From IMG/VR virus record IMGVR_UViG_3300009008_003296, positions 1-64,000 of that record: a stretch of 64,000 bases of DNA, one strand, 5' to 3'. The notes beneath the pieces were generated by a model. That model had not been told where the DNA came from. It did not search any database and saw nothing but the letters and a program-made list of their open reading frames with translations. Below, piece by piece: positions 1-64,000 of this stretch. Position numbers and translations under genes: made by a program. Position 1 is the first letter of the stretch. Each line of letters starts with the position of its first letter. Source of the DNA: a virus.

Positions 1-465
1 ATTGCTGCTTTTTATCTTTTTGGTAAAAATTCGGAACCTTTCTTTAAAGATTGTATTAAATGTTTTAATTTCATTTGGGAAGACCTAGGAGAGTTTAAGC
101 AAACCTCTCCATCTCCTTGTTTTGATTTAGAATACCCGGCCACCCAACACCAGCATAGCGACGAAACAATAATCAATATTATGTTATGGAAATACAAAGC
201 GACACGAAATCTAAAACCTACCCCTATTTGGTTTGACACTATCTGGCAAGGAAAAAATTCTGTACCCAATTTAGTAAACTATGCTCAAAACCCAGACTCT
301 TTTGATCGCGAAGAGAATGGGGGCAAATTTTTAAAAGAGGAACCCTCGTGGGGATATGTACCCAATAATCCCCGTGATATTTTGGCCTTCCATGGCAATA
401 AGGACCCAGAAATAATGAAATATATCTTACATGATTATATAAATAACGGAATTATGAACATATAA
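1..465 (+). CDS. 5'-truncated GT-A-like glycosyltransferase (paralog of 42690..43559)
   Basis: Frame 1 is open from base 1 (IAAFYLFGKNSEPFF...), upstream of the 181 ATG. DETIINIMLWKY...AFHGNK matches EESIANALLW...CLHGK in 42690..43559. Confidence 0.6.
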   Translation: MAAFYLFGKNSEPFFKDCIKCFNFIWEDLGEFKQTSPSPCFDLEYPATQHQHSDETIINIMLWKYKATRNLKPTPIWFDTIWQGKNSVPNLVNYAQNPDSFDREENGGKFLKEEPSWGYVPNNPRDILAFHGNKDPEIMKYILHDYINNGIMNI

Positions 466-523
466 TCAGTAACTAAAAAAAATTTTCCGAAAGAAATTAA
501 AAACATAGTGGACTACATATAAT

Positions 524-1276
524 ATGAAAAAGTACTTTTTAGTAATAGCAAGATACCAAAACGAAAAGCAAGAAATTTTTGATAATCACATCAGCCCAAT
601 CAATCAAAGATATTGTGACAAGCATGGATTTGAGTATGTGGTTATAAGGAACGATGAGCCGCTAGAATTAGTACGAGATAATCCTACGTGGTGGAAGTTT
701 ACCATTGTGCAAGATTGGATTAATCAAGGTAAACTCAAACAAGGGGATGTCTTGACTCATTTTGATGCGGACATGGTTATTGTTAAAGACGACCAACCTT
801 ACCAAACAGCCAAAAGTTTTTCTTATGCTATCGATAACGGAAACACTCATTGCATGGGGAACTATACTATAACCGTTAATGATTGGAGTATTGATTTGAT
901 TAACAGAATACTAAGCGAGGAACTATATCAAAAATGCAAAGACCTAGACCATTGGCAAAACTTTAGAGAACAGGCAGCATGGTACACATTAAGTGGCATA
1001 CTTCCACACAGTTGGGTTTCATTTTTTGACATGCCTAACTATGGGTTTCACTCTACAACTTCCCCTTACCTCCATTATTGCCTCGAAGATCTAGACCAAC
1101 ACGTTGAAGTAAGAAGGCCAGAATGGGACACAACTCTCCTAGCAGAGGAAACAAACGACGCCGTAAGCCAAGCTCTACAAAAATATAATATTGTAAAAAG
1201 TAAAAAAGAAGACACTATTGTGCGTCACTTTGCGGGAGGACAGCCGTGGAGCCCGGAGTACTTTAATATTAAATAA
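524..1276 (+). CDS. GT34 (GMA12/MNN10)-like glycosyltransferase
   Basis: YCDKHGFEY, PTWWKF, DAD (DxD) and REQAAW motifs. Confidence 0.7.
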   Translation: MKKYFLVIARYQNEKQEIFDNHISPINQRYCDKHGFEYVVIRNDEPLELVRDNPTWWKFTIVQDWINQGKLKQGDVLTHFDADMVIVKDDQPYQTAKSFSYAIDNGNTHCMGNYTITVNDWSIDLINRILSEELYQKCKDLDHWQNFREQAAWYTLSGILPHSWVSFFDMPNYGFHSTTSPYLHYCLEDLDQHVEVRRPEWDTTLLAEETNDAVSQALQKYNIVKSKKEDTIVRHFAGGQPWSPEYFNIK

Positions 1277-1281
1277 ACATT

Positions 1282-1896
1282 ATGCATTGCTTTTGCCTCC
1301 ACCACACAGATCGCCCCGACCGTAAAGATAATTTGCTTAAGGTTTTTAAGAGAGAGGGTCTAAAAGAAGTAGAATGGATAGAAGATTTTCATCCAGATAA
1401 AATAAACAAGGACAAGCTAAACCTACAGCATGATTTAAACATTAATGCTATTTCTGTTTATTTAAAACATCAGAAGTGTTACGAATTGCAGAAAAAAAAT
1501 AATTATAAAAATATCTTAATACTTGAAGATGACGTTATGATCCCTGAAGGCTTCGGGTTTATTTCTTTTTTAAACCAATGTATGGAAGATTTTGAGTCCC
1601 TCGAAGGAGACTTAATGTTTATTGGAGGCGCATTTGATATCAAGCCTCCCGCGATATACCCCAATCAAACAGTTTATACTCTACCGGGATTCAAGTCTCG
1701 TTGTGCTCACTGTTATGTGGTAAGCCACAGATGCATAGACATCATCTTGAAAAACATTAACATTATGGATGATGCGCTAGACTGGAAACTGAATAAAATT
1801 ATAGACGATAATAACCTTAAAGTATGCTACACAGAGCCCAGTATACAACAAGCCACAGTAGAAGGTTTAGATTCTTCAACCATTCAAATCAGTTAA
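1282..1896 (+). CDS. GT25-family glycosyltransferase
   Basis: RPDRK at the N-terminus, ILILEDD, AHCYVVS and ALDW. Confidence 0.75.
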   Translation: MHCFCLHHTDRPDRKDNLLKVFKREGLKEVEWIEDFHPDKINKDKLNLQHDLNINAISVYLKHQKCYELQKKNNYKNILILEDDVMIPEGFGFISFLNQCMEDFESLEGDLMFIGGAFDIKPPAIYPNQTVYTLPGFKSRCAHCYVVSHRCIDIILKNINIMDDALDWKLNKIIDDNNLKVCYTEPSIQQATVEGLDSSTIQIS

Positions 1897-1902
1897 TAAC
1901 AA

Positions 1903-2649
1903 ATGGATAAGATTTTAGTCATAGGGGATAGCTGTGAAGATAGATTTACCTATGGTTATTCTCACCGCTTATGCCCTGACACCCCAGCCCCAGTTTTTGT
2001 TCCCAACAAAGACATAATTAATTCAGGGATGGCTGGAAACGTATACGAAAACCTCAAAAGCTTTGGTTTTAAGTGCGATTTAATTACAAACTCAGAAAAA
2101 ATTGTTAAGCAGAGATATGTAGACGAAAAAACAAACCACACTTTCCTAAGAGTTGACACAAATGATAAGGTCTCTCCTATAGAATTTAATCCGTCCAAAA
2201 TTCAGCAAGAAGCGTATAAAGCTATAGTTATCGCTGACTACGGAAAGGGCTTTTTGAGCGACTTCGACATATCGCTTCTGTGTAGCCTTAACGAACATGT
2301 TTTTATAGATACTAAAAAAACAATAGGCCCTTGGTGCCGCGAAGCTTCTTTTATTAAGGTTAATAGTCCGGAATTTGAGAGATTCAAAAGCAAGATTTCA
2401 ATGGAAGAGTGGGCAAACAAGTTGATAGTCACCCTCGGAGACCAAGGGTGCATGTTTAGAAAAGAAAAGGGATTTTGTTATTACCCAGTGCATAGTGTAG
2501 ACGTATTTGACTTGTCCGGAGCCGGTGATACTTTTCAGGCAGCTTTAGTGACCAACTACCTAGACACCTTTGATATAGACTTAGCCCTTAAATATGCGAA
2601 CCTGTGCGCGTCAAGAGTTGTCCAAAGAAAAGGAGTGGTGCCCCCTTGA
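1903..2649 (+). CDS. PfkB-family heptose-7-phosphate kinase (HldE/RfaE kinase domain, HldA-like)
   Basis: ILVIGD, RLCPDTPAPV, GMAGNV, DYGKG and VFDLSGAGDTF. Confidence 0.85.
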   Translation: MDKILVIGDSCEDRFTYGYSHRLCPDTPAPVFVPNKDIINSGMAGNVYENLKSFGFKCDLITNSEKIVKQRYVDEKTNHTFLRVDTNDKVSPIEFNPSKIQQEAYKAIVIADYGKGFLSDFDISLLCSLNEHVFIDTKKTIGPWCREASFIKVNSPEFERFKSKISMEEWANKLIVTLGDQGCMFRKEKGFCYYPVHSVDVFDLSGAGDTFQAALVTNYLDTFDIDLALKYANLCASRVVQRKGVVPP

Positions 2650-2656
2650 TTATTTA

Positions 2657-3574
2657 ATGAAAAATAAATTGAAACTCGCTTTCAGCGATATGTGGGGGTT
2701 CGAGGATTACCTCTTCAACCCTCACGATAATTATTTTCTCGATCTTTTTAAAACTAAATTCGACGTAGAAATCAACCAAAACAACCCAGACCTTTTAATA
2801 TATTCAGTTTTTGGCTCCAACTACAAACATTTTTCTTGTAAAAAAATATTTTTCTCAGGTGAAAACAGAGGAGCCCCAAAAACCACAACGCCCCACTATA
2901 ACGATTCTGACGTAACCCTCTCTCATTACAACGACGAGGCCAAAGAGGTTTTTGTACCCCTATGGGTTCTCTCGGTTAATTGGTTTCAAAAAAAGCAACC
3001 AAGGCCATTACCGAGCAACCCAACATATTGCGTAGACCTTAACTTAATACAATATAAACGAGAAAGATTTCTTAAAAAATCAGAGCGTCGTAAATTTTGT
3101 GCTTTAATAAACAACGCTCCATCTGGAGATCGAATTTTGTTATTTAAAGCCTTAAGTGAGCACGCCCATATTGACAGCTTTGGATCTTTATTAAACAACA
3201 CAGGTAAACACTTAAGAGGTTCCCAGCAAGATAAAATTGACGTCTTGCACAACTACAAATTTACAGTCGCCTTTGAAAACTCTTACCACTACGGATACAA
3301 TACAGAAAAAATAATAGAACCCCTAGAGGCAGGTTGCATACCTCTTTACGACGGAGGAAAATGTGTTAAAAAATACTTTAACCCTAAAAGCTTTTTGTAC
3401 TACAAAGACTATCCATCGATGAATAGTTACATCGAAGATATTTTAAAAATTGCTCAAAACCAAGATCTTTATGAAAGCATGGTATTAGAGGCTCCTTTAA
3501 ATTTAAACAAAATAGAAAAAGACCTTGCCCCGGCTAATATTTTAAATAATATCCTAAAGGTATTAGATCTGTAA
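2657..3574 (+). CDS. GT10 alpha-1,3-fucosyltransferase-like protein
   Basis: PDLLIYSVFG, FSGEN and YKFTVAFENS...YNTEKI...AGCIP. ATG 2657 preferred over 2594 because it follows the upstream stop. Confidence 0.85.
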   Translation: MKNKLKLAFSDMWGFEDYLFNPHDNYFLDLFKTKFDVEINQNNPDLLIYSVFGSNYKHFSCKKIFFSGENRGAPKTTTPHYNDSDVTLSHYNDEAKEVFVPLWVLSVNWFQKKQPRPLPSNPTYCVDLNLIQYKRERFLKKSERRKFCALINNAPSGDRILLFKALSEHAHIDSFGSLLNNTGKHLRGSQQDKIDVLHNYKFTVAFENSYHYGYNTEKIIEPLEAGCIPLYDGGKCVKKYFNPKSFLYYKDYPSMNSYIEDILKIAQNQDLYESMVLEAPLNLNKIEKDLAPANILNNILKVLDL

Positions 3575-3604
3575 TTAAATGAAAAAAACCACCCAGAAAA
3601 AAGG

Positions 3605-4333
3605 ATGAAAGTAGCTCTAAACTTATCCGGCTTAAGCCGCACATTGAGCTACAGTTGGCTCTTTATAGATAAATATATTGCTACCCCCCTTAAAGCTGAT
3701 ATTTTCTTGCATACATGGGACATAGACCACAATAGCGCTCCCGGGCTCGCAAAAGGAACCACATCTCTAAACCCTAACTTTAATGCCCCTTCCGTTTCTC
3801 TGAAAAAAACAAAGGAAGACTACATCGTCGACGAAATAAGACCAACCTCTTATGTTATTGAACCCTTTGAAAGCTTTTCTTTAAAAGAAGAAACCCATTC
3901 TACTTTTGCTATGTATTACGGCATACAAAAGGCAAACCTTTTAAGAAAACAATACGAGAAGAGCAAAGGGATTTCTTATGATCTTATTATTCGCGCTAGA
4001 CTAGATACTTTTTTTGAAGACACAATTCCTAATAAAGATATTGAAGAAGCTTTGACTCAGGACACCCTTTTTGTTGGATGTAATCGCTCAGAAGAAGACT
4101 ACCCCCATCGCGAAACAACAGATGTTTTTGCTTTCAGCAACAGCAGCATTATGAATATTTACGCTGACACCTTTAATTTGTACGATAATGGCAACAATCG
4201 TCATTTACTAGGAGAGCAAGGGATTCACCACCAACTCGTAAGCAACCAAGTTAAAGTTAAATGGTCACACATACCATTTAAACTCCCTAGTGTGTGGAGC
4301 TCTAATGAAATAAGAGTGAACCGATACCAATGA
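3605..4333 (+). CDS. Putative glycosyltransferase-like protein
   Basis: MKVALNLSGLSR, DIFLHTW, YDLIIRARLD and DVFAF motifs, plus glycan-cluster context. Confidence 0.5.
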   Translation: MKVALNLSGLSRTLSYSWLFIDKYIATPLKADIFLHTWDIDHNSAPGLAKGTTSLNPNFNAPSVSLKKTKEDYIVDEIRPTSYVIEPFESFSLKEETHSTFAMYYGIQKANLLRKQYEKSKGISYDLIIRARLDTFFEDTIPNKDIEEALTQDTLFVGCNRSEEDYPHRETTDVFAFSNSSIMNIYADTFNLYDNGNNRHLLGEQGIHHQLVSNQVKVKWSHIPFKLPSVWSSNEIRVNRYQ

Positions 4334-6234
4334 CTAAAACAATTTACAAACCGTGGGGAAAAGAGGTATGGCTAGAGCTTAATGACAAGTATTGTTATAA
4401 AAGGATCTACATTAATGCCGGACACAAAACTAGTTACCAGTATCACCTCTATAAGCTGGAAACTAACTATATAATAGAAGGTGAAGCTGAAGTTTGGCTC
4501 GAGGACGACGAAGGCAGTGTAAAGAAAGAAAAGATGACGGAAGGTGATTTTTTTACCATCCATCCCCCCAAAAAACATCGAGTTATAGCGTTAACAGATG
4601 TGATTCTTCAAGAGGTATCCACCCCTCACGTTGACGATGTTATTCGTATCGAAGACGACTCTAAGAGAAGTGACGGAAAAATAGAGCACGAACATATTCG
4701 CCCTGCATTGTGTATTTTAACGGCGGGCTTAGGTAAAAGAATGGGAGGAATAACGGATCATGTTAACAAGGGACTGCTCCCCTTGGATAACAAAGCGCTC
4801 ATTTCACACTTGATTGAAAAAACCTCACCAGATTATGAAATTATTTTACCTTTAGGATACAAAGGAGAGTCTGTTCGAGAATATTGTGAAGCGGCTCACC
4901 CAGATAGAGATTTCATATTTGTAAACGTAGATAGATACGAAGGGGCCGGAACAGGCCCCGGCTATTCTATTTTTCAATGTCAAGAGCACCTCCAAAGGCC
5001 TTTTATTTGGGCGACCGCAGACAGCATTATAAAGAACCCATTACCCTCCCTGCATGGAGACTGGCTAGGCGTATACCCCACCGATATTCCGGAACTTTAT
5101 TCTACAGTAGATATTGAGGATGGTAAAATTATACGGTTTAAAAACAAAGAACCTAATGGTTATAAACATGCATTTATAGGGGTGGCGGGAGTGTACGATT
5201 ACAAAGCTTTTTGGAAAGAGATCGAAATTTCTAATGGCGAAATAGTAAGTGCTTACTACAATGTAGACTCTTACAAAACGATTAAACCTGAGTATTTTGA
5301 GTGGTACGACGCTGGAACTATTGACAACTACCTTAAAGCTACCAGCGCTTCAAAAAATTACAGTATTCCTAAAACCAACGGGGAGTTTTTATATAAGGTA
5401 AAAGATTTTTTTATCAAACTCTCTTCGGATAAAAAATTTATTTCTGGAAGAATTTCTCGATCTAAAAACTTAAAAGGGCTATGCCCTCCGATTGATTATG
5501 CTGGCGAACATTTATACTCTTATAAATGGATCGAAGGAAGTACCTTATATGATTGCGATTCTCAAGATATTTGGAATAATTTTTTGTCTTTTGCTGCTAA
5601 CAAGATGTGGAAGACACACGATGCTGACGCCGCTTCTTTCGAAAAGGCATGTAAAACATTTTATAACGATAAAACTCGTGAGAGATTAAATTTATTCTTC
5701 TCTAGCCGCGAGGCCCACTTTAAAGGCATACATAAAGTTAACGGGGTTGATACGGCACCTATGGAAGCCTTATTGGACTCCATAGATATGAACGAGCTTT
5801 ACCAAGGATCGCCTACAAAGCTTTTTCACGGAGACTTACAGTTTGATAATGTGATCTGTACTAATAAGAGCCAATTTTATTTGATAGACTGGAGACAAGA
5901 TTTTGGAGGGATAGACATAGGTGATACTTATTATGATTTAGCTAAGATGTATGGGGGTTTATTAATGTCTTACAAGCTAATGAAAGACTCTTTTAACTTT
6001 TCATGTTCCTCGGTCTCTTGTAGCAACATAGAGTTCAAACATAAAAGAACTAAAGCATTAAAAGAATTTCAACATGCTTATGAAAAATGGATACCCCTAA
6101 ACGGATTTTGCTTAAATAAAGTAAAAAAGATTACCGCTTTGATTTTCTTAAACATGGCTCCGCTTCACCAGAAAAAGCTTGGAGACTTGCTTTTCTTCAA
6201 ATCTAAATTAATGCTCAATGAATTACTTTCCTAA
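4330..6234 (+). CDS. Cupin + nucleotidyltransferase + APH/choline-kinase-like fusion
   Basis: KPWG...SYQYH..KLET cupin; LTAGLGKRM...NKGLLPL NTP transferase; HGDLQFDN...LIDWR...YYDLAK kinase. Confidence 0.8.
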   Translation: MTKTIYKPWGKEVWLELNDKYCYKRIYINAGHKTSYQYHLYKLETNYIIEGEAEVWLEDDEGSVKKEKMTEGDFFTIHPPKKHRVIALTDVILQEVSTPHVDDVIRIEDDSKRSDGKIEHEHIRPALCILTAGLGKRMGGITDHVNKGLLPLDNKALISHLIEKTSPDYEIILPLGYKGESVREYCEAAHPDRDFIFVNVDRYEGAGTGPGYSIFQCQEHLQRPFIWATADSIIKNPLPSLHGDWLGVYPTDIPELYSTVDIEDGKIIRFKNKEPNGYKHAFIGVAGVYDYKAFWKEIEISNGEIVSAYYNVDSYKTIKPEYFEWYDAGTIDNYLKATSASKNYSIPKTNGEFLYKVKDFFIKLSSDKKFISGRISRSKNLKGLCPPIDYAGEHLYSYKWIEGSTLYDCDSQDIWNNFLSFAANKMWKTHDADAASFEKACKTFYNDKTRERLNLFFSSREAHFKGIHKVNGVDTAPMEALLDSIDMNELYQGSPTKLFHGDLQFDNVICTNKSQFYLIDWRQDFGGIDIGDTYYDLAKMYGGLLMSYKLMKDSFNFSCSSVSCSNIEFKHKRTKALKEFQHAYEKWIPLNGFCLNKVKKITALIFLNMAPLHQKKLGDLLFFKSKLMLNELLS

Positions 6235-6862
6235 AATAGATAAAGACACAGCTCTTTATGCTTCCTTTGCGAAAAAAGCAGGGAGCAAAGGGTGTTTATT
6301 TTTTAATCCCCTATTTGCGGAGCACCACATAAATGCAATCTATAAATCTTTTTCGGTAAACAATATAGAAGAAGCTATCAAAGCTGCTAAGACACTCAAC
6401 ATTAAGGGGTTCGCTATAACGATGCCCTTTAAACAAGAAGTTCTAAAATATGTAGACGAAACGTCCGAAGAAGTTAAGAAAATTGGGGCTGCAAATACAG
6501 TTCTTAACAAAAATAATTATTTAAAAGCTTACAATACCGATTATGTGGCAGCCAAGACCATGTTGTTTAATTTTTTTGCAAAAGAGACACAAAAAAAACT
6601 ATATATCATGGGTAACGGAGGTTATTCTAAAGCTGTACAATACGCCGCAACCTTAAACGGCATTAGCTATGAAGTAATTACAAGAAGCAAATGGGATAAT
6701 ATAATTAAAATTAAAAACAGCGTTATATACAACTGTACCCCTGTAGAAAACGTTGCCACTGATCCTTCTAGTGAATTTATTGACTGCATAACCACATCTC
6801 CCACAGGTCGCCGTTTGGCTGAAATTCAATCCCAAGAGCAATTTAAGCTTTATACAGCATGA
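6218..6862 (+). CDS. Shikimate-dehydrogenase (AroE)-like oxidoreductase, short
   Basis: GFAITMPFK, IGAANT, YNTD, GNGGYS and NCTP. Confidence 0.75.
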   Translation: MNYFPKIDKDTALYASFAKKAGSKGCLFFNPLFAEHHINAIYKSFSVNNIEEAIKAAKTLNIKGFAITMPFKQEVLKYVDETSEEVKKIGAANTVLNKNNYLKAYNTDYVAAKTMLFNFFAKETQKKLYIMGNGGYSKAVQYAATLNGISYEVITRSKWDNIIKIKNSVIYNCTPVENVATDPSSEFIDCITTSPTGRRLAEIQSQEQFKLYTA

Positions 6863-7845
6863 CCAAAATTCCTAGATTTTTTATCTGCCCGGTTAGTAAA
6901 AATGTGGCTGATGCAGTTATGACTTTCTGCAAAACCCATAATACGACAATTGGGCTGATACCGTCCCGTAGACAAGTAGAGTGGGACGGGGGTTATGTAA
7001 ATAATTGGACTACACAAGCTTTTGCGCGCTACGCAAAAGAATTACCCCTAGAGCGAGATCATAGCGGCCCGGGACAAGGGTATGTAGATGATGACGGTTA
7101 TGAGTCACTAGAGCATGATTGTAAATATTTTGATTTAATCCACGTAGATCCGTGGAAAAAATATCCCTCTTACAACGAGGGTTTAAAATGGACAGTTGAT
7201 ATAATTAATTTTTGCTACCACCGCAACCGGCTACTACATTATGAGATAGGGACGGAAGAAGCCCTGCGCCCCTTCACACCTCAAGAACTCAACCAGCTGA
7301 TAGAGGATCTTAATAAACAACTAAAGCCTGAAATTTTCAAACAGATTAGATATGCTGTTATTCAGTCAGGGACCGCGCTTAAAGAAAACATTAATACAGG
7401 CGCCTACAACAAAGAGAAGCTTTCAGAAATGTTAAAAGCTCTTAAGCCATACGGACTATTAGCCAAAGAGCATAATGGGGACTACTTAGGGGGAGCCCTA
7501 GTACGCGATAAAATGAAAGTGGGATTAGATGCCATTAACATTGGGCCCGAATTTGGGTTGGTAGAGACCCAAACTTATCTTGATATTTTTAAAAAAAGCA
7601 ATACAAGCCCAGATTCTTTTTTTGATTTATTTTGGAAGTTATGTTACGACAGCAAAAGATGGACAAGGTGGGTAGATAGTAATTTTGATCCGCTTCAGAA
7701 CCGCACAAAACTTATTCAAATTTGCGGCCACTACGTATTTTCTCACCCTGTTTTTGTCAGTAAAATTAAAAAATCCTTTAAATATATAGACGAAACAATT
7801 CAAACTAATATTATTAAGCGCCTAGAAGACTACTACTATGAGTGA
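6859..7845 (+). CDS. GatZ/KbaZ-like sugar-phosphate epimerase/aldolase-fold protein
   Basis: SRRQVE.DGGY..WT, RDHSGP, IHVDP, YEIGTEE, KEHNGDY and INIGPE. Confidence 0.75.
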   Translation: MTKIPRFFICPVSKNVADAVMTFCKTHNTTIGLIPSRRQVEWDGGYVNNWTTQAFARYAKELPLERDHSGPGQGYVDDDGYESLEHDCKYFDLIHVDPWKKYPSYNEGLKWTVDIINFCYHRNRLLHYEIGTEEALRPFTPQELNQLIEDLNKQLKPEIFKQIRYAVIQSGTALKENINTGAYNKEKLSEMLKALKPYGLLAKEHNGDYLGGALVRDKMKVGLDAINIGPEFGLVETQTYLDIFKKSNTSPDSFFDLFWKLCYDSKRWTRWVDSNFDPLQNRTKLIQICGHYVFSHPVFVSKIKKSFKYIDETIQTNIIKRLEDYYYE

Positions 7846-8200
7846 CACTCGCCCTATTACTATATTTTGTGATATTGACGGTACTTTAGCCGAACACCAC
7901 CCCCCTAACATTAGTACCCATCCAGACAATTCGCTGAAAATTCTCACTGATACCATCAGCAAACTTACAGAATGGGACGCCAAAGGGTACAATATAATAT
8001 TAACAAGTGGCAGAAAAGAAGGTACCAGAGAAGCGACAGAGAGACAGTTGGCACAGGCTGGAATTTTTTACGATCAGTTGATTCTTGGTATAGGAGGGGG
8101 CATCCGTTATTTAATTAACGACAGAAAATCTGACGGGAGAGAGTCTGCCTTTGCTATTTGCCTCGAAAGGGACGAAGGAATAGGCGGTATAAATATCTAA
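7838..8200 (+). CDS. Small HAD-family phosphatase
   Basis: FCDIDGTL, LTSGR and IND. Confidence 0.75.
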   Translation: MSDTRPITIFCDIDGTLAEHHPPNISTHPDNSLKILTDTISKLTEWDAKGYNIILTSGRKEGTREATERQLAQAGIFYDQLILGIGGGIRYLINDRKSDGRESAFAICLERDEGIGGINI

Positions 8201-8209
8201 TCTTTCAAA

Positions 8210-9196
8210 ATGAAAAAAATTACCTTTTACAGTCCTCACCTAGGCCTACGAGGCACAGAGGTTACAATGTTTGATTATGCTTTTTACGGACGCAAGTTTT
8301 ATAATTGGGATGTACAAATTTTATATCATGAGGAAAACCCTAATAGCCATATAAGCGCTATACAAAAATTTCAAAAAGAATTTGACGTCTATTCAATTAC
8401 AGATCCTACGGATAACCCCTTATCCCTTAACGGCGCCATCGAAACATTTTTAGAGTCTCACCCCAGCGAGTACTTTTATATTCAAAAAGGAGGCCACAAT
8501 GACGGGCTGTGCCCCTCTAACTCTAAAACCTGTATACTGTGTTGCACGATGGTTGACCCTAAAAAAGAAAAACACGGAGATAGATACGCGTTTATTTCAG
8601 ACTGGCTTAGCCAACATTGTTCTAAAGGAGAAATCCCCGTTGTCCCAAGCATTGTGGATTTACCTGATATCCAAGAAAATCTTCGAGAAGAGTTGTCCAT
8701 CCCTAAAGATGCTATAGTTTTTGGAAGAACTGGAGGCATGGATACGTGGAATCTGCCTTTTACTAATACAGTAGTCGAACAAATTTGCCAACATACTGAT
8801 GATATATATTTTGTTTTTCAAAACACACCTAGGTTTATTGACCACCCACAGGTGATTTTTATACCACCTACCTCAGATTTAACCTACAAGGTTCAATTTA
8901 TAAATACTTGCGATGCATTCCTTCACTCTAGGTACGAAGGTGAGAGCTTTGGTGTTACATGTGGAGAATTTTCTATCAGAAACAAACCTGTTATTACGTT
9001 TCTTCACTCCTTCGAAAGAAACCATATTAACCTTCTTGCCGACAAAGGTATTTATTACGAAAATGGGGAACAATTATTTAGAATTTTATACTCTTTCAGA
9101 AACAGCTACCTCGACAAAGAAAAGGATTGGAATTGTTACAGGCAATTTCAACCTGAAAAAGTCATGCCTCAATTTAAGAAGATTTTTATAGATTAA
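8210..9196 (+). CDS. GT-B (GT4-like) glycosyltransferase
   Basis: RGTEVTMFDYA and FINTCDAFLHSRYEGESFG..CGEF...NKPVIT. Confidence 0.75.
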   Translation: MKKITFYSPHLGLRGTEVTMFDYAFYGRKFYNWDVQILYHEENPNSHISAIQKFQKEFDVYSITDPTDNPLSLNGAIETFLESHPSEYFYIQKGGHNDGLCPSNSKTCILCCTMVDPKKEKHGDRYAFISDWLSQHCSKGEIPVVPSIVDLPDIQENLREELSIPKDAIVFGRTGGMDTWNLPFTNTVVEQICQHTDDIYFVFQNTPRFIDHPQVIFIPPTSDLTYKVQFINTCDAFLHSRYEGESFGVTCGEFSIRNKPVITFLHSFERNHINLLADKGIYYENGEQLFRILYSFRNSYLDKEKDWNCYRQFQPEKVMPQFKKIFID

Positions 9197-9197
9197 A

Positions 9198-9929
9198 ATG
9201 ATAACAGTTAAAACTGACCACGAATTCTGCGTAGACCAACCGGACTACCAAATACATAACCAAGCAAAAGAACTAAAACTTAATTGTTCGGCAGGTCAAG
9301 ACAACCATAGTGATTTAGATTTAATTAATGAAACGCTTTCTCGGTTTAACAACAATCAAATTAATTGCTTGGACCTCGGGTGTGCGGGAGGGCAGTTAAT
9401 CTTAGATTACAATAAGTCTCCTAAAACTAATATCTGTATTGGCCTAGACGGTAGCTGTGGGGTCTACAAGCACCCTAATTGGGAGCACGAGAGAAGAGAT
9501 CGGGCCCTACCTACTGTTTTAAGACACGCAGACCTGACAAAACCTTTTGCTATTTTAGACGAGGGTGCTCCCGTTAAGTTTGATATCATCACATGTTGGG
9601 AAGTTATTGAACATTTTGAAGAAACTGACCTAGACATCTTTTTTACAAATGTATTGAAACACTTAAATAAAGAAGGCTTGTTTTTCGGCAGTATTGCCCT
9701 TTTCGAAGACACCCGAGATAGTGATGGTTTTCACCAAAACCATCTCAGCTATAAAGCTAACGATACTCAGTTCAAATTGCACAAAACCGTCTTCAAAGAG
9801 AAAGGGCCGTGGGATAAAATCTTATCAAACTATTTTCAAGTAGTAGATTATGACCTTCACATAAAACTAAGAAATCATTCGAATTCGTATTATTTCATGT
9901 GCCACCATAAGAGAGCCAATACTATATGA
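9198..9929 (+). CDS. Class I SAM-dependent methyltransferase
   Basis: LDLGCAGG and FDIITCWEVIEH. Confidence 0.8.
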   Translation: MITVKTDHEFCVDQPDYQIHNQAKELKLNCSAGQDNHSDLDLINETLSRFNNNQINCLDLGCAGGQLILDYNKSPKTNICIGLDGSCGVYKHPNWEHERRDRALPTVLRHADLTKPFAILDEGAPVKFDIITCWEVIEHFEETDLDIFFTNVLKHLNKEGLFFGSIALFEDTRDSDGFHQNHLSYKANDTQFKLHKTVFKEKGPWDKILSNYFQVVDYDLHIKLRNHSNSYYFMCHHKRANTI

Positions 9930-10648
9930 CATATGTTTTTGATTTAGATAATACACTTTGCGCTACCTCCTCCTCGAAGAAGTACAGCGAGAGCATCCCT
10001 TATTTAAGCGTTATTAATCAAGTTAATAACCTTAAAAAAGAGGGGCACTATATTAAAATCTTTACAGCTAGAGGTTCTGGGTCAGGCATTGATTGGCGTG
10101 ATTTAACAATACAACAACTGTTAGAGTGGGGGGTAGAATATGACGAATTAATCTTAGGCAAACCAAGTTACGACATCTGCATAGACGATAAATCTACCAG
10201 CGCTCATGACTGGAGAATTAAAAATGGCTGCCTAATAACTGGTTTTGTTGCAGGTGCTTTTGATTTACTGCACGCAGGACACTGTCTATTCTTAAAAGAG
10301 GCAAAAAGTGTATGCGATTATTTATTTGCCGCACTACAAACTGACCCTACAATTGATGATCACAAAGACCGCCCTTTACAACAGCCAAAAAATAAACCTA
10401 TTCAATCTATTGAAGAGCGAAAAATTCAACTGGAGGCCACCTCTTACGTCGATAAGATTTTGGTTTATGAAACCGAAAAAGATCTTTTAAATTTAATCAA
10501 AGAGCTTAAGCCAAACATTCGTATTCTCGGCTCCGACTATAGAGACAAAAAAGCCACAGGAGAAGAGTGGTCGGAAGGGGTAATTTACCACCAGCGTGCT
10601 CAGCAATGGTCGTCTTCAGAGCTTAGGGGGCGCGTAAATGGTAACTAG
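9926..10648 (+). CDS. HAD phosphatase + HxGH (TagD/HldC-like) nucleotidyltransferase fusion
   Basis: FDLDNTL/FTARG/GKP..DD followed by GAFDLLHAGH...GSDY...SSSELR. Confidence 0.8.
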   Translation: MTYVFDLDNTLCATSSSKKYSESIPYLSVINQVNNLKKEGHYIKIFTARGSGSGIDWRDLTIQQLLEWGVEYDELILGKPSYDICIDDKSTSAHDWRIKNGCLITGFVAGAFDLLHAGHCLFLKEAKSVCDYLFAALQTDPTIDDHKDRPLQQPKNKPIQSIEERKIQLEATSYVDKILVYETEKDLLNLIKELKPNIRILGSDYRDKKATGEEWSEGVIYHQRAQQWSSSELRGRVNGN

Positions 10649-11588
10649 CAAGTGCCCCTTAAGGGTTTCCTTGTGTGGAGGATCTACTGATTCTCCTCTT
10701 TTTATTAAAAAATATAGGACAGGAAAGGTTATTAGTTTTACTCCCAACCTTTATACCTATTCTACTTTCCACCAAGACGTAAACGGTTTTAATAATTATG
10801 ATAAAAAATATGTTGTTTCTTATTCTAAATTTGAGAGATGCTCAAAAATTCAACAAATACGTAATGACGTCGTACGCGTTGTCTTAGATTTTTTTAATAT
10901 ACCTCCCATAAAAGTTTCACTAGATTCGGATGTTTTTTCTTTTGGCTCTGGATTGGCATCTTCATCCTCTTATATCTTAAACTTAATACAAGGAATTAAT
11001 CTTCTCTACCGCTTTAATATGAGCACAGAGGAAATATGCCGCGTTGCTTTTACGCTTGAGTCAAAAGTTAATCCTTTAACTGGATATCAAGACCCTTTTG
11101 GTTGCGGCATTGGGGGTTTTAAGTTTATGGAATTTGATGCTCAAAACAATTTTCAAGTTACCTTTCTTCCTACTGATATTTTTGACAGGTTTGATTTTTA
11201 TTTAGTTTATACTAACCTTAAAAGGGAGTCAACCAACATATTAAAGTCATTAAATCTAGACGCAGCACAACCTCTTTTAGATCAAGTGGATGACATGAAG
11301 AGCGCGCTGATTAACAAAGATTACAAAAGGGTATTCTACACCTTAAATAAAAGTTGGGAGATTAAAAAAAACACAAGCAGTCAAATTTTAAAGTCTGCCG
11401 CTTTGTTGGAAATGGATGATCTTTTAGCAAAGAGCATTAATATTAGAGCTCATAAGCTTTGTGGAGCCGGAGGGGGCGGTTACTTTTTAGTTATTTCTGA
11501 CAAAAATACACAAATTAAACTTGACAAGATTTATCCTTATATTAGAATCAAGATAGACAACAAAGGATTAAGTAGTATTTCTTTTTAA
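10638..11588 (+). CDS. hddA: GHMP kinase, D-glycero-alpha-D-manno-heptose-7-phosphate kinase-like
   Basis: PLRVSLCGGSTD, GSGLASSS, GYQD and KLCGAGGGGY. Confidence 0.8.
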   Translation: MVTSKCPLRVSLCGGSTDSPLFIKKYRTGKVISFTPNLYTYSTFHQDVNGFNNYDKKYVVSYSKFERCSKIQQIRNDVVRVVLDFFNIPPIKVSLDSDVFSFGSGLASSSSYILNLIQGINLLYRFNMSTEEICRVAFTLESKVNPLTGYQDPFGCGIGGFKFMEFDAQNNFQVTFLPTDIFDRFDFYLVYTNLKRESTNILKSLNLDAAQPLLDQVDDMKSALINKDYKRVFYTLNKSWEIKKNTSSQILKSAALLEMDDLLAKSINIRAHKLCGAGGGGYFLVISDKNTQIKLDKIYPYIRIKIDNKGLSSISF

Positions 11589-11590
11589 TT

Positions 11591-12547
11591 ATGAATATTT
11601 TATTAACAGGAGCAAGTGGATTTTTAGGCCAACATTTGGTTGATAAAATTGCTAACGAAATAGACAAGATCAACGAAGTTAATAACTACGAGGGAACCAA
11701 GCTTTATCAGCTTTTCGCTCCTCGTAGCTACGAATTAGACTGCCTTAAATATACAGAGCTTTATCACTATTGCCACTACAAGAACATAGATGCCATCATT
11801 CACTTGGCAGCAGAATGTGGAGGTATCGGTATTAATCAACGCAAGCCTGCAGATTTCTTTTTAAATAATGCCCAAATGAGCTTGAACGTTTTAAAGGTTT
11901 CACATGAATTAAAGCTTGAGAAGCTTGTCACCATTGGCACTGTCTGTTCTTATCCTAAACACACCCCCGTCCCTTTCAAGGAAGAGGATTTATGGAACGG
12001 TTACCCAGAAGAGACTAATGCTCCTTATGGGTTAGCTAAGAAAAACCTTTTGGTGGGGGCACAGGCTTTTTCCCAGCAATATAGTTCTAATTTTATTCAT
12101 TTGATTCCTGTTAATATGTATGGTGAACATGATCATTTTAGCTTAGAAGATTCCCATGTTATACCTGCGATGCTTCGAAAATTTCATGAGGCCAAAGAGG
12201 CTCAAGTACCCTCCGTCACCCTATGGGGAGATGGCTCAGCTTCTAGAGAGTTTTTATATGCTGGCGATTGCGCAGATGCAATTTGGAAGGCCTTCCTGCA
12301 TTACGACAGATCAGACCCTGTTAACATTGGAGCGGCTAAAGAAACTACGATAAAAGAGCTCGCAGAAACAATACAAAAGCTTGTAGGCTTTGAAGGTGAA
12401 ATAATATGGGATACAACCAAACCTAATGGTCAGCCAAGACGTTGTCTTGATACCTCCAAAGCTAAAGCTGAATTTAATTTTGAAGCGCAAACCACACTAG
12501 AAGAAGGCCTAAAAAGAACTTACAATTGGTACATAAATGAGCAATAA
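11591..12547 (+). CDS. fcl: GDP-L-fucose synthase (or ColC-like) epimerase-reductase
   Basis: TGASGFLG, HLAA.CGGIG, CSYPK, YGLAKK, SHVIPA and GQPRR. Confidence 0.9.
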   Translation: MNILLTGASGFLGQHLVDKIANEIDKINEVNNYEGTKLYQLFAPRSYELDCLKYTELYHYCHYKNIDAIIHLAAECGGIGINQRKPADFFLNNAQMSLNVLKVSHELKLEKLVTIGTVCSYPKHTPVPFKEEDLWNGYPEETNAPYGLAKKNLLVGAQAFSQQYSSNFIHLIPVNMYGEHDHFSLEDSHVIPAMLRKFHEAKEAQVPSVTLWGDGSASREFLYAGDCADAIWKAFLHYDRSDPVNIGAAKETTIKELAETIQKLVGFEGEIIWDTTKPNGQPRRCLDTSKAKAEFNFEAQTTLEEGLKRTYNWYINEQ

Positions 12548-13601
12548 TATTATAGTAGTAACTGGGGTTACCGGGCAAGACGGTAGCAATATGGTTGATT
12601 TTCTTTTAAAAGAAACAGGTTGCCATATCGTAGGGTGCTTTAGGCGATCGTCTGTCCCTAATGATGAAAACGTCATTCAACATGCCGATAATCCGCGTTT
12701 TGAAAAAGTATATTTTGATTTAACTGACCCTACTTCAGTTAATCACGTAGTTAAAAAATATCAACCTGCATATTTTATCAATTTTGCAGCCCAAAGCTTT
12801 GTGGGGGCTAGCTGGGATATTCCTGTGGCCACATGGAACTGCACAGCTACTGGAGTTCTTCATGTTTTAGAGGCTATTCGAACAGAGTCTCCTCATACTA
12901 AATTTTATAACGCTGGAAGTTCAGAGGAGTTTGGGGATGTGGAGTATAGCCCGCAAGACGAAAAACACCCCTTGCGTCCTCGCTCCCCGTATGGGGCTGC
13001 CAAAGCGGCAGCTCGTCATATTGTAAAAGTATACCGAGAAAGCTATAATCTTTTTGCGGTTCAAGGTTGGCTGTTTAACCATGAAGGCACGCGCCGAGGA
13101 GAAGAATTTGTTACTCGCAAGATTACCAAGTCTGTAGCATTAATCAATAAAGCCCTTCGTGAAAAACGTACCCCTCCCGCTATACACTTAGGGAACCTTG
13201 AGTCTAAAAGAGACTGGGGTGATTCAGAAGATTTTATAAGAGCTGTCTGGCTTATGATGCAGCAAGATAATCCATGTGATTATGTAGTAGCGTCAGGAGA
13301 AACCCACTCTATCCGAGAGTTTGTTGAGGCTTCTTTTAAGTCAGCTGGTATTCCTTTTGAGGCTACAAATAATGATTTAACTACAGACGAATTAAGCGTA
13401 GCTTATACGCTTAAAGACGCCCCCGATGTTCCTTTGGTGTATGTAAATCCTAAATATTTTAGGCCTGCAGAGGTTAAATTATTGCTAGGGGACCCAAGTC
13501 GCATTGAAAAAGAATTAGGGTGGAAGCGCAATGTTTCTTTTGAAAAACTAGTTGACAAGATGACAGAACATGATATACTTACTCTTAGCAATACTCTTTG
13601 A
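12537..13601 (+). CDS. gmd: GDP-mannose 4,6-dehydratase
   Basis: TGVTGQDG, AAQSFV, PRSPYGAAK, FNHE..RRGEEFVTRKI and RPAEV. Confidence 0.95.
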   Translation: MSNNIIVVTGVTGQDGSNMVDFLLKETGCHIVGCFRRSSVPNDENVIQHADNPRFEKVYFDLTDPTSVNHVVKKYQPAYFINFAAQSFVGASWDIPVATWNCTATGVLHVLEAIRTESPHTKFYNAGSSEEFGDVEYSPQDEKHPLRPRSPYGAAKAAARHIVKVYRESYNLFAVQGWLFNHEGTRRGEEFVTRKITKSVALINKALREKRTPPAIHLGNLESKRDWGDSEDFIRAVWLMMQQDNPCDYVVASGETHSIREFVEASFKSAGIPFEATNNDLTTDELSVAYTLKDAPDVPLVYVNPKYFRPAEVKLLLGDPSRIEKELGWKRNVSFEKLVDKMTEHDILTLSNTL

Positions 13602-13625
13602 GTGTAAACTATTGATTAACCTCTA

Positions 13626-15563
13626 ATGACGACTAAAAAAGACGCCACACCTATCATCTCGGACGATTTCGTAGCAAAATATAAAAACAAACAACCTAAA
13701 TGGGGCTTTAATGGTCTTGGATATATCGTTTACAAGCGCACCTACTCCAGACTAAAAGACGACGGTTTACTGGAAGAGTGGCCTGAAACCATTGCACGGT
13801 GCATTAATGGTGCCCAAAAAATTGGAGCAAAATATACAAAAAAAGAAGCTGAAAGACTGTTTGATTTAGTTTTTAACCTAAAGTGCAACTTCGCCGGTCG
13901 CGGCCTCTGGCAACTAGGAACCTCAACCGTGGACCGCTTTGGCGGCAATAGCTTGCTAAATTGTTGGTTTACCGCTATCAAAAAACCTGAGGATTTTTGT
14001 TTTATTTTTGAAAATTTAATGTTAGGGGGAGGCGTAGGCTATTCTATTCGTCGAGAAGATATCCATGAACTACCTCGCGTTAAGCGTGGCGTTAATATTG
14101 AGGTTAAAAACACAAGCGATGCTGATTTTATTGTGCCCGACAGTCGCGAAGGGTGGGTACGTTTGTTACAAAAAGTTTTAGACGCTTTTTTTACTACAGG
14201 ACAGTCTTTCAATTATTCTACTGTTCTTGTCCGCGGCGCCGGAACACCTATCCATGGTTTTGGGGGGACCGCCAGCGGGCCTGAGATTCTTATTGATGGA
14301 ACTGCAAAAATTTGCGAAGTGATTAAGGCTCGTGAAGGTAAAAAGCTCCGCAGCTTAGATGTTTTAGATATAGCTAACATTATTGGCTCTGTTGTCGTAG
14401 CAGGAAACGTTCGTCGATCTGCTGAAATAGCATTAGGAGATCCTGATGACTTCCTATACCTTAAAGCTAAAAGATGGGACCTCGGAAACATTCCTAACTG
14501 GAGAGCTATGAGCAACAATACTATTTATTGTGATAGTTATGATCATATTATGGAAGGAGTGTGGGACGGTTACGCTGGAAACGGTGAGCCCTATGGATTT
14601 TTTAATCTTGCTTTGAGCTCTAAGTATGGTCGAACAGGAGAAAAAAGCAGAGAGAATTGCGAAGGCACCAACCCTTGCGGGGAAATTTCTTTAGCCAATA
14701 AGGAGTGTTGCAATCTTGCGGAGCTCTATTTAAATAATATAGAATCCAAAGAAGAATTAGCAGAATGCTCCACATTATTATACAAAACACAAAAAGCTAT
14801 CTGCGCTCTTCCTTTTATTCACGAAGATACAAATAAAATAGTCCACAAAAACTTTCGCATTGGGCAAGGAGTCACGGGCCTATGCCAATCTTTTGAAAAG
14901 ATTCCATGGCTAGACTACTGTTATAAAGAATTGCGCCAATTTGACAAAGAGTGGAGCGCCAAAAATAATTGGCCCGAGAGCATTAAACTCACTACGGTTA
15001 AGCCTAGTGGCACTTTAAGCCTACTAGCTGGCGCTACTCCCGGTGTACACCCTGCCTATTCTCAATATTACATTCGACGCGTGCGTATGTCTAGCGATGA
15101 CCAGCTTGTGGAAACCTGTAAAGGGCTTGGATACCATGTGGAATACGTTAAGAATTTTGACGGCTCACTTAATAGAGATACGGTGATTGTGGAGTTTCCT
15201 TGTGAATCTGGCAAAAACGCTACATTAGCCAAAAACATGAAAGCTGTCGACCAATTAGAGCTAGTCAAAACAATTCAGAAAGAATGGTCTGATAATGCAG
15301 TTTCCTGTACGGTTTATTATCGCAAGGAAGAGCTCGACGATATCAAAGAATGGCTTAGTAAGAACTATAAAAATAATATCAAAAGCGTATCTTTTTTATT
15401 ACACCAAGACCACGGGTTTGACCAAGCCCCGTACGAGGAAATAAACAAGGAAGAATATAACAAAATTAAGAAAAATATTAAAAAAATTAAACCCCAAGCA
15501 ATCTCTAATGGCAAACAAATAGAGGGGTTGGAATGCGCCGGAGGAGCATGCCCCATTAAATAA
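13626..15563 (+). CDS. nrdJ: Class II (adenosylcobalamin) monomeric ribonucleotide reductase
   Basis: GNVRRSAEI, TNPCGEI, CCNLAE, TVKPSGT and C-terminal CAGGACPIK. Confidence 0.92.
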   Translation: MTTKKDATPIISDDFVAKYKNKQPKWGFNGLGYIVYKRTYSRLKDDGLLEEWPETIARCINGAQKIGAKYTKKEAERLFDLVFNLKCNFAGRGLWQLGTSTVDRFGGNSLLNCWFTAIKKPEDFCFIFENLMLGGGVGYSIRREDIHELPRVKRGVNIEVKNTSDADFIVPDSREGWVRLLQKVLDAFFTTGQSFNYSTVLVRGAGTPIHGFGGTASGPEILIDGTAKICEVIKAREGKKLRSLDVLDIANIIGSVVVAGNVRRSAEIALGDPDDFLYLKAKRWDLGNIPNWRAMSNNTIYCDSYDHIMEGVWDGYAGNGEPYGFFNLALSSKYGRTGEKSRENCEGTNPCGEISLANKECCNLAELYLNNIESKEELAECSTLLYKTQKAICALPFIHEDTNKIVHKNFRIGQGVTGLCQSFEKIPWLDYCYKELRQFDKEWSAKNNWPESIKLTTVKPSGTLSLLAGATPGVHPAYSQYYIRRVRMSSDDQLVETCKGLGYHVEYVKNFDGSLNRDTVIVEFPCESGKNATLAKNMKAVDQLELVKTIQKEWSDNAVSCTVYYRKEELDDIKEWLSKNYKNNIKSVSFLLHQDHGFDQAPYEEINKEEYNKIKKNIKKIKPQAISNGKQIEGLECAGGACPIK

Positions 15564-15608
15564 GGAAAAATTTCCAAAACGCCTAAAAAAGGTGTAAAAT
15601 ATTATTGC

Positions 15609-16418
15609 ATGAAATATCCAGACTCTTATCTACCAGCCGGAAACGAGCTAGAGGTCGACTTTAGCCCTTCTATCCGCAAACAAGCGGATGCTAAAAAATT
15701 TACCAGCAAAGAGGTTAACAACCTCCCTGATTCTGACTTTGCTTATATTTCACCGGGAGGCAAGAAGGATTCCGAAGGTAAAACAACCCCTCGTTCTTTG
15801 AGGCACCTGCCTATTCCCGATGCCGCACATGTGCGTAACGCTTTGGCGCGCCTCAATCAAACAGATATTCCGCCTGCAGCCAAGAAGGAAGCTTTGGCTA
15901 AAATTAAACGTAAAGCGAAAGAACTTGGAGTAGAGGTATCGAAATCTGACGCCGGGATTAAAGACGGCAACGCAGATTATCCAACTTCCGAGGATCGCAC
16001 TTCGGCCAAAACAAAAAAAGAGTGGGATAAAGTAGACAAGAAAGAACTCAAAAAGGATACTAAAAAAGAAAAAAAGGAGCACGAAGAGGATGCTATAAAA
16101 GACGATGAGTCAAAAATTAAAAAGCTTAAAAAAGGAACCCCTTCGGAAAAGAAAAGCGTAGAGATCCATGATATTAAAAAAGATGAAAAGTTTGATAAGA
16201 AAAATAAGAAAGCCGACGCTGCAGAGTTCCCAGAGGTAGCTTTTAAACCAGCTCCTTTTGATGGAGTTTTAGAGAGCGCTCCCTATTCTAAACTTTTAGA
16301 GCCTGTTGATTGGGATAAGCTTAAAAAAGAACTTAATTTTAATAACCTATGGTTCAAAAAACCCAAGGCCCCCAAAGCGGATTACCGTAAATTTTTAGAC
16401 CCTAACTACACTCCTTAA
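15609..16418 (+). CDS. Lys/Glu-rich hypothetical protein with LPDSDFAY...DAAHVRNALAR domain (possibly head-associated)
   Basis: Intact ORF. The small helical domain resembles one I recall from phage head/scaffold-region proteins; the rest is highly charged. Confidence 0.45.
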   Translation: MKYPDSYLPAGNELEVDFSPSIRKQADAKKFTSKEVNNLPDSDFAYISPGGKKDSEGKTTPRSLRHLPIPDAAHVRNALARLNQTDIPPAAKKEALAKIKRKAKELGVEVSKSDAGIKDGNADYPTSEDRTSAKTKKEWDKVDKKELKKDTKKEKKEHEEDAIKDDESKIKKLKKGTPSEKKSVEIHDIKKDEKFDKKNKKADAAEFPEVAFKPAPFDGVLESAPYSKLLEPVDWDKLKKELNFNNLWFKKPKAPKADYRKFLDPNYTP

Positions 16419-16618
16419 TGCAACGCAATTATAGCTTTAGTCGCAATGACGAGATTGAGCCTACAGGGGGGCAAATACAGACTGATGTAAACACTTCTAT
16501 TCGCGGCACAGACCCCCCTCTTGATGCCGTTTTAAGTGGGGTTCAAAGCTTCGTTATTGCTTGTGGGTTTGACATTGGGAATAGCGGCATAGCTGCTGTG
16601 CCCCCTCCTTCAGAATAA
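16418..16618 (+). CDS. Hypothetical protein
   Basis: TAATG coupling to the upstream gene. Confidence 0.6.
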   Translation: MQRNYSFSRNDEIEPTGGQIQTDVNTSIRGTDPPLDAVLSGVQSFVIACGFDIGNSGIAAVPPPSE

Positions 16619-16633
16619 AGTTTTTATTTTTTC

Positions 16634-16662
16634 TTGACTCCCAAAGCACCTTCGGTTATGCT
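16634..16662 (+). promoter_or_regulatory. Sigma70-like promoter TTGACT-N17-TATGCT
   Basis: Read directly; intergenic. Confidence 0.6.
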
Positions 16663-16744
16663 TGTCCCGCTAAGAGACGCACATGAGCCTACACCATTCT
16701 TTTTCTGGCTACTTTGAAGGAACCAAAGTGGTTCAAAAAAATGG

Positions 16745-16774
16745 TTGACAAAGCGCCCAGATGTAGGTTATACT
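16745..16774 (+). promoter_or_regulatory. Sigma70-like promoter TTGACA-N18-TATACT
   Basis: Read directly; upstream of the recA operon. Confidence 0.55.
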
Positions 16775-16823
16775 AAATTCTTCGAATCAGAGCTTTTACG
16801 CTCCCATGTTATTTTTAAAGTTT

Positions 16824-17171
16824 ATGGCCCAAAAGAAAAAAAACAAAAGAAGAATTCAAGATGTAGTTAGAAAGCATCTGATTGCCCCTAAATATGAAAA
16901 GAAAAAATTCTGGGCAAAAGAGATGATGATCTTGAAAAGATTGATGCAGAAATATAATAATGAAGACTTTTGGCACAAGGCAGACTTTGGCAAGCAATTG
17001 AATAGTTTTGCTCAATTTTACGCTCTACCTTACAATAAGATGCTTGAAACTAAATACCAAGAATTTCACTTAAAAATTGAAACCCCTGCTCCTCTTACGC
17101 TAGGCGACAAGTCCGGAACAGATCGAGTTTTCTCTCCTACCAAAACATTAAAAAACTTTCTAAATGGCTAG
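16824..17171 (+). CDS. Hypothetical basic protein
   Basis: ORF overlapping the recA start. The start could also be 16806. Confidence 0.6.
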   Translation: MAQKKKNKRRIQDVVRKHLIAPKYEKKKFWAKEMMILKRLMQKYNNEDFWHKADFGKQLNSFAQFYALPYNKMLETKYQEFHLKIETPAPLTLGDKSGTDRVFSPTKTLKNFLNG

Positions 17172-18300
17172 AACAAAAAAAGAAGTACCCAAGGGGCTGT
17201 CCCCCAATGATTTAATCAAGTCTTTTTTAAAATCTACTGAAAAAGACCACTATAACTACGAAGAAAGCTACGATTACCAAGTGTCTAGCGGAAGCCTAAT
17301 CTTAGATTTTGAGCTAGGAGGAGGGTTGGGCCCGGGGTTGCATCGCTTTACAGGGGTCAATGAAGGAGGCAAGACATCCGAGGCGCTAGAAGTAATGAAA
17401 AATTTTCTTGCGACTGTCCCTAATTCTCGTGGGTTTTATATTAAAGCGGAGGGGCGCCTTACTAAACAGATGAGAGAGCGCTCAGGAGTGGATTTTGTCT
17501 TTAAAGAAGATGAGTGGGACAAGGGAAATTGTTTTGTTTTTGAGTGCAACATTTACGAGACTGTTGTGGAGGCCTTAAGGCTTCTTGTAGGCAAGAATGC
17601 AGACGACACTCGGTATTGTTTTATTCTAGATTCGGTTGATGGGTTAATTTCCAAAGCAGATACCCTTAAAACCTTTGAGGAGTCACGTAAAGTTGCAGGG
17701 GGCGCAGTGATAGCGGCTGACTTTATGAAGCGCGTTAGTATCGGTCTGGCTAAGCGAGGTCATATGGCCTTGTTTATTTCTCAAGTTAGAGCTGATATAC
17801 AACTGGACCCCTACTCTAAAGCCCCAATTCGCCAAACTACGGCGACAGGAGGCAACGCTTTATTGCATTTTGCTAATTTTATTCTTGAGTTCGAGCCGCG
17901 ATTTAAAAAAGACTGGATATTAGAGAAGCCTAACGATAAGCACGACCCCGAAAAAAATAAAATTGTTGGGCACTATGCCAAAATAACAGTTAAGAAAAGC
18001 CCCAACGAAAAAACCAACGCGGTCATAAAATACCCAATTCTTTATGGGCGCAAAGGCGGAAAAAGTATTTGGGTAGAAAAAGAAATCTTAGACATGTTAT
18101 TTTTATGGGAGTTTGCCCACAGAAAAGGGGCAGGATGGATAGAATTTGACCCAGAGCTTCTTAATATAATGTCAGAAGCGAAAATCGATTTTCCCCAAAA
18201 AATACAAGGCGAAAACCAGTTCGATAATTTTTTAGAAGAAAACCCAGATGCCAAAGAGCACCTAATGGATTACTTTAAAAAAATGGTGCTCTCCATTTAA
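17164..18300 (+). CDS. recA: RecA/UvsX-like recombinase
   Basis: VSSGSLILD..LGGG, GVNEGGKT, ILDSV, FISQVR and GGNALLHFA. Confidence 0.85.
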   Translation: MARTKKEVPKGLSPNDLIKSFLKSTEKDHYNYEESYDYQVSSGSLILDFELGGGLGPGLHRFTGVNEGGKTSEALEVMKNFLATVPNSRGFYIKAEGRLTKQMRERSGVDFVFKEDEWDKGNCFVFECNIYETVVEALRLLVGKNADDTRYCFILDSVDGLISKADTLKTFEESRKVAGGAVIAADFMKRVSIGLAKRGHMALFISQVRADIQLDPYSKAPIRQTTATGGNALLHFANFILEFEPRFKKDWILEKPNDKHDPEKNKIVGHYAKITVKKSPNEKTNAVIKYPILYGRKGGKSIWVEKEILDMLFLWEFAHRKGAGWIEFDPELLNIMSEAKIDFPQKIQGENQFDNFLEENPDAKEHLMDYFKKMVLSI

Positions 18301-18301
18301 A

Positions 18302-18703
18302 ATGACTTTTCAAACGCTTCTAGGAAAAAGGCGCAGAATTAAGCGTCCTGTAATTTACTTAATCAATTGGGAAAAAAACAGTCGTAGCAAATTACAAAGC
18401 AAGGTTAAAAATTTTTTAAAAGTTTTTTGGGACGGAGATGTAGTTTTTGAAGAGTTTCCAGTAGTTGGAACACGCCTAACATTGGATTTTTATAATGCGA
18501 CGAAAGATATAGCTATAGAAGTACAAGGAAGCCAGCACACAAAATACAATAAATTCTTTCATAAAGGAAATAAAATAAATTATTTAAATCAATTAAAAAG
18601 AGACGACGACAAACTATCCTTTTGTGACCTGAATGGTATTAGATTACTTGAGGTTCACGAAGGCAATCTTGATTTTGCCTCTCTGTATAAAGAAATAGTG
18701 TAA
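18302..18703 (+). CDS. Vsr/DUF559-like PD-(D/E)xK endonuclease
   Basis: LDFY......IEVQG.QH...RDDDK motif. Confidence 0.7.
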   Translation: MTFQTLLGKRRRIKRPVIYLINWEKNSRSKLQSKVKNFLKVFWDGDVVFEEFPVVGTRLTLDFYNATKDIAIEVQGSQHTKYNKFFHKGNKINYLNQLKRDDDKLSFCDLNGIRLLEVHEGNLDFASLYKEIV

Positions 18704-18709
18704 ACATAT

Positions 18710-18976
18710 ATGGATATGTACGAAGACTTACCTGACCGCCCCCTAGAGGAGTTTACTATTCCTAATAGCTTTTTAGACAAACTATTTGAGTTTACGGGGG
18801 ACGGCGATGACGGGGGTTTTATTTTAGCCTATGTCACACAAGATGGACGCCCCCTTATTCAGTGTAAAATTGGCTCCCAGATTGTGGAAATGGGGCTACG
18901 AAAAGCATTGGAAAAATTCCTTGACGACATGGAACTGGGCGAAAAAGCGCTCTCCGAAGACCAACCTCCTTCATAA
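18710..18976 (+). CDS. Hypothetical acidic protein
   Basis: ORF preceded by a GTGTA motif. Confidence 0.65.
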   Translation: MDMYEDLPDRPLEEFTIPNSFLDKLFEFTGDGDDGGFILAYVTQDGRPLIQCKIGSQIVEMGLRKALEKFLDDMELGEKALSEDQPPS

Positions 18977-18979
18977 AAC

Positions 18980-19336
18980 ATGAGTTCGACATCTGTGCCA
19001 ATTATAGACAAAGAGTGGGGACACGAAAAGTGGCTTGTTAACAATAAAAAAGAAAATTATTGTGGCAAAATTCTTCATATTAACGAAGGGCATCGTTCAT
19101 CAATGCACTACCATGTAAAAAAGCACGAAACTTTTTATATTCTTTCTGGTACACTGCAAGTTGACATGATTAATACTGTCACAGGTGAAGTTATTACTTA
19201 TATCGTACAAAAAGGGGAAACTTTTGAGGTAGAGCGCAACGACCCCCATCAACTAATTGCTGTGGATGGTCCCGTTGAGTTTATTGAAATTAGCACCTTT
19301 CACGAAGATAGTGACAGCCTAAGAGTCTGGAAATAG
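18980..19336 (+). CDS. Cupin (sugar isomerase-like)
   Basis: KEWG.E, SMHYH..KHETF and PHQL...EIST. Confidence 0.8.
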   Translation: MSSTSVPIIDKEWGHEKWLVNNKKENYCGKILHINEGHRSSMHYHVKKHETFYILSGTLQVDMINTVTGEVITYIVQKGETFEVERNDPHQLIAVDGPVEFIEISTFHEDSDSLRVWK

Positions 19337-19339
19337 TTC

Positions 19340-19368
19340 TTGACTTTGTTTGGTTGTAACGCTACAGT
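19340..19368 (+). promoter_or_regulatory. Sigma70-like promoter TTGACT-N17-TACAGT, near-leaderless
   Basis: 9 nt separate the -10 box from the dnaB ATG. Confidence 0.55.
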
Positions 19369-19377
19369 AGTATTGGT

Positions 19378-20898
19378 ATGATATTTTCACTAGAGCTTGA
19401 ACAACATCTTCTTTCCGCGCTTATCAAACACCCTGAGAAGTACGGCAATATTGCTAGCTTTATTGATGAGAATGATTTTTGTGCAGACGAGAACTCTATA
19501 AATAAAACTATTTTTTATGTGCTTAGGCAAGCGCTAGAAAACGCAGAGCAGATGGACGAAGTGCTTTTGTCCCAGCGTGTGGACGCCCTTAATATCAGCT
19601 TTCCAAATGATATTAAAATTTCTGATTATATTCGCTCTTTAGCCTTGCGCAAAGTTTCTCCAAACAATGTAGAAAAAATAGCCCAAGAGCTTAAAAAATA
19701 TACCGTTAGACGCGAAATCTTTGATGGCGCAAAAAGAGTGGCGGACTCTATGCGCAAAATGTCTCCTTGCACCTCATACAATGACATCATAGAAAGCGCA
19801 GACAACACCTTTAACGAGAAAATTAATTTTTTTGATGCTGGCCCTAGTAGCCCCGTTAATATCTCTGACGAGATGGAGGAATGGATAGAGGTTAGAGGCA
19901 ATAACCCCGTTACGGAGTTTGGCCTTATGAGCCCTTACAAGCGCGTCAATGATCTTTATGGCTCCCTATTGCGTCCGGGCAATATAACGGTCGTGGTGGC
20001 TCGCTCAGGGGTCGGGAAGACGCGTTTTTGTATGGACTTTTGTACCAAAGTGTCTTCTCAGTACGGAGTTCCTGTTTTGCATTTTGATAATGGTGAAATG
20101 TCAAAAGAAGAGCTTATTGTGCGCCAATGTTCGGCTTTAAGTGGCGTGTCAGCTAACCTACTAGAGACAGGCCAATGGAGACAAGCCGGAGAAGAAATTG
20201 TGAACAAGGTTCGCGCCGTTTGGAAAACGGTAAAAAATATTAAGTTTTATTATTATAATGTGGGAGGGATGAGCGTGGATAACATGACAGCAACCTTACG
20301 ACGCTTTTACTATTCCAAAATAGGCAGAGGGAATCCCTTGATTTTTTCGTTTGATTACATTAAAACCACCTTCGAGAACAATGGAGCGAAGTCAGAATGG
20401 CAAATCGTTGGGGAGATGGTAGACAAGTTTAAAAAAACTATTCAAAAAGAAATTCTTTCTGACGGTGGTCCCGTTATCCCTATGATTACTTCGGTACAAA
20501 GCAATCGATCTGGAATAGTCAACAATAGACAAGCACAGGATGTTGTTGATGACGAAAGTATCGTATCTCTTTCTGATCGCATTACTCAATTTTGTTCTCA
20601 TATGTTTATTTTAAGACAAAAGACTTTAGACGAAACAGCCAATGAGCCGAATTTTGGTACTCATAAATTGATTAATGTGAAGTCTCGTCACCTTGGCGCC
20701 GAATATATGAGAGCCATTAACCCAGTCAGAATGCCAGATGGTTCTTTGCGCAAAAATGCGATTAACCTACAAATGGATGGTTTTAACGTGGAAGAACGTG
20801 GCGACATGGTGGATTTAGTGAGAGCTCTAGATGTTAACGGCGAGCTTGACGCCGATGAAAACGTTGCTGATGATTTTATTCCGGAGCTTTTACGCTAA
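19378..20898 (+). CDS. dnaB: Replicative DNA helicase (DnaB-like)
   Basis: N-terminal EQHLLSAL domain, ARSGVGKT, GEMS, DYIK and QSNR. Confidence 0.88.
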   Translation: MIFSLELEQHLLSALIKHPEKYGNIASFIDENDFCADENSINKTIFYVLRQALENAEQMDEVLLSQRVDALNISFPNDIKISDYIRSLALRKVSPNNVEKIAQELKKYTVRREIFDGAKRVADSMRKMSPCTSYNDIIESADNTFNEKINFFDAGPSSPVNISDEMEEWIEVRGNNPVTEFGLMSPYKRVNDLYGSLLRPGNITVVVARSGVGKTRFCMDFCTKVSSQYGVPVLHFDNGEMSKEELIVRQCSALSGVSANLLETGQWRQAGEEIVNKVRAVWKTVKNIKFYYYNVGGMSVDNMTATLRRFYYSKIGRGNPLIFSFDYIKTTFENNGAKSEWQIVGEMVDKFKKTIQKEILSDGGPVIPMITSVQSNRSGIVNNRQAQDVVDDESIVSLSDRITQFCSHMFILRQKTLDETANEPNFGTHKLINVKSRHLGAEYMRAINPVRMPDGSLRKNAINLQMDGFNVEERGDMVDLVRALDVNGELDADENVADDFIPELLR

Positions 20899-21992
20899 TG
20901 GAAACCGAAGACATTAAAGAAATCTTAATTGAACTAGGGTTTAAACTACGTGATCGCGGACCCTACTGGCAAACCAATGCGCTATGGCGCAATGGAGATA
21001 ACTTTACTGCGGTCCAAATATATAAAGACTCTGGGGTTTGGCGCGACTATGTTGACGACACTTCTTTTTTGCCCTTTCAGGCACTTATAGAGAAAACCTT
21101 AGGAACTAAGGATAAAAAAATACTGTCTCGCTATATTCAGCCTTCTGGCGACGTCAAATCGCCCTCTGCCTTTGAAAAACAAGATCAAAAAGTTAAAATA
21201 CAAATGGACGAAACCTATTCATTGGAGTATTTATCCAAATTATTGCCTCATTTTAAATTCTATAACGATAAAGAAATCTCAAATTTAACATTAAAGCTCT
21301 ACAAAGGTGGTTTGGCTACCGCTGGTAAGCTGAACGGCAGATTTGTTTTTCCTGTTTTTGATGAAAACGATCCTTCTCAAATCATTGGCTTCACAGGGCG
21401 CCATTTGCGGTGGAACAGCGAATCAGAGTTTCCCAAGTGGAAGCATGTAGGGCGCAAATCTAATTGGCTTTATCCTATATGCATTACTGGGCCAGCGGAT
21501 TTCTGCCCTTTTTTAGAATGCATTCAAGAACGCAGAGAAATTATCGTTGTCGAAAGCATTGGGGATAGTTTGGCATTAACAGAGAACGGCTTCCTGAACC
21601 ATCTTGTAGTAGGAGGACTTGACCTAAGCTCAAAGCAGATTTCTTTTTTGCTATCCCAAGAATTGAACCAAATCATTATTGCTACCAATAATGACGAGTC
21701 TAAAGCGGGGCTTCATGCAGCTATTAAAATTTTCGTTAAGCTTTTAAATTATTTTGACATCAATAAACTCCGCATCAATCTTCCAGTAGGAAATGACTTT
21801 GGAGATATGCAGCAAGAAGGTGTAAATTTTACAGAGGCATGGTATAAAAAACCCTTAAACAAAGAGAAGCAAATATCTAAAATATACTCTATCCTTAAAA
21901 GCAAAGAGGGAATGAATATCGTAAAAAATAAAACAGAAAGAAAGAAAAAAATAAATTTTCTTAAAAATCTACTAGAACAACCCAATGTCTAA
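20898..21992 (+). CDS. DNA primase (TOPRIM)
   Basis: RFVFPV..IIGFTGR, PKW, VESIGD, NND..AG and NDFGD; follows the helicase. Confidence 0.8.
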   Translation: METEDIKEILIELGFKLRDRGPYWQTNALWRNGDNFTAVQIYKDSGVWRDYVDDTSFLPFQALIEKTLGTKDKKILSRYIQPSGDVKSPSAFEKQDQKVKIQMDETYSLEYLSKLLPHFKFYNDKEISNLTLKLYKGGLATAGKLNGRFVFPVFDENDPSQIIGFTGRHLRWNSESEFPKWKHVGRKSNWLYPICITGPADFCPFLECIQERREIIVVESIGDSLALTENGFLNHLVVGGLDLSSKQISFLLSQELNQIIIATNNDESKAGLHAAIKIFVKLLNYFDINKLRINLPVGNDFGDMQQEGVNFTEAWYKKPLNKEKQISKIYSILKSKEGMNIVKNKTERKKKINFLKNLLEQPNV

Positions 21993-23034
21993 AAGAAAAC
22001 CTGTTTACCTATCAGCTAGCCGCCTCAAAACGGTTAAGATGTGTTCTTGGCTTTATTGGTGCAAATACCACCAGCGTTTACCAGACAAGTCTAACGATGG
22101 TGCTTCCAGAGGCACTGTTTGCCACCTAATTTTTGAATGTCTCGGAAAGCCCTCGAGAAGGCACTACTATGACTCTATTCTAAAAAGCAATGATCCGTTT
22201 GTTATCCCTTCTATTAAAAGGCTCATACTGTCCACTGCTCAGGCACTTAATGTAGACGACGAAGAGAACATGAGTCTTATTAAAGATATGATTGCAGCAG
22301 GGGTGCGCTACGATTTTTTAGGTAAGAAAAACGGTAAACCAGCCCAGTCCTTTTCAGAGTATGAGTTTGACATGCATGTCAACGAAGGAGCAAAAGATTA
22401 TTATATTAAAGGCTTTATAGATAAGTTGTTTATATACGATAAAAAAAGCTCTGCTTTGATCAGAGACTTTAAAACAAGCAAACAGGTCTTCAAAGGGGAA
22501 GATAAGAAAAAAAACCTGCAAGACTATATTTACAGCCTCGCTGTTAAATACCTTTTTCCAGATATTAAAAACCGTAATAGCGAGTTTGTTTTTTTAAAAT
22601 TTGATTTGGAAAAAGGCGATAAACCTGAAGGCATTATGAAGATGCGTAAAATTTCTAACAAAAAGTTGGATGAGTTTGAAATCGAATTAACACAAGCCCA
22701 AACATATTTAACAAAATTTAATTATAATTGCGCTATCGGCTCTTATGCCGCAGATAAACCAAACCCCAAAGACGGCAGCTTTGGTGGCCCTATTGCTTGT
22801 GGGAGAGCAAAATACAGAGGTCAACCCAAGAAAGACGGTAGCCCCATGTGGCACTGTACTTACAAATTTCCCTTTGATTACTATGGCCTTTTTGATGAGA
22901 ACGATAATCTGGTAAGTACAGAATTTCCAGATAACTACAGCGTACTCCTCAAAAATAAGAAAAAAAACTTTTCTATTAAAAAACTACATTACGCAGGGTG
23001 CCCTCGGTGGAATTATCTTGACATGCCCATGTAA
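21985..23034 (+). CDS. Cas4/RecB-like PD-(D/E)xK exonuclease
   Basis: LSASRL...C, G.VCH, GFIDKL, IRDFKTSK and C-terminal cysteines. Confidence 0.75.
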   Translation: MSKRKPVYLSASRLKTVKMCSWLYWCKYHQRLPDKSNDGASRGTVCHLIFECLGKPSRRHYYDSILKSNDPFVIPSIKRLILSTAQALNVDDEENMSLIKDMIAAGVRYDFLGKKNGKPAQSFSEYEFDMHVNEGAKDYYIKGFIDKLFIYDKKSSALIRDFKTSKQVFKGEDKKKNLQDYIYSLAVKYLFPDIKNRNSEFVFLKFDLEKGDKPEGIMKMRKISNKKLDEFEIELTQAQTYLTKFNYNCAIGSYAADKPNPKDGSFGGPIACGRAKYRGQPKKDGSPMWHCTYKFPFDYYGLFDENDNLVSTEFPDNYSVLLKNKKKNFSIKKLHYAGCPRWNYLDMPM

Positions 23035-23053
23035 TAGGCTATACTCAGATAGT

Positions 23054-23797
23054 ATGGTACCTTTATTTAAAACGCATTACAGCATAGGTAAGTCTATACT
23101 AACCGTCAATGACCCCTCTCGCCTCAAAGAGGGAAGCTCGGACAGCGTAATACAAATTGCCCTTGATAACAACCTTGACAAACTAGTGCTTGTGGAAGAT
23201 AATTTTCACGGTTTTCTCGAATCGAAGAAAAGGTGCGAAGAGCATAATATACAACTTGTGTTTGGGTTGCGTTTAAATGTTTGTAACTCCCATAGCGATG
23301 ACAACAAAAAAAACCATAAAGTCATCGTGTTTGCCAAGAATGACCACGGATGCAAAAAGCTTTATAAGATACATTCATCAGCTTTTTGTGACTACAGCCA
23401 ACGGCTAACATTCAAAGACTTAAAAGAGCACTGGACAAACAATTTATTGATGGCGATTCCTTTCTATGATTCGTTTTTATATCACAATAATTTTTCTTTC
23501 AGTGAATTTATTCCTGATTTTAGTTTTTGCAAACCGCTGTTTTTCCTAGAGAACAATAAGCTTCCCTTTGACCATTTACTGCGCGCAGTTGTAGAAGAAT
23601 ATGCTAAAGCGCACACATATGAAACAGAAGAAGCGAAAACTATTTATTATAAAAATAGAAAAGATTTTGCAGCTTACCAGACTTTCAAAATTATCTGCAA
23701 TCGTAGCTTTAGCGGTCGCAAGTCAGACTTAACTCGACCGAATTTGGACCATTGCGGCAGCCAAGAGTTTTGTATGGAGAGCTTTTTAGAAAAATGA
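23054..23797 (+). CDS. Stand-alone PHP domain of DNA polymerase III alpha (degenerate)
   Basis: PLFKTHYSIGKSIL, LVEDNFHGF, FGLRL and VFAKNDHGCKKL. ATG 23054 lies just after a promoter; the 23018 TTG is the -35 box. Confidence 0.8.
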   Translation: MVPLFKTHYSIGKSILTVNDPSRLKEGSSDSVIQIALDNNLDKLVLVEDNFHGFLESKKRCEEHNIQLVFGLRLNVCNSHSDDNKKNHKVIVFAKNDHGCKKLYKIHSSAFCDYSQRLTFKDLKEHWTNNLLMAIPFYDSFLYHNNFSFSEFIPDFSFCKPLFFLENNKLPFDHLLRAVVEEYAKAHTYETEEAKTIYYKNRKDFAAYQTFKIICNRSFSGRKSDLTRPNLDHCGSQEFCMESFLEK

Positions 23798-24261
23798 AAA
23801 AATTTATAATCAGTGACAACGCTCTTGAACGAGTAAAAGACCGAGCAGCAAAGCTTCCTTTGCTAAATAATTCTATCCGTCAAGGTATGGGCAGCTTGGT
23901 GGCATACATAGGCGAAGAGGTTGCTAAAAATGTTCTCAACGGGGAAATTAAAGATACCTATGATTATGATATTGTTTACCAAGGTACGAAGGTCGATGTC
24001 AAAACCAAAGAGCGTACGGTTGCGCCTAAAGCTTACTACGAATGTTCGGTCGCAGACTTCAACACAAGACAAGACTGTGATGAATATGCTTTTGTAAGCG
24101 TTCTCCACACTCTTAAAGAAGCGTGGTATCTCGGAAAGATTAGTAAGCGTGACTTTTACAATCAAGCAGTTTTCCACCGTAAAGGAGAGGTTGATCCTGC
24201 TAACAATTTTACCTTTAAAGCAGACTGTTATAACATTCCTATAAATTTATTAAATTCATAA
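23794..24261 (+). CDS. Restriction-endonuclease-fold (PD-(D/E)xK) protein
   Basis: GEEVA...YDYDI....VDVKTK; ATGA overlap with the upstream gene. Confidence 0.55.
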   Translation: MKKFIISDNALERVKDRAAKLPLLNNSIRQGMGSLVAYIGEEVAKNVLNGEIKDTYDYDIVYQGTKVDVKTKERTVAPKAYYECSVADFNTRQDCDEYAFVSVLHTLKEAWYLGKISKRDFYNQAVFHRKGEVDPANNFTFKADCYNIPINLLNS

Positions 24262-24330
24262 TGAAAAAGAAACAATACGATATTCTTCCGTCTCCCTGCG
24301 AAGAGGATTATATGGTATGGGTATGGTAAG

Positions 24331-24501
24331 ATGGACGACACCCCTCAACAACGATATAACAAGACCCCCAAAGGGAAAAAAGCTCGGCTTCGAGCTCAAA
24401 AAAAGTACGATATAAAAGACAAAGAAAAACGCCGTGCACAAAAAAGAGAATACATGCGCCGCAAAAGAGCAGAGAACCCTAGTTACTGTAAATGGAAATA
24501 G
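24331..24501 (+). CDS. Small highly basic protein (56 aa)
   Basis: Hand-translated: MDDTPQQRYNKTPKGKKARLRAQKKYD...REYMRRKRAENPSYCKWK. Confidence 0.55.
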   Translation: MDDTPQQRYNKTPKGKKARLRAQKKYDIKDKEKRRAQKREYMRRKRAENPSYCKWK

Positions 24502-24503
24502 TC

Positions 24504-24580
24504 GCCACCTTAGCTCAGTCCGGCAGAGCATCCGATTTGTAATCGGAAGCGCCTTGGTTCGAATCCAAGAGGTGGCTCCA
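24504..24580 (+). tRNA. tRNA-Thr(TGT) with encoded CCA
   Basis: Acceptor GCCACCT/AGGTGGC, D arm GCTC/GAGC, anticodon arm TCCGA-TTTGTAA-TCGGA, T arm CTTGG-TTCGAAT-CCAAG and a TCCA end. Confidence 0.95.
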
Positions 24581-24585
24581 TCTAT

Positions 24586-25101
24586 ATGAAAGACCATACA
24601 CCCACATTAAAGAAAAAATGCAAAAATTGCGGCACAGCAATAACAGTGCGGCGTTCTGACCACAACAGAGGACAGGCTCTTTTCTGTAGCCGTGCTTGTA
24701 GCGGCTACCACAATAATACGAAAAGAAAGAGCTTAGACCTAACTTGCACCATATGCGGGGGCTCATTTAAATCTAAATGCTCCCACGCTAAATACTGTAG
24801 CACCTCTTGCCGCAGACACATGTATATCTCCCGCGCAAAAAAGGATAGAGATAGAGGGAAGTATCGCTACCACCTTAGCAAAAAAATAAGAGACAAGTAC
24901 GGCACACTCTCTTGTTTTATTTGTGGCTGGCAAGAAGCCACGTGCGATGTGCACCATATTGTGCCTCGCTCAAAAGGAGGGACAGACGAAGATAGTAACA
25001 TGACCGTCGTATGCCCCAACCACCACCGCATGATTCACCAAGGCAAAGTAAATGTGAATAATATTAAAACCCTAGCCCATCAATTTAAATTAAAAAAATG
25101 A
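24586..25101 (+). CDS. HNH endonuclease with N-terminal CxxC/CSxxC zinc repeats
   Basis: CFICG...DVHHIVPRSKGG...N...CPNHHRMIH. Confidence 0.9.
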   Translation: MKDHTPTLKKKCKNCGTAITVRRSDHNRGQALFCSRACSGYHNNTKRKSLDLTCTICGGSFKSKCSHAKYCSTSCRRHMYISRAKKDRDRGKYRYHLSKKIRDKYGTLSCFICGWQEATCDVHHIVPRSKGGTDEDSNMTVVCPNHHRMIHQGKVNVNNIKTLAHQFKLKK

Positions 25102-25523
25102 AAGACAAACTTTTTTTATCACCAAAGATACAAGTTAAAACTGTGGATGGTTGCCGTGGGGTTTTCTGCGTAGAAGATATTAAGAAAGGGGAGGGCGTGG
25201 AAGAAAGCGGGCTTCTCCTTCTGGAAAATAACAAATGGGAGGACTGTGACAAAGAGCTTTTAAAGTGCGCTTTCCCATGGCCAGAGTTGCGCTCAGATTG
25301 GAAGGATTTTTGCGATGAACATGGAGGCATCTTGCCTTTTCATGCTACCCGTCCAGTTTTAGTGCTTGGGTACGGTATGTTTTATCGGCGCTCCCCCTCA
25401 CCTAACATTAACCATAAGATAGAAAAAAAATTATTTACTTGCAATTTTGTAGCAACATGTGATATAAAAGAAGGGGAAGAATTGTTTTTACCTAAACCCA
25501 AAACCGAAGAAAACCATGAATGA
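25098..25523 (+). CDS. SET-domain protein (degenerate active site)
   Basis: RGVF...DIKKGE, LGYGMFY..SPSPN and ATCDIKEGEEL. Confidence 0.8.
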   Translation: MKDKLFLSPKIQVKTVDGCRGVFCVEDIKKGEGVEESGLLLLENNKWEDCDKELLKCAFPWPELRSDWKDFCDEHGGILPFHATRPVLVLGYGMFYRRSPSPNINHKIEKKLFTCNFVATCDIKEGEELFLPKPKTEENHE

Positions 25524-26157
25524 TAATCTGTTACGATTTAAAAAAAACCAAAAGTATTTGTGTTTTGATTTTGAGACGTGCCATCTAAATCTTTTGAACT
25601 CAGACAATAAGCCATGGCAATTAGGGTATGGCATTTTCCAAGGGAAGAAGCTCATAAAAAGTTTTGATCGATTAATTAAGTGGCCTGTTTTAAACATTAG
25701 CCCCGAAGCAGCCAAGATTTGCCGTTTTAATCGTCGCCATTATGAAAAAAATGCTACAGATGCAGCAGCCATCCTTCAGGAATTTGAAAAATATCTTTAC
25801 GACCCTTCTTATTTGGTTCTTGGCCATAATTTATTAGGGTTTGATGTTTATATCCACAATATTTATCGTAAATTACTCAAACTCAAGTCAGACTTCTCCT
25901 ACGTAGACAGAATTATCGATACAAACTGCATCGCGAAAGCCGCCAAAGAAAAAATTAAAAAAAGCAAAAGCGAACCATTGATTAATTGGCAATATAAGCT
26001 GAATGAGTTTCGCAAAAGAGGGCTAAAAACTAACCAAAAACAATTACTTAAAGACTATGATATTAAATTTGACGAAAGTAAGCTCCATGACGCTCGTTAC
26101 GATATCGGAATGACATTTAAAATTTTTAACAAACTCATATGGGAGGTCGAAATATAA
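25516..26157 (+). CDS. DEDDh 3'-5' exonuclease (DnaQ/epsilon-like)
   Basis: FDFET, GHN..GFD, IIDT and HDARYD. Confidence 0.85.
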   Translation: MNDNLLRFKKNQKYLCFDFETCHLNLLNSDNKPWQLGYGIFQGKKLIKSFDRLIKWPVLNISPEAAKICRFNRRHYEKNATDAAAILQEFEKYLYDPSYLVLGHNLLGFDVYIHNIYRKLLKLKSDFSYVDRIIDTNCIAKAAKEKIKKSKSEPLINWQYKLNEFRKRGLKTNQKQLLKDYDIKFDESKLHDARYDIGMTFKIFNKLIWEVEI

Positions 26158-28727
26158 TGTTTGCAGATAAGTTTACCAAATACGATAAGTGTGCCCCAGC
26201 TGGGGTTCTTCTCCCTAAGATTAAAATCGATAAAAAGTTTTACAAAAAACTTGGTCTCGACGAAGAAGTCGATAATCTAAGATTCCTAAAGAAGCTTTGT
26301 TGGGAGAGTATTAAAGAGATGGGCATCAATAAATACCCCAACAAAGATCGATATTACGACAGAGCAGGAGAAGAGCTGAAAATATTAGACGAGCTCGGAT
26401 TTATTGATTATATTTTGCTTAATTGGGATATTTTAAACTATTGTCACGAACATGATATACCGACTGGTCCCGGCCGCGGATCAGCCGCAGGTTCCCTAAT
26501 ACTTTATTTGCTCAAGGTTACAAAAGTAGATCCGATTAAGTACAATCTTTTCTTCGAGAGATTTGTTTCTAAAAGCCGTGCTCGCAAAATAGAGAAAGAC
26601 GGTATAACTTATCTTGACGGATCTTTATTGGCTGATGTTGACAATGATATCGCTTATGATCGACGAAGCGAGGTGATTGAATACATCAAACGTAAACACC
26701 CTTCTCGTACATGCCGAATTTTAAATTTGGTTAGCTTAAGCGGTAAGCTTTGCATCAAGGAGACCGGCAAAATTGTTGGTCTTTACACAGAGCAAGAGGT
26801 TAACGAGTTAAGCGATTTGATTCCTGTTAAATTTGGTAAGGTTTCCCCTTTGTCTGAGGCGCGCCAAGAAAGTGAGCTTTTCGACGAGTGGTGCGAGGAA
26901 AACATCAAAGTTTACGAGATAGCTCGCAAACTAGAAGGCCTTATTAAGAACACAGGTATTCATGCGTCAGGTATTGCAATTTCCCATGACCGTTTAACTG
27001 ATATTTGCCCGCTCCAAAAAACTAAAGAAGGAGAGCTGACCTCTTGTTATGACATGAATTGGATTTCTGAGCTTACAGTTAAGTTTGACATATTAGGCTT
27101 GAAAACTTTAACCGTTCTAAAAGAGGCGTCACGCCTTGCTCAAATAAACTTAGAGAGCATCGACCTGAGCCAAAAAAAGCTCTACAAGCATCTACAAAAC
27201 CTTGAATGCCCACAAGGGCTTTTTCAAATTGAGGCGGATACCAATTTTGGTGTTTGCAAAAAAATTAAACCTCGCAACCTAGAGGAAGTTTCGGCTGTGA
27301 TCGCTATAGCGAGACCGGGCGCTCTCGAATTCAAAGATCAGTACGCCAACTATATTCGCACAGGTACCCCAGATCTAGTTCATCCTGAATTTGCTGATAT
27401 TCTAGACTCTACCGGAGGTATTCCTCTTTATCAAGAGCAACTCATGCAAATGGCGGTGAAAGTAGGGTTTACGTTGGATGAAGCTGAGCAATTGCGCCGC
27501 ATTGTTGGAAAAAAGAAAGTGGACCAGATGCCCGAATGGCAGTCCAAGATTCACCAGAAGGTAGAAGAAAACCGTTTAACGAACGCATGGACAGGCCTTC
27601 GCGGAACAGAGATCGCTGATGTCCTATGGCAGGTAGCAGAAGATAGCGCTAATTATTCTTTTAACAAATCTCATTCTATTAGTTATGCCATCCTTTCCGC
27701 ATGGACAACTTATCTAAAGTTCAATTATCCTCAATATTTTTATATTGCTTTGCTTAAAATGGCGAAACACGAGGCTGATCCTTTTGACCAAGTCAACAGA
27801 ATAGCTCGAGAGTTAAACTACTTTAACATGAAGCTCCTACCTCCCGATTTGGCAAAATCAGAAATGGACTTTACAGTAGAAGGCAAAGATATTCGTTATG
27901 GGCTTAATTGTATTAAAGGTGTTAGCGAAAAAAGCTTACAGTCCATTGTTGACTTTAGAGCTTCGGAGATTTCTAATAAGTTTGATGTTTTTCTAGCCGC
28001 TAAAGACGCCAAAATTAACATAGGGGTGTTGTCATCGCTAATACAGGCCGGAGCACTTAGCTCTTTCGGCAATAGCCGCAGCCGCATGGCGCTTGAAGCT
28101 CAAGCATTTAATATTTTAACTGATAGAGAAAAAAGAAATTTCATAGCTCTTGGACCTAAATATAATTATGATGTTTTAAACATATTGGGCACAGAGGTCC
28201 TCAAAAACAAAGGCGTAGGGGACGACAACAAACCAATCATGAAAGAGAGCCGCACCCAAACCTTTCTTAAAAAATACAGACCCTACAAACACATATACGA
28301 TAAGAATAAAAGTTTTGAAAAATTTGCTAATTGGTATTTTGAAAACCAACTATTAGGCTATTCTTACACTCATACGCTCCGAGATGTCTTCAAGAACGAA
28401 ACCGGCAATTTAATGAATTGTTACGAAGTGTGTTCTACAGATACCAACGAAGGTGTAAAATTTGTAGGAGTAGTAAAAGATTGTAGTCGGCGTTTGGTTA
28501 GCAGAAACAACAACCGTTACATTCGTCTTACAATGGCAGATGAACTTGGGCGTATTGATTGTATGTTTTTTGACCCCAAGCTGGAAAAATATTTAGAAGG
28601 TAAAGGGGCACCCGAAAAAGACAATATTGTCACTATTGTAGGAAAGAAATCAGAAGATATTGTTTTTGTAGACGATATGAATGTTTTAGATGGACGTATT
28701 TACATGAAACTGTCAGATATAAAATGA
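26157..28727 (+). CDS. dnaE: DNA polymerase III alpha catalytic core, lacking the PHP domain
   Basis: GPGRGSAAGSL, FERF, DVDND, HASG, KFDILGL, YQEQLM, YSFNKSH and a C-terminal OB fold; TAATG start. Confidence 0.93.
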   Translation: MFADKFTKYDKCAPAGVLLPKIKIDKKFYKKLGLDEEVDNLRFLKKLCWESIKEMGINKYPNKDRYYDRAGEELKILDELGFIDYILLNWDILNYCHEHDIPTGPGRGSAAGSLILYLLKVTKVDPIKYNLFFERFVSKSRARKIEKDGITYLDGSLLADVDNDIAYDRRSEVIEYIKRKHPSRTCRILNLVSLSGKLCIKETGKIVGLYTEQEVNELSDLIPVKFGKVSPLSEARQESELFDEWCEENIKVYEIARKLEGLIKNTGIHASGIAISHDRLTDICPLQKTKEGELTSCYDMNWISELTVKFDILGLKTLTVLKEASRLAQINLESIDLSQKKLYKHLQNLECPQGLFQIEADTNFGVCKKIKPRNLEEVSAVIAIARPGALEFKDQYANYIRTGTPDLVHPEFADILDSTGGIPLYQEQLMQMAVKVGFTLDEAEQLRRIVGKKKVDQMPEWQSKIHQKVEENRLTNAWTGLRGTEIADVLWQVAEDSANYSFNKSHSISYAILSAWTTYLKFNYPQYFYIALLKMAKHEADPFDQVNRIARELNYFNMKLLPPDLAKSEMDFTVEGKDIRYGLNCIKGVSEKSLQSIVDFRASEISNKFDVFLAAKDAKINIGVLSSLIQAGALSSFGNSRSRMALEAQAFNILTDREKRNFIALGPKYNYDVLNILGTEVLKNKGVGDDNKPIMKESRTQTFLKKYRPYKHIYDKNKSFEKFANWYFENQLLGYSYTHTLRDVFKNETGNLMNCYEVCSTDTNEGVKFVGVVKDCSRRLVSRNNNRYIRLTMADELGRIDCMFFDPKLEKYLEGKGAPEKDNIVTIVGKKSEDIVFVDDMNVLDGRIYMKLSDIK

Positions 28728-31129
28728 TTACAGAAGATATTAATTTTACCCCTCGATCACAAAAGTTGCTTCAGGCAACAAAGCGTATTGCGCTAGCTTT
28801 TCGGCATGATGAGATTTTGTTGCCCCATTTATTCGCTGCTTTTTTTGACCTTAAACAAGCTAAGTCTCTTAGTATTGCAATTGATCTTGGGCTTGATTTA
28901 GATCAATTACGACATGTTTTGTATAATGAAATATTATCTACGCTTCCCAATCATAAGGTTGAACCTGTTGAGATAAAGCTCTCTCCCCTTATAGTATCTA
29001 TTTTAAAACAGTCTACCGAAATAGCATCTGAATTTGGCCATCCTTGGGTAAGCGTGGATCACATTTTTTTATCTATTTTAGATAATTTCGAGAAATGGCC
29101 CTCTAAGCTTCATGCTTTATTTTCTTTTAACACTACAGAGCTTTTTACGGAGATCGTTACTTATCTTTCAGACGCTCAGCTTCCTACAGCCCCCTCTTCT
29201 ACAGGGGCGCCATCGCCCTTTACAGAAGGGAAATCAGACTTTAAAGTCTTAGAAAAATATGCTAATAATTTAACCGAAAAAACACTTCAAGGTAAAACTG
29301 ATCCCGTTTTCGGCAGAGAGGAAGAAACCGCAAAGGTGGAAGATATTTTAAATCGCCGTAAAAAAAATAGCGTTATCTTGTTGGGAGAGGCAGGTGTTGG
29401 AAAAACTTCTATTGTTGAGGGTTTAGTTCAGCGCATTGTGAGCGGTGAAGCACCTTTGTTTTTGCAAAATAAAATTATTTTTAGTTTAGATTTAAATACT
29501 ATTGTAGCTGGAACTAAATACCGAGGAGAGTTTGAGGATCGTTTGAATAAAATTATAGAAGAGGCCAAGCATTCAAATGTGATTTTATTTATCGACGAGA
29601 TTCATACTCTTATTGGGGCCGGAGACGCTGAAGGGTCTTTAGATGCTGCCAATATCCTTAAACCTGCTCTGTCTAGTGGAGACATTACAGTAATCGGGGC
29701 CACTACTTACACCGAATATCGTAAAAAACTTTTCAAAGACAAAGCCCTGCACCGTCGCTTTGACCAAGTCATAGTCGAAGAACCAACCAAAGAGGAAACT
29801 TTAAAGATTTTAGACCAAAAAAAGAAAATTTACGAATCTTTTCACTATGTTTCAATCACTTCTGAGATATTGCAGGATATAGTTAACTATGCGGAGGAGT
29901 TTTTACCACAGAGCCAGTTCCCCGACAAGGCTATTGATTTACTTGATCTTATATGCAGCCATGTTAAGATAAAAAAAATTAAAAAACCACGATCCCTACG
30001 AGACCTTGAGGCGAAGTTTATTTCCAATCTGACAGAAAACAAAAATTCTGAAGAAGAACAGAATATGCTTTTTGAAAAGATTAAGTCTGATGCCGCCAAA
30101 TGGAGCGACCAACTATCTCATAAAAGGTACAAGGTTTCAAAACGCGATCTTTTTGAAATACTTTCCCGCAAAACAGGTATTCCAGCTCACGATTTTGGAC
30201 AATCTGTGTCTCAAAAATATATCGGTCTTGAAAATCAGCTTAAAAAACTGGTAGTTGGACAGCCAGAAGCTATTAGCTCTATTTCACGTTGTCTTTTACG
30301 ACATAAAAGCGGGCTTCGAGACACCGCGCGCCCCATTGGTAACCTAATGTTTCTTGGCCCTACCGGCGTTGGCAAAACCTATGTTGCAAAATGTCTGGCC
30401 AAATATTTTTTTAAAAATAAAAATAATTTTATTCACCTTGACATGTCTGAGTTTTCTGAAAGTGCTAGTGTGTCTAAGCTGATAGGCTCTAGTCCCGGGT
30501 ATGTGGGCTTTGACCAAGGGGGCGTTTTAGTAGAAAAAATTTCTCAGAACCCAAATTCAGTGGTTCTTTTTGATGAGATAGAAAAAGCTCACCCCAAAGT
30601 GCACCAAATTTTACTTCAAATCCTCGAGGAGGGGCGCCTTCACGATTCACAAGGAAGAGACGCCAACTTTCGAAATAGCATCATTATTATTACTGGTAAT
30701 ATTGGCTCTCAGAAACTTATGCAAAAAGAATCTCTTGGTTTTGCAGATTCTACCGCGCAAAGCCGCGTAAGTGACGCTCGCCAAGAGCTTAAAAAAGTTT
30801 TGCCTCTTGAACTTATCAATCGATTTGATGATATTATCTTTTTCAAAGACCTGTCTGATTCCAGCCTGAAGGCTATTGTTCGCCACGAACTTCAACATCT
30901 TGTGGAGAACGCCACCAAAAGTGGCATTAATTTAGACTTTGATTCGAATATTGAGGATTTTATTGTAAATGATATTGGGGATTCGTCTTTTGGCGCTCGC
31001 CTCATCAAGAGAGTAGTTCAAAATAAGATTACCGACAAACTTTCTTTAAAATTTATTAAAAACCCTCACATAAAAAACTATTCGGTCCGCTATAATAAAA
31101 AGCAGGACAAAATTGATGTAAAATTTTGA
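28724..31129 (+). CDS. ClpA/ClpC-type AAA+ ATPase
   Basis: Clp-N repeats, GEAGVGKT, IDEIH, PDKAIDL, GPTGVGKT, PGYVG, FDEIEKAH and an LGF loop. Confidence 0.92.
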   Translation: MITEDINFTPRSQKLLQATKRIALAFRHDEILLPHLFAAFFDLKQAKSLSIAIDLGLDLDQLRHVLYNEILSTLPNHKVEPVEIKLSPLIVSILKQSTEIASEFGHPWVSVDHIFLSILDNFEKWPSKLHALFSFNTTELFTEIVTYLSDAQLPTAPSSTGAPSPFTEGKSDFKVLEKYANNLTEKTLQGKTDPVFGREEETAKVEDILNRRKKNSVILLGEAGVGKTSIVEGLVQRIVSGEAPLFLQNKIIFSLDLNTIVAGTKYRGEFEDRLNKIIEEAKHSNVILFIDEIHTLIGAGDAEGSLDAANILKPALSSGDITVIGATTYTEYRKKLFKDKALHRRFDQVIVEEPTKEETLKILDQKKKIYESFHYVSITSEILQDIVNYAEEFLPQSQFPDKAIDLLDLICSHVKIKKIKKPRSLRDLEAKFISNLTENKNSEEEQNMLFEKIKSDAAKWSDQLSHKRYKVSKRDLFEILSRKTGIPAHDFGQSVSQKYIGLENQLKKLVVGQPEAISSISRCLLRHKSGLRDTARPIGNLMFLGPTGVGKTYVAKCLAKYFFKNKNNFIHLDMSEFSESASVSKLIGSSPGYVGFDQGGVLVEKISQNPNSVVLFDEIEKAHPKVHQILLQILEEGRLHDSQGRDANFRNSIIIITGNIGSQKLMQKESLGFADSTAQSRVSDARQELKKVLPLELINRFDDIIFFKDLSDSSLKAIVRHELQHLVENATKSGINLDFDSNIEDFIVNDIGDSSFGARLIKRVVQNKITDKLSLKFIKNPHIKNYSVRYNKKQDKIDVKF

Positions 31130-31154
31130 TTTAGAGTGTATAATATTATTAATT

Positions 31155-31352
31155 ATGGAAGCTCTAAAAGGCAAAAAGACTTATTTTACCGCTGGCGCAG
31201 CGGTTTTGACGGCTCTCGGCGCATATTTCGCTGGAGAGGTCGATCTGACGGTTACAATACAGGCCGTTTTCGCAGCATTGATGGTAGTATTTTTACGCCA
31301 AGGGGTTACATCTGAGGCCAAAAAGGGCGCTGAAGCACCCAAGGAAGGTTAA
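31155..31352 (+). CDS. Small two-TM membrane protein (holin-like)
   Basis: LKGKKTY followed by two hydrophobic segments and a charged tail. Confidence 0.5.
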   Translation: MEALKGKKTYFTAGAAVLTALGAYFAGEVDLTVTIQAVFAALMVVFLRQGVTSEAKKGAEAPKEG

Positions 31353-31354
31353 TT

Positions 31355-31603
31355 ATGTCTGCAGGAACAAGTGGTAATTCACCTTCTGGACCCGAGGCCA
31401 CAGGTCCGGTTGATAGTCCAGACGCAACAGGCCCAGATTCAGGTTCTTGTGTAGGAGATGGCAGTGGCTCTACTGGTCCGGCTCCTGACGCAACAGGCCC
31501 AGATTCAAGCGGTGCAGCCGGAGAAACTAGTGGCCCTATCATAAGTGACGATAGAGATGCGGCAGCTGCGGCACCACGCCCCCTCCCTAGTCATAGACAT
31601 TAA
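31355..31603 (+). CDS. Ser/Gly/Pro/Thr-rich protein with (E/D)ATGP repeats
   Basis: Contains EATGP, DATGP x2 and STGP; packed in the operon. Confidence 0.7.
   Translation: MSAGTSGNSPSGPEATGPVDSPDATGPDSGSCVGDGSGSTGPAPDATGPDSSGAAGETSGPIISDDRDAAAAAPRPLPSHRH
31421..31507 (+). repeat. 21-nt direct repeat gacgcaacaggcccagattca (31421-31441, 31487-31507)
   Basis: Exact match; encodes DATGPDS. Confidence 0.9.
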
Positions 31604-31605
31604 TC

Positions 31606-31851
31606 ATGGCAGCTAACACTACACCATGTCAAGTTAACAGTGCGACAACTATTGCTGACCCGGGCTCTAATACCGATGGTTTTGGAGTCGTCACAAAAAG
31701 AAATATTTATATTGTCGCTGCTACCGCTAATTTTACAGCTAACGGTGTGGCTTGTGTACCCGGAAACGTTAATTTTTCCAATAATCCCTTTTTGGTGACA
31801 GGGGCTGTTAGCGGGGCTACAGTTGGTACTATTTGGTATTACATTCAGTAA
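31606..31851 (+). CDS. Hypothetical small beta-rich protein
   Basis: ORF in the operon. Confidence 0.6.
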   Translation: MAANTTPCQVNSATTIADPGSNTDGFGVVTKRNIYIVAATANFTANGVACVPGNVNFSNNPFLVTGAVSGATVGTIWYYIQ

Positions 31852-32054
31852 TGCCACTGCCAACAAAGCGAACTGACGAACCTCGCGATAAGTTTATATC
31901 TCGTTGTATGAGTGACGAGATGATGAACGCGGAATTCAAGGACCCCAAGCAGCGCGCGGCTGTTTGTAATAGTCAATTTGAGCGTCGTAAAAAAAGTAAA
32001 GGTACAGCTAGTTGGGATGATGTGCGCCAAGGAGATATTCTAGGTATTATATAA
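31851..32054 (+). CDS. Small conserved-looking phage protein (MPLP...FISRCM...QRAAVC)
   Basis: TAATG start; the motif is familiar from small phage head-region proteins. Confidence 0.65.
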   Translation: MPLPTKRTDEPRDKFISRCMSDEMMNAEFKDPKQRAAVCNSQFERRKKSKGTASWDDVRQGDILGII

Positions 32055-32095
32055 TTTTTACTTGACATTCTTTCTTTTCTCTATACTATTTTTAT

Positions 32096-32494
32096 ATGAG
32101 TTCGAACTTAAGTACTGAAGCGACCGGACCCGCATCTTCTAGCGGGAACGTAGGAACAGGCACAGTCGGGGAACTGAAGACTGATTTTGCAAACTTGCTA
32201 ATCAATCGAGTGACCTTGGGCGAGTGTCTAAATGTTATTCGTGATGCGTGCGTAGCTCGCGCAGGTGAGCTTGTGGATAGCGCCGATGAACCCACCCTAG
32301 AAAACATCAAAAAAGATGTAGCTGCTTTCCATGAAGCTGGCTCTGCTGGTGAAGCTGGCTCTTCCGTGGGAGATGGTAGTGATTACCAGAGCCCTGATGC
32401 TACTGGCCCTAGTGATGCTACTGGCCCTAGTGATGCTACTGGCCCTGCAGGAGACGGATCTTCTGGCAATGTAGGTGGTCCCACCGGCCCTTAA
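32096..32494 (+). CDS. Protein with helical core flanked by (E/D)ATGP repeats
   Basis: EATGP, DATGP x3 and a C-terminal PTGP. Confidence 0.75.
   Translation: MSSNLSTEATGPASSSGNVGTGTVGELKTDFANLLINRVTLGECLNVIRDACVARAGELVDSADEPTLENIKKDVAAFHEAGSAGEAGSSVGDGSDYQSPDATGPSDATGPSDATGPAGDGSSGNVGGPTGP
32395..32446 (+). repeat. 18-nt tandem repeat tgatgctactggccctag (about 3 copies)
   Basis: Read directly. Confidence 0.92.
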
Positions 32495-32527
32495 CCTGTT
32501 TTTGTATAAAAAATTTGTTTTCATTTT

Positions 32528-32553
32528 AGCCACACTTTTAGTGTGGCTTTTTT
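32528..32553 (+). terminator. Intrinsic terminator
   Basis: AGCCACACT-TTT-AGTGTGGCT followed by a T tract. Confidence 0.85.
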
Positions 32554-32590
32554 GTTGAATAAGGTGTGCTTTATACTATAATCTGACACA

Positions 32591-33184
32591 ATGAATGTAG
32601 CTATTTATAAGCCCAACGCAAAGAAAACCGGCAACGCTTTTAACTTTCAAATATCCACCAAAAAAGACGTTACTTTTTATGTGAACGCTATCCAGCAACA
32701 TAGTTGGAACGACAAGACAAAGACTGGTTCATTTGTTCAGAACAGAGAAGATCCTGATAAAAATATTAGCTTTAAGCTAAACGAGTTTGAGCTTGGTGAA
32801 ATGCTGTCAGCCTTTGAAGGGCGTTATTCATGGAATGCGTTTCATTCTTTTAACGATAACAAAACCATCATCAAGCTTGCGCCATGGGATAAGAAACGTA
32901 CTGTTAAAAACAAGGATGGCGACGACTCTTTTGTGGTTCCGGCCTTTGGCTTTTCAGTGACACGAAACGGGAATCAAACTTTTAGATTACCGCTAGAGCC
33001 CGGAGAAGTAGAGGCTATCAAGCGATTAATCTATAAATATTTTGATGTTTTGTTTCAAAATAGAGAGTTTTCTAGCTCGGATAACACCGCTGACGGCCAT
33101 CGCCCATCCCCCAAGAAAACCTCTGCCCCCAAGCCTAAAAAGCCACCAGTAGAGGAAGAAGAGGATGATGATGCTCCGTTTTAA
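32591..33184 (+). CDS. Putative ssDNA-binding protein (Whirly/PC4-like) with SSB-type acidic tip
   Basis: IYK...FKLNEFELGEM pattern and C-terminal EEEEDDDAPF. Confidence 0.55.
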   Translation: MNVAIYKPNAKKTGNAFNFQISTKKDVTFYVNAIQQHSWNDKTKTGSFVQNREDPDKNISFKLNEFELGEMLSAFEGRYSWNAFHSFNDNKTIIKLAPWDKKRTVKNKDGDDSFVVPAFGFSVTRNGNQTFRLPLEPGEVEAIKRLIYKYFDVLFQNREFSSSDNTADGHRPSPKKTSAPKPKKPPVEEEEDDDAPF

Positions 33185-33196
33185 GTGTAAATTACA

Positions 33197-34477
33197 ATGC
33201 CCAACTTAAGGGAATACATGGAAGAAGAAAATAAAAAAAACATGAGCAACCTAGAAAATTTACCAGATGGTGTAGACGAGCTTTCGCCCTCTCCCCAAGA
33301 AGAGTTTATAGACGAGGCCACAGACGAGGCCACAGACGAGGCCAGCTTTGAGGCTGAGGCGTTTTCAGATGATGACCTAGGGGTAGATATCCCTGATATT
33401 CCGCTGCCCTCAGAAGGGCCTCCAGAGGCTAATATAGAGGATAAGTTTGATTCAGCTTATAAATTTGCAGTCGTAGGGGTGGGTCAAGGAGGCTCTCGGT
33501 TAGCAGAGACATTCTGGAAGCTAGGATATAGGCGTGTAGCGGTTATCAATACCGCTGCCCAAGACCTAAAATCAATCAAGGTTCCTCGAGAAAATAAGCT
33601 TCTAATAGGGGGAGAAGGGGCCGGAAAAGATCGTAAGGTAGCTGAAGATATTTTTCAAGAGAACCGGGAAGATATCCTTGATTTTTTAAAGCGTACTTTC
33701 AAAGGTGGGTTCGATAGAGCTTTGGTGTGCATTGGTGCAGGTGGCGGAACGGGAGCCGGGGGAGGTCCTGTTGCAGTAGAAATAGTGCATGATCTTTGCC
33801 AAAGCTATAACATAGAATCCTCTGATGCTGATGCTCGCGTAGGTGCTGTAGTAGCTCTTCCTACTCGAGCAGAGGGCTCGCGCGTACAACAAAACGCCAA
33901 ACAAACAGCAGACATACTAATCAAACAGTCTCAAGCGGGCACTTTATCCCCCCTTGTCATTTTAGATAACGAGCGTATCAAACAAATTTATCCTAAATTG
34001 TCAGTCAATCAGTTTTGGAGTACCGCTAATACAAGTATCTGCTCTTTATTTCATTTATTTAATAAAATAGCATGCCAAGATTCCCAATATACAGCTTTTG
34101 ACAAAGCAGACTTGGATACTATTTTTTCATCAGGCATTATCTCTTTTGGGGCAGTCCCTGTTTCAAAAGGGGACGACGGTATAGAGGAAACCGATATCAG
34201 TTATGCAGTTCGTGACAACCTTAAGAAGAATATTCTGGCGAACATTGAAGTATCCACAGGAGATGTAGCCGCATGCGTTGTAATCGGAGATCGCAAGACC
34301 CTCGACAATACGGCGCAGGAGAGCCTAGAACATGGCTTTGAGCAGCTTAGTCGTCTTTTGGGGTCTGGTTCGACAGTCCACCGCGGCATTTACCATACTC
34401 CTAAAAAGGGGCTTGTGGTTTACACTATTATAGGAGGTATTAAAGCCCCTGAACAGTTGTTTGATTATTCCAAATAA
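33197..34477 (+). CDS. Tubulin/FtsZ-family GTPase with long acidic N-terminus
   Basis: GVGQGGSRL, INTA..DL, GAGKD, GAGGGTGAG, LP...E, LDNE and FD.ADL. Confidence 0.88.
   Translation: MPNLREYMEEENKKNMSNLENLPDGVDELSPSPQEEFIDEATDEATDEASFEAEAFSDDDLGVDIPDIPLPSEGPPEANIEDKFDSAYKFAVVGVGQGGSRLAETFWKLGYRRVAVINTAAQDLKSIKVPRENKLLIGGEGAGKDRKVAEDIFQENREDILDFLKRTFKGGFDRALVCIGAGGGTGAGGGPVAVEIVHDLCQSYNIESSDADARVGAVVALPTRAEGSRVQQNAKQTADILIKQSQAGTLSPLVILDNERIKQIYPKLSVNQFWSTANTSICSLFHLFNKIACQDSQYTAFDKADLDTIFSSGIISFGAVPVSKGDDGIEETDISYAVRDNLKKNILANIEVSTGDVAACVVIGDRKTLDNTAQESLEHGFEQLSRLLGSGSTVHRGIYHTPKKGLVVYTIIGGIKAPEQLFDYSK
33310..33344 (+). repeat. 12-nt tandem repeat agacgaggccac (about 3 copies; DEAT-DEAT-DEAS)
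   Basis: Read directly. Confidence 0.9.
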
Positions 34478-34497
34478 TTATATATCGTTCCATTTAA

Positions 34498-34533
34498 GCG
34501 CACCTACAAGTTGAATTGTGGGTGTGTTTTTTT
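34498..34533 (+). terminator. Intrinsic terminator overlapping a TTGAAT-N16-TATAAT promoter
   Basis: GCGCACCTACAA/TTGTGGGTGTGT stem (with G-U pairs) plus a T tract; -35 at 34511, -10 at 34533-34538. Confidence 0.7.
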
Positions 34534-34549
34534 ATAATCCCTAACTTTT

Positions 34550-36463
34550 ATGGCTGAAAGAAAAAAGAAAATCCTGATTCACAGCAACCACTGCAAGGCG
34601 TTTACAGGGTTTGGCAAACACAAGAAAAATCTTTTAAAGTATTTGCACCGTACTGGCAAATATGAAATAGTAGAGGCTTCTAATGCGAAGCATAAAGACC
34701 AAGTCTCCAATATGCCTTGGAAAGCTATTGGCACCCTTCCTTCTAACCAAAAACTTTTAATGGAGATTGGCAAAGACCCGAATAGGCAGCGCAACGCAGG
34801 TTACGGGCACGAATTAATTAATGAAATAATTGAGGAAGAGAAACCTGATGTTTATTTAGGCATAGAGGATATTTGGGCCTTTAGTGGATTTACTTCGCGT
34901 CCATGGTGGAACAAAATGCATTGCATGATTCATACCACTTTAGACAGCGTCCCTCTTTTGCCCGAATCTATCCAAGCTGCACCTAAAATAAAACATTATT
35001 TTGTATGGGCGTCATTTGCCCAGCGCGAACTCGAGAGGGTAGGGCATAAGCACATCAAAACAGTGAGAGGCTCTCTTGAGACTAATCATTTTTTTAAAAT
35101 AGACGACAAGGAGCGCGAGCGCCTAAGGGAGGATCATGGGCTTTCTAAAAATTTTGTGATTGGCTTTGTGTTCAGAAACCAGCTTCGAAAAAGCGTTCCC
35201 AATCTCCTAGAAGGCTTTAAAACATTTAAAGCAGCCCATCCAGAATCTAGTCCTAAACTTTTACTACACACCCATTGGGCCGAAGGATGGGACATACCTA
35301 CCTTAATCAAAGAAAAGCAATTAGATAAAGACGATATTGTTACCACTTATATATGCGGCAAATGTCATCAGTATTTTGTGCGCAGCCATAACGGCCAAGC
35401 ACAAGACTGTGCTGGATGCAACACAAAAGGTTCCCTGCATACAACCAATATTAAAGTCGGTGTTTCAGAAAAACAGTTGAATGAGGTCTATAATTTAATG
35501 GACGTTTATTGCCACCCTTTTACTAGCGGAGGGCAAGAAATCCCTATCCAAGAAGCGAAGTTATCAGAGTTGATTACTTTGGTCACTAATTACTCTTGCG
35601 GAGAAGACTGCTGTACCCCTGATAGCGGGGGATTTCCTTTGGAGTGGGCCGAATATCGGGAGCCCGGCACCCAATTTATTAAAGCTTCCACTTCTGCTCG
35701 TTCTATTTTTGAGCAACTTGTTCGAGTTTATAAAATGAGCCCCGCAGAGCGCGCAGCCAAAGGGAAAGAGGCTCGACAATTTGTAATTGATAATTACTCT
35801 ATTGAGGTAGTAGGTAAATTTTTTGAAGACTTGTTCGACGAGTTGCCCCTGATAGACTGGAGCGAAATTGACTTGCAAGCCGTGAAGCTTGAAAAAAGAA
35901 ACCCAGACTATCAGCCTCCGGAGGAACCCAACAATTCAAAATGGCTTTTAGGCCTTTATAAAAACATGCTGCGCATGGATATAGACGAAACAGATAATGG
36001 TTACAAGTATTGGATGAACGAATTTGTTAAAGGTAAAGCTAGAGCCGACATTTTAAATTTCTTTGTCCAAACAGCTAAAAAAGAAAACGCCGATCTTTTT
36101 AAAAAATCTTTAAAAGAAGAGATAGATTCTAGTCGCCCCAATAAAAGAATTGCCTATGTGATGCCGGACCACGAGGAAGATGTCTTTATGAGCTTAAGTG
36201 TTATTAAGTCCCTCAAACAACTTTACCCGGATCATGACATATATTTCTTCACTCAAAGAAAACATTTTCCGTTAGTGGACGAAAGCACTGATGTCTATAA
36301 GCTGTGTGAGTTTTATAACGAAATGGATGATTGTTTATATTTTGAAGGAAAGGCAGATGAAAAGGGTTTGTTTGATATGGCTTTTCTGCCTTGGCTTGAA
36401 ACTAAACGAGCTTTAAATTATACCCGCCATGGTCGAGACAAGCTTCAATTTGACTTAGCATGA
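34550..36463 (+). CDS. GT4-like glycosyltransferase with CxxC..CxxC insertion and extra C-terminal domains
   Basis: TGFG, RNQLRK.VP.L, YNLMDVYCHPFTSGG.EIP.QEA and CGKC...CAGC. Confidence 0.75.
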   Translation: MAERKKKILIHSNHCKAFTGFGKHKKNLLKYLHRTGKYEIVEASNAKHKDQVSNMPWKAIGTLPSNQKLLMEIGKDPNRQRNAGYGHELINEIIEEEKPDVYLGIEDIWAFSGFTSRPWWNKMHCMIHTTLDSVPLLPESIQAAPKIKHYFVWASFAQRELERVGHKHIKTVRGSLETNHFFKIDDKERERLREDHGLSKNFVIGFVFRNQLRKSVPNLLEGFKTFKAAHPESSPKLLLHTHWAEGWDIPTLIKEKQLDKDDIVTTYICGKCHQYFVRSHNGQAQDCAGCNTKGSLHTTNIKVGVSEKQLNEVYNLMDVYCHPFTSGGQEIPIQEAKLSELITLVTNYSCGEDCCTPDSGGFPLEWAEYREPGTQFIKASTSARSIFEQLVRVYKMSPAERAAKGKEARQFVIDNYSIEVVGKFFEDLFDELPLIDWSEIDLQAVKLEKRNPDYQPPEEPNNSKWLLGLYKNMLRMDIDETDNGYKYWMNEFVKGKARADILNFFVQTAKKENADLFKKSLKEEIDSSRPNKRIAYVMPDHEEDVFMSLSVIKSLKQLYPDHDIYFFTQRKHFPLVDESTDVYKLCEFYNEMDDCLYFEGKADEKGLFDMAFLPWLETKRALNYTRHGRDKLQFDLA

Positions 36464-37614
36464 ATGTTCTAGAAAAATACAGTATAAATTGTGGCGTAAA
36501 AATATCCCACCCGGCTGCCGCTTCGTCGTATTTTCCTCTTCGGGACGAAGAATATATTATATTGGATTTACGCAATAAATACCCCAGCAACATTTATGAG
36601 GTTTTTCCTGACGTGTTAGCCTATATTAATAGCAGCCTTAAAAAGGCTAATATCAAAATATACGCTTTCAATAATTCAGAAAGTGAAATTGTTGCCGGAA
36701 CCCAACCTTTTATTAGTCTGACAAAAAAACAAGAGGCTTATCTTATTAAAAATTCTCTTTTGGTCGTTTCAGGAGATAATCTTTCAGCTCACTATGCGGC
36801 GGCTTTTGGGGTTCCTAGTTTGGGACTTTATTCCGCTTACCCTGCTGCCTGTACAGCCCCTCTTTGGGGCAAGTCTCATTCTTCATTAGAGAGCGACCGG
36901 TGCGGCAACCTTCCTTCTTACGGTATAGAAGAAAATCCTAAAACTATTAATTTTATTAAGCCAGAAAAGATTGCTGCTTTGATTTTAGAAAAACTTAAAA
37001 TTGACCACCCCATCGCCGACGAAACTATTTACATAGGGGATCATTATCCAATTAAAGTAGTTGAAGTTATCCCGGACCATATTTCGCCTCCTGATTTTTT
37101 ACAAGGTAGAGCAATCAACTTGCGTGCCGATTATCATTTTGACGAAGAACGTATTGTACACTGGCTTCAAGGAAGAACAGTTAACCTGTTAGTAGATCGA
37201 CCTATTAATTTAAATTTATTAAAATATTTTAAACAAAACATTGTTCAACTTACAGTTAACATTAATGATTCTTTTTCAGAAGAGTACCTAAAATCAGTGG
37301 TGGCTCTAGGAATTAAATCAGAGATTTTTTGCGAAGATAAAGCGAGGTTAAGTGATTTTAGGTTTAACTTATTTGATTTTGATATAGAAGAGAGTATTTT
37401 TAAGTCTAAAAAAGACCTTGATGAGTCTTTAAATAAATTTAACAAAAACACAAAGTTCTTGTCTGGCAAAATTTTACTTAGTGACGGACAAAGGTACTCA
37501 TGCCTTGAGGCAAAAAAACAAAAAAATGTCTTGACAGGAGAGCCCGAAGTAGTGTATGATACAGAAGACTTTTGGAAAGAATTAGATCACTACAGACTCT
37601 TTAACAATATATGA
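36460..37614 (+). CDS. Divergent GT9 (heptosyltransferase)-like protein
   Basis: LIKNSLLVVSGDNLSAHYAAAFGVPSLGLY matches the GT9 signature region. Confidence 0.55.
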   Translation: MNVLEKYSINCGVKISHPAAASSYFPLRDEEYIILDLRNKYPSNIYEVFPDVLAYINSSLKKANIKIYAFNNSESEIVAGTQPFISLTKKQEAYLIKNSLLVVSGDNLSAHYAAAFGVPSLGLYSAYPAACTAPLWGKSHSSLESDRCGNLPSYGIEENPKTINFIKPEKIAALILEKLKIDHPIADETIYIGDHYPIKVVEVIPDHISPPDFLQGRAINLRADYHFDEERIVHWLQGRTVNLLVDRPINLNLLKYFKQNIVQLTVNINDSFSEEYLKSVVALGIKSEIFCEDKARLSDFRFNLFDFDIEESIFKSKKDLDESLNKFNKNTKFLSGKILLSDGQRYSCLEAKKQKNVLTGEPEVVYDTEDFWKELDHYRLFNNI

Positions 37615-38372
37615 CATACAAGCGAAACGAAGATGGGCTTCTTGAAGGGGTAGACTATACATTCAACGACGACAGTTCAGTGGACTGGCGCGCCATGATT
37701 GACCCAAAGCATCTTTACCCAAATAAAGGGTGGTTTGAATCGCGTGGAGAACCAATGCCTCGTTCCTCAGAAGGGTTAGCTGATCACCAATTACTTATCA
37801 AACTGTCAGGTATTAAAGAACTAGCTAAGTTGCGAGGGTTTGATGGAGTTCGTTATGAAGTTATTAAATGCGAGAAAGATCATGTCGCAGTGAAGTGTCG
37901 CATACATTGGATACCAAATTTTGAGTCAGGCATGTATTACTCCCTTAAAGAGGGGGACGAGGATTATTTTAATAGTCGAGTAGCATTTGAGGACATTGCA
38001 AACGCAACAACCGAAAATACTAGTAGCTTTGCTCAAAAATTTCTAGAAACTATAGCGGCTAATCGCGCTTTCGTGCGCTGTGTTCGCAATTTTTTAAATG
38101 TTCATATTGTAGGGGCCGACGAGATAGACAGCTCTCAAAGTAATACTGTCCCTCCTGCGACCCAAGAGCCTAAGCGACCAGACAAGCTGTCCCCTATTAA
38201 CTTATTGATGGAAAAAGTAGATCTTGGAGAGGAAGATTTTTCTACCTTTAAAGATATTTTACGAGGTCTATGGAAAAATAAACAATATCAAAACGAAAAA
38301 GTTGCCGACTGGGAAAGTTGGGATGACATTCCTAAGCGCGAAGTAGTTAAAATCTTAGGGATCATAGACTAA
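37611..38372 (+). CDS. Putative Rad52/Sak-like single-strand annealing protein
   Basis: IKLSGIKELA and FEDIANA...TIAANRAFVRCVR...DEI. Confidence 0.5.
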   Translation: MTYKRNEDGLLEGVDYTFNDDSSVDWRAMIDPKHLYPNKGWFESRGEPMPRSSEGLADHQLLIKLSGIKELAKLRGFDGVRYEVIKCEKDHVAVKCRIHWIPNFESGMYYSLKEGDEDYFNSRVAFEDIANATTENTSSFAQKFLETIAANRAFVRCVRNFLNVHIVGADEIDSSQSNTVPPATQEPKRPDKLSPINLLMEKVDLGEEDFSTFKDILRGLWKNKQYQNEKVADWESWDDIPKREVVKILGIID

Positions 38373-38470
38373 TGTATTTATTTTTTATTTTACTTGCGTC
38401 CGGTATCGCTTTGTGGACCATGTGCCAGAAAAGTAACGAAGACGATGATGATGGCCCGATTTGGAGATAA
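38372..38470 (+). CDS. Small membrane peptide (32 aa)
   Basis: TAATG coupling; MYLFFILLASGIALWTMCQKSNEDDDDGPIWR. Confidence 0.4.
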   Translation: MYLFFILLASGIALWTMCQKSNEDDDDGPIWR

Positions 38471-38536
38471 AACTTCAATTCTCGTGAACGAAAAAATTTT
38501 TTCAAAACAAATTCAAACAATAGTGGACTATATACT

Positions 38537-38719
38537 ATGTCAATCAATGTAATAAACAGAACATCAACCCAAAAGGTTGCCCTTAAGGTATGCGAAGAAA
38601 AGCGCCCCCAATTCACAAGAGTATCTCCGATTTGGCTTGACAAACTGAACCAAGACGTTATACTTCTTATAGAAGATAGAATTTTACACAACACTAGCAA
38701 ACAAAAAACATTACGATAA
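38537..38719 (+). CDS. Putative minimal histone-fold protein
   Basis: 60 aa with a helix1-RVS-long helix2-KTL pattern typical of prokaryotic histones; has its own upstream motif. Confidence 0.5.
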   Translation: MSINVINRTSTQKVALKVCEEKRPQFTRVSPIWLDKLNQDVILLIEDRILHNTSKQKTLR

Positions 38720-38720
38720 T

Positions 38721-39011
38721 ATGAGTAATAATACTAAGGAATCCGAATGGAAGAACCGCGAGCGCGGAGCTCTTTGGAAGAAGCAAGGCAAGAACCAGAA
38801 CTACCTGACTGGTGTCATCAAAAGCCTAGACGACATGGGACAGGAAGTAAAAAACAAAGTGATTGTTTTTGCCAACAAGAACAAGACCAGCGAAAATGCT
38901 CCGGATTTCATTATTTATGAATCCAAGGACATGAACCAAGCCGACACCGCGGCTTCCGCAACCGCTTCGACCAACGAGAACAACGAAGAAATTCCCGCCC
39001 TGTTGAAGTAA
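38721..39011 (+). CDS. DUF736-like putative nucleic-acid-binding protein
   Basis: GALWKK...YLTG...F.NK.K..ENAPDF and an acidic tail. Confidence 0.6.
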   Translation: MSNNTKESEWKNRERGALWKKQGKNQNYLTGVIKSLDDMGQEVKNKVIVFANKNKTSENAPDFIIYESKDMNQADTAASATASTNENNEEIPALLK

Positions 39012-39012
39012 A

Positions 39013-39177
39013 ATGACAAACTCCCTCTTATCAGAAAAGATAGCAGAGATATCTGACACTCTAGTTTCCTACGCTCCCAGTTTTGAGAGCGATGAAGATA
39101 AAGAGGAATACATTTATGCGGTAAACGAGGCTATTCTCGACTTAGAAAAAATACAAGAACAGTTAGCAACTACATAA
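39013..39177 (+). CDS. Hypothetical protein (54 aa)
   Basis: Hand-translated; fills the gap exactly. Confidence 0.5.
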   Translation: MTNSLLSEKIAEISDTLVSYAPSFESDEDKEEYIYAVNEAILDLEKIQEQLATT

Positions 39178-39179
39178 CA

Positions 39180-39380
39180 ATGTCTAATTCTGTCAGCGAG
39201 TTCGAAAGAACCAAACCAACAGAGACGTATAAGCTCTTTAAAGAACTTATACAAAAATATAGCAAACTCGGCGAAGTAAATCCCCCAATGGATGATATTG
39301 ATTGTGCTATTCAAAGAACCTCTACAATGGTAGTAGAGGATTTAAATAATCTTTTTAAGCTTTTCAAAAGTGGCGAGTAA
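39180..39380 (+). CDS. Hypothetical protein
   Basis: ORF in the operon. Confidence 0.55.
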   Translation: MSNSVSEFERTKPTETYKLFKELIQKYSKLGEVNPPMDDIDCAIQRTSTMVVEDLNNLFKLFKSGE

Positions 39381-39792
39381 GAGAATAGATTGGGTTCGAT
39401 ATGCCCTTGACCTTGCTAAGGTGGCCGCTACTCGTAGCGAAGATCCCTTTGTCAAGGTCGGGGCAACGATCCTTCGAAAAGATCACTCTATCGCATCCTT
39501 GGGCTACAATGGAGTCCCCTCTGGCGTAAAAATTAACTGGGGCGACCGAGATGAGCGTCGCAAGAGAGTTATTCATGCGGAAATTAATGCGTTGCGCTAC
39601 ATCAAACCACAAGAGGGCTACATATTAGCCTGTTGTTTGTCTCCGTGTAGGTATTGCGTACAAGCTATCGCATCTTACGGTATTAAGATTGTGTGCTATG
39701 ATGAAGAGTATGACAAAGACGAGTTTGCTTTTGAGTTAGCGAAAGAGTTTGGCGTGAGTTTATGCAAGTACACTGAAGGGATTTATGAATAA
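39370..39792 (+). CDS. dCMP deaminase
   Basis: RSEDP..KVGA, GYNG, HAEINAL and PCRYC. Confidence 0.9.
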   Translation: MASKRIDWVRYALDLAKVAATRSEDPFVKVGATILRKDHSIASLGYNGVPSGVKINWGDRDERRKRVIHAEINALRYIKPQEGYILACCLSPCRYCVQAIASYGIKIVCYDEEYDKDEFAFELAKEFGVSLCKYTEGIYE

Positions 39793-39794
39793 AT

Positions 39795-40016
39795 GTGCAT
39801 CATTTTATTCTCCAGCTTGACAAGGAGGTATCTTCCGATGACTGTATCATCGCTTTAGATGATTTTATGTCTAGCATTATTGACCACCATATTCACCAAA
39901 CCCCAATAAACCCTAAATATTTATTTTCAAAAAAATCACATTTGTTAGACGACCTGACTTCCAAAATGAGACACGTTCAAACAAACACCCACCTTTTTTT
40001 AGTTATATCAGAATAA
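39795..40016 (+). CDS. Hypothetical protein (start uncertain)
   Basis: ORF fills the gap. Confidence 0.35.
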   Translation: MHHFILQLDKEVSSDDCIIALDDFMSSIIDHHIHQTPINPKYLFSKKSHLLDDLTSKMRHVQTNTHLFLVISE

Positions 40017-40062
40017 GAGGTTGACTTTTTCTTTTTTTGAATTAAAATTTTTATATATACGA

Positions 40063-40329
40063 ATGAGTACTATACTAGAAACCGTAACGGAAGCTCCAGC
40101 TACGCTGGTTAGCGCTATTGAATCAGCCAACTCTGAACAGCTTGATACTTTATGGAGTATTTTAAAGTATAAAGAGATTGGTATTTTTAGAAAAATTAAA
40201 TGTATGACTCATGTGTTAGGTCTTGAATTCACTCAAGTGGTAGATGATTTGCCTAAAGATGACGAAGGGCGTGTTTTAGACTATAAGACACGTCATATGA
40301 TTCACGATATTTTAATCCAAGTCTCTTAA
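40063..40329 (+). CDS. Hypothetical protein
   Basis: ATG 40063 follows TTGACT-N16-TAAAAT (40021-40048). Confidence 0.65.
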   Translation: MSTILETVTEAPATLVSAIESANSEQLDTLWSILKYKEIGIFRKIKCMTHVLGLEFTQVVDDLPKDDEGRVLDYKTRHMIHDILIQVS

Positions 40330-40336
40330 AAAACAA

Positions 40337-40558
40337 ATGAACGACGACATGTCTTCGGAAAGTGGCTCTTATATTGTAAGAGATAAGCGTGGCACCTATA
40401 TGAGTGGCTATAGCCAGCAACTAGGAAAAACCAAGGCCCGTGCTTGGGCTCGCCATTGTGCACAGCGCTCGAAAGGGGTGCTCTATTTTCGCAAAGGAGA
40501 AGGCGAGCCAGAGGAAGAGCTCGAAAATTATTTAGTGGCCCTCAAAAATAAAGGGTAA
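40337..40558 (+). CDS. Hypothetical protein
   Basis: ORF in the operon. Confidence 0.6.
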   Translation: MNDDMSSESGSYIVRDKRGTYMSGYSQQLGKTKARAWARHCAQRSKGVLYFRKGEGEPEEELENYLVALKNKG

Positions 40559-40560
40559 AC

Positions 40561-41430
40561 ATTAAACGGGTTTTTATTCATCTTGCGTCTAATTCGCTTG
40601 GGGATAATTTGGCGTGGACACCTCAAGTAGAGGAATTTAGGCGCCTTCACCAATGCGATGTGGATGTTCACGTCTCTCCACGTTTACGTTGTCTTTTTGA
40701 TGGGGCCTACCCTTTATTGAATTTTGCTTCTGAAGTTCCTGACGGAATAAAAGGCATTTCTATAGGGTGCCACACGCCAAATGACACCACGAAACCTGTT
40801 ATTCAGATAGCCACCGATCAACTCGGGCTTCCTTATAGAGAAATTAAACCTAAAATAACGCTACCCACTAACTTAAAAAATAATTTTAATAAAAAGTATG
40901 TTTGTATTGCAACCCAATCTACGGCCCAATGCAAATACTGGAATAACCCTAGTGGGTGGAAGCAAACGGTTGATTACCTCAAAGTCTTAGGCTACGAGGT
41001 AGTATGTATAGACCGAGACGCTTGTTTTGGTGTGAAAGGCCAGTGGAACCATACTCCAGATAACGCCATAAGAAAAAACAATTTTAAAGAGAATAATGAT
41101 CCTGAGATTCCTTTGACTGATCGTATCAATGACTTATATTTTTGTGATTTTTTTATTGGACTAGGATCAGGCCTTTCGTGGCTTGCGTGGGCCCTTGAAA
41201 AGCCGGTAGTATTAATTTCTGGCTTTTCGCCACCATCTGCTGAATTTTATACCCCTTACCGAGTTATTAATCAAAATGTTTGCAATTCTTGCTGGGGTGA
41301 CCCTGATCACCCTTTTGATAAAGGTGACTGGATGTGGTGCCCTCGCCACAAAGATACTTCTCGTCATTTTGAATGCAGCAAAGAAATAACCTTTGAAATG
41401 GTTAAAAAACAAATAGATCGTTTACTATGA
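40561..41430 (+). CDS. TibC/Aah-like autotransporter O-heptosyltransferase homolog 1 (probable ATT start)
   Basis: SLGDNLAW, YVCIATQSTAQCKYWNN..GW, FFIGLGSGLSWLAWA..KPVVLISGFS...EFYTPYR and CNSCW...WCPRHK....FEC. Confidence 0.88.
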   Translation: MKRVFIHLASNSLGDNLAWTPQVEEFRRLHQCDVDVHVSPRLRCLFDGAYPLLNFASEVPDGIKGISIGCHTPNDTTKPVIQIATDQLGLPYREIKPKITLPTNLKNNFNKKYVCIATQSTAQCKYWNNPSGWKQTVDYLKVLGYEVVCIDRDACFGVKGQWNHTPDNAIRKNNFKENNDPEIPLTDRINDLYFCDFFIGLGSGLSWLAWALEKPVVLISGFSPPSAEFYTPYRVINQNVCNSCWGDPDHPFDKGDWMWCPRHKDTSRHFECSKEITFEMVKKQIDRLL

Positions 41431-41810
41431 AAATAGAAGTATCAAACGGAGAAATTTTAGATAAACTATCTATCCTTGAGCTGAAGCTTCATTTTATGGA
41501 AGATGAATCGCAAAAAGCTAATGTCCAAAAAGAATACGATCTCTTAAAAACAGTAAGCACAAAAATCCTTTTGACCAACAACAAAACCTTTCCTGAGGGT
41601 TTGTATAACGAGTTACGTCATATTAACTTGAAATTATGGTCTATTGAACATAAAATTAGATCAAAAGAATTTAACGATGAGTTTGATAAAGGTTTTATCC
41701 AATTAGCTCGCTCTGTTTACAAAACCAATGACAAAAGAGCCCGCATCAAAAAAGAAATCAATGTGCTCACAGGTTCGATGCTTGTAGAGGAAAAACACTA
41801 TGAAGACTAA
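41427..41810 (+). CDS. DUF6165-like protein
   Basis: VSNGEILDKLSIL, N.KLW.IE..IR and FIQLARSVY.TND.RA.IK. Confidence 0.75.
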   Translation: MKIEVSNGEILDKLSILELKLHFMEDESQKANVQKEYDLLKTVSTKILLTNNKTFPEGLYNELRHINLKLWSIEHKIRSKEFNDEFDKGFIQLARSVYKTNDKRARIKKEINVLTGSMLVEEKHYED

Positions 41811-42693
41811 AATTTTTTTTAAAGCAAATGGCCTTGGCGACACCATTGGATGGATGGGGCAAGTGGAGAGGTACAAAAAAGCTACAGGGAATCAAGTTGA
41901 TGTTTTTTGTAGATTTAATGATATTTTTGGGGGAGAGAACATTAACATATATCCAAAGAATAGCCCACTAATCCAAGACACTTATGATTACTCTTTTGTG
42001 ATAGACTATCACGGTTGGGATAGGCCCCCTCATCTTACGAATGAAGTGAAAGACATTAAAGAAGGAGGGCTGATTCAAATGGCTTCTGAAATTTTGGGAT
42101 TCGAGGAAGTAGAGGAAATAAAACCTATCCTTAAGTTTAAACCTAAAAGTATAAAACTCAGACGCCCCACGGTTTCGATGGCCTCTCTATCCACAATGCA
42201 GCAACGATTTTGGACTCTCAAGGGGGGATGGAACAGGGTTATCTCTTATTTAAAGCAGCGGAGAATTGATGTTGTTAGTCTAGACCAAGATATACAATTT
42301 GGAGGTGGTGTACCTCGAGGAGACATTCCTGCTTATACCCCTATTCCATCAGCATCAAAAAATAAAACTGGTCTTTCTCTTCGCGCAGTAGCGAACTATA
42401 TCAATAAATCGTTATTTTTTATGGGGTTGAGCGGAGGTCTTTCGTGGCTTGCGTGGGCGCTCAATAAGCCTGTGGTAATGGTGGTGGGACCAATTAGTGA
42501 AAGATATCATTTTGAAAACCCTTACCTAGTACAAAACAAAAACGTCTGCCATGCGTGTTGGGACAAACATGAGATGGTAGCGAACGATTGGTATTGGTGC
42601 CCTGAAAAGAAAGATTTCGAATGTAGCAGACAAATAACGCCCGAGATGGTGATCGAAAAAATTGATCTAATTTTAAATTTAAATAAGATATGA
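41800..42693 (+). CDS. TibC/Aah-like O-heptosyltransferase homolog 2 (divergent)
   Basis: GLGDTIGW, GLSGGLSWLAWALNKPVV and CHACW...WCP....FECSRQIT. Confidence 0.82.
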   Translation: MKTKIFFKANGLGDTIGWMGQVERYKKATGNQVDVFCRFNDIFGGENINIYPKNSPLIQDTYDYSFVIDYHGWDRPPHLTNEVKDIKEGGLIQMASEILGFEEVEEIKPILKFKPKSIKLRRPTVSMASLSTMQQRFWTLKGGWNRVISYLKQRRIDVVSLDQDIQFGGGVPRGDIPAYTPIPSASKNKTGLSLRAVANYINKSLFFMGLSGGLSWLAWALNKPVVMVVGPISERYHFENPYLVQNKNVCHACWDKHEMVANDWYWCPEKKDFECSRQITPEMVIEKIDLILNLNKI

Positions 42694-43559
42694 ATTATTT
42701 TGTTGTTCATTCGGATAAGAAATATGCTAAAAACGCTGAAAAGTTATTTTATTTTTTAGAAAAACACTCTTGTCATCAGGTTATATACGTTACGTTAGAT
42801 TTTTATTATAAATCTCCCTTTGCTAACGTGATCCCTGTTACTTATAATACAAACGTGAGCGTAGACAGTACTATAGAATACGGGAGGAACTTACCTTTTA
42901 TGTTTGTGAAACCCACTATCTGTCAATTTGTTTTAAGTCTTTTTGAGGGGGCTAATTTTTGTTATCTTGACTCTGACATTATTCCCCTTCCGAATATAGA
43001 TTCTATATTTAATAAATTTAATTCTTTGGAAAATTACCCCCTATTTGCGCAGCATTGTTGGCCCGGATTACTCTGGAACCACATGGACGTTGACGAAGAC
43101 CATGAACAAAACTTATTTACTTATTTAAATTACGACAAAGCGGGCCTCAGAAACGGCGTCTTGGCCGAGAGGTATATCCAAGGCTGTCTGTTTCTTTTTA
43201 ACGAAAAATGCCAACTTTTTTTAAAAAAATGGGTTGAGGTGTGTAACGACGAATATATAACAAAGAACTATAAGAAGTATGCCCCAGCACACGAAGAGTC
43301 CATTGCTAACGCTTTGTTGTGGGCGAACCAGTATCATAAAGATTTGGGAGCAGTTCATATTGATTTGCCGGTTTCTGAAGACAAGCGACATGATCTTACG
43401 GAATTTTTTAATTTAATAAGAAAACCCCCTCAAGATGAGTTTTTCTACGATGAGTTTAGCCGCTTCCCAAGTCGTTCGAATTTCGACAGTATTAAATGTC
43501 TACATGGAAAACTGGACGATAAAAATATGAATTTGCTTAAACACTATGAATGGAACTAA
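42690..43559 (+). CDS. GT-A (GT8-like) glycosyltransferase
   Basis: YLDSD, HEESIANALLW and LHGK. Confidence 0.65.
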   Translation: MNYFVVHSDKKYAKNAEKLFYFLEKHSCHQVIYVTLDFYYKSPFANVIPVTYNTNVSVDSTIEYGRNLPFMFVKPTICQFVLSLFEGANFCYLDSDIIPLPNIDSIFNKFNSLENYPLFAQHCWPGLLWNHMDVDEDHEQNLFTYLNYDKAGLRNGVLAERYIQGCLFLFNEKCQLFLKKWVEVCNDEYITKNYKKYAPAHEESIANALLWANQYHKDLGAVHIDLPVSEDKRHDLTEFFNLIRKPPQDEFFYDEFSRFPSRSNFDSIKCLHGKLDDKNMNLLKHYEWN

Positions 43560-44469
43560 AAAGCCAATATCAATCAACCACTATTTTCCCGAAGGCGAAG
43601 ATTGGCGAACCTATCCTGCGATCAAGGTAACCACTGCCGACGCGTTCCATTATTGCGCTATGCCCTTGGAATTCGCTATGTACCGTGGTATCGAAAAGGT
43701 GTGGAGCTGCGAGCTTGGCGACAACTCTTGGGCGACCTTCGATGACACTGAGATGTACAACGCCGTTTTAACTGATCGTAACGGGAATATAATAATGCAA
43801 AAAAAATGGAACCCTCTAGAGGATGGAGATTTTTTTTATCAGGCTCTTTATCTTTATTGCATGCGTCTCACCAGTGAGGGTAAAAAACCTAAAGGTATCG
43901 CGATAGGAACCCATGATGGAGCATTTGGAGAATGGGCCCCTGTAGTACAAGAGGATTTAACTGATGCTTGCTTGGTTGAGGCGTCGCAACCTCAATTTGC
44001 GAACCTTGTTCGCAATTATCAAAGGTACCCCAACGTTAAATTGGTCAACCAGTTGATTACCACAGAAGGGCAAGATATAGAATTTTTCGAAGGAGGAAAT
44101 GGTTACACTAATTCTGTTGTAGAAAGAGTCATAAGAGACTGGGAAACGCAGGAAATCAAAAGCTCTATAAGATCCTCTTGTTCAATTAATGATTTAATTG
44201 GCAATTACATATCCAGCGGAGAGCGACTAGATTGGCTTCATTTAGATGTTGAAGGATATGATGCGGATTTGCTAAGAGCTCTCAAGCAACCGCTCCCGCC
44301 TTTTATTATTTTTGAAAATCACCCTTCTCACCACAAGGAAGAACTGGAGTATAATGAACAACAAAAAAAACGGATTCAAACTTATCTGAGGGATAGCGGG
44401 CACGACATAGTATCTTCAGGTGTTTCTTGCTTAGCAACCCTCCCCTATGAAGTTCAAAACATTAAATGA
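43546..44469 (+). CDS. FkbM-family methyltransferase with N-terminal accessory domain
   Basis: IGTHDG, LVEA, LHLDVEGYD and IIFE. Confidence 0.75.
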   Translation: MNGTKKPISINHYFPEGEDWRTYPAIKVTTADAFHYCAMPLEFAMYRGIEKVWSCELGDNSWATFDDTEMYNAVLTDRNGNIIMQKKWNPLEDGDFFYQALYLYCMRLTSEGKKPKGIAIGTHDGAFGEWAPVVQEDLTDACLVEASQPQFANLVRNYQRYPNVKLVNQLITTEGQDIEFFEGGNGYTNSVVERVIRDWETQEIKSSIRSSCSINDLIGNYISSGERLDWLHLDVEGYDADLLRALKQPLPPFIIFENHPSHHKEELEYNEQQKKRIQTYLRDSGHDIVSSGVSCLATLPYEVQNIK

Positions 44470-47400
44470 AAATTAAAGCACACTGCCCCTTTTTAGGTCG
44501 TACCGGGTATAATGCCCATGCTCGAGGCTTTTTTACTGCTTTAAGCGAGTTAATTGACTTGCGGGTTGACAACTACACATGGTGCGATGATACTGATAAC
44601 TATCTTACCGACCATCAAAAACGTATTATTTCCGAGGTGACCTTAAGAGCTCCCGACGGAGAGCAACAGTATCCTCCCGACTGGAAAGAAGAAATTGAAA
44701 GCTTTAAGTATGATGTAGACATTGTACTACACGAACATTGTCATCGACACTTCTGGCGCGAATACACGAAGCCAAAAATTGCCTATACTGTATGGGAGAC
44801 AGATCGGATGAATGATGATTTTTTTGAACGTCTTTTAGAATATGACCAGCTTTGGGTTCCATCTGAATGGCAAAAAGAATGCGCTATAGGGCAAGGTTAT
44901 CCGTGCGATCGTGTTAAAGTGGTGCCTGAGGCGGTAGAACCTGATTGTTTTCCCGATAATGCAATTGTGCCGGATGATTCAATATTTACATTTTGTGTGT
45001 TAGGGCGCTGGGACCACCGTAAATCAATTACTGAAATTTTGGAATGTTTTGTTGAGCTTTTTGGAAACAATCCTAAGGTGCAGCTTATTGCCTCTATTGA
45101 TAACCATTATGCTGAAGATGGCCTATCCACCGAAGAAAGGTTTAAAAAAATGGGGTGGGGTAATATAAAAAATATTATATTAAAATCTTTTCCCTCTCGC
45201 CCCGAGTATATCGATATTCTACGGCGCAGTCATGTTTTTTTATCCTGTGCGCGTTCGGAAGGATGGAATATTCCCCTTATCGAAGCCATGGCATGCGGCG
45301 TACCATCCATCTATAGCGATTGCTCTGGCCAAACAGAATTTGCATCTGGGAAGGGTATTCCAATTCCTATCTTAGGGAAGGAGAAAGCACGCATTGGCCA
45401 TGGTGGTATTGCTAGCAAATGGACCACTGAGATGCCGGGCCACTATTTTACCCCGGATTTTACACGTCTTAAAGAGAAGATGCGGTTTTGTATAGACAAT
45501 TACGCTACGCTTAAGACCAGAGCTCTCAAGGAATCAGTAGAGATTAGATCGAAGTATACTTGGGCAAACGCCGCCCTCATTGCGTTGAAGAACTTAGAAA
45601 ACTTTGCCCCAAAAACCCAAAAGGTCAATGTATTAGTACACGCTGATGATGAGTATTTAAAATATGCTAATATATGTATAGAGTCTATTAGAAAACATTC
45701 TGGTTATAATGTTATTTTATATGGGTATGATACCCATTTTAAAGGAAAATTTATTCCCCCGAACACTGAAGTTCGGCGGTTGCGAAAATGGCCCCTATCA
45801 AAAAACGGTCGTAACTTAGGCGTCATGAGTTGCCGCGTTTCTATGTGTTTAGATGCGCTCGAGCAGGATCCTAATGATTTATTTATTATGGTGGATTCCG
45901 ATATGGTTGCAATGAAAGACCTGCGTCCCTTTTTTAGAGAGCAATTCGATAGATTAGAAGATTACCCCCTTTGCATTACCTATAAGCACGACAATCTTAT
46001 TCACTCTAGGCTAGAGCCAGATGGCACCACAATCCAAAAAGGGCACGGTGATGAAGCGGCCTCTGTTTTTGGTGTTGAACCTAGAGGGGTTGCCTTCAAT
46101 CATCCCATTGATTTTACTATTGGTCATGGGGTTGTTATTTTTGATAAAAAATCAGCGCCATTCTTCTCAGAGTTGCTGGAGCTTTCCTTACGGAGTCTGA
46201 AGGAAGAGCTTGTTGACCTCATTGATGATAAGTCTTTTGAATCAGAAAGAATCCACAATATTTTGATGTGGAAATATGGCTTTACACAACACTTACCTCT
46301 TTCATGGGTTTCTAAGGATGAAGATAATGATTTTCTTCAACCAGACCTGAAAACGTACACGGACGCTGGATTTGATGTGGTTTACACTCATCAAGATAGA
46401 CGTTCTTATGACATTGCCCCAGAGCAACTTTTATTTTTGCATGGCAGATCTTTTCCCCCTCTCTCTTCCCAATTAATGATTATCGCTCATCCTGACGACG
46501 AAACTATCTTTGGGTTCTCTGAGTTAGATGGCGACACTGATTGGAAAATAGTGTGTGTTTCTAGCGATAATCGTGAGGATGATTTCCATAAGGCGATGGC
46601 ATTTTATGGGATTAAAGACTACGAGATGTGGGGTTTTAACTCTTCGGTTATGGAAGCATTTCCTTCTGACTCATTAGATAAAAAAATAGAACATTTAATC
46701 AACAGCCAACAATGGAAAAAAGTAGTTACCCACAACCCATGCGGAGAGTATGGTCATATTCAGCATAAAAATGTTTTTGATTCGGTCAAAAAATATTGTG
46801 ATAATTTTTATATTTTTTGCAAATCTGCCTCAATATTAGGGCCCCACGAACTTCAGCGCAAACAGGAGGCTTTAAAAATCTACAGCTCAGAGGATATCAT
46901 CCCTCAACTCCAACAGCTTAACGGAGACTGGTATATTATGCCCGACATGTCTACCAACTATATAGAGCATGGTACTGTAGAATTATATAAACCAAGCAGA
47001 CATACCACCCCTTTTATTCACTGTTGGGAAAAGACCCCCGATTATTCGCCGGTACCCTTTCATAAAAAAAAGGAGTTCCCCTCTTTTGTCCCAAAAATTA
47101 AAGTGCACTGTCCTTTTCTCGGACACACTGGCCTCAGCGCTTCCGCGCGCGGGACGTTCACAGCATTAAGCAGTATTGTTGATCTGCGCGTTGACAACTA
47201 TACGTGGTGCGATGACCGTCACAACTACCTTACTGAACACCAGAAAAAGATTATTTCTGAAGTGACCTTGAAGGACCCTCAAGACAATTATATCGAGAAA
47301 CAGCACCCACCTGAGTGGAAGAAAGAAATAGAAGATTTCCAATACGACATAGATATCGTGTTTCATGAGTACGATCACGACCACTTTCTTAAGAAGTATA

Positions 47401-49070
47401 GTAAGCCAAAAATTGCCTACACCGTATGGGAGACAGATTTATACGCTGCTCACTTTTTTAAAACACTTCTTGAATACGACGAATTATGGGTTCCATCTAA
47501 ATGGCAAAGAGAATATAGCATAGCGCAGGGTTACCCGGCTAGTCGCGTTAAGGTAGTGCCTTTTGCTGTAGAGTCCGATTGTACCCCCAGTTCTGATGGT
47601 GAGTCTTTAGATGATTCAGTTTTTACCTTTTGTTTGTTTGGGCGTTGGGATTATCGCAAATCTACCACGGAGATTATCCGATGTTTTGTTGAATTGTTTG
47701 GTAACAACCCAAAAGTACAACTAATAGCTTCTATTGATAATCCTTTTGCCCTTGATGGGCTTTCGACGGAAGAGCGTAAAGCAAAAATGGGGTGGGGGGA
47801 GGTTGATAATATTATTCTTAAGTCTTTCCCCAATCGTAAAGAATATGTCAAAATTATTCAAGAAAGCCACGTATTTTTATCTTGTGCACGTGCAGAAGGG
47901 TGGAATATACCTTTATTAGAAGCGATGGCTTGCGGGACTCCTGCTATTTATAGTGATTGTTCTGCTCAACTAGAATTTGCCCAAAATAAAGGTATTCCGG
48001 TTCGTGTCTTAGGAAAGGAGAAAGCTGGAGTAGGTATAAGGGAAGTAGTCAGCCGATTTACTGCGAACCTTCCCGGCCATTACTTTAGTCCGGATTACGA
48101 GCACCTGAAAAGCCAGATGCAGTATTGTATAGACAACTATAAAAGTTTAAAAACAACAGCCCTCAAGGAGTCCGCCGAACTTCGTCAAAAGTATACGTGG
48201 CAACATACTGCCCGCATTGCCCTTGACCATTTAGACAGTTTTTGTAAATCTCAGGCCATTAATATTCCCAAACCAAACCCTTCCCCTGCTTCATCCAAAT
48301 TTATGAAAAAGAAGATATTCTTTCCCCTCATTACCTACGGAGGTATGTGTAATACTGAATTCGCTATTGGTGCTATGGGTACCCTTTTGCGGATTCAGCA
48401 AAGTTCTGATATTGATATGGTGGTTTCTTCCATTGTCTTTGAGAGTTTGATTAGTCGGGCTCGAAACGCTTCTGCTGCTTGGGCGCTTTCGTCAGATTAT
48501 ACCCATTTATTGTTTATTGATTCTGATATTCATTTTGAGGCAAACGATGTCTTCAAACTAATTGAAGCCGACAAAGATGTGGCGGTGGGTGTTTACCCTA
48601 AAAAATATTACAATCGCCACAAAATGGAATTTTTAGCCAAGGACGCACCTCATGTTTTTAACGATAAAAATGAATGGAGAGCCCTTGCGACGGATTTCTC
48701 TAGCGAATGCGGCGACAAGGCTTTAGATAAGGCACGGCAAGGCGAAATATTCACGGTAGATTATGCAGCCACAGGTTTCATGCTTATTAAAACTGATGTC
48801 TTTAAAAAAATTATTGACAAGCGCCCTGACCTGAAGTATACTAATGATGTTGATGGCTACATGAGTGCCGGAGACAACTTTTATGACTTTTTCACAGTGG
48901 GTGTAAATCAATCAAATAAAAAATATGAAAGCGAGGACTACGGCTTTTGCCAGCTCTGGCGTTCGGTCGGCGGACAAATCCACGTTATACCCTCTATCAA
49001 TCTTACCCACACGGGAAGAAACCATTACCCCGGAAACATCCAAGCTCAAGCTCAAATGTTTCATAAATAA
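44466..49070 (+). CDS. 1534-aa multidomain glycan enzyme: GT4 - GT-A - PIG-L deacetylase - GT4 - GT2-like
   Basis: Two EGWNIPL.EAMACG domains, MVDSD, AHPDDE...HNPCGEYGHIQH and SLISRARN..LFIDSD..SEDYGFC. Confidence 0.85.
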   Translation: MKIKAHCPFLGRTGYNAHARGFFTALSELIDLRVDNYTWCDDTDNYLTDHQKRIISEVTLRAPDGEQQYPPDWKEEIESFKYDVDIVLHEHCHRHFWREYTKPKIAYTVWETDRMNDDFFERLLEYDQLWVPSEWQKECAIGQGYPCDRVKVVPEAVEPDCFPDNAIVPDDSIFTFCVLGRWDHRKSITEILECFVELFGNNPKVQLIASIDNHYAEDGLSTEERFKKMGWGNIKNIILKSFPSRPEYIDILRRSHVFLSCARSEGWNIPLIEAMACGVPSIYSDCSGQTEFASGKGIPIPILGKEKARIGHGGIASKWTTEMPGHYFTPDFTRLKEKMRFCIDNYATLKTRALKESVEIRSKYTWANAALIALKNLENFAPKTQKVNVLVHADDEYLKYANICIESIRKHSGYNVILYGYDTHFKGKFIPPNTEVRRLRKWPLSKNGRNLGVMSCRVSMCLDALEQDPNDLFIMVDSDMVAMKDLRPFFREQFDRLEDYPLCITYKHDNLIHSRLEPDGTTIQKGHGDEAASVFGVEPRGVAFNHPIDFTIGHGVVIFDKKSAPFFSELLELSLRSLKEELVDLIDDKSFESERIHNILMWKYGFTQHLPLSWVSKDEDNDFLQPDLKTYTDAGFDVVYTHQDRRSYDIAPEQLLFLHGRSFPPLSSQLMIIAHPDDETIFGFSELDGDTDWKIVCVSSDNREDDFHKAMAFYGIKDYEMWGFNSSVMEAFPSDSLDKKIEHLINSQQWKKVVTHNPCGEYGHIQHKNVFDSVKKYCDNFYIFCKSASILGPHELQRKQEALKIYSSEDIIPQLQQLNGDWYIMPDMSTNYIEHGTVELYKPSRHTTPFIHCWEKTPDYSPVPFHKKKEFPSFVPKIKVHCPFLGHTGLSASARGTFTALSSIVDLRVDNYTWCDDRHNYLTEHQKKIISEVTLKDPQDNYIEKQHPPEWKKEIEDFQYDIDIVFHEYDHDHFLKKYSKPKIAYTVWETDLYAAHFFKTLLEYDELWVPSKWQREYSIAQGYPASRVKVVPFAVESDCTPSSDGESLDDSVFTFCLFGRWDYRKSTTEIIRCFVELFGNNPKVQLIASIDNPFALDGLSTEERKAKMGWGEVDNIILKSFPNRKEYVKIIQESHVFLSCARAEGWNIPLLEAMACGTPAIYSDCSAQLEFAQNKGIPVRVLGKEKAGVGIREVVSRFTANLPGHYFSPDYEHLKSQMQYCIDNYKSLKTTALKESAELRQKYTWQHTARIALDHLDSFCKSQAINIPKPNPSPASSKFMKKKIFFPLITYGGMCNTEFAIGAMGTLLRIQQSSDIDMVVSSIVFESLISRARNASAAWALSSDYTHLLFIDSDIHFEANDVFKLIEADKDVAVGVYPKKYYNRHKMEFLAKDAPHVFNDKNEWRALATDFSSECGDKALDKARQGEIFTVDYAATGFMLIKTDVFKKIIDKRPDLKYTNDVDGYMSAGDNFYDFFTVGVNQSNKKYESEDYGFCQLWRSVGGQIHVIPSINLTHTGRNHYPGNIQAQAQMFHK
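48814..48842 (+). promoter_or_regulatory. Intragenic promoter TTGACA-N17-TATACT
   Basis: Near-consensus; about 240 nt before the next gene. Confidence 0.5.
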
Positions 49071-49081
49071 TTTATTAAAAC

Positions 49082-49336
49082 ATGTGGACACGAAACAAAC
49101 ATAAACATACGGCTCGGCGACCTCATCTGCAAAAAGGCGGTTCGCACAGTAGCGCGGGACGCCAAAAAATCTCCTCTCGTAAGGATAAAAAAATCAACCA
49201 AATGAATCTTGTCGAAACACAAAAGAAGATTGAATTCTTGAAAAGCCGTAACGAATACAATAATCAAAACAAGTACGCAAGAGATCTGACTGATCGATTT
49301 TTGGAATTAATGAACAGTGGCTCCCACAGCAACTAA
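49082..49336 (+). CDS. Hypothetical basic protein
   Basis: ORF. Confidence 0.5.
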   Translation: MWTRNKHKHTARRPHLQKGGSHSSAGRQKISSRKDKKINQMNLVETQKKIEFLKSRNEYNNQNKYARDLTDRFLELMNSGSHSN

Positions 49337-49682
49337 CTCCACATTCCCCCCCTTGGATTGTGATCCCTGTGAGCTTCTCAAAGGGGACGAGAAAGCTTTC
49401 CTTATTGCTTCATTAGTATTGGTTGGCGAGCGCCCTGTTTTCTTTTATGATAAATTTAATTTATTTGCAGAGCCTTTTATTTCCCAGAATACTAAGAACC
49501 GCATTGAGTTTCCATTAAAACCAACAGCAGAGCTTCCTGATTATATTCCTACTTTTGGTTTTGGGGTCAACCACAATATTCTGATAGCCGAGGTGTGGCC
49601 TTGGCTTGACAAGGGTTGGCATCGTTGGTGGGAACATACGATAGTAGGTAGGAAAGATTTTACACTAAGTGTTTATGCCTAA
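49317..49682 (+). CDS. Hypothetical protein
   Basis: ORF. Confidence 0.5.
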   Translation: MAPTATNSTFPPLDCDPCELLKGDEKAFLIASLVLVGERPVFFYDKFNLFAEPFISQNTKNRIEFPLKPTAELPDYIPTFGFGVNHNILIAEVWPWLDKGWHRWWEHTIVGRKDFTLSVYA

Positions 49683-51285
49683 GTCTGTTTTAAGTTTTGC
49701 GGCCGCGCATCACGATTCTAATTTATCCGTGTATGTAAAGAATCAGCTCTATACTATAGAGCTGGAAAGAATTTACGGCAATCGATACTTGGCGTTTCAA
49801 ACATGTTCAGAGGCCGAACAACAATCCCTTTTAATCTCTTTAAAGCAAATCCTAAAAGACAAAGGCCTTCTTGTACCTTCTTTTGATGTGGGTTTGTTTG
49901 ATTGGGAAAGTACAGCAGAAACGATTCAAAAGTTTTGTGAGATTTTTAATGTTGTAAAAGTTTATCAAAAAGGAGATGACGCCACGTTCCATCATAGAGC
50001 TCATGCCGCGGGAGCTTTTTATTCCAGTGGTTTCGATGAAGCTTTGGTTTTTAGCTATGATGGAGGGGGGGAACCTGACGGTACTATTTGTGTCTACGAC
50101 CTTAAAAAACCTGATCCGGATTTTACTCAACTTAACCCCTTTGCACTGCGATGTTTGACGACCAAATATTGTTCTTTATCTTCTTTTATGGAAGAAATTA
50201 GAGGTTCGCAAAAAAATCAAGATTATCTTCATCGACGTTTTGATCAAGTGGACCATGGGTGTTCGGGTAAGTTTATGGGATTATCGGCGTATGGTGTTTT
50301 TGATAAGTTTATGTTTGATGCCTGCAAAAAGTGGTTGCAGGTAGGTTCCCTTAATCCGTATGATTCTCATTTTTGGGGAGAGATAGGAACTCATTTTAAA
50401 AATGGAGTGCAGGGTACAACTTCCTATAATTGGGCTTTTAACATGCAACGTGCTTTTGAAGCTGATTTTTTAGAGCTTTTTGTTAAGTTTTTTGATAAGA
50501 GCAAACATAAAAACGTTTGCTTAACGGGAGGGGGTGCCCTCAATGTTGTGCTCAACGAGAGGCTGAGTAAGACTTATCCAAATGTTAATTTTTTTGTTTC
50601 CCCTTCTCCCGGTGATAGCGGTTTATCATCTGGCATGATAGTCCGTTATCTCAAAAACCCGCTTGTTTCCGAATCTATGTATACGGGCTGTGAAATTTTA
50701 GACAAAGGGGCTTTGCCATACATTTTAGATCATCGAGCGTGGAAGAAGGCTACCCCGAAACTCATAGCAAAGGAATTAACAAGAGGAAAAATTATTGGTA
50801 TCTGTCGAGGTGACAGCGAAATAGGCCCCCGTGCATTAGGAAATCGAACTATATTGGCGGATCCCCGAAGTCACCAAGCTAAAGATATAATCAATGATAA
50901 AGTTAAATTTAGAGAATGGTATCGGCCGTTTGCTCCTGTATGTAAAGAAGATAAGGCATCAATTTTTTTCGAAACGTCTGATAATGCGTGCTACAAGTAT
51001 ATGTCTTTTAGCCCTCAGGTGCGAGAAAAATATCGAACAGTATTGCCCGCAGTGACCCATGTGGACGGATCCTCTCGATTACAAACCGTTTCTGCACAGC
51101 AAAATCAGTTTATCTATGACATATTAGATGAATTTGAGAAGCTGACGGGTATTCCCGTCTTGGTTAACACTTCTTTTAATACTAAAGGAAAAGCTATTTT
51201 AACTCGATATCTCACCGCTATGCAAGTCTTAGATTCAACAGGACTTGACAGCGTGGTGCTAGAAGGCTATTATATTTATAAATAA
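49675..51285 (+). CDS. NodU/CmcH-family O-carbamoyltransferase
   Basis: HDS, ER, HHRAHA, DGGGE, GKFMGLSAYG, GGGALNV, E.GPRALGNR, REWYRPFAP, HVDGSSRLQT and NTSFN. Confidence 0.92.
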   Translation: MPKSVLSFAAAHHDSNLSVYVKNQLYTIELERIYGNRYLAFQTCSEAEQQSLLISLKQILKDKGLLVPSFDVGLFDWESTAETIQKFCEIFNVVKVYQKGDDATFHHRAHAAGAFYSSGFDEALVFSYDGGGEPDGTICVYDLKKPDPDFTQLNPFALRCLTTKYCSLSSFMEEIRGSQKNQDYLHRRFDQVDHGCSGKFMGLSAYGVFDKFMFDACKKWLQVGSLNPYDSHFWGEIGTHFKNGVQGTTSYNWAFNMQRAFEADFLELFVKFFDKSKHKNVCLTGGGALNVVLNERLSKTYPNVNFFVSPSPGDSGLSSGMIVRYLKNPLVSESMYTGCEILDKGALPYILDHRAWKKATPKLIAKELTRGKIIGICRGDSEIGPRALGNRTILADPRSHQAKDIINDKVKFREWYRPFAPVCKEDKASIFFETSDNACYKYMSFSPQVREKYRTVLPAVTHVDGSSRLQTVSAQQNQFIYDILDEFEKLTGIPVLVNTSFNTKGKAILTRYLTAMQVLDSTGLDSVVLEGYYIYK

Positions 51286-51286
51286 G

Positions 51287-51508
51287 ATGAAAGAACAAAT
51301 ACTTAACACTATCGCCGTACATAACGTAAGCCAATACCACCATGCTAAAACTAACCTAGATAATTACTTAGCTAACCCTGCTGCTATTGGAGAGCATCCT
51401 GACATTGTCGCTGAGGCGATTAAATTGGTGGAATCTATGGAGGCGGCAGAATCCAACCTTCAAACATTAAACGCAGCCTATGGAACCGATTACACAACAG
51501 CAATGTAA
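51287..51508 (+). CDS. Small conserved-looking phage protein
   Basis: YLANPAAIGEHPDI motif; TTGACA-N17-TATTAT upstream at 51245-51273. Confidence 0.65.
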   Translation: MKEQILNTIAVHNVSQYHHAKTNLDNYLANPAAIGEHPDIVAEAIKLVESMEAAESNLQTLNAAYGTDYTTAM

Positions 51509-51689
51509 TGAATTTTATTTAAAAGACACCAAGTTTAGAGTCTTCGCTGACGATAATATCATTAGCGTCTATAATGTTCACCATCTTTCTCGCGCAGATA
51601 TTAATGCGGCGATTCGCTATATGATACTAGAAGCTATTATTGAAATTGGTACCTATCAAGTAAACGTTTACTCAGAAAATTTTAAATGA
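51480..51689 (+). CDS. Hypothetical protein
   Basis: ORF. Confidence 0.5.
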   Translation: MEPITQQQCNEFYLKDTKFRVFADDNIISVYNVHHLSRADINAAIRYMILEAIIEIGTYQVNVYSENFK

Positions 51690-52444
51690 GCAATATTTTA
51701 ATTTCAACCATCGTTAGAAACCGCGGTGAAACCCTTCGTGGGTGGCATGATCAACTTGAATCGTTGGTTTGTTTAGACGAGCATAATCAATACTATTTAA
51801 GTATTTATGAAAATGATTCCGAAGACAATAGCGTCGCGCTGTTAAATTCTTTTGATTATTCTTTTTGTAAGGATTACTGTCTAAAAAGCGAAACGCTTAA
51901 CACCAAATATTACTATCCTCCTTTTGAGGACTACGGAACGGAGCAAGGACACTTTAGTAAAGTTGATAGAGTCAACAATTTAGCAGCAGCGAGAAATAAA
52001 AGTATTTTTGAGTGTGGTTTTTTGGGAGACACCGACTATGTTCTTTGCATAGAACCTGATATTAAATACAGCCCACAAGAATCGCTACCGAGCGTCATCA
52101 ACAAGCAACACTACGATATTATTTCAGCTAAAAGCATTTTCACCAGCACTCGTTATGAGTCGCATCCTCTGTATGATGGGTGGGCTACCAGAAAAACCGA
52201 ACATGAGGAAAGCTGGGATTTTTCCATATCTTTAGAGGGTATGATACCAGTTTGGTCAACGTTTAATTGTTTTTGTATGTACAAGTCCCTTCCTTTTAAA
52301 CAAGGGGCCGCTTTCGGAGGGTTTAATAAACGGCTAGATAAGCCTGACTGTGACACGGCTGTTATATGTGAAGAGTTCCGTGCTTTAGGGTACCATAATA
52401 TGGTAATGAATTGTGAGTTTGAGGTCTTACAAGAGCTTGAATAA
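51686..52444 (+). CDS. GT-A glycosyltransferase (CAP59/Anp1-like)
   Basis: IYENDSEDNS, R..NLAAARN, YDGWA and VWSTFN. Confidence 0.65.
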   Translation: MSNILISTIVRNRGETLRGWHDQLESLVCLDEHNQYYLSIYENDSEDNSVALLNSFDYSFCKDYCLKSETLNTKYYYPPFEDYGTEQGHFSKVDRVNNLAAARNKSIFECGFLGDTDYVLCIEPDIKYSPQESLPSVINKQHYDIISAKSIFTSTRYESHPLYDGWATRKTEHEESWDFSISLEGMIPVWSTFNCFCMYKSLPFKQGAAFGGFNKRLDKPDCDTAVICEEFRALGYHNMVMNCEFEVLQELE

Positions 52445-53610
52445 TGAAGTGGCCGTTAAATATTTCTCATTTTACTTTTTTAGATAGATTAAAAATTTGT
52501 TTGTTCTTTTTGAATCCTAAAAAAGTTTGGACGATGGGGGCAGAAGTAGAGTCTTTGGAAAAAGTGATGGCCGAATACACTGGGGCTCGCTATGCGGTAT
52601 TTACTTCTAGTGGTTCGACGGCGAATAGCCTAATAGCGATGAGCCTAAAAGACCTTAAAAAGGCTGAACTTTGGTCTCATGATAAATGTGAAATTGTTTT
52701 TCCTTCTACTACGTGGGCCACGTCTGTCACCCCTTTTATAAGAGAAGGTTTCATTCCTAAATTTATAGACGTGTGTCCCCATGACCTCTCTCTTGATTTG
52801 CACCTACTAGAGCAGTATCTCTCAGAACACTCAAGAAAGGTAAGGTGTGTTTTCTTGACGTCGCTTTTAGGGTTTACCCCAAATATAGATGCAATAAAAG
52901 CAATATCCCAAAAGTACAAAGTGGAAGTGATGCTTGACAATTGTGAAAGCCATTTAGGTAGGTTTCAAAACGAAAACATAAATTCCTTTTTTACCTCTAC
53001 TACCAGTACATATTTCGGGCATTTGGTTCAAAGCATTGAAGGAGGGTTTGTTTTCACCAACAGCAAAAAAGAGTACGAATATTTTGTTATGGCACGCAAC
53101 CACGGTATGACGCGATCCTTGAAGAGCCCTGAGCCCTATTTAAATCCTTTGGTTGATCCGCGGTTTGATTTTTACACCAAAGGAAGCAACTTTAAAAATT
53201 CGAACGTTAATGCGCTGATCTGTAACTTGAATTTTCAGAGAGTAGATAAGTACATTAAAGCGCGAGTACATAAATATCAACTCTTTAAAGAAGGTATGGC
53301 TAAGATACTTGACTTCCCAGAAGAGTCCTCTTCTAAGATGCACGTTCCTTTTTCTTTACCAATAATACCAAAAAAAGAATACCTTGATAAGGTACCTCTT
53401 TTCAAGCAATACTGCGAATCCCATTCCATCGAAATGCGCCCCCTCGTTTCAGGCAACCTTCTGACACAAACAGCATTTAAAGAATATGGTAATGGGGCAG
53501 ACTTTAAGTATAGCACCTTCCTACATGACCATTGTTTTTACATAGGGTTGCATCCAAGCTTAAAAGATAGCAGCATTAGAAAGCTATGCAAAGAATTTAA
53601 TAAAATTTAA
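52444..53610 (+). CDS. DegT-family PLP enzyme, ColD/RfbH-type (His at the Schiff-base position)
   Basis: SSGSTAN, TWAT, LLG, DNCES, YFGHLVQSIEGG, HG and RP.VSGN. Confidence 0.8.
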   Translation: MKWPLNISHFTFLDRLKICLFFLNPKKVWTMGAEVESLEKVMAEYTGARYAVFTSSGSTANSLIAMSLKDLKKAELWSHDKCEIVFPSTTWATSVTPFIREGFIPKFIDVCPHDLSLDLHLLEQYLSEHSRKVRCVFLTSLLGFTPNIDAIKAISQKYKVEVMLDNCESHLGRFQNENINSFFTSTTSTYFGHLVQSIEGGFVFTNSKKEYEYFVMARNHGMTRSLKSPEPYLNPLVDPRFDFYTKGSNFKNSNVNALICNLNFQRVDKYIKARVHKYQLFKEGMAKILDFPEESSSKMHVPFSLPIIPKKEYLDKVPLFKQYCESHSIEMRPLVSGNLLTQTAFKEYGNGADFKYSTFLHDHCFYIGLHPSLKDSSIRKLCKEFNKI

Positions 53611-53613
53611 TTT

Positions 53614-54174
53614 ATGAACGAAATTAACGGTGAATTTGGCCCAAATAATCCAAGATCTTTAAATATTTTTATTCCACAGATTTCAGATCAAACGGTGGTA
53701 GATGATTGTATTTTGCCATTGCTTCAAGAGGCTATTGCTGAGGGTGAGTTCCTTTACCCTTATTATATAGCGCCAAACCAGACTGAGAAAGCGTCTTTGG
53801 TCTTTGGTTATCTTTTTTCCGCGTGTGTTCGAGAAAAAACTTTTGCTTTGGCTTTAGATGGGAATAATCCCGTGGGGTTTGAGGCTTATTTGCGTAGTCC
53901 ATTTTGTGATTATTTTAAAACTCCTAATATCTATGATGGTTTGCTCACCTTTGTTTCAAAATCGTATCGAAGAAAAGGGGTATCCACTAAGTTACGTAAA
54001 TTTTTATTGAACACAGGAGGGTTTAAGAGAGGCGACATATTTCGCTTTAGCGTTAAAAGAGACAATGCGGCAGGGTACTTATCAGTAGAGAAACTTGCAA
54101 AAGAGCTTAACATTAATATGGTAGAAACCGGTGCTAACTATGAAGGCCAAGTCACTCACCAGCTTGATATTTAA
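53614..54174 (+). CDS. GNAT acyltransferase
   Basis: Motif A FVSKSYRRKGVSTKL and DNAAG. Confidence 0.7.
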   Translation: MNEINGEFGPNNPRSLNIFIPQISDQTVVDDCILPLLQEAIAEGEFLYPYYIAPNQTEKASLVFGYLFSACVREKTFALALDGNNPVGFEAYLRSPFCDYFKTPNIYDGLLTFVSKSYRRKGVSTKLRKFLLNTGGFKRGDIFRFSVKRDNAAGYLSVEKLAKELNINMVETGANYEGQVTHQLDI

Positions 54175-54763
54175 GGAGTTAACAGGGAAAGAGATTTTAC
54201 CTGTTCAAGAGGCGTTTCTTGATGAAGTAGCCCCTATTGTTGCTGATTTTAAATATGATTTGCTTGAACCTCCTAGCTCTGCCTCGGTAGCTCTTTCTGT
54301 TGCTTGTGACAAAGACCTTTATCAAACCCTATCTAACAGTATGGGTTTATGGGGCGCTAACCATTTTGTTTTTTCCGATGTTGTTCGTCAATGGCGTACG
54401 GGGGATTATCCTGATCTCATAGCGGGGATGGGTCACCCTAAGTTTAAAGGGGGCGACCCTCGTACAGCTGAAATAGAGGGGTTAGCCGTTAAACACAATA
54501 TTTCCCTTTCTTCGTTAGGATCTTTTAAACAGTTTGGGGCTCAGAGAGGGCTATATGTTAATTTAGCTGGGTGCTTAGGGATGATATTATGGGACATGGG
54601 GTTCACGGAGGATAATGTAGATTTTTTTCCTATGGTATGGAGATTTTTGGGACTGACGAAGCTTTATGGTTTTCTTAATGATGAAATTAAATTGGGAAGT
54701 GGAATAGATTGTATTAAAGAAGCTTACCGCAAGGTTTATCCAGATCGTTATGATACTCACTAA
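54140..54763 (+). CDS. Citrate-synthase/citryl-CoA-lyase-like protein (divergent)
   Basis: PPSS, GANH, IAGMGHP.FK..DPR and VNLAG...IL.DMGF. Confidence 0.65.
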   Translation: MKAKSLTSLIFKELTGKEILPVQEAFLDEVAPIVADFKYDLLEPPSSASVALSVACDKDLYQTLSNSMGLWGANHFVFSDVVRQWRTGDYPDLIAGMGHPKFKGGDPRTAEIEGLAVKHNISLSSLGSFKQFGAQRGLYVNLAGCLGMILWDMGFTEDNVDFFPMVWRFLGLTKLYGFLNDEIKLGSGIDCIKEAYRKVYPDRYDTH

Positions 54764-55490
54764 TAGTTCTCAATTTATAGGACAACTTGTTTCCGACTTA
54801 AAGCCTATTGAGGAAACGATCTCAAACCCTTATTTTTCTTATACTTTAGGCTTTAATATTAAACATAATGAAATTCGTCAATGCAAACTTTATATTCGTT
54901 TTTTTGATCGTGACGATTCTTTTTTAAAGTTTTTTGAAATTTTCACAGATGCAAACATTAAGGCAATGGCTATTCATGATTTTCGCCACGCGGAAGACAT
55001 TGCTTTTAAGAAGAGCGCATTAGGCTTTAAAGGATTTACCATTGGCCTTGTGAGAGATTTTAATACTAATAGAACAGGGTGTGGATGGGGGGCTCGTGCC
55101 ACAAGCATTATTAGTGGTCCTTATTTTTATGGCTATAGATTTTTTGATGATTTCCTTTTCAGAAAAATGTACAAATACGTCACACCTAATCTACGCTTTT
55201 TAAAGCTGCCCTTCATGACGGAGATGGTGGAAATACAAGAGTCCTTTGAGGAAAAAGAGCACAAATATTGCTTGTGCCCCACGATAACAAGAGATAATTT
55301 AAGTGAAATTAGTCGATCTATAGAGGGAAACTTAAGCCCTTCGTGTAAATTATACCATAACGAAATTATAAAGCTTAACCCCGCATTGACGCTGGTTAAC
55401 ATGGGGATAGGGCCTAACGAAGAAAAATTGTATTATCATAATTTTAAAAAATCTAACAAAATAAAACATTACTTTTTAAACGATGAATAG
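54750..55490 (+). CDS. Hypothetical protein
   Basis: Intact ORF overlapping both neighbours. Confidence 0.6.
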   Translation: MILTNSSQFIGQLVSDLKPIEETISNPYFSYTLGFNIKHNEIRQCKLYIRFFDRDDSFLKFFEIFTDANIKAMAIHDFRHAEDIAFKKSALGFKGFTIGLVRDFNTNRTGCGWGARATSIISGPYFYGYRFFDDFLFRKMYKYVTPNLRFLKLPFMTEMVEIQESFEEKEHKYCLCPTITRDNLSEISRSIEGNLSPSCKLYHNEIIKLNPALTLVNMGIGPNEEKLYYHNFKKSNKIKHYFLNDE

Positions 55491-55911
55491 CTATATTTTA
55501 GGTGCAGCGTTGGGGGTCACCCTCTTAATATCCGCGGTGGGGTATTTTTTTTATAAAAAGAACGAAAAGCTGAAAGCTGAACTCACCACAATCAACCTTC
55601 AAGTAGAAAGCTACGAGAACAGGCTAGGACAATTGACCCAAGCGGTTGATGACGCCCAAAAAACAATGGACACTCTACACGAACGCAATAACGCTATTGA
55701 AAAAGCTGCGGGCGATCGCAAAGAAGAGCTTGACAAAGTTCTCAGAACGCATAATATTGACAGGATCGCCGAGCGCAAGGCCTCCCTCCTTACTAGGAAG
55801 GTTAACAGGGCCAGCGCTAACGTGATGAAAACATTCGAAATGTTAACCGACCCTAAATATGTTTACACCAAACCAATCGATTTCGGCGGTAGCGCCATGG
55901 AAGAAAATTAG
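55483..55911 (+). CDS. Putative inner-membrane spanin
   Basis: N-terminal TM anchor, coiled coil and ERKASLLTRKVN. Confidence 0.5.
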   Translation: MNSYILGAALGVTLLISAVGYFFYKKNEKLKAELTTINLQVESYENRLGQLTQAVDDAQKTMDTLHERNNAIEKAAGDRKEELDKVLRTHNIDRIAERKASLLTRKVNRASANVMKTFEMLTDPKYVYTKPIDFGGSAMEEN

Positions 55912-56116
55912 TATTAAGATATTTTTCACTACCGTTGCCTTAGTTTCAATGTATTTAGTGGGGTGGTCTTCTTACAACTATGCCCTTCAGTTTACATCTT
56001 ACCCAGCAACAAAAGCAATAAAATGAAACGGATTATATGTTATGGGATGAATGGAAGCTTTCAAAAGTATTTACTAAAACCCTGTCCGAGTTGGAGATCC
56101 CAATCGAAGATAAATA

Positions 56117-56512
56117 ATGAAAGATTGTCGTTTTTGTGACCTCAGCCTCCATGCGGTGATGGATACCGACGAGTATGCCGCCTCTTTTCTTGATGCTTGG
56201 CCAGTGGTAGAATTTCATACGCTTTTTATTCCTCGTCGCCATGTCTTGACTTATTTTGATTTGAGCGAAGAGGAATTGCAAAGTATCCATAAGTTAATAA
56301 TGACGCAGCGCAAGCGTATTTTAGATCAAGATCCAACCATAGAAGGTTTTAATATTGGGTGGAATTGCGGGAAGGCGGCTGGTCAAAGTGTTTTCCATGC
56401 TCACTGTCATTTAATTGCTCGCAAAGAGGGTGAAAAAATTCAGCGTAAGATATCAGAGCCGCCATCTTTCCTTCATCCGTGGGTAGATGAGCTTGGAATC
56501 TTACAAAAGTGA
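56117..56512 (+). CDS. HIT-family hydrolase
   Basis: CRFC, HTL.IPRRH and GFNIG.N.G.AAGQSVFHAHCHLI. Confidence 0.9.
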   Translation: MKDCRFCDLSLHAVMDTDEYAASFLDAWPVVEFHTLFIPRRHVLTYFDLSEEELQSIHKLIMTQRKRILDQDPTIEGFNIGWNCGKAAGQSVFHAHCHLIARKEGEKIQRKISEPPSFLHPWVDELGILQK

Positions 56513-56727
56513 ACGAAAAAAGGCCAAATAATAAATATGCGCGAAACAAACAAAAGGCCACCAAGAGGGCGTCGCTCGACCATGGAATATGTGAAATATG
56601 TGGGGGAGAGTTTAGAGCTTCTCATAATTTTGAAAAGGACTTGGAGTGTGAATTGATATGGGTCAAATATAAAAGAAAAACGATTTTAGTTTGCGACCAG
56701 TGTAAAAAAGAGTTAGAATCAACATAA
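56509..56727 (+). CDS. Small Zn-ribbon protein
   Basis: CEICG...CDQC. Confidence 0.55.
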   Translation: MNEKRPNNKYARNKQKATKRASLDHGICEICGGEFRASHNFEKDLECELIWVKYKRKTILVCDQCKKELEST

Positions 56728-56732
56728 TAATT

Positions 56733-56966
56733 ATGTATGCAGCATACAAAAACGAACCCCAATTTTCACATGATCCCGCTCCCGATAACACTCCGGTTAG
56801 ATCGCATCAAATAAGACTAAGTGACAAGCAAATTGATTCTCTTAAAAGCCTGAAAAGTAGAAATTACGGGGGCCTAACCTTAGGAGTAGCAAACGAATTT
56901 AATATCTTAGTATCAGTTGTTAACCAACTTACAGAAGACGATGAAGTTTTAGATAATTATGATTAA
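56733..56966 (+). CDS. Hypothetical protein
   Basis: ORF. Confidence 0.5.
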   Translation: MYAAYKNEPQFSHDPAPDNTPVRSHQIRLSDKQIDSLKSLKSRNYGGLTLGVANEFNILVSVVNQLTEDDEVLDNYD

Positions 56967-56972
56967 AAATTT

Positions 56973-57671
56973 ATGAAAAAGTTAAAAATACTACTATTAT
57001 TACTGACCGTGCTTATTGTTAGCGCCTCAGCAATAGCCGCTCCAACAATGCCGGGAAGCATAAAAATTTCTGGAGTAACACATAATAGCGTAAAAATAGA
57101 TTGGCGCGAATCTATCTCTATGAGCGGAGAAGGCAAAGTCATATACGAAGTTAAGATGCGTATTCGCAAGGGAGACAAGCCATCCGAGTGGGGGTTTCAT
57201 GGAGGTTGTTGTTTGTCAAGAGATAACAGCGTAATAGTTAGCGGTCTTTTGCCCGAAACGAAATACGAGATTAGAATAGTTGCGTACGACTCCTCTGGAG
57301 AAAACAGTAAAGCCCGAATGAAAGAGAACGCTTTTACTACTTTAGAAAAGCCAACTACATACCAAGTGCTAAAAAGTTTCCCTGTAGGATTTTCTCTGGT
57401 AAGCATTCCATTTAAATTTGTTGATAATACAGTAAAATATATATTTGGAACAGAAGCGTTCTTTAACAAACATCTTACGATCTACAAATACAATCGACAA
57501 ACTGGTTTTGCTATTAACAGTTATGACCTCGATTTTGGCTGGGATGACGAATCAATGGTGCTGGAAGCTGGAGAAGCTATTTGGATACTGAACGATTCCC
57601 CCAGCGGAGAGATAAGACATAGAGCGTTCAGAGGAAATGTTTCAGACAAGTGGCGAGAGATAGATGAATAA
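56973..57671 (+). CDS. Secreted fibronectin type III domain protein
   Basis: Signal peptide MKK...ASA; APTMP..I...VT..SV.IDW...SGLLPETKYEIRIVA.D. Confidence 0.8.
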   Translation: MKKLKILLLLLTVLIVSASAIAAPTMPGSIKISGVTHNSVKIDWRESISMSGEGKVIYEVKMRIRKGDKPSEWGFHGGCCLSRDNSVIVSGLLPETKYEIRIVAYDSSGENSKARMKENAFTTLEKPTTYQVLKSFPVGFSLVSIPFKFVDNTVKYIFGTEAFFNKHLTIYKYNRQTGFAINSYDLDFGWDDESMVLEAGEAIWILNDSPSGEIRHRAFRGNVSDKWREIDE

Positions 57672-57674
57672 GTA

Positions 57675-57860
57675 ATGCCTTGTAACACTAATATAACCTG
57701 CGTTTGCCAATTAGAAGTTTCCGATGCTGACGAATACGAAGCTCTACAAGAAGTAGTTGAAATGATCGAAAAAAAATACGAGCTGTCCGAAAATGTCACT
57801 CTAACAGTGAAAGAAACAGTGACGACATCTTCATCGGGCTGCGGTGTAAACTATAAATAA
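57675..57860 (+). CDS. Hypothetical protein
   Basis: ORF. Confidence 0.5.
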   Translation: MPCNTNITCVCQLEVSDADEYEALQEVVEMIEKKYELSENVTLTVKETVTTSSSGCGVNYK

Positions 57861-57864
57861 GAAA

Positions 57865-57954
57865 ATGTCCAATAAACATAAAATTATATGGTGGCTTATT
57901 ATTTTAGGGGCTATAATTCTAAATTGCGTACTAGCTGCTAAATATTTAACTTGA
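57865..57954 (+). CDS. Small membrane peptide (29 aa)
   Basis: MSNKHKIIWWLIILGAIILNCVLAAKYLT, downstream of a GTGTA motif. Confidence 0.4.
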   Translation: MSNKHKIIWWLIILGAIILNCVLAAKYLT

Positions 57955-58151
57955 AAATATTAAAAAATTTATGGTTAATCTGGTGTCGTACAGTCGATCA
58001 TCGCATAGGCAAAACAGATGAAGATGAGCCAGACATTCCTATACTTTCTTTGCGGCAGGCTCAAGTTAGTCTTTTTTTAAGAACTTTTATAATTTTGGTG
58101 AACTTAATTACTTGTTTTTTTATCGTGGCGAATATAATACATAAATGGTAA
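57951..58151 (+). CDS. Small membrane protein
   Basis: W..W N-terminus and hydrophobic C-terminal RT.I...N.ITC.FIVANIIH.W. Confidence 0.6.
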   Translation: MKILKNLWLIWCRTVDHRIGKTDEDEPDIPILSLRQAQVSLFLRTFIILVNLITCFFIVANIIHKW

Positions 58152-58153
58152 TT

Positions 58154-58276
58154 ATGAAGAAAAAAAAGCCAAATAAATTTATCGCACGAGAGAAACCTAA
58201 AACGAGTTGTGAATTTGTTCCATTTACGATTGAAAATTTTCCAAATAAAAAATATAATATAACATTTGAAATATGA
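58154..58276 (+). CDS. Small hypothetical protein (40 aa)
   Basis: Hand-translated MKKKKPNKFIARE...; ATGA overlap downstream. Confidence 0.4.
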   Translation: MKKKKPNKFIAREKPKTSCEFVPFTIENFPNKKYNITFEI

Positions 58277-58362
58277 ACGAAAAAATGCCAAATAAGATGT
58301 GTGCGCGAGAGTCAAAAGTGAACGAAAAATCGCCAAATAAGATGCGCGTGCGGGAGGCCGAC
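58273..58362 (+). repeat. Imperfect 45-nt tandem duplication containing CCAAATAAGATG
   Basis: atgaacgaaaaaatgccaaataagatg vs gtgaacgaaaaatcgccaaataagatg. Confidence 0.8.
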
Positions 58363-58476
58363 CACTATTTTAAAATTTTAAATAAAATCCAAAAAGAGCG
58401 GAGCCAAATAAATTTTGATAGTCTTTATGCTCGCCAAATGATTGCAGCCAAAATCGCTGACTCTTACGACCTTTGA
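58273..58476 (+). CDS. Hypothetical protein with 15-aa N-terminal duplication
   Basis: MNEKMPNKMCARESK / VNEKSPNKMRVREAD. Confidence 0.5.
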   Translation: MNEKMPNKMCARESKVNEKSPNKMRVREADHYFKILNKIQKERSQINFDSLYARQMIAAKIADSYDL

Positions 58477-58493
58477 GCAAAAAAAACAATACA

Positions 58494-58799
58494 ATGAATA
58501 AGATTTTTTTATTATTTTTAATTATTTTGACAGGATGCGCTTCTCCCCGAATTGCCCTTGAAAACAAACCTATTCCTTTCGTTAAGCCTCCATTGCCAGC
58601 CGGAATCGACTTGCGCGAAGTGGAGTGGCAAGTATTAAGCGTCAACACAAACGCTTGGTTTGCGCTAGATACTGAAAATTATTTAGGTCTTTCAAAAAAC
58701 ATGGTAGACATAGCTGAATACATACAAAAATTGCGGATTGTAACAGAGCAATATCAAACCAATTATAGCAAAATGTTCCCAAATAAGACAAATGACTAA
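58494..58799 (+). CDS. Lipoprotein, putative outer-membrane spanin
   Basis: Lipobox LTGC, Pro-rich segment and ALD.ENY..LSKN..DI..YI. Confidence 0.55.
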   Translation: MNKIFLLFLIILTGCASPRIALENKPIPFVKPPLPAGIDLREVEWQVLSVNTNAWFALDTENYLGLSKNMVDIAEYIQKLRIVTEQYQTNYSKMFPNKTND

Positions 58800-59253
58800 A
58801 ATTGCTATTGTAAGTGGAGGGTTCGACCCTGTTCATGTAGGTCATGTTGAGTTAATCAATCAAGCGAGTTCAATCGTAAGTCACGACGGAGGGGGCGTAA
58901 TCGTCATTCTTAATACAGATGAATTTTTAACACGCAAAAAAGGGAAGCCCTTTATGCCATTTTTTGAGCGTCAAATAATTTTAGAAAATTTAAAAAATGT
59001 TGACTTGGTAATAAAGCCGACCGATAAAGATGATACTGTCAGAGAAACCCTCAAGTCGCTTGCAAAATTGGCAGAGAATGAATACAAGTTATATTTTTGC
59101 CAAGGAGGGGATAGAACTTACGACAAGGACAACCCTTCTAATACGCCCGAACACGATGTATGCAAAGAAGTGGGCATTGAACCGATTTATGGATTAGGAG
59201 ACAAAGTTCAAAGTAGCAGTTGGCTCATAAAAAACAGTAGTAAAAAGAATTAA
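58792..59253 (+). CDS. HxGH cytidylyl/adenylyltransferase (HldC/TagD-like)
   Basis: SGGFDPVHVGH, KKGKPFMP..ER, GGDR and QSSS. Confidence 0.85.
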   Translation: MTKIAIVSGGFDPVHVGHVELINQASSIVSHDGGGVIVILNTDEFLTRKKGKPFMPFFERQIILENLKNVDLVIKPTDKDDTVRETLKSLAKLAENEYKLYFCQGGDRTYDKDNPSNTPEHDVCKEVGIEPIYGLGDKVQSSSWLIKNSSKKN

Positions 59254-59287
59254 ACAAAACTTTTAAAAACTTTTTTTAGTTTTGGGC

Positions 59288-59315
59288 TTGACTTATTTTG
59301 CAGGGGTGCTATACT
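59288..59315 (+). promoter_or_regulatory. Promoter TTGACT-N16-TATACT (extended TG)
   Basis: Read directly; 10 nt before the rIIA ATG. Confidence 0.7.
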
Positions 59316-59325
59316 TGGTTCCGTT

Positions 59326-61728
59326 ATGATTACTAAACAGTCCGATATTAACCTCAAGCAATCGCAAGATTTCAAATCCTATACCTTTGGGATTAAGGAT
59401 ACAGGTCTTGCTCATATCTTCAATGTTCTGCGTAACCAGTTATACTCTGATAAGATTCTCGCAGTCATTAGAGAATACTCTGCAAACGCTATTGATGCTC
59501 ACGCCGAACTTGGCAAGCAATCAACCCCAATCAAAGTTACCCTTCCTAACAAACTAAACCTCAAGTTAAAGATTCGTGATTTTGGTCGAGGGTTGACCGA
59601 AAACCAGATTGGTGAGATTTACGCAATGTATGGAGAATCTACCAAGCGCGGCACAAACCAGCAAGTTGGTCAGTTGGGCCTTGGATGCAAGTCAGCATTT
59701 GCTTATGGTGATAATTTTGTAATTAACTCCTTTGTAGGTGGGAATGTTACTTCTTACAATGCTTTCATTGACCCATCTCAAGTTGGTCGAATATCTAAAT
59801 TGCATAGCAAAAAGACCAAGGAAAAGAACGGTATCGAAATTGAGATACCTGTCAATCAAGATGATGTTGACGCATTTAGAGAAAAAGCGATTGACCTTTT
59901 CCAGAATTTTGAGGTAAAACCCGATATAGAGGGGCAATCTATCCAAGATGCCATTAGTGATGGTGATGTTCTTATCGGTAGCGATGACGGTTCATGGAAA
60001 GTGATTCGTAATTCATCGTCAGTTGCCGTGATGGGTAACATTCCTTATCCTATTGATGGGTATGCGATGGATTTTGATTACCGAGAGGAAGCGCATCTAC
60101 GAACTTTAGTAAATTTGGGGGTGCGCTTGCGTGTCGATATTGGGGATTTGGAGGTTGCGGCTAGTCGTGAAGCACTTCAATACACCAAGGCAACGAAAGA
60201 GTCTATACGCAAAAAGTTGCAAGAGATTGTGGATGCCTTACCTACTTTATTGGGCCAAAGATTTAGTGAATGTAAATCAATGTGGGAAGCAAAATGTCTC
60301 TATCAAGCGAGTTTTGGTTATGGTGGATTTGCTTACCATTTAAGTGATATTATGGATAAAAAGGGGGTCACTTGGGTAGATTCTCAAGGCAAATCCCACA
60401 AAATTACAGACGCTAGTTTTAAGTTTGCCGAAAACACTACGGGGGGTAGTGGATGCCTAATCTCTGTTTATGCGAAAAATCGCCACGGCAAGCGACGAGT
60501 TAAAAGCGATAAAGATTCTCGCGTTCACGCTTCTGGTGAGAAGATATTATTTGTAGAGGATGATAGAGATACCCATGTCGGTCGTATGAATCGTATTGCT
60601 CCCCTTTTGGAAAATTACGAAGGTCGTGCAGATGACGAGGACATGAAGGACAAACCTATCTACGATAAGATATATCTAATCCATTATGATTCCCCTGCAA
60701 TCAAGCGCAATGTTTTAGAGAAGAATAAGTTTGATGCACCTACTGAAAAACTGTCGTCACTTCATCCAGTTAAGTTGACCGTGGTTTATCCACGCGACAC
60801 TAGCGTAAAGCACGGTAACATAAATGCTGGAGGGGTTTCCAAGGCCAAGCATACTTCTAATGTTTTTGTTTTTGATACAGATTTCAACGGAGGTAACTGG
60901 CATCACCCTAAAAGCGATTTCTTTAAAATTCAAGAGGTAGAATTGGATAATATAAAAAATGGTGTCTATGTAATTTTAGATAAATTTTATATTAAAAACC
61001 CCGAAGGTGCAGAGCAGCATCCGAACACAATCAAGGAAATGACTGCATCCTATAAAGGTTTAACAGGAAAAGACTTGCCCACGGTGTATGCCTTTAAAGT
61101 GAAACAAGAGGATGTTCCTAAAAAACAAAAAGGATGGACAGACTTACATTCTTGGTATAAAGCCGCAGTTAACAAGTATCTTGAAGATAACTCACTTACA
61201 CAAGAGTTTGTTGATTCCGAAGCAGCGAGCAAACATCTAGGAAATAGTGACCATTGTGACTTTCATTTCCTGTTGCGTAAGATGGCCAAGTGCAAGGATG
61301 CGACAAACCATCGTAATCCCATTAAATCGGAGCCTTCTTTAGTGGAAGAAGCATTAAGCAAAATAGCACTTGACAACTCTCCCTTAAAGAAGTATCTTAA
61401 AGCAGTTGAATCTATGGTTCCAACTCAAGCTCAAGACAAGCAGATGCGAAACATTCGTGAGCAGTTGGGAAAAGACTTCAAAAATTGGCACAAGGGCGAT
61501 AAAGTTACTGTTTCGCATGACCTTGACAAGCTATATGCAAAAGTAATTAGAACCTACAAGATGCTCCATTATTACGAGGACAATTTCTTGTGCGGTTGGG
61601 GCTACCAAGGTCGTGATTTCAAAAAATCTTGGAAAGATTTGACCAACTATGCGAATCTGGTGGATGCTACTTATGTTCGCACTAACATTTTTGAAGAAGC
61701 AAATAAAATTGAAGCAAAAAAACAATAA
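59326..61728 (+). CDS. rIIA: rIIA-like protein (GHKL/HSP90-like N-domain)
   Basis: LYSDK..A.IREY..NA.DAH, IRDFGRGL, STK, G.LGLG.KS.FAY and SREALQY; adjacent to rIIB. Confidence 0.85.
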   Translation: MITKQSDINLKQSQDFKSYTFGIKDTGLAHIFNVLRNQLYSDKILAVIREYSANAIDAHAELGKQSTPIKVTLPNKLNLKLKIRDFGRGLTENQIGEIYAMYGESTKRGTNQQVGQLGLGCKSAFAYGDNFVINSFVGGNVTSYNAFIDPSQVGRISKLHSKKTKEKNGIEIEIPVNQDDVDAFREKAIDLFQNFEVKPDIEGQSIQDAISDGDVLIGSDDGSWKVIRNSSSVAVMGNIPYPIDGYAMDFDYREEAHLRTLVNLGVRLRVDIGDLEVAASREALQYTKATKESIRKKLQEIVDALPTLLGQRFSECKSMWEAKCLYQASFGYGGFAYHLSDIMDKKGVTWVDSQGKSHKITDASFKFAENTTGGSGCLISVYAKNRHGKRRVKSDKDSRVHASGEKILFVEDDRDTHVGRMNRIAPLLENYEGRADDEDMKDKPIYDKIYLIHYDSPAIKRNVLEKNKFDAPTEKLSSLHPVKLTVVYPRDTSVKHGNINAGGVSKAKHTSNVFVFDTDFNGGNWHHPKSDFFKIQEVELDNIKNGVYVILDKFYIKNPEGAEQHPNTIKEMTASYKGLTGKDLPTVYAFKVKQEDVPKKQKGWTDLHSWYKAAVNKYLEDNSLTQEFVDSEAASKHLGNSDHCDFHFLLRKMAKCKDATNHRNPIKSEPSLVEEALSKIALDNSPLKKYLKAVESMVPTQAQDKQMRNIREQLGKDFKNWHKGDKVTVSHDLDKLYAKVIRTYKMLHYYEDNFLCGWGYQGRDFKKSWKDLTNYANLVDATYVRTNIFEEANKIEAKKQ

Positions 61729-61743
61729 TTGAAAGAACAAAAA

Positions 61744-62568
61744 ATGATACCGTATATCCTAACAGACGATAGCCTAACCGTGGTGTTGAATGGAGAGTCC
61801 TACACCATGAACAAATCGAACCCCGCTTTCCGCAATGCTCTTGAAGCACTTGATAGCGATGATGCCGAGAAACTGGCAGCAATGTTCGACACACCCAAAG
61901 CAGTTACCGAGTATGTTGATGGCAACATCGAAGTGACAAGTGCGGGAGAGGTAAAGTATAAAGGTAGCGAGGTTCATAACCATGTGGTTGGTCGCATCCT
62001 GTCCTTTATGAGCGAGGGTTTACCTTACAAGCCTTTGGTGAAGTTCCTTGAGAAGTTGATGGAGAATCCATCACGCCGCTCAACTGAAGAACTGTATCGG
62101 TTTTTAGAGCATCGACAAATGCCCCTGACTCCTGACGGCAATTTTCTTGCCTACAAGGGAATCCGTGAAGATTATACCGATTGGTATAGTGGCAAATTCT
62201 CCAATAAGGTTGGTGAAACCTTGGAGATGCCGCGCAATGGGGTGTGCGATGATGCCAACCACGGATGTTCTTCGGGTTTCCATGCGGGTAGTTTGGAGTA
62301 TGCCGAGGGTTATGGTAACGGAGGTCATTTAATGGTTGTAGAAATCAACCCCAAGGATGTAGTGAGCGTTCCTCACGATTGCGACTGCCAGAAGTTACGC
62401 ACCGCAAAATATAAAGTGGTTGACCACTATAAAACCAAGTTGGCAGATACCTTCTGCGACGATTATTACGAGGATGACTATGATGATAATGAGTCTGGTG
62501 AGTCCTATGACGATGGTTACGATGCTGGCTACCAAGCCGCAATCGACAAAGTAAAAGCGAATCTCTGA
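61744..62568 (+). CDS. rIIB: rIIB-like protein
   Basis: NPS.RS..ELY.FL, T.DG.FLAYK, MPR..V.DD....CS.GFH.G...YA and P.DVVSVP.D....KLR...Y.V. Confidence 0.9.
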   Translation: MIPYILTDDSLTVVLNGESYTMNKSNPAFRNALEALDSDDAEKLAAMFDTPKAVTEYVDGNIEVTSAGEVKYKGSEVHNHVVGRILSFMSEGLPYKPLVKFLEKLMENPSRRSTEELYRFLEHRQMPLTPDGNFLAYKGIREDYTDWYSGKFSNKVGETLEMPRNGVCDDANHGCSSGFHAGSLEYAEGYGNGGHLMVVEINPKDVVSVPHDCDCQKLRTAKYKVVDHYKTKLADTFCDDYYEDDYDDNESGESYDDGYDAGYQAAIDKVKANL

Positions 62569-62593
62569 CAAGGGTTGTCGGTAGTCATAACAA

Positions 62594-62616
62594 GAGGGGG
62601 CGCGATGCGCCCCCTC
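62594..62616 (+). terminator. GC-rich hairpin after rIIB (terminator-like, weak U tract)
   Basis: GAGGGGGCGC-GAT-GCGCCCCCTC, a perfect 10-bp stem. Confidence 0.7.
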
Positions 62617-62664
62617 CCTTCTACCAAAAACTAACTGTCATACAATTTATTTAAATTTTTTAAA

Positions 62665-62925
62665 ATGGAGAACATAGAATCATTCACTTCACTTGACGCT
62701 GACCTTGGTAGCCAGTTTATCTGTTCAAAAACAATCAACATCCAATTTAGTGGAGAGGATTTAAAAAATCTGCTGGCGTTGAAGGAGACGCAAGGCATCA
62801 ACTTGCAGTTTGGGAGTGATGGTAACGGCAGTATCAAGCAATATGTAACAAATGAACAGTTTGATACCTTGCATGAGTTATTGGATATTGTTTTAGAAGG
62901 AGTTTGCAATTACAACCTAGCATGA
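62665..62925 (+). CDS. Hypothetical protein
   Basis: ORF. Confidence 0.55.
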   Translation: MENIESFTSLDADLGSQFICSKTINIQFSGEDLKNLLALKETQGINLQFGSDGNGSIKQYVTNEQFDTLHELLDIVLEGVCNYNLA

Positions 62926-63134
62926 CTAAAATTATATTTGAAGATGATGGCGGTGAAAAAGTCACCCTTGAAGGAGACTTTGTTCAAATCGGAGACTTGT
63001 TTCAAGCGTTAAAGAGAATGTGTCTAGCATGGGGCTACCATCCAGACAATGTTCAAGAATTATTTCAAGACTGCGAGAACTGGGCAAACGAAAGAACGGT
63101 TGAATCATTTTGCTGTGCGGATAAAAAAGAATGA
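62922..63134 (+). CDS. Hypothetical protein
   Basis: ATG at 62922; AWGYHPDNV. Confidence 0.55.
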   Translation: MTKIIFEDDGGEKVTLEGDFVQIGDLFQALKRMCLAWGYHPDNVQELFQDCENWANERTVESFCCADKKE

Positions 63135-63346
63135 AAATTTTTAACTTTATTAAAGACGAGTTGTGTGTCCCTATTGCCGCGCACAATCTCCAAGAAGCAC
63201 AAGAGTCCTTTTTTAAGACCGAGGGCTATAAGATAGAGGTGGACAAACTTCGTTCGCCTGACGATGACAAAGACCAGTTTAAACTATTCGACATGAAAAA
63301 ACTGGAACAAGAATGGAATAAAGTAGAAGAAGGAGAACCAATTTAA
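63131..63346 (+). CDS. Hypothetical protein
   Basis: ATGA overlap. Confidence 0.55.
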   Translation: MKIFNFIKDELCVPIAAHNLQEAQESFFKTEGYKIEVDKLRSPDDDKDQFKLFDMKKLEQEWNKVEEGEPI

Positions 63347-63850
63347 ATGACACATATTGAATTAAAAGAATACTTTGAACAACAACGAACAATGGGACTA
63401 AAAACTAGACACATCGAGCAAAACGAAAAGCAGATAAAGCAGCATCTTGCCTCTGTTAGAGCAGCAAAAATCTCCAAGCAAGTGTTTTGGGAAAAAAACC
63501 AGTATATTGGTCACAACCCTAAAATTACTCCAGAGCAAATCATTGCCAAAACTTCTACTGACAAGTTCCCGTGCGATGCTATTACGGTTCGCTTCCATTC
63601 TTTGAAACACAAGGTGGCTACTGCTTATTTTTATGGTAAATCGGAGACTCGCAAGTTCGGTAACAATCACACATGGACTTATCCTGCAAGCAAATTAACG
63701 GTAACTTTCCCTAATACGAATCCCTCTAATGGGCGTAGAGCATGGGGCTACGCATATCAAGGAGACTTGCATAACAGCATGAGTCGGCAAGAAGTGGATA
63801 TTACCTTGGATTACATTGAAGATGTTTTGTCAGATTTTCTAAACCTTTAA
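63347..63850 (+). CDS. Hypothetical protein
   Basis: ORF. Confidence 0.6.
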   Translation: MTHIELKEYFEQQRTMGLKTRHIEQNEKQIKQHLASVRAAKISKQVFWEKNQYIGHNPKITPEQIIAKTSTDKFPCDAITVRFHSLKHKVATAYFYGKSETRKFGNNHTWTYPASKLTVTFPNTNPSNGRRAWGYAYQGDLHNSMSRQEVDITLDYIEDVLSDFLNL

Positions 63851-63864
63851 GTGTATAATTTATC

Positions 63865-64000
63865 ATGGCATTAGGACAAAAGTATTCCATAGGAGACAGC
63901 AAGACCTCCATGTATTTTTGGGCAAACAATGATGCAGAAGCAATTCAGTTTGTTAAGCACCATAAATTTACCATGACCAAGGATACTCGCCTCACCAATC
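63865..64000 (+). CDS. 3'-truncated hypothetical protein
   Basis: ATG after GTGTATAAT; the frame is open to the window end. Confidence 0.5.
   Translation, partial: MALGQKYSIGDSKTSMYFWANNDAEAIQFVKHHKFTMTKDTRLTN

What the first reader, a model, noticed from the sequence alone, without database searches (positions are those of the whole stretch)
40561..42693. Phage-encoded protein O-heptosylation system: two TibC/Aah-like transferases plus NDP-heptose supply genes
Seen: two ORFs carry the hallmark of bacterial autotransporter heptosyltransferases (LGD..xW, YVCIATQST..KYWNN, GLSWLAWA and the four-Cys CxxCW...WCP...FEC finger). They flank a DUF6165-like gene. Elsewhere in the window are an HldE-type kinase (1903..2649), an HddA kinase (10638..11588), HAD phosphatases (7838, 9926), HxGH nucleotidyltransferases (9926, 58792) and a GT9-like gene (36460). 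Established: TibC/Aah transfer heptose from ADP-heptose to Ser residues of autotransporters and use an iron-binding Cys finger; HldE and HddA start the beta (ADP) and alpha (GDP) heptose routes. Inference: the phage makes its own activated heptose and heptosylates virion or host-surface proteins, possibly as the priming step for larger glycans built by the many other GTs. No autotransporter is in the window, so the substrates would be new. GmhA was not seen here.
Basis: partly seen in the sequence, partly recalled or inferred. Interest (0 to 1): 0.85.

Follow-up and report, generated by a model that had tools for sequence, protein, structure and literature searches.

The report
Phage TibC-like heptosyltransferase pair with DUF6165
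An uncultured marine phage carries two true relatives of the E. coli enzyme TibC, which attaches heptose sugars to adhesin proteins, at the head of a six-gene sugar-building operon; this suggests that the phage sugar-coats a protein of its own, but the target was not found and nothing has been tested at the bench.

Summary
Genes 40561-41430 (A) and 41800-42693 (C) are real members of the TibC/Aah family, not LPS-type GT9 enzymes. They flank a real DUF6165 gene (B).

- **A:** scores 289-303 bits on TIGR04414 (cut-off 200). Its model overlays TibC at TM 0.89-0.90. It keeps the catalytic Asp, all four donor-contact residues and the four iron-finger Cys.
- **A's start:** the catalytic Asp lies upstream of the first canonical start codon, so A must begin at ATT 40561.
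- **C:** belongs to a virus-only clade of downstream paralogues. In these, the Arg that reads adenine in TibC is replaced by Val/Ala.
- **Both:** lack TibC's N-terminal beta-barrel, and no autotransporter is present.

A to F (40561-49070) form one overlapping operon. Related phages fuse the same modules (GT4, GT2, FkbM, TibC-like) into single proteins of 700-1740 residues.

DUF6165 sits next to GT9 heptosyltransferases in 46 of 80 bacterial loci, so it looks like a general heptosyltransferase partner.

The heptose-supply genes are plausible but all score below family cut-offs, and GmhA was not found. The acceptor was not found either, because the structural half of the genome is missing.

This scan has already reported similar phage TibC-like cassettes in at least 18 other genomes. 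I found no paper describing them.

The parts
40561..41430 (+). Gene A: barrel-less TibC/Aah-family (BAHT) glycosyltransferase, 289 aa, probably starting at ATT 40561
   Evidence: TIGR04414 at 289.5-302.9 bits, cut-off 200. TibC 4rap E = 2e-66. AF2 pLDDT 90.2; Foldseek TM 0.89-0.90 and rmsd 2.1-2.3 A to TibC, against TM 0.49-0.59 for WaaC/WaaF. Asp15, Thr121, Lys125, Arg188, Trp207 and Cys241/244/260/272 match TibC D110, T226, K230, R286, W305 and C339/342/358/370. The frame is closed by TAA at 40549-51 and has no ATG/GTG/TTG before 40609.
41427..41810 (+). Gene B: DUF6165 protein, 127 aa, predicted four-helix bundle
   Evidence: Pfam DUF6165 at 55.6 bits and DUF4254 at 32.3 bits. 1751 homologues with 40 invariant, mostly charged, columns among 17 aligned. 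AF2 pLDDT 87.3, four helices, no significant PDB fold match. Abuts TibC-like genes in phages (19 of 80 loci) and GT9 heptosyltransferases in bacteria (46 of 80 loci).
41800..42693 (+). Gene C: divergent TibC/Aah-family paralogue, 297 aa, barrel-less, with a remodelled nucleotide pocket
   Evidence: TIGR04414 at 165 bits, below the cut-off. TibC E = 3e-29. Keeps the Asp, Thr, Trp and four Cys; K230 becomes R and R286 becomes V. In 27 orthologues the R286 position is V or A in all 27, with a conserved Arg two residues earlier in 24 of 27. Falls in a virus-only clade of downstream paralogues, support 0.956.
42690..43559 (+). Gene D: 289-aa viral glycan-cassette domain of unknown family (DSD motif; possible GT-A)
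   Evidence: No Pfam or NCBIfam hit. In the ESM Atlas the same fold occurs alone or fused to methyltransferase, GT4, PIG-L and GT9 domains in viral proteins, with one GT8 lead. Homologues lie beside TibC-like genes in L004, L025, L027 and L029.
43546..44469 (+). Gene E: FkbM-family methyltransferase
   Evidence: Pfam Methyltransf_21 at 23.3 bits, cut-off 22.7. The same domain is fused to TibC-like domains in L005, L006, L019 and L038.
44466..49070 (+). Gene F: 1534-aa multi-glycosyltransferase polyprotein, last gene of the overlapping A-F operon
   Evidence: PHROG glycosyltransferase families 2170 (two stretches) and 4356, plus phrog_1574. Start and stop codons overlap those of neighbours by 4-14 nt all the way from A to F.
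1903..2649 (+). PfkB sugar kinase, closest to the HldE/HldA heptose-7-P kinase
   Evidence: TIGR02198 at 117 bits (cut-off 345), next best ribokinase at 49 bits. HldA 4e84 E = 8e-9.
9926..10648 (+). HAD phosphatase fused to a cytidylyltransferase-like nucleotidyltransferase
   Evidence: CTP_transf_like at 39.8 bits. Best NCBIfam hit is rfaE_dom_II at 71 bits (cut-off 181.5); the N-terminal part is HAD-IIIA or capsule-phosphatase-like. PDB hits are generic cytidylyltransferases and the capsule phosphatase 9iqw.
10638..11588 (+). GHMP kinase of the HddA (heptose-7-P kinase) type
   Evidence: NF049969 HddA at 99.8 bits (cut-off 600), next best fucokinase at 55.6 bits. Full-length matches to heptose-7-P kinase structures 4n3o, 3k85 and 4usk, E = 5e-22 to 2e-16.
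7838..8200 (+). Small HAD-family phosphatase
   Evidence: HAD_PNKP at 31.5 bits, cut-off 27.6. Only sub-threshold HAD subfamily hits in NCBIfam.
58792..59253 (+). Stand-alone cytidylyltransferase-like nucleotidyltransferase
   Evidence: CTP_transf_like at 47 bits. rfaE_dom_II at 42.9 bits and glycerol-3-P cytidylyltransferase at 44.5 bits, both below their cut-offs.

Best explanation
Genes A and C are barrel-less phage versions of the bacterial autotransporter heptosyltransferases (the BAHT family, which includes TibC and Aah). With the small helical protein DUF6165 (B), they head a translationally coupled operon of soluble enzymes, A to F, that builds a glycan in the infected cell's cytoplasm.

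**Shown here**
- Family membership of A, and clear kinship of C.
- Conservation in both of the catalytic base, the heptose-contacting Trp and the iron finger.
- The operon structure.
- Fusion of the same modules into single proteins in related phages.

**Inferred**
- A works as TibC does. It would be an inverting GT-B enzyme in which Asp15 activates an acceptor hydroxyl to attack C1 of ADP-heptose. Arg188 would read the adenine, Thr121 and Lys125 would hold the beta-phosphate, and Trp207 would hold heptose O4.
- The acceptor is most likely Ser/Thr of a protein, probably a virion protein encoded in the missing half of the genome.
- D, F and the methyltransferase E then extend and cap the sugar.
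- C is a second transferase with an altered nucleotide pocket, so it may use another donor nucleotide or add a second heptose.
- B is an accessory partner of heptosyltransferases.
- The donor comes partly from phage genes (HldE-like and HddA-like kinases, a HAD-nucleotidyltransferase fusion). The first step, GmhA, would be supplied by the host or by the unseen part of the genome.
For: **Family and fold**
- TIGR04414 at 289-303 bits for A, against 19 bits or less for LPS heptosyltransferase models.
- TibC E = 2e-66 for A and 3e-29 for C.
- The model of A overlays TibC at TM 0.89-0.90, against 0.49-0.59 for WaaC/WaaF.

**Residues** (roles taken from PMC4358343, read)
- D110, W305 and the four Cys are kept in every sequence that covers those columns, out of 167 family sequences (D110 falls in a gap in 2 N-terminally cut ones).
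- K230 and R286 are kept in all 22 members of A's clade. R286 is V or A in all 27 C orthologues.

**Pathway link**
- In 36 IMG/VR loci the TibC-like domain is mostly the C-terminal part of GT4/GT2/FkbM polyproteins of 700-1740 aa, often followed by a second TibC-like gene.
- These downstream paralogues form one clade together with C.

**Protein acceptor**
- Every characterised family member modifies proteins (PMC4358343).
- None of the 67 ORFs scanned in the window has more than one hydrophobic segment, so nothing resembles a polytopic flippase, polymerase, ABC transporter or priming phosphoglycosyltransferase.
- In other phages the TibC-like genes lie beside terminase (12 loci), portal (7 loci) and tail sheath (7 loci) genes.
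- In cultured Microcystis phage Mel-JY01 and in L042 they lie beside proline-free Gly-Ser/Thr collagen-like ORFs.

**DUF6165**
- It is adjacent to TibC-like genes in 19 of 80 viral loci and to GT9 heptosyltransferases in 46 of 80 bacterial loci, 37 of them directly downstream on the same strand.

**Supply**.
Against: - Nothing here shows sugar transfer, a donor or an acceptor.
- Both proteins lack the N-terminal beta-barrel. Deleting it abolishes TibA heptosylation by TibC (PMC4358343).
- The hydrophobic tip of the thumb hairpin that builds the TibC dodecamer is Gly-Gln in A.
- There is no autotransporter, no collagen-like fibre and no Ser/Thr-saturated protein in the 77-kb record or in two syntenic relatives.
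- A has no canonical start codon before its catalytic Asp.
- The supply genes all score far below curated cut-offs, GmhA is absent, and an HldE-like kinase occurs in only 1 of 9 other phage records with TibC-like genes.
- Fusion to GT4/GT2 modules fits a sugar acceptor just as well.
- The complete Mel-JY01 genome has no match to the GmhA, HldE-kinase or HldE-adenylyltransferase models and has Ile at the R286 position. No GmhA was found in the control cyanobacterium either. Some family members may therefore not use ADP-heptose at all.
Confidence: 0.5

Rival explanations
1. The TibC-like modules act on a sugar rather than a protein. They would add heptose to a growing oligo- or polysaccharide, for example host LPS, capsule or another surface glycan that the phage remodels during infection. 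The operon would then be a host-surface modification cassette and not a protein glycosylation system.
For: - The domains are fused to GT4, GT2 and FkbM modules, as in polysaccharide assembly enzymes.
- The window holds many other glycan genes: GT10 fucosyltransferase, Gmd/Fcl, carbamoyltransferase, aminotransferase and a CAP59-like transferase.
- DUF6165 partners with LPS-type GT9 enzymes in bacteria.
- No acceptor protein is found in the 77 kb.
- The beta-barrel implicated in TibA handling is absent.
Against: - All characterised members of TIGR04414 modify proteins (PMC4358343).
- The proteins score 19 bits or less on LPS heptosyltransferase models.
- No lipid-carrier priming enzyme, flippase, polymerase or exporter, and no polytopic membrane protein at all, is encoded in the window.
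- In other phages the genes sit in structural modules and beside Gly-Ser/Thr fibres.
Confidence: 0.28
2. One or both enzymes use a donor other than ADP-heptose, meaning another nucleotide or another sugar. 'Heptosyltransferase' would then be the wrong name, at least for C.
For: - The Arg that hydrogen-bonds adenine N1 and excludes guanine in TibC is Val or Ala in all 27 C orthologues, and Lys230 is Arg in 16 of 27.
- The window also encodes an HddA-type kinase, which belongs to the GDP-heptose route.
- Mel-JY01 has Ile at that position and no match to the GmhA, HldE-kinase or HldE-adenylyltransferase models.
- C scores below the family cut-off.
Against: - A keeps all four donor contacts.
- Trp305, which holds heptose O4, is invariant in both clades.
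- C orthologues carry a conserved Arg two residues earlier that might still reach the base.
- Three of the five proposed supply genes have a heptose-pathway enzyme as their best family match.
Confidence: 0.3
3. Gene A is a decaying or poorly expressed gene. Having lost its canonical start codon, it would be translated only from TTG 40609 into a protein that lacks the first strand and the catalytic Asp, leaving C as the only active enzyme.
For: - There is no ATG, GTG or TTG between the in-frame stop at 40549-51 and 40609.
- TTG 40609 has its own GGGGA Shine-Dalgarno-like motif.
Against: - The 16 codons between ATT and TTG encode the conserved strand and the LGD loop almost exactly as in relatives that start with ATG, GTG or TTG at or within a few codons of the ATT position.
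- An AAAGGG motif lies 5-10 nt upstream of the ATT, and the upstream gene stops 2 nt before it, which favours reinitiation.
- The rest of the gene has no defects, and every functional residue is kept.
Confidence: 0.1

Closest known systems
TibC-TibA and Aah-AIDA-I of E. coli (bacterial autotransporter heptosyltransferases, BAHT; TIGR04414; PDB 4rap/4rb4; PMC4358343)
   Same: - The same sequence family: A is 41-45% identical to bacterial members and scores above the curated cut-off.
- The same GT-B fold with a four-stranded N-lobe (TM 0.89-0.90).
- The same catalytic Asp, and the same four-Cys iron finger.
- In A, the same ADP-heptose contacts.
- A soluble cytoplasmic enzyme.
   Different: - No N-terminal beta-barrel (TibC residues 1-97).
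- The thumb tip is not hydrophobic, so a dodecamer is doubtful.
- No autotransporter partner.
- Encoded by a phage, as a tandem pair around DUF6165.
- Embedded in, or in relatives fused to, GT4/GT2/FkbM modules.
- A and C fall outside the well-supported clade of 33 long bacterial forms that holds an E. coli plasmid gene next to an autotransporter.
- C has Val at the adenine-reading Arg.
LPS core heptosyltransferases WaaC/WaaF/WaaQ (GT9)
   Same: - Distantly related GT-B enzymes that use ADP-heptose.
- In bacteria, DUF6165 sits directly upstream of GT9 genes of this type.
   Different: - A and C score only 17-19 bits on these models.
- A's model overlays them at only TM 0.49-0.59.
- Going by the published comparison and my general knowledge, not by a check made here, the LPS enzymes have a full Rossmann-type N-lobe, no iron finger and a lipid A-core acceptor.
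Virus-encoded glycosylation of virion proteins, such as the chlorovirus PBCV-1 multidomain GT-GT-methyltransferase A064R and mycobacteriophage capsid/tail glycosylation (from my own knowledge; the papers listed were not read)
   Same: A virus carries its own soluble glycosyltransferases, including fused GT-methyltransferase enzymes, and decorates its own structural proteins in the cytoplasm.
   Different: - Those systems use unrelated glycosyltransferase families and other sugars.
- No BAHT-type enzyme or heptose has been reported in them.
- Here, glycosylation of a virion protein is inferred, not observed.
Earlier reports of this scan on other phage genomes (e1-6004183, e1-5782289, e1-5895122, e1-5362643 and others)
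   Same: TibC/Aah-like domains with an intact iron finger in phages, joined to GT4 and FkbM modules, sometimes with DUF6165 and ADP-heptose genes.
   Different: - Those loci abut proline-free Gly-Ser/Thr collagen-like fibres.
- This record and its two syntenic relatives contain no such fibre in the DNA available.
- I could reproduce the pairing only in L042 and in Mel-JY01.

Membership tests
BAHT (TibC/Aah; TIGR04414) | Scores above the curated cut-off of the family model and far above LPS GT9 models | tested here: met
   A scores 289.5-302.9 bits (cut-off 200), and the best LPS heptosyltransferase model scores 18.9 bits. C scores only 165 bits, so on its own it is below the cut-off. Two other members of its clade reach 212 bits.
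BAHT (TibC/Aah; TIGR04414) | TibC-type GT-B catalytic domain | tested here: met
   AF2 model of A has pLDDT 90.2. The best PDB matches are all TibC chains (TM 0.86-0.90, rmsd 2.1-2.7 A, 40-41% identity); the next best are GT9 enzymes at TM 0.49-0.59. C was not folded.
BAHT (TibC/Aah; TIGR04414) | Catalytic base Asp110 | tested here: met
   Asp15 of A (only if translation starts at ATT 40561) and the Asp in C's GLGDTIGW motif. The residue is kept in every sequence that covers the column, out of 167 family sequences.
BAHT (TibC/Aah; TIGR04414) | ADP-heptose contacts Thr226, Lys230, Arg286, Trp305 | tested here: met
   A keeps all four. C keeps Thr and Trp but has Arg in place of Lys230 and Val in place of Arg286, so C does not meet this feature.
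BAHT (TibC/Aah; TIGR04414) | Four-Cys iron finger (Cys339, 342, 358, 370) | tested here: met
   All four Cys are present in A and C and invariant in 167 sequences. Iron binding itself cannot be tested with these tools.
BAHT (TibC/Aah; TIGR04414) | N-terminal beta-barrel (TibC 1-97), needed for TibA heptosylation | tested here: not met
   Both proteins begin at TibC residue 96-101. There is no PF21129 match, and upstream in-frame stop codons close both frames.
BAHT (TibC/Aah; TIGR04414) | Beta-hairpin thumb with a hydrophobic tip that builds the dodecamer | tested here: inconclusive
   The model of A has a hairpin at residues 155-164. The tip residues aligned to Phe265/Val266 are Gly-Gln in A and Pro-Ala in C, but these columns also vary in the bacterial clade in my alignment.
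BAHT (TibC/Aah; TIGR04414) | Partner autotransporter substrate encoded nearby | tested here: not met
   No PF03797 beta-domain in the 77-kb record. By contrast, the E. coli plasmid homologue is followed directly by an autotransporter.
BAHT (TibC/Aah; TIGR04414) | Transfers heptose to Ser of a protein | not testable with these tools
   Needs enzyme assays or glycoproteomics.
DUF6165 (PF19662) | Matches the Pfam model above its gathering score | tested here: met
   55.6 bits against a cut-off of 27, over residues 1-126.
ADP-/GDP-heptose biosynthesis pathway | GmhA sedoheptulose-7-P isomerase | tested here: not met
   No SIS_2 match in the 77-kb record, which is about half a genome.
ADP-/GDP-heptose biosynthesis pathway | Heptose-7-P kinase (HldE domain I or HddA) | tested here: inconclusive
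   The best family hits are the right ones but far below the cut-offs (117 vs 345 bits, and 100 vs 600 bits). Solved heptose kinases are the top PDB hits (E = 8e-9 and 5e-22).
ADP-/GDP-heptose biosynthesis pathway | GmhB phosphatase and heptose-1-P nucleotidyltransferase | tested here: inconclusive
   The HAD plus cytidylyltransferase-like fusion has rfaE_dom_II as its best hit, at 71 bits against a cut-off of 181.5. Its PDB hits are generic cytidylyltransferases.

The most novel reading that the evidence does not exclude
Many aquatic phages, this one included, may O-heptosylate their own virion proteins (fibres or sheath decorations) with a virus-specific branch of the TibC/Aah family. In this reading, two paralogues with different nucleotide pockets prime or double-modify Ser/Thr using phage-made ADP- and GDP-type heptose. 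DUF6165 would be a so far unrecognised accessory subunit shared by phage BAHT enzymes and bacterial LPS heptosyltransferases. Fused or neighbouring GT4/GT-A/FkbM modules would then build and cap the glycan.
Probability: 0.3. Interest if true: 0.8.

Novelty: new variant of a known kind. Interest (0 to 1): 0.62.

Why it matters
**Why the finding would matter if true**
- BAHT enzymes are known only as bacterial virulence-associated enzymes that heptosylate autotransporter adhesins.
- Here, a barrel-less branch is widespread in uncultured aquatic phages. It also occurs in one cultured cyanophage, Mel-JY01, where it is annotated only as 'methyltransferase FkbM', and in huge phages.
- It is wired into glycan assembly lines and often lies beside structural genes.
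- If these enzymes glycosylate virion proteins, phage particles in the sea and in lakes would carry heptose-based O-glycans. That could affect host recognition, particle stability and grazing or immune recognition.

**Testable leads**
- DUF6165, a family of unknown function, keeps company with GT9-superfamily heptosyltransferases in both bacteria and phages.
- The C-type paralogues offer a natural experiment on how the TibC nucleotide pocket sets donor choice.

Tried and rejected
- **DNA search:** a DNA-level search of the region against GenBank phages found nothing.
- The contexts of the metagenomic homologues could therefore not be read, nor could longer contigs carrying the identical C protein (up to 89.9 kb) be fetched. 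The missing structural half of this phage could not be reached.
- **Fold of DUF6165:** Foldseek gave no hit at E of 0.001 or below, and VIA-align gave Z of 7.4 or below. That is within the noise for helical bundles, so no fold assignment was made.
- **Absent features:** GmhA and autotransporter searches in the record were negative.
- **Candidate acceptors:** Gly-X-Y and Ser/Thr-rich ORF scans of the record and of syntenic relatives G009 and G010 were negative. The only Ser/Thr-rich products in the window are two small proteins, 31355-31603 and 32096-32494 (20-24% S+T). They are weak candidates.
- **6-deoxyheptose idea, dropped:** I considered that Gmd/Fcl (11591-13601) make GDP-6-deoxyheptose, as DmhA/DmhB do. 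A GT10 fucosyltransferase (2594-3574) and a PMI/nucleotidyltransferase protein (4330-6234) make plain GDP-fucose the simpler reading.
- **Barrel-replacement idea, not tested:** I considered that DUF6165 replaces the missing beta-barrel on the N-lobe. This cannot be tested without complex prediction, and it is weakened by DUF6165's pairing with ordinary GT9 enzymes in bacteria.
- **Thumb-tip argument, left inconclusive:** those columns vary in the bacterial clade too.
- **Literature:** searches for phage BAHT enzymes, DUF6165 and Mel-JY01 found nothing relevant.


Full report
**Setting.** The window is the first 64 kb of a 77,181-bp IMG/VR virus record, linear and estimated to be about 52% complete. 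All long ORFs are on the + strand. Phage hallmark genes are present: ribonucleotide reductase, DnaB helicase, DNA polymerase, a Lon-like protease and RIIA. GC content is 36-44%. Orthologues of genes B and C come largely from marine samples, including Tara. Two syntenic relatives, G009 and G010, share 70-88% nucleotide identity with the window.

**Check of the observation.** ORF A (TTG 40609 to 41430; frame open from 40552), ORF B (41427-41810) and ORF C (41800-42693) exist as described.
- A scores 289.5 bits on NCBIfam TIGR04414, the 'autotransporter strand-loop-strand O-heptosyltransferase' model (cut-off 200). In the six-frame search it reaches 302.9 bits. C scores 165 bits. LPS heptosyltransferase models give 19 bits or less.
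- Against solved structures only TibC is hit: E = 2e-66 for A over TibC residues 99-385, and E = 3e-29 for C over residues 101-379.
- An AlphaFold model of A (pLDDT 90.2) overlays TibC chains at TM 0.89-0.90 and rmsd 2.1-2.3 A. The best LPS GT9 structures reach only TM 0.49-0.59.
- B matches Pfam DUF6165 at 55.6 bits (cut-off 27).

**Residue-level comparison with TibC.** Roles are taken from Yao et al. 2014 (PMC4358343).
- A, numbered from ATT 40561, keeps the catalytic base (Asp15 = D110).
- A keeps the beta-phosphate contacts (Thr121 = T226, Lys125 = K230).
- A keeps the Arg that hydrogen-bonds adenine N1 and explains ADP specificity (Arg188 = R286).
- A keeps the Trp that holds heptose O4 (Trp207 = W305) and the four iron-finger Cys (241, 244, 260, 272).
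- The position that sets D,D versus L,D stereoselectivity (Pro300 in TibC, Ser in Aah) is Gly in A and Ser in C.
- C keeps the Asp, Thr, Trp and the four Cys, but has Arg at K230 and Val at R286.
- In 27 C orthologues with at least 51% identity, the R286 position is Val or Ala in every one. A conserved Arg lies two residues earlier in 24 of 27. The nucleotide-base pocket of C-type enzymes is thus consistently remodelled. Whether this changes the donor is an inference.

**Differences from TibC.**
- Both proteins start at the first strand of the catalytic N-lobe and lack the beta-barrel (TibC residues 1-97). Deleting that barrel abolishes TibA heptosylation.
- The thumb hairpin is predicted in A (residues 155-164), but the tip is Gly-Gln rather than Phe-Val. 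Those columns also vary in bacterial members in my alignment, so I leave the oligomer question open.
- No autotransporter is encoded in the record.

**Start of gene A.**
- An in-frame TAA at 40549-51 closes the frame, and there is no ATG, GTG or TTG before TTG 40609. Yet the conserved strand and the LGD loop with the catalytic Asp lie in between.
- Relatives place ATG, GTG or TTG at or within a few codons of the position of ATT 40561.
- An AAAGGG motif lies 5-10 nt upstream, and the upstream gene's stop codon ends 2 nt before the ATT.
- A therefore most likely starts at ATT. A product made from the TTG would be inactive.

**Operon and modularity.**
- Genes A to F (40561-49070) overlap at every junction by 4-14 nt. 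The order is A, DUF6165, C, a 289-aa viral domain with a DSD motif (D), an FkbM methyltransferase (E) and a 1534-aa multi-glycosyltransferase (F).
- In 36 IMG/VR loci with relatives of A, the TibC-like domain is mostly the C-terminal part of proteins of 700-1740 aa. These also carry GT4, GT2 and FkbM domains, some with the TibC barrel. In 14 of the 36 loci a second TibC-like gene follows.
- A FastTree phylogeny of 167 domains puts C with all these downstream paralogues in one virus-only clade (support 0.956). A falls in a clade of 22 short marine forms (0.998). An E. coli plasmid gene that precedes an autotransporter falls in a separate clade of 33 long bacterial forms (0.998). The tree uses one method only, and its sampling is biased toward relatives of A.
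- In the syntenic relative G009, A is followed directly by F. The 3.0-kb block B-C-D-E is therefore an accessory cassette bounded exactly by gene borders. G010 has it.
- In GenBank phages only four records hold a relative. One is cultured Microcystis phage Mel-JY01, where it is the C-terminal domain of a 1226-aa protein annotated 'methyltransferase FkbM'. The other three are huge uncultured phages.

**DUF6165.**
- B has 1751 homologues, with many invariant charged residues. It models as a four-helix bundle with no convincing structural relative.
- In 80 viral loci, 19 have a TibC-like gene within 6 kb, mostly abutting. Other frequent neighbours are an NAD-dependent epimerase/dehydratase and GT10- and GT11-like transferases.
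- In bacteria it occurs in at least 587 species genomes. In 46 of 80 loci examined its neighbour is a GT9 heptosyltransferase of about 353 aa, and in 37 of these the GT9 gene lies directly downstream on the same strand.
- One metagenomic protein, P0270, fuses DUF6165 to a C-type enzyme. A frameshift artefact cannot be excluded there.
- DUF6165 is thus a conserved companion of heptosyltransferases of the GT9 superfamily. Its role is unknown.

**Donor supply.**
- The best family matches of 1903-2649, of the C-terminal half of 9926-10648, and of 10638-11588 are the HldE kinase domain, the HldE adenylyltransferase domain and HddA respectively. All score far below the curated cut-offs.
- The GHMP kinase matches solved heptose-7-P kinases over its full length (E = 5e-22). 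The PfkB kinase matches HldA at E = 8e-9. The nucleotidyltransferase matches only generic cytidylyltransferases.
- GmhA is absent from the 77 kb.
- Of nine other phage records with TibC-like genes, only one has an HldE-like kinase and a GmhA-like gene: a complete 319-kb genome. The complete Mel-JY01 genome and a second complete record (256 kb) have no HldE-like kinase.
- A phage-made heptose donor is therefore plausible here, but it is not shown and is not general.
- Gmd/Fcl (11591-13601) together with a GT10 fucosyltransferase (2594-3574) point to a separate GDP-fucose branch.

**Acceptor.**
- None of the 67 ORFs scanned in the window has more than one hydrophobic segment, so nothing resembles a polytopic flippase, polymerase, exporter or priming enzyme. 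This fits a soluble acceptor.
- In other phages the TibC-like genes lie beside terminase (12 loci), portal (7) and tail sheath (7) genes. The sheath gene directly downstream in L014 carries an insertion that is 23-31% Ser/Thr.
- Earlier reports of this scan on other genomes proposed proline-free Gly-Ser/Thr collagen-like fibres as the targets. I tested that lead.
  - Among 57 loci or records with TibC-like genes that I held, such ORFs occur in L042, directly after DUF6165.
  - They also occur in Mel-JY01, on both sides of the fusion gene. One of these is an open frame of at least 1016 aa that the record annotates mostly on the opposite strand.
  - They do not occur in this record or in its two syntenic relatives.
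The acceptor therefore remains unknown.

**Verdict.**
- The genes are real phage members of the TibC/Aah family in a new architectural variant: barrel-less, paired, with DUF6165, and modular with GT4 and FkbM.
- Protein O-heptosylation of a virion component is the best reading, at roughly even odds.
- A sugar acceptor or a different donor remain live alternatives.
- I found no paper describing phage BAHT enzymes or DUF6165. This scan has noted the same kind of cassette in at least 18 other genomes.

Noticed in passing
window 41435-44465 (genes B, C, D, E): This 3.0-kb block is missing from the syntenic relative G009, where A is followed directly by the polyprotein F. It is present in G010. It is an accessory cassette bounded exactly at gene borders.
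   Followed up: partly
bacterial loci L121-L200: DUF6165 lies next to a GT9 heptosyltransferase of about 353 aa in 46 of 80 bacterial loci, and in 37 of them the GT9 gene is directly downstream on the same strand. The bacteria include Bacteroidota, Proteobacteria and Desulfobacterota. This gives a functional lead for a family of unknown function.
   Followed up: partly
L119 (Microcystis phage Mel-JY01, PP395634) 2-3049 and 9444-9983, + strand: Long open frames encode proline-free Gly-Ser/Thr collagen-like repeats: 606 residues in Gly-X-Y runs, with 84% Ser/Thr at X/Y in the longest run. They flank the GT4-FkbM-TibC fusion gene. The record annotates mostly opposite-strand hypothetical genes there, and calls the fusion only 'methyltransferase FkbM'.
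   Followed up: partly
P0270 (metagenomic protein, 337 aa): DUF6165 (64% identical to B) is fused in frame to a C-type TibC-like enzyme (56% identical to C) that is cut short at its C-terminus. This is either a real fusion or a frameshift artefact at the 11-nt B/C overlap.
   Followed up: partly
L014:7798-11763: A 1322-aa tail sheath homologue lies directly downstream of a TibC-like gene pair. It has an insertion of about 500 residues that is 23-31% Ser/Thr. Seven loci share this arrangement. It is a possible acceptor.
   Followed up: no
Its fold and function are open.
   Followed up: partly
window 2594-3574, 4330-6234, 11591-13601: A GT10 alpha-1,3-fucosyltransferase-like gene, a protein with cupin (PMI-like), nucleotidyltransferase and kinase-like parts, and Gmd plus Fcl. 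Together they look like a separate GDP-mannose to GDP-fucose branch feeding a fucosyltransferase.
   Followed up: partly
P0058/P0185, P0139, P0267, P0271 (public MAG records): Proteins named as coming from Verrucomicrobia, Nitrospina/Nitrospinaceae and Pacearchaeota MAGs are identical or near-identical to proteins on IMG/VR viral contigs; for example, P0058 equals L040:5138-6001. These MAG contigs are probably phage DNA that was binned wrongly.
   Followed up: no
window 31355-31603 and 32096-32494: Two small Ser/Thr/Gly/Pro-rich proteins with (E/D)ATGP repeats are the only Ser/Thr-rich products in the window (20-24% S+T). They are weak candidates for glycosylation acceptors.
   Followed up: partly
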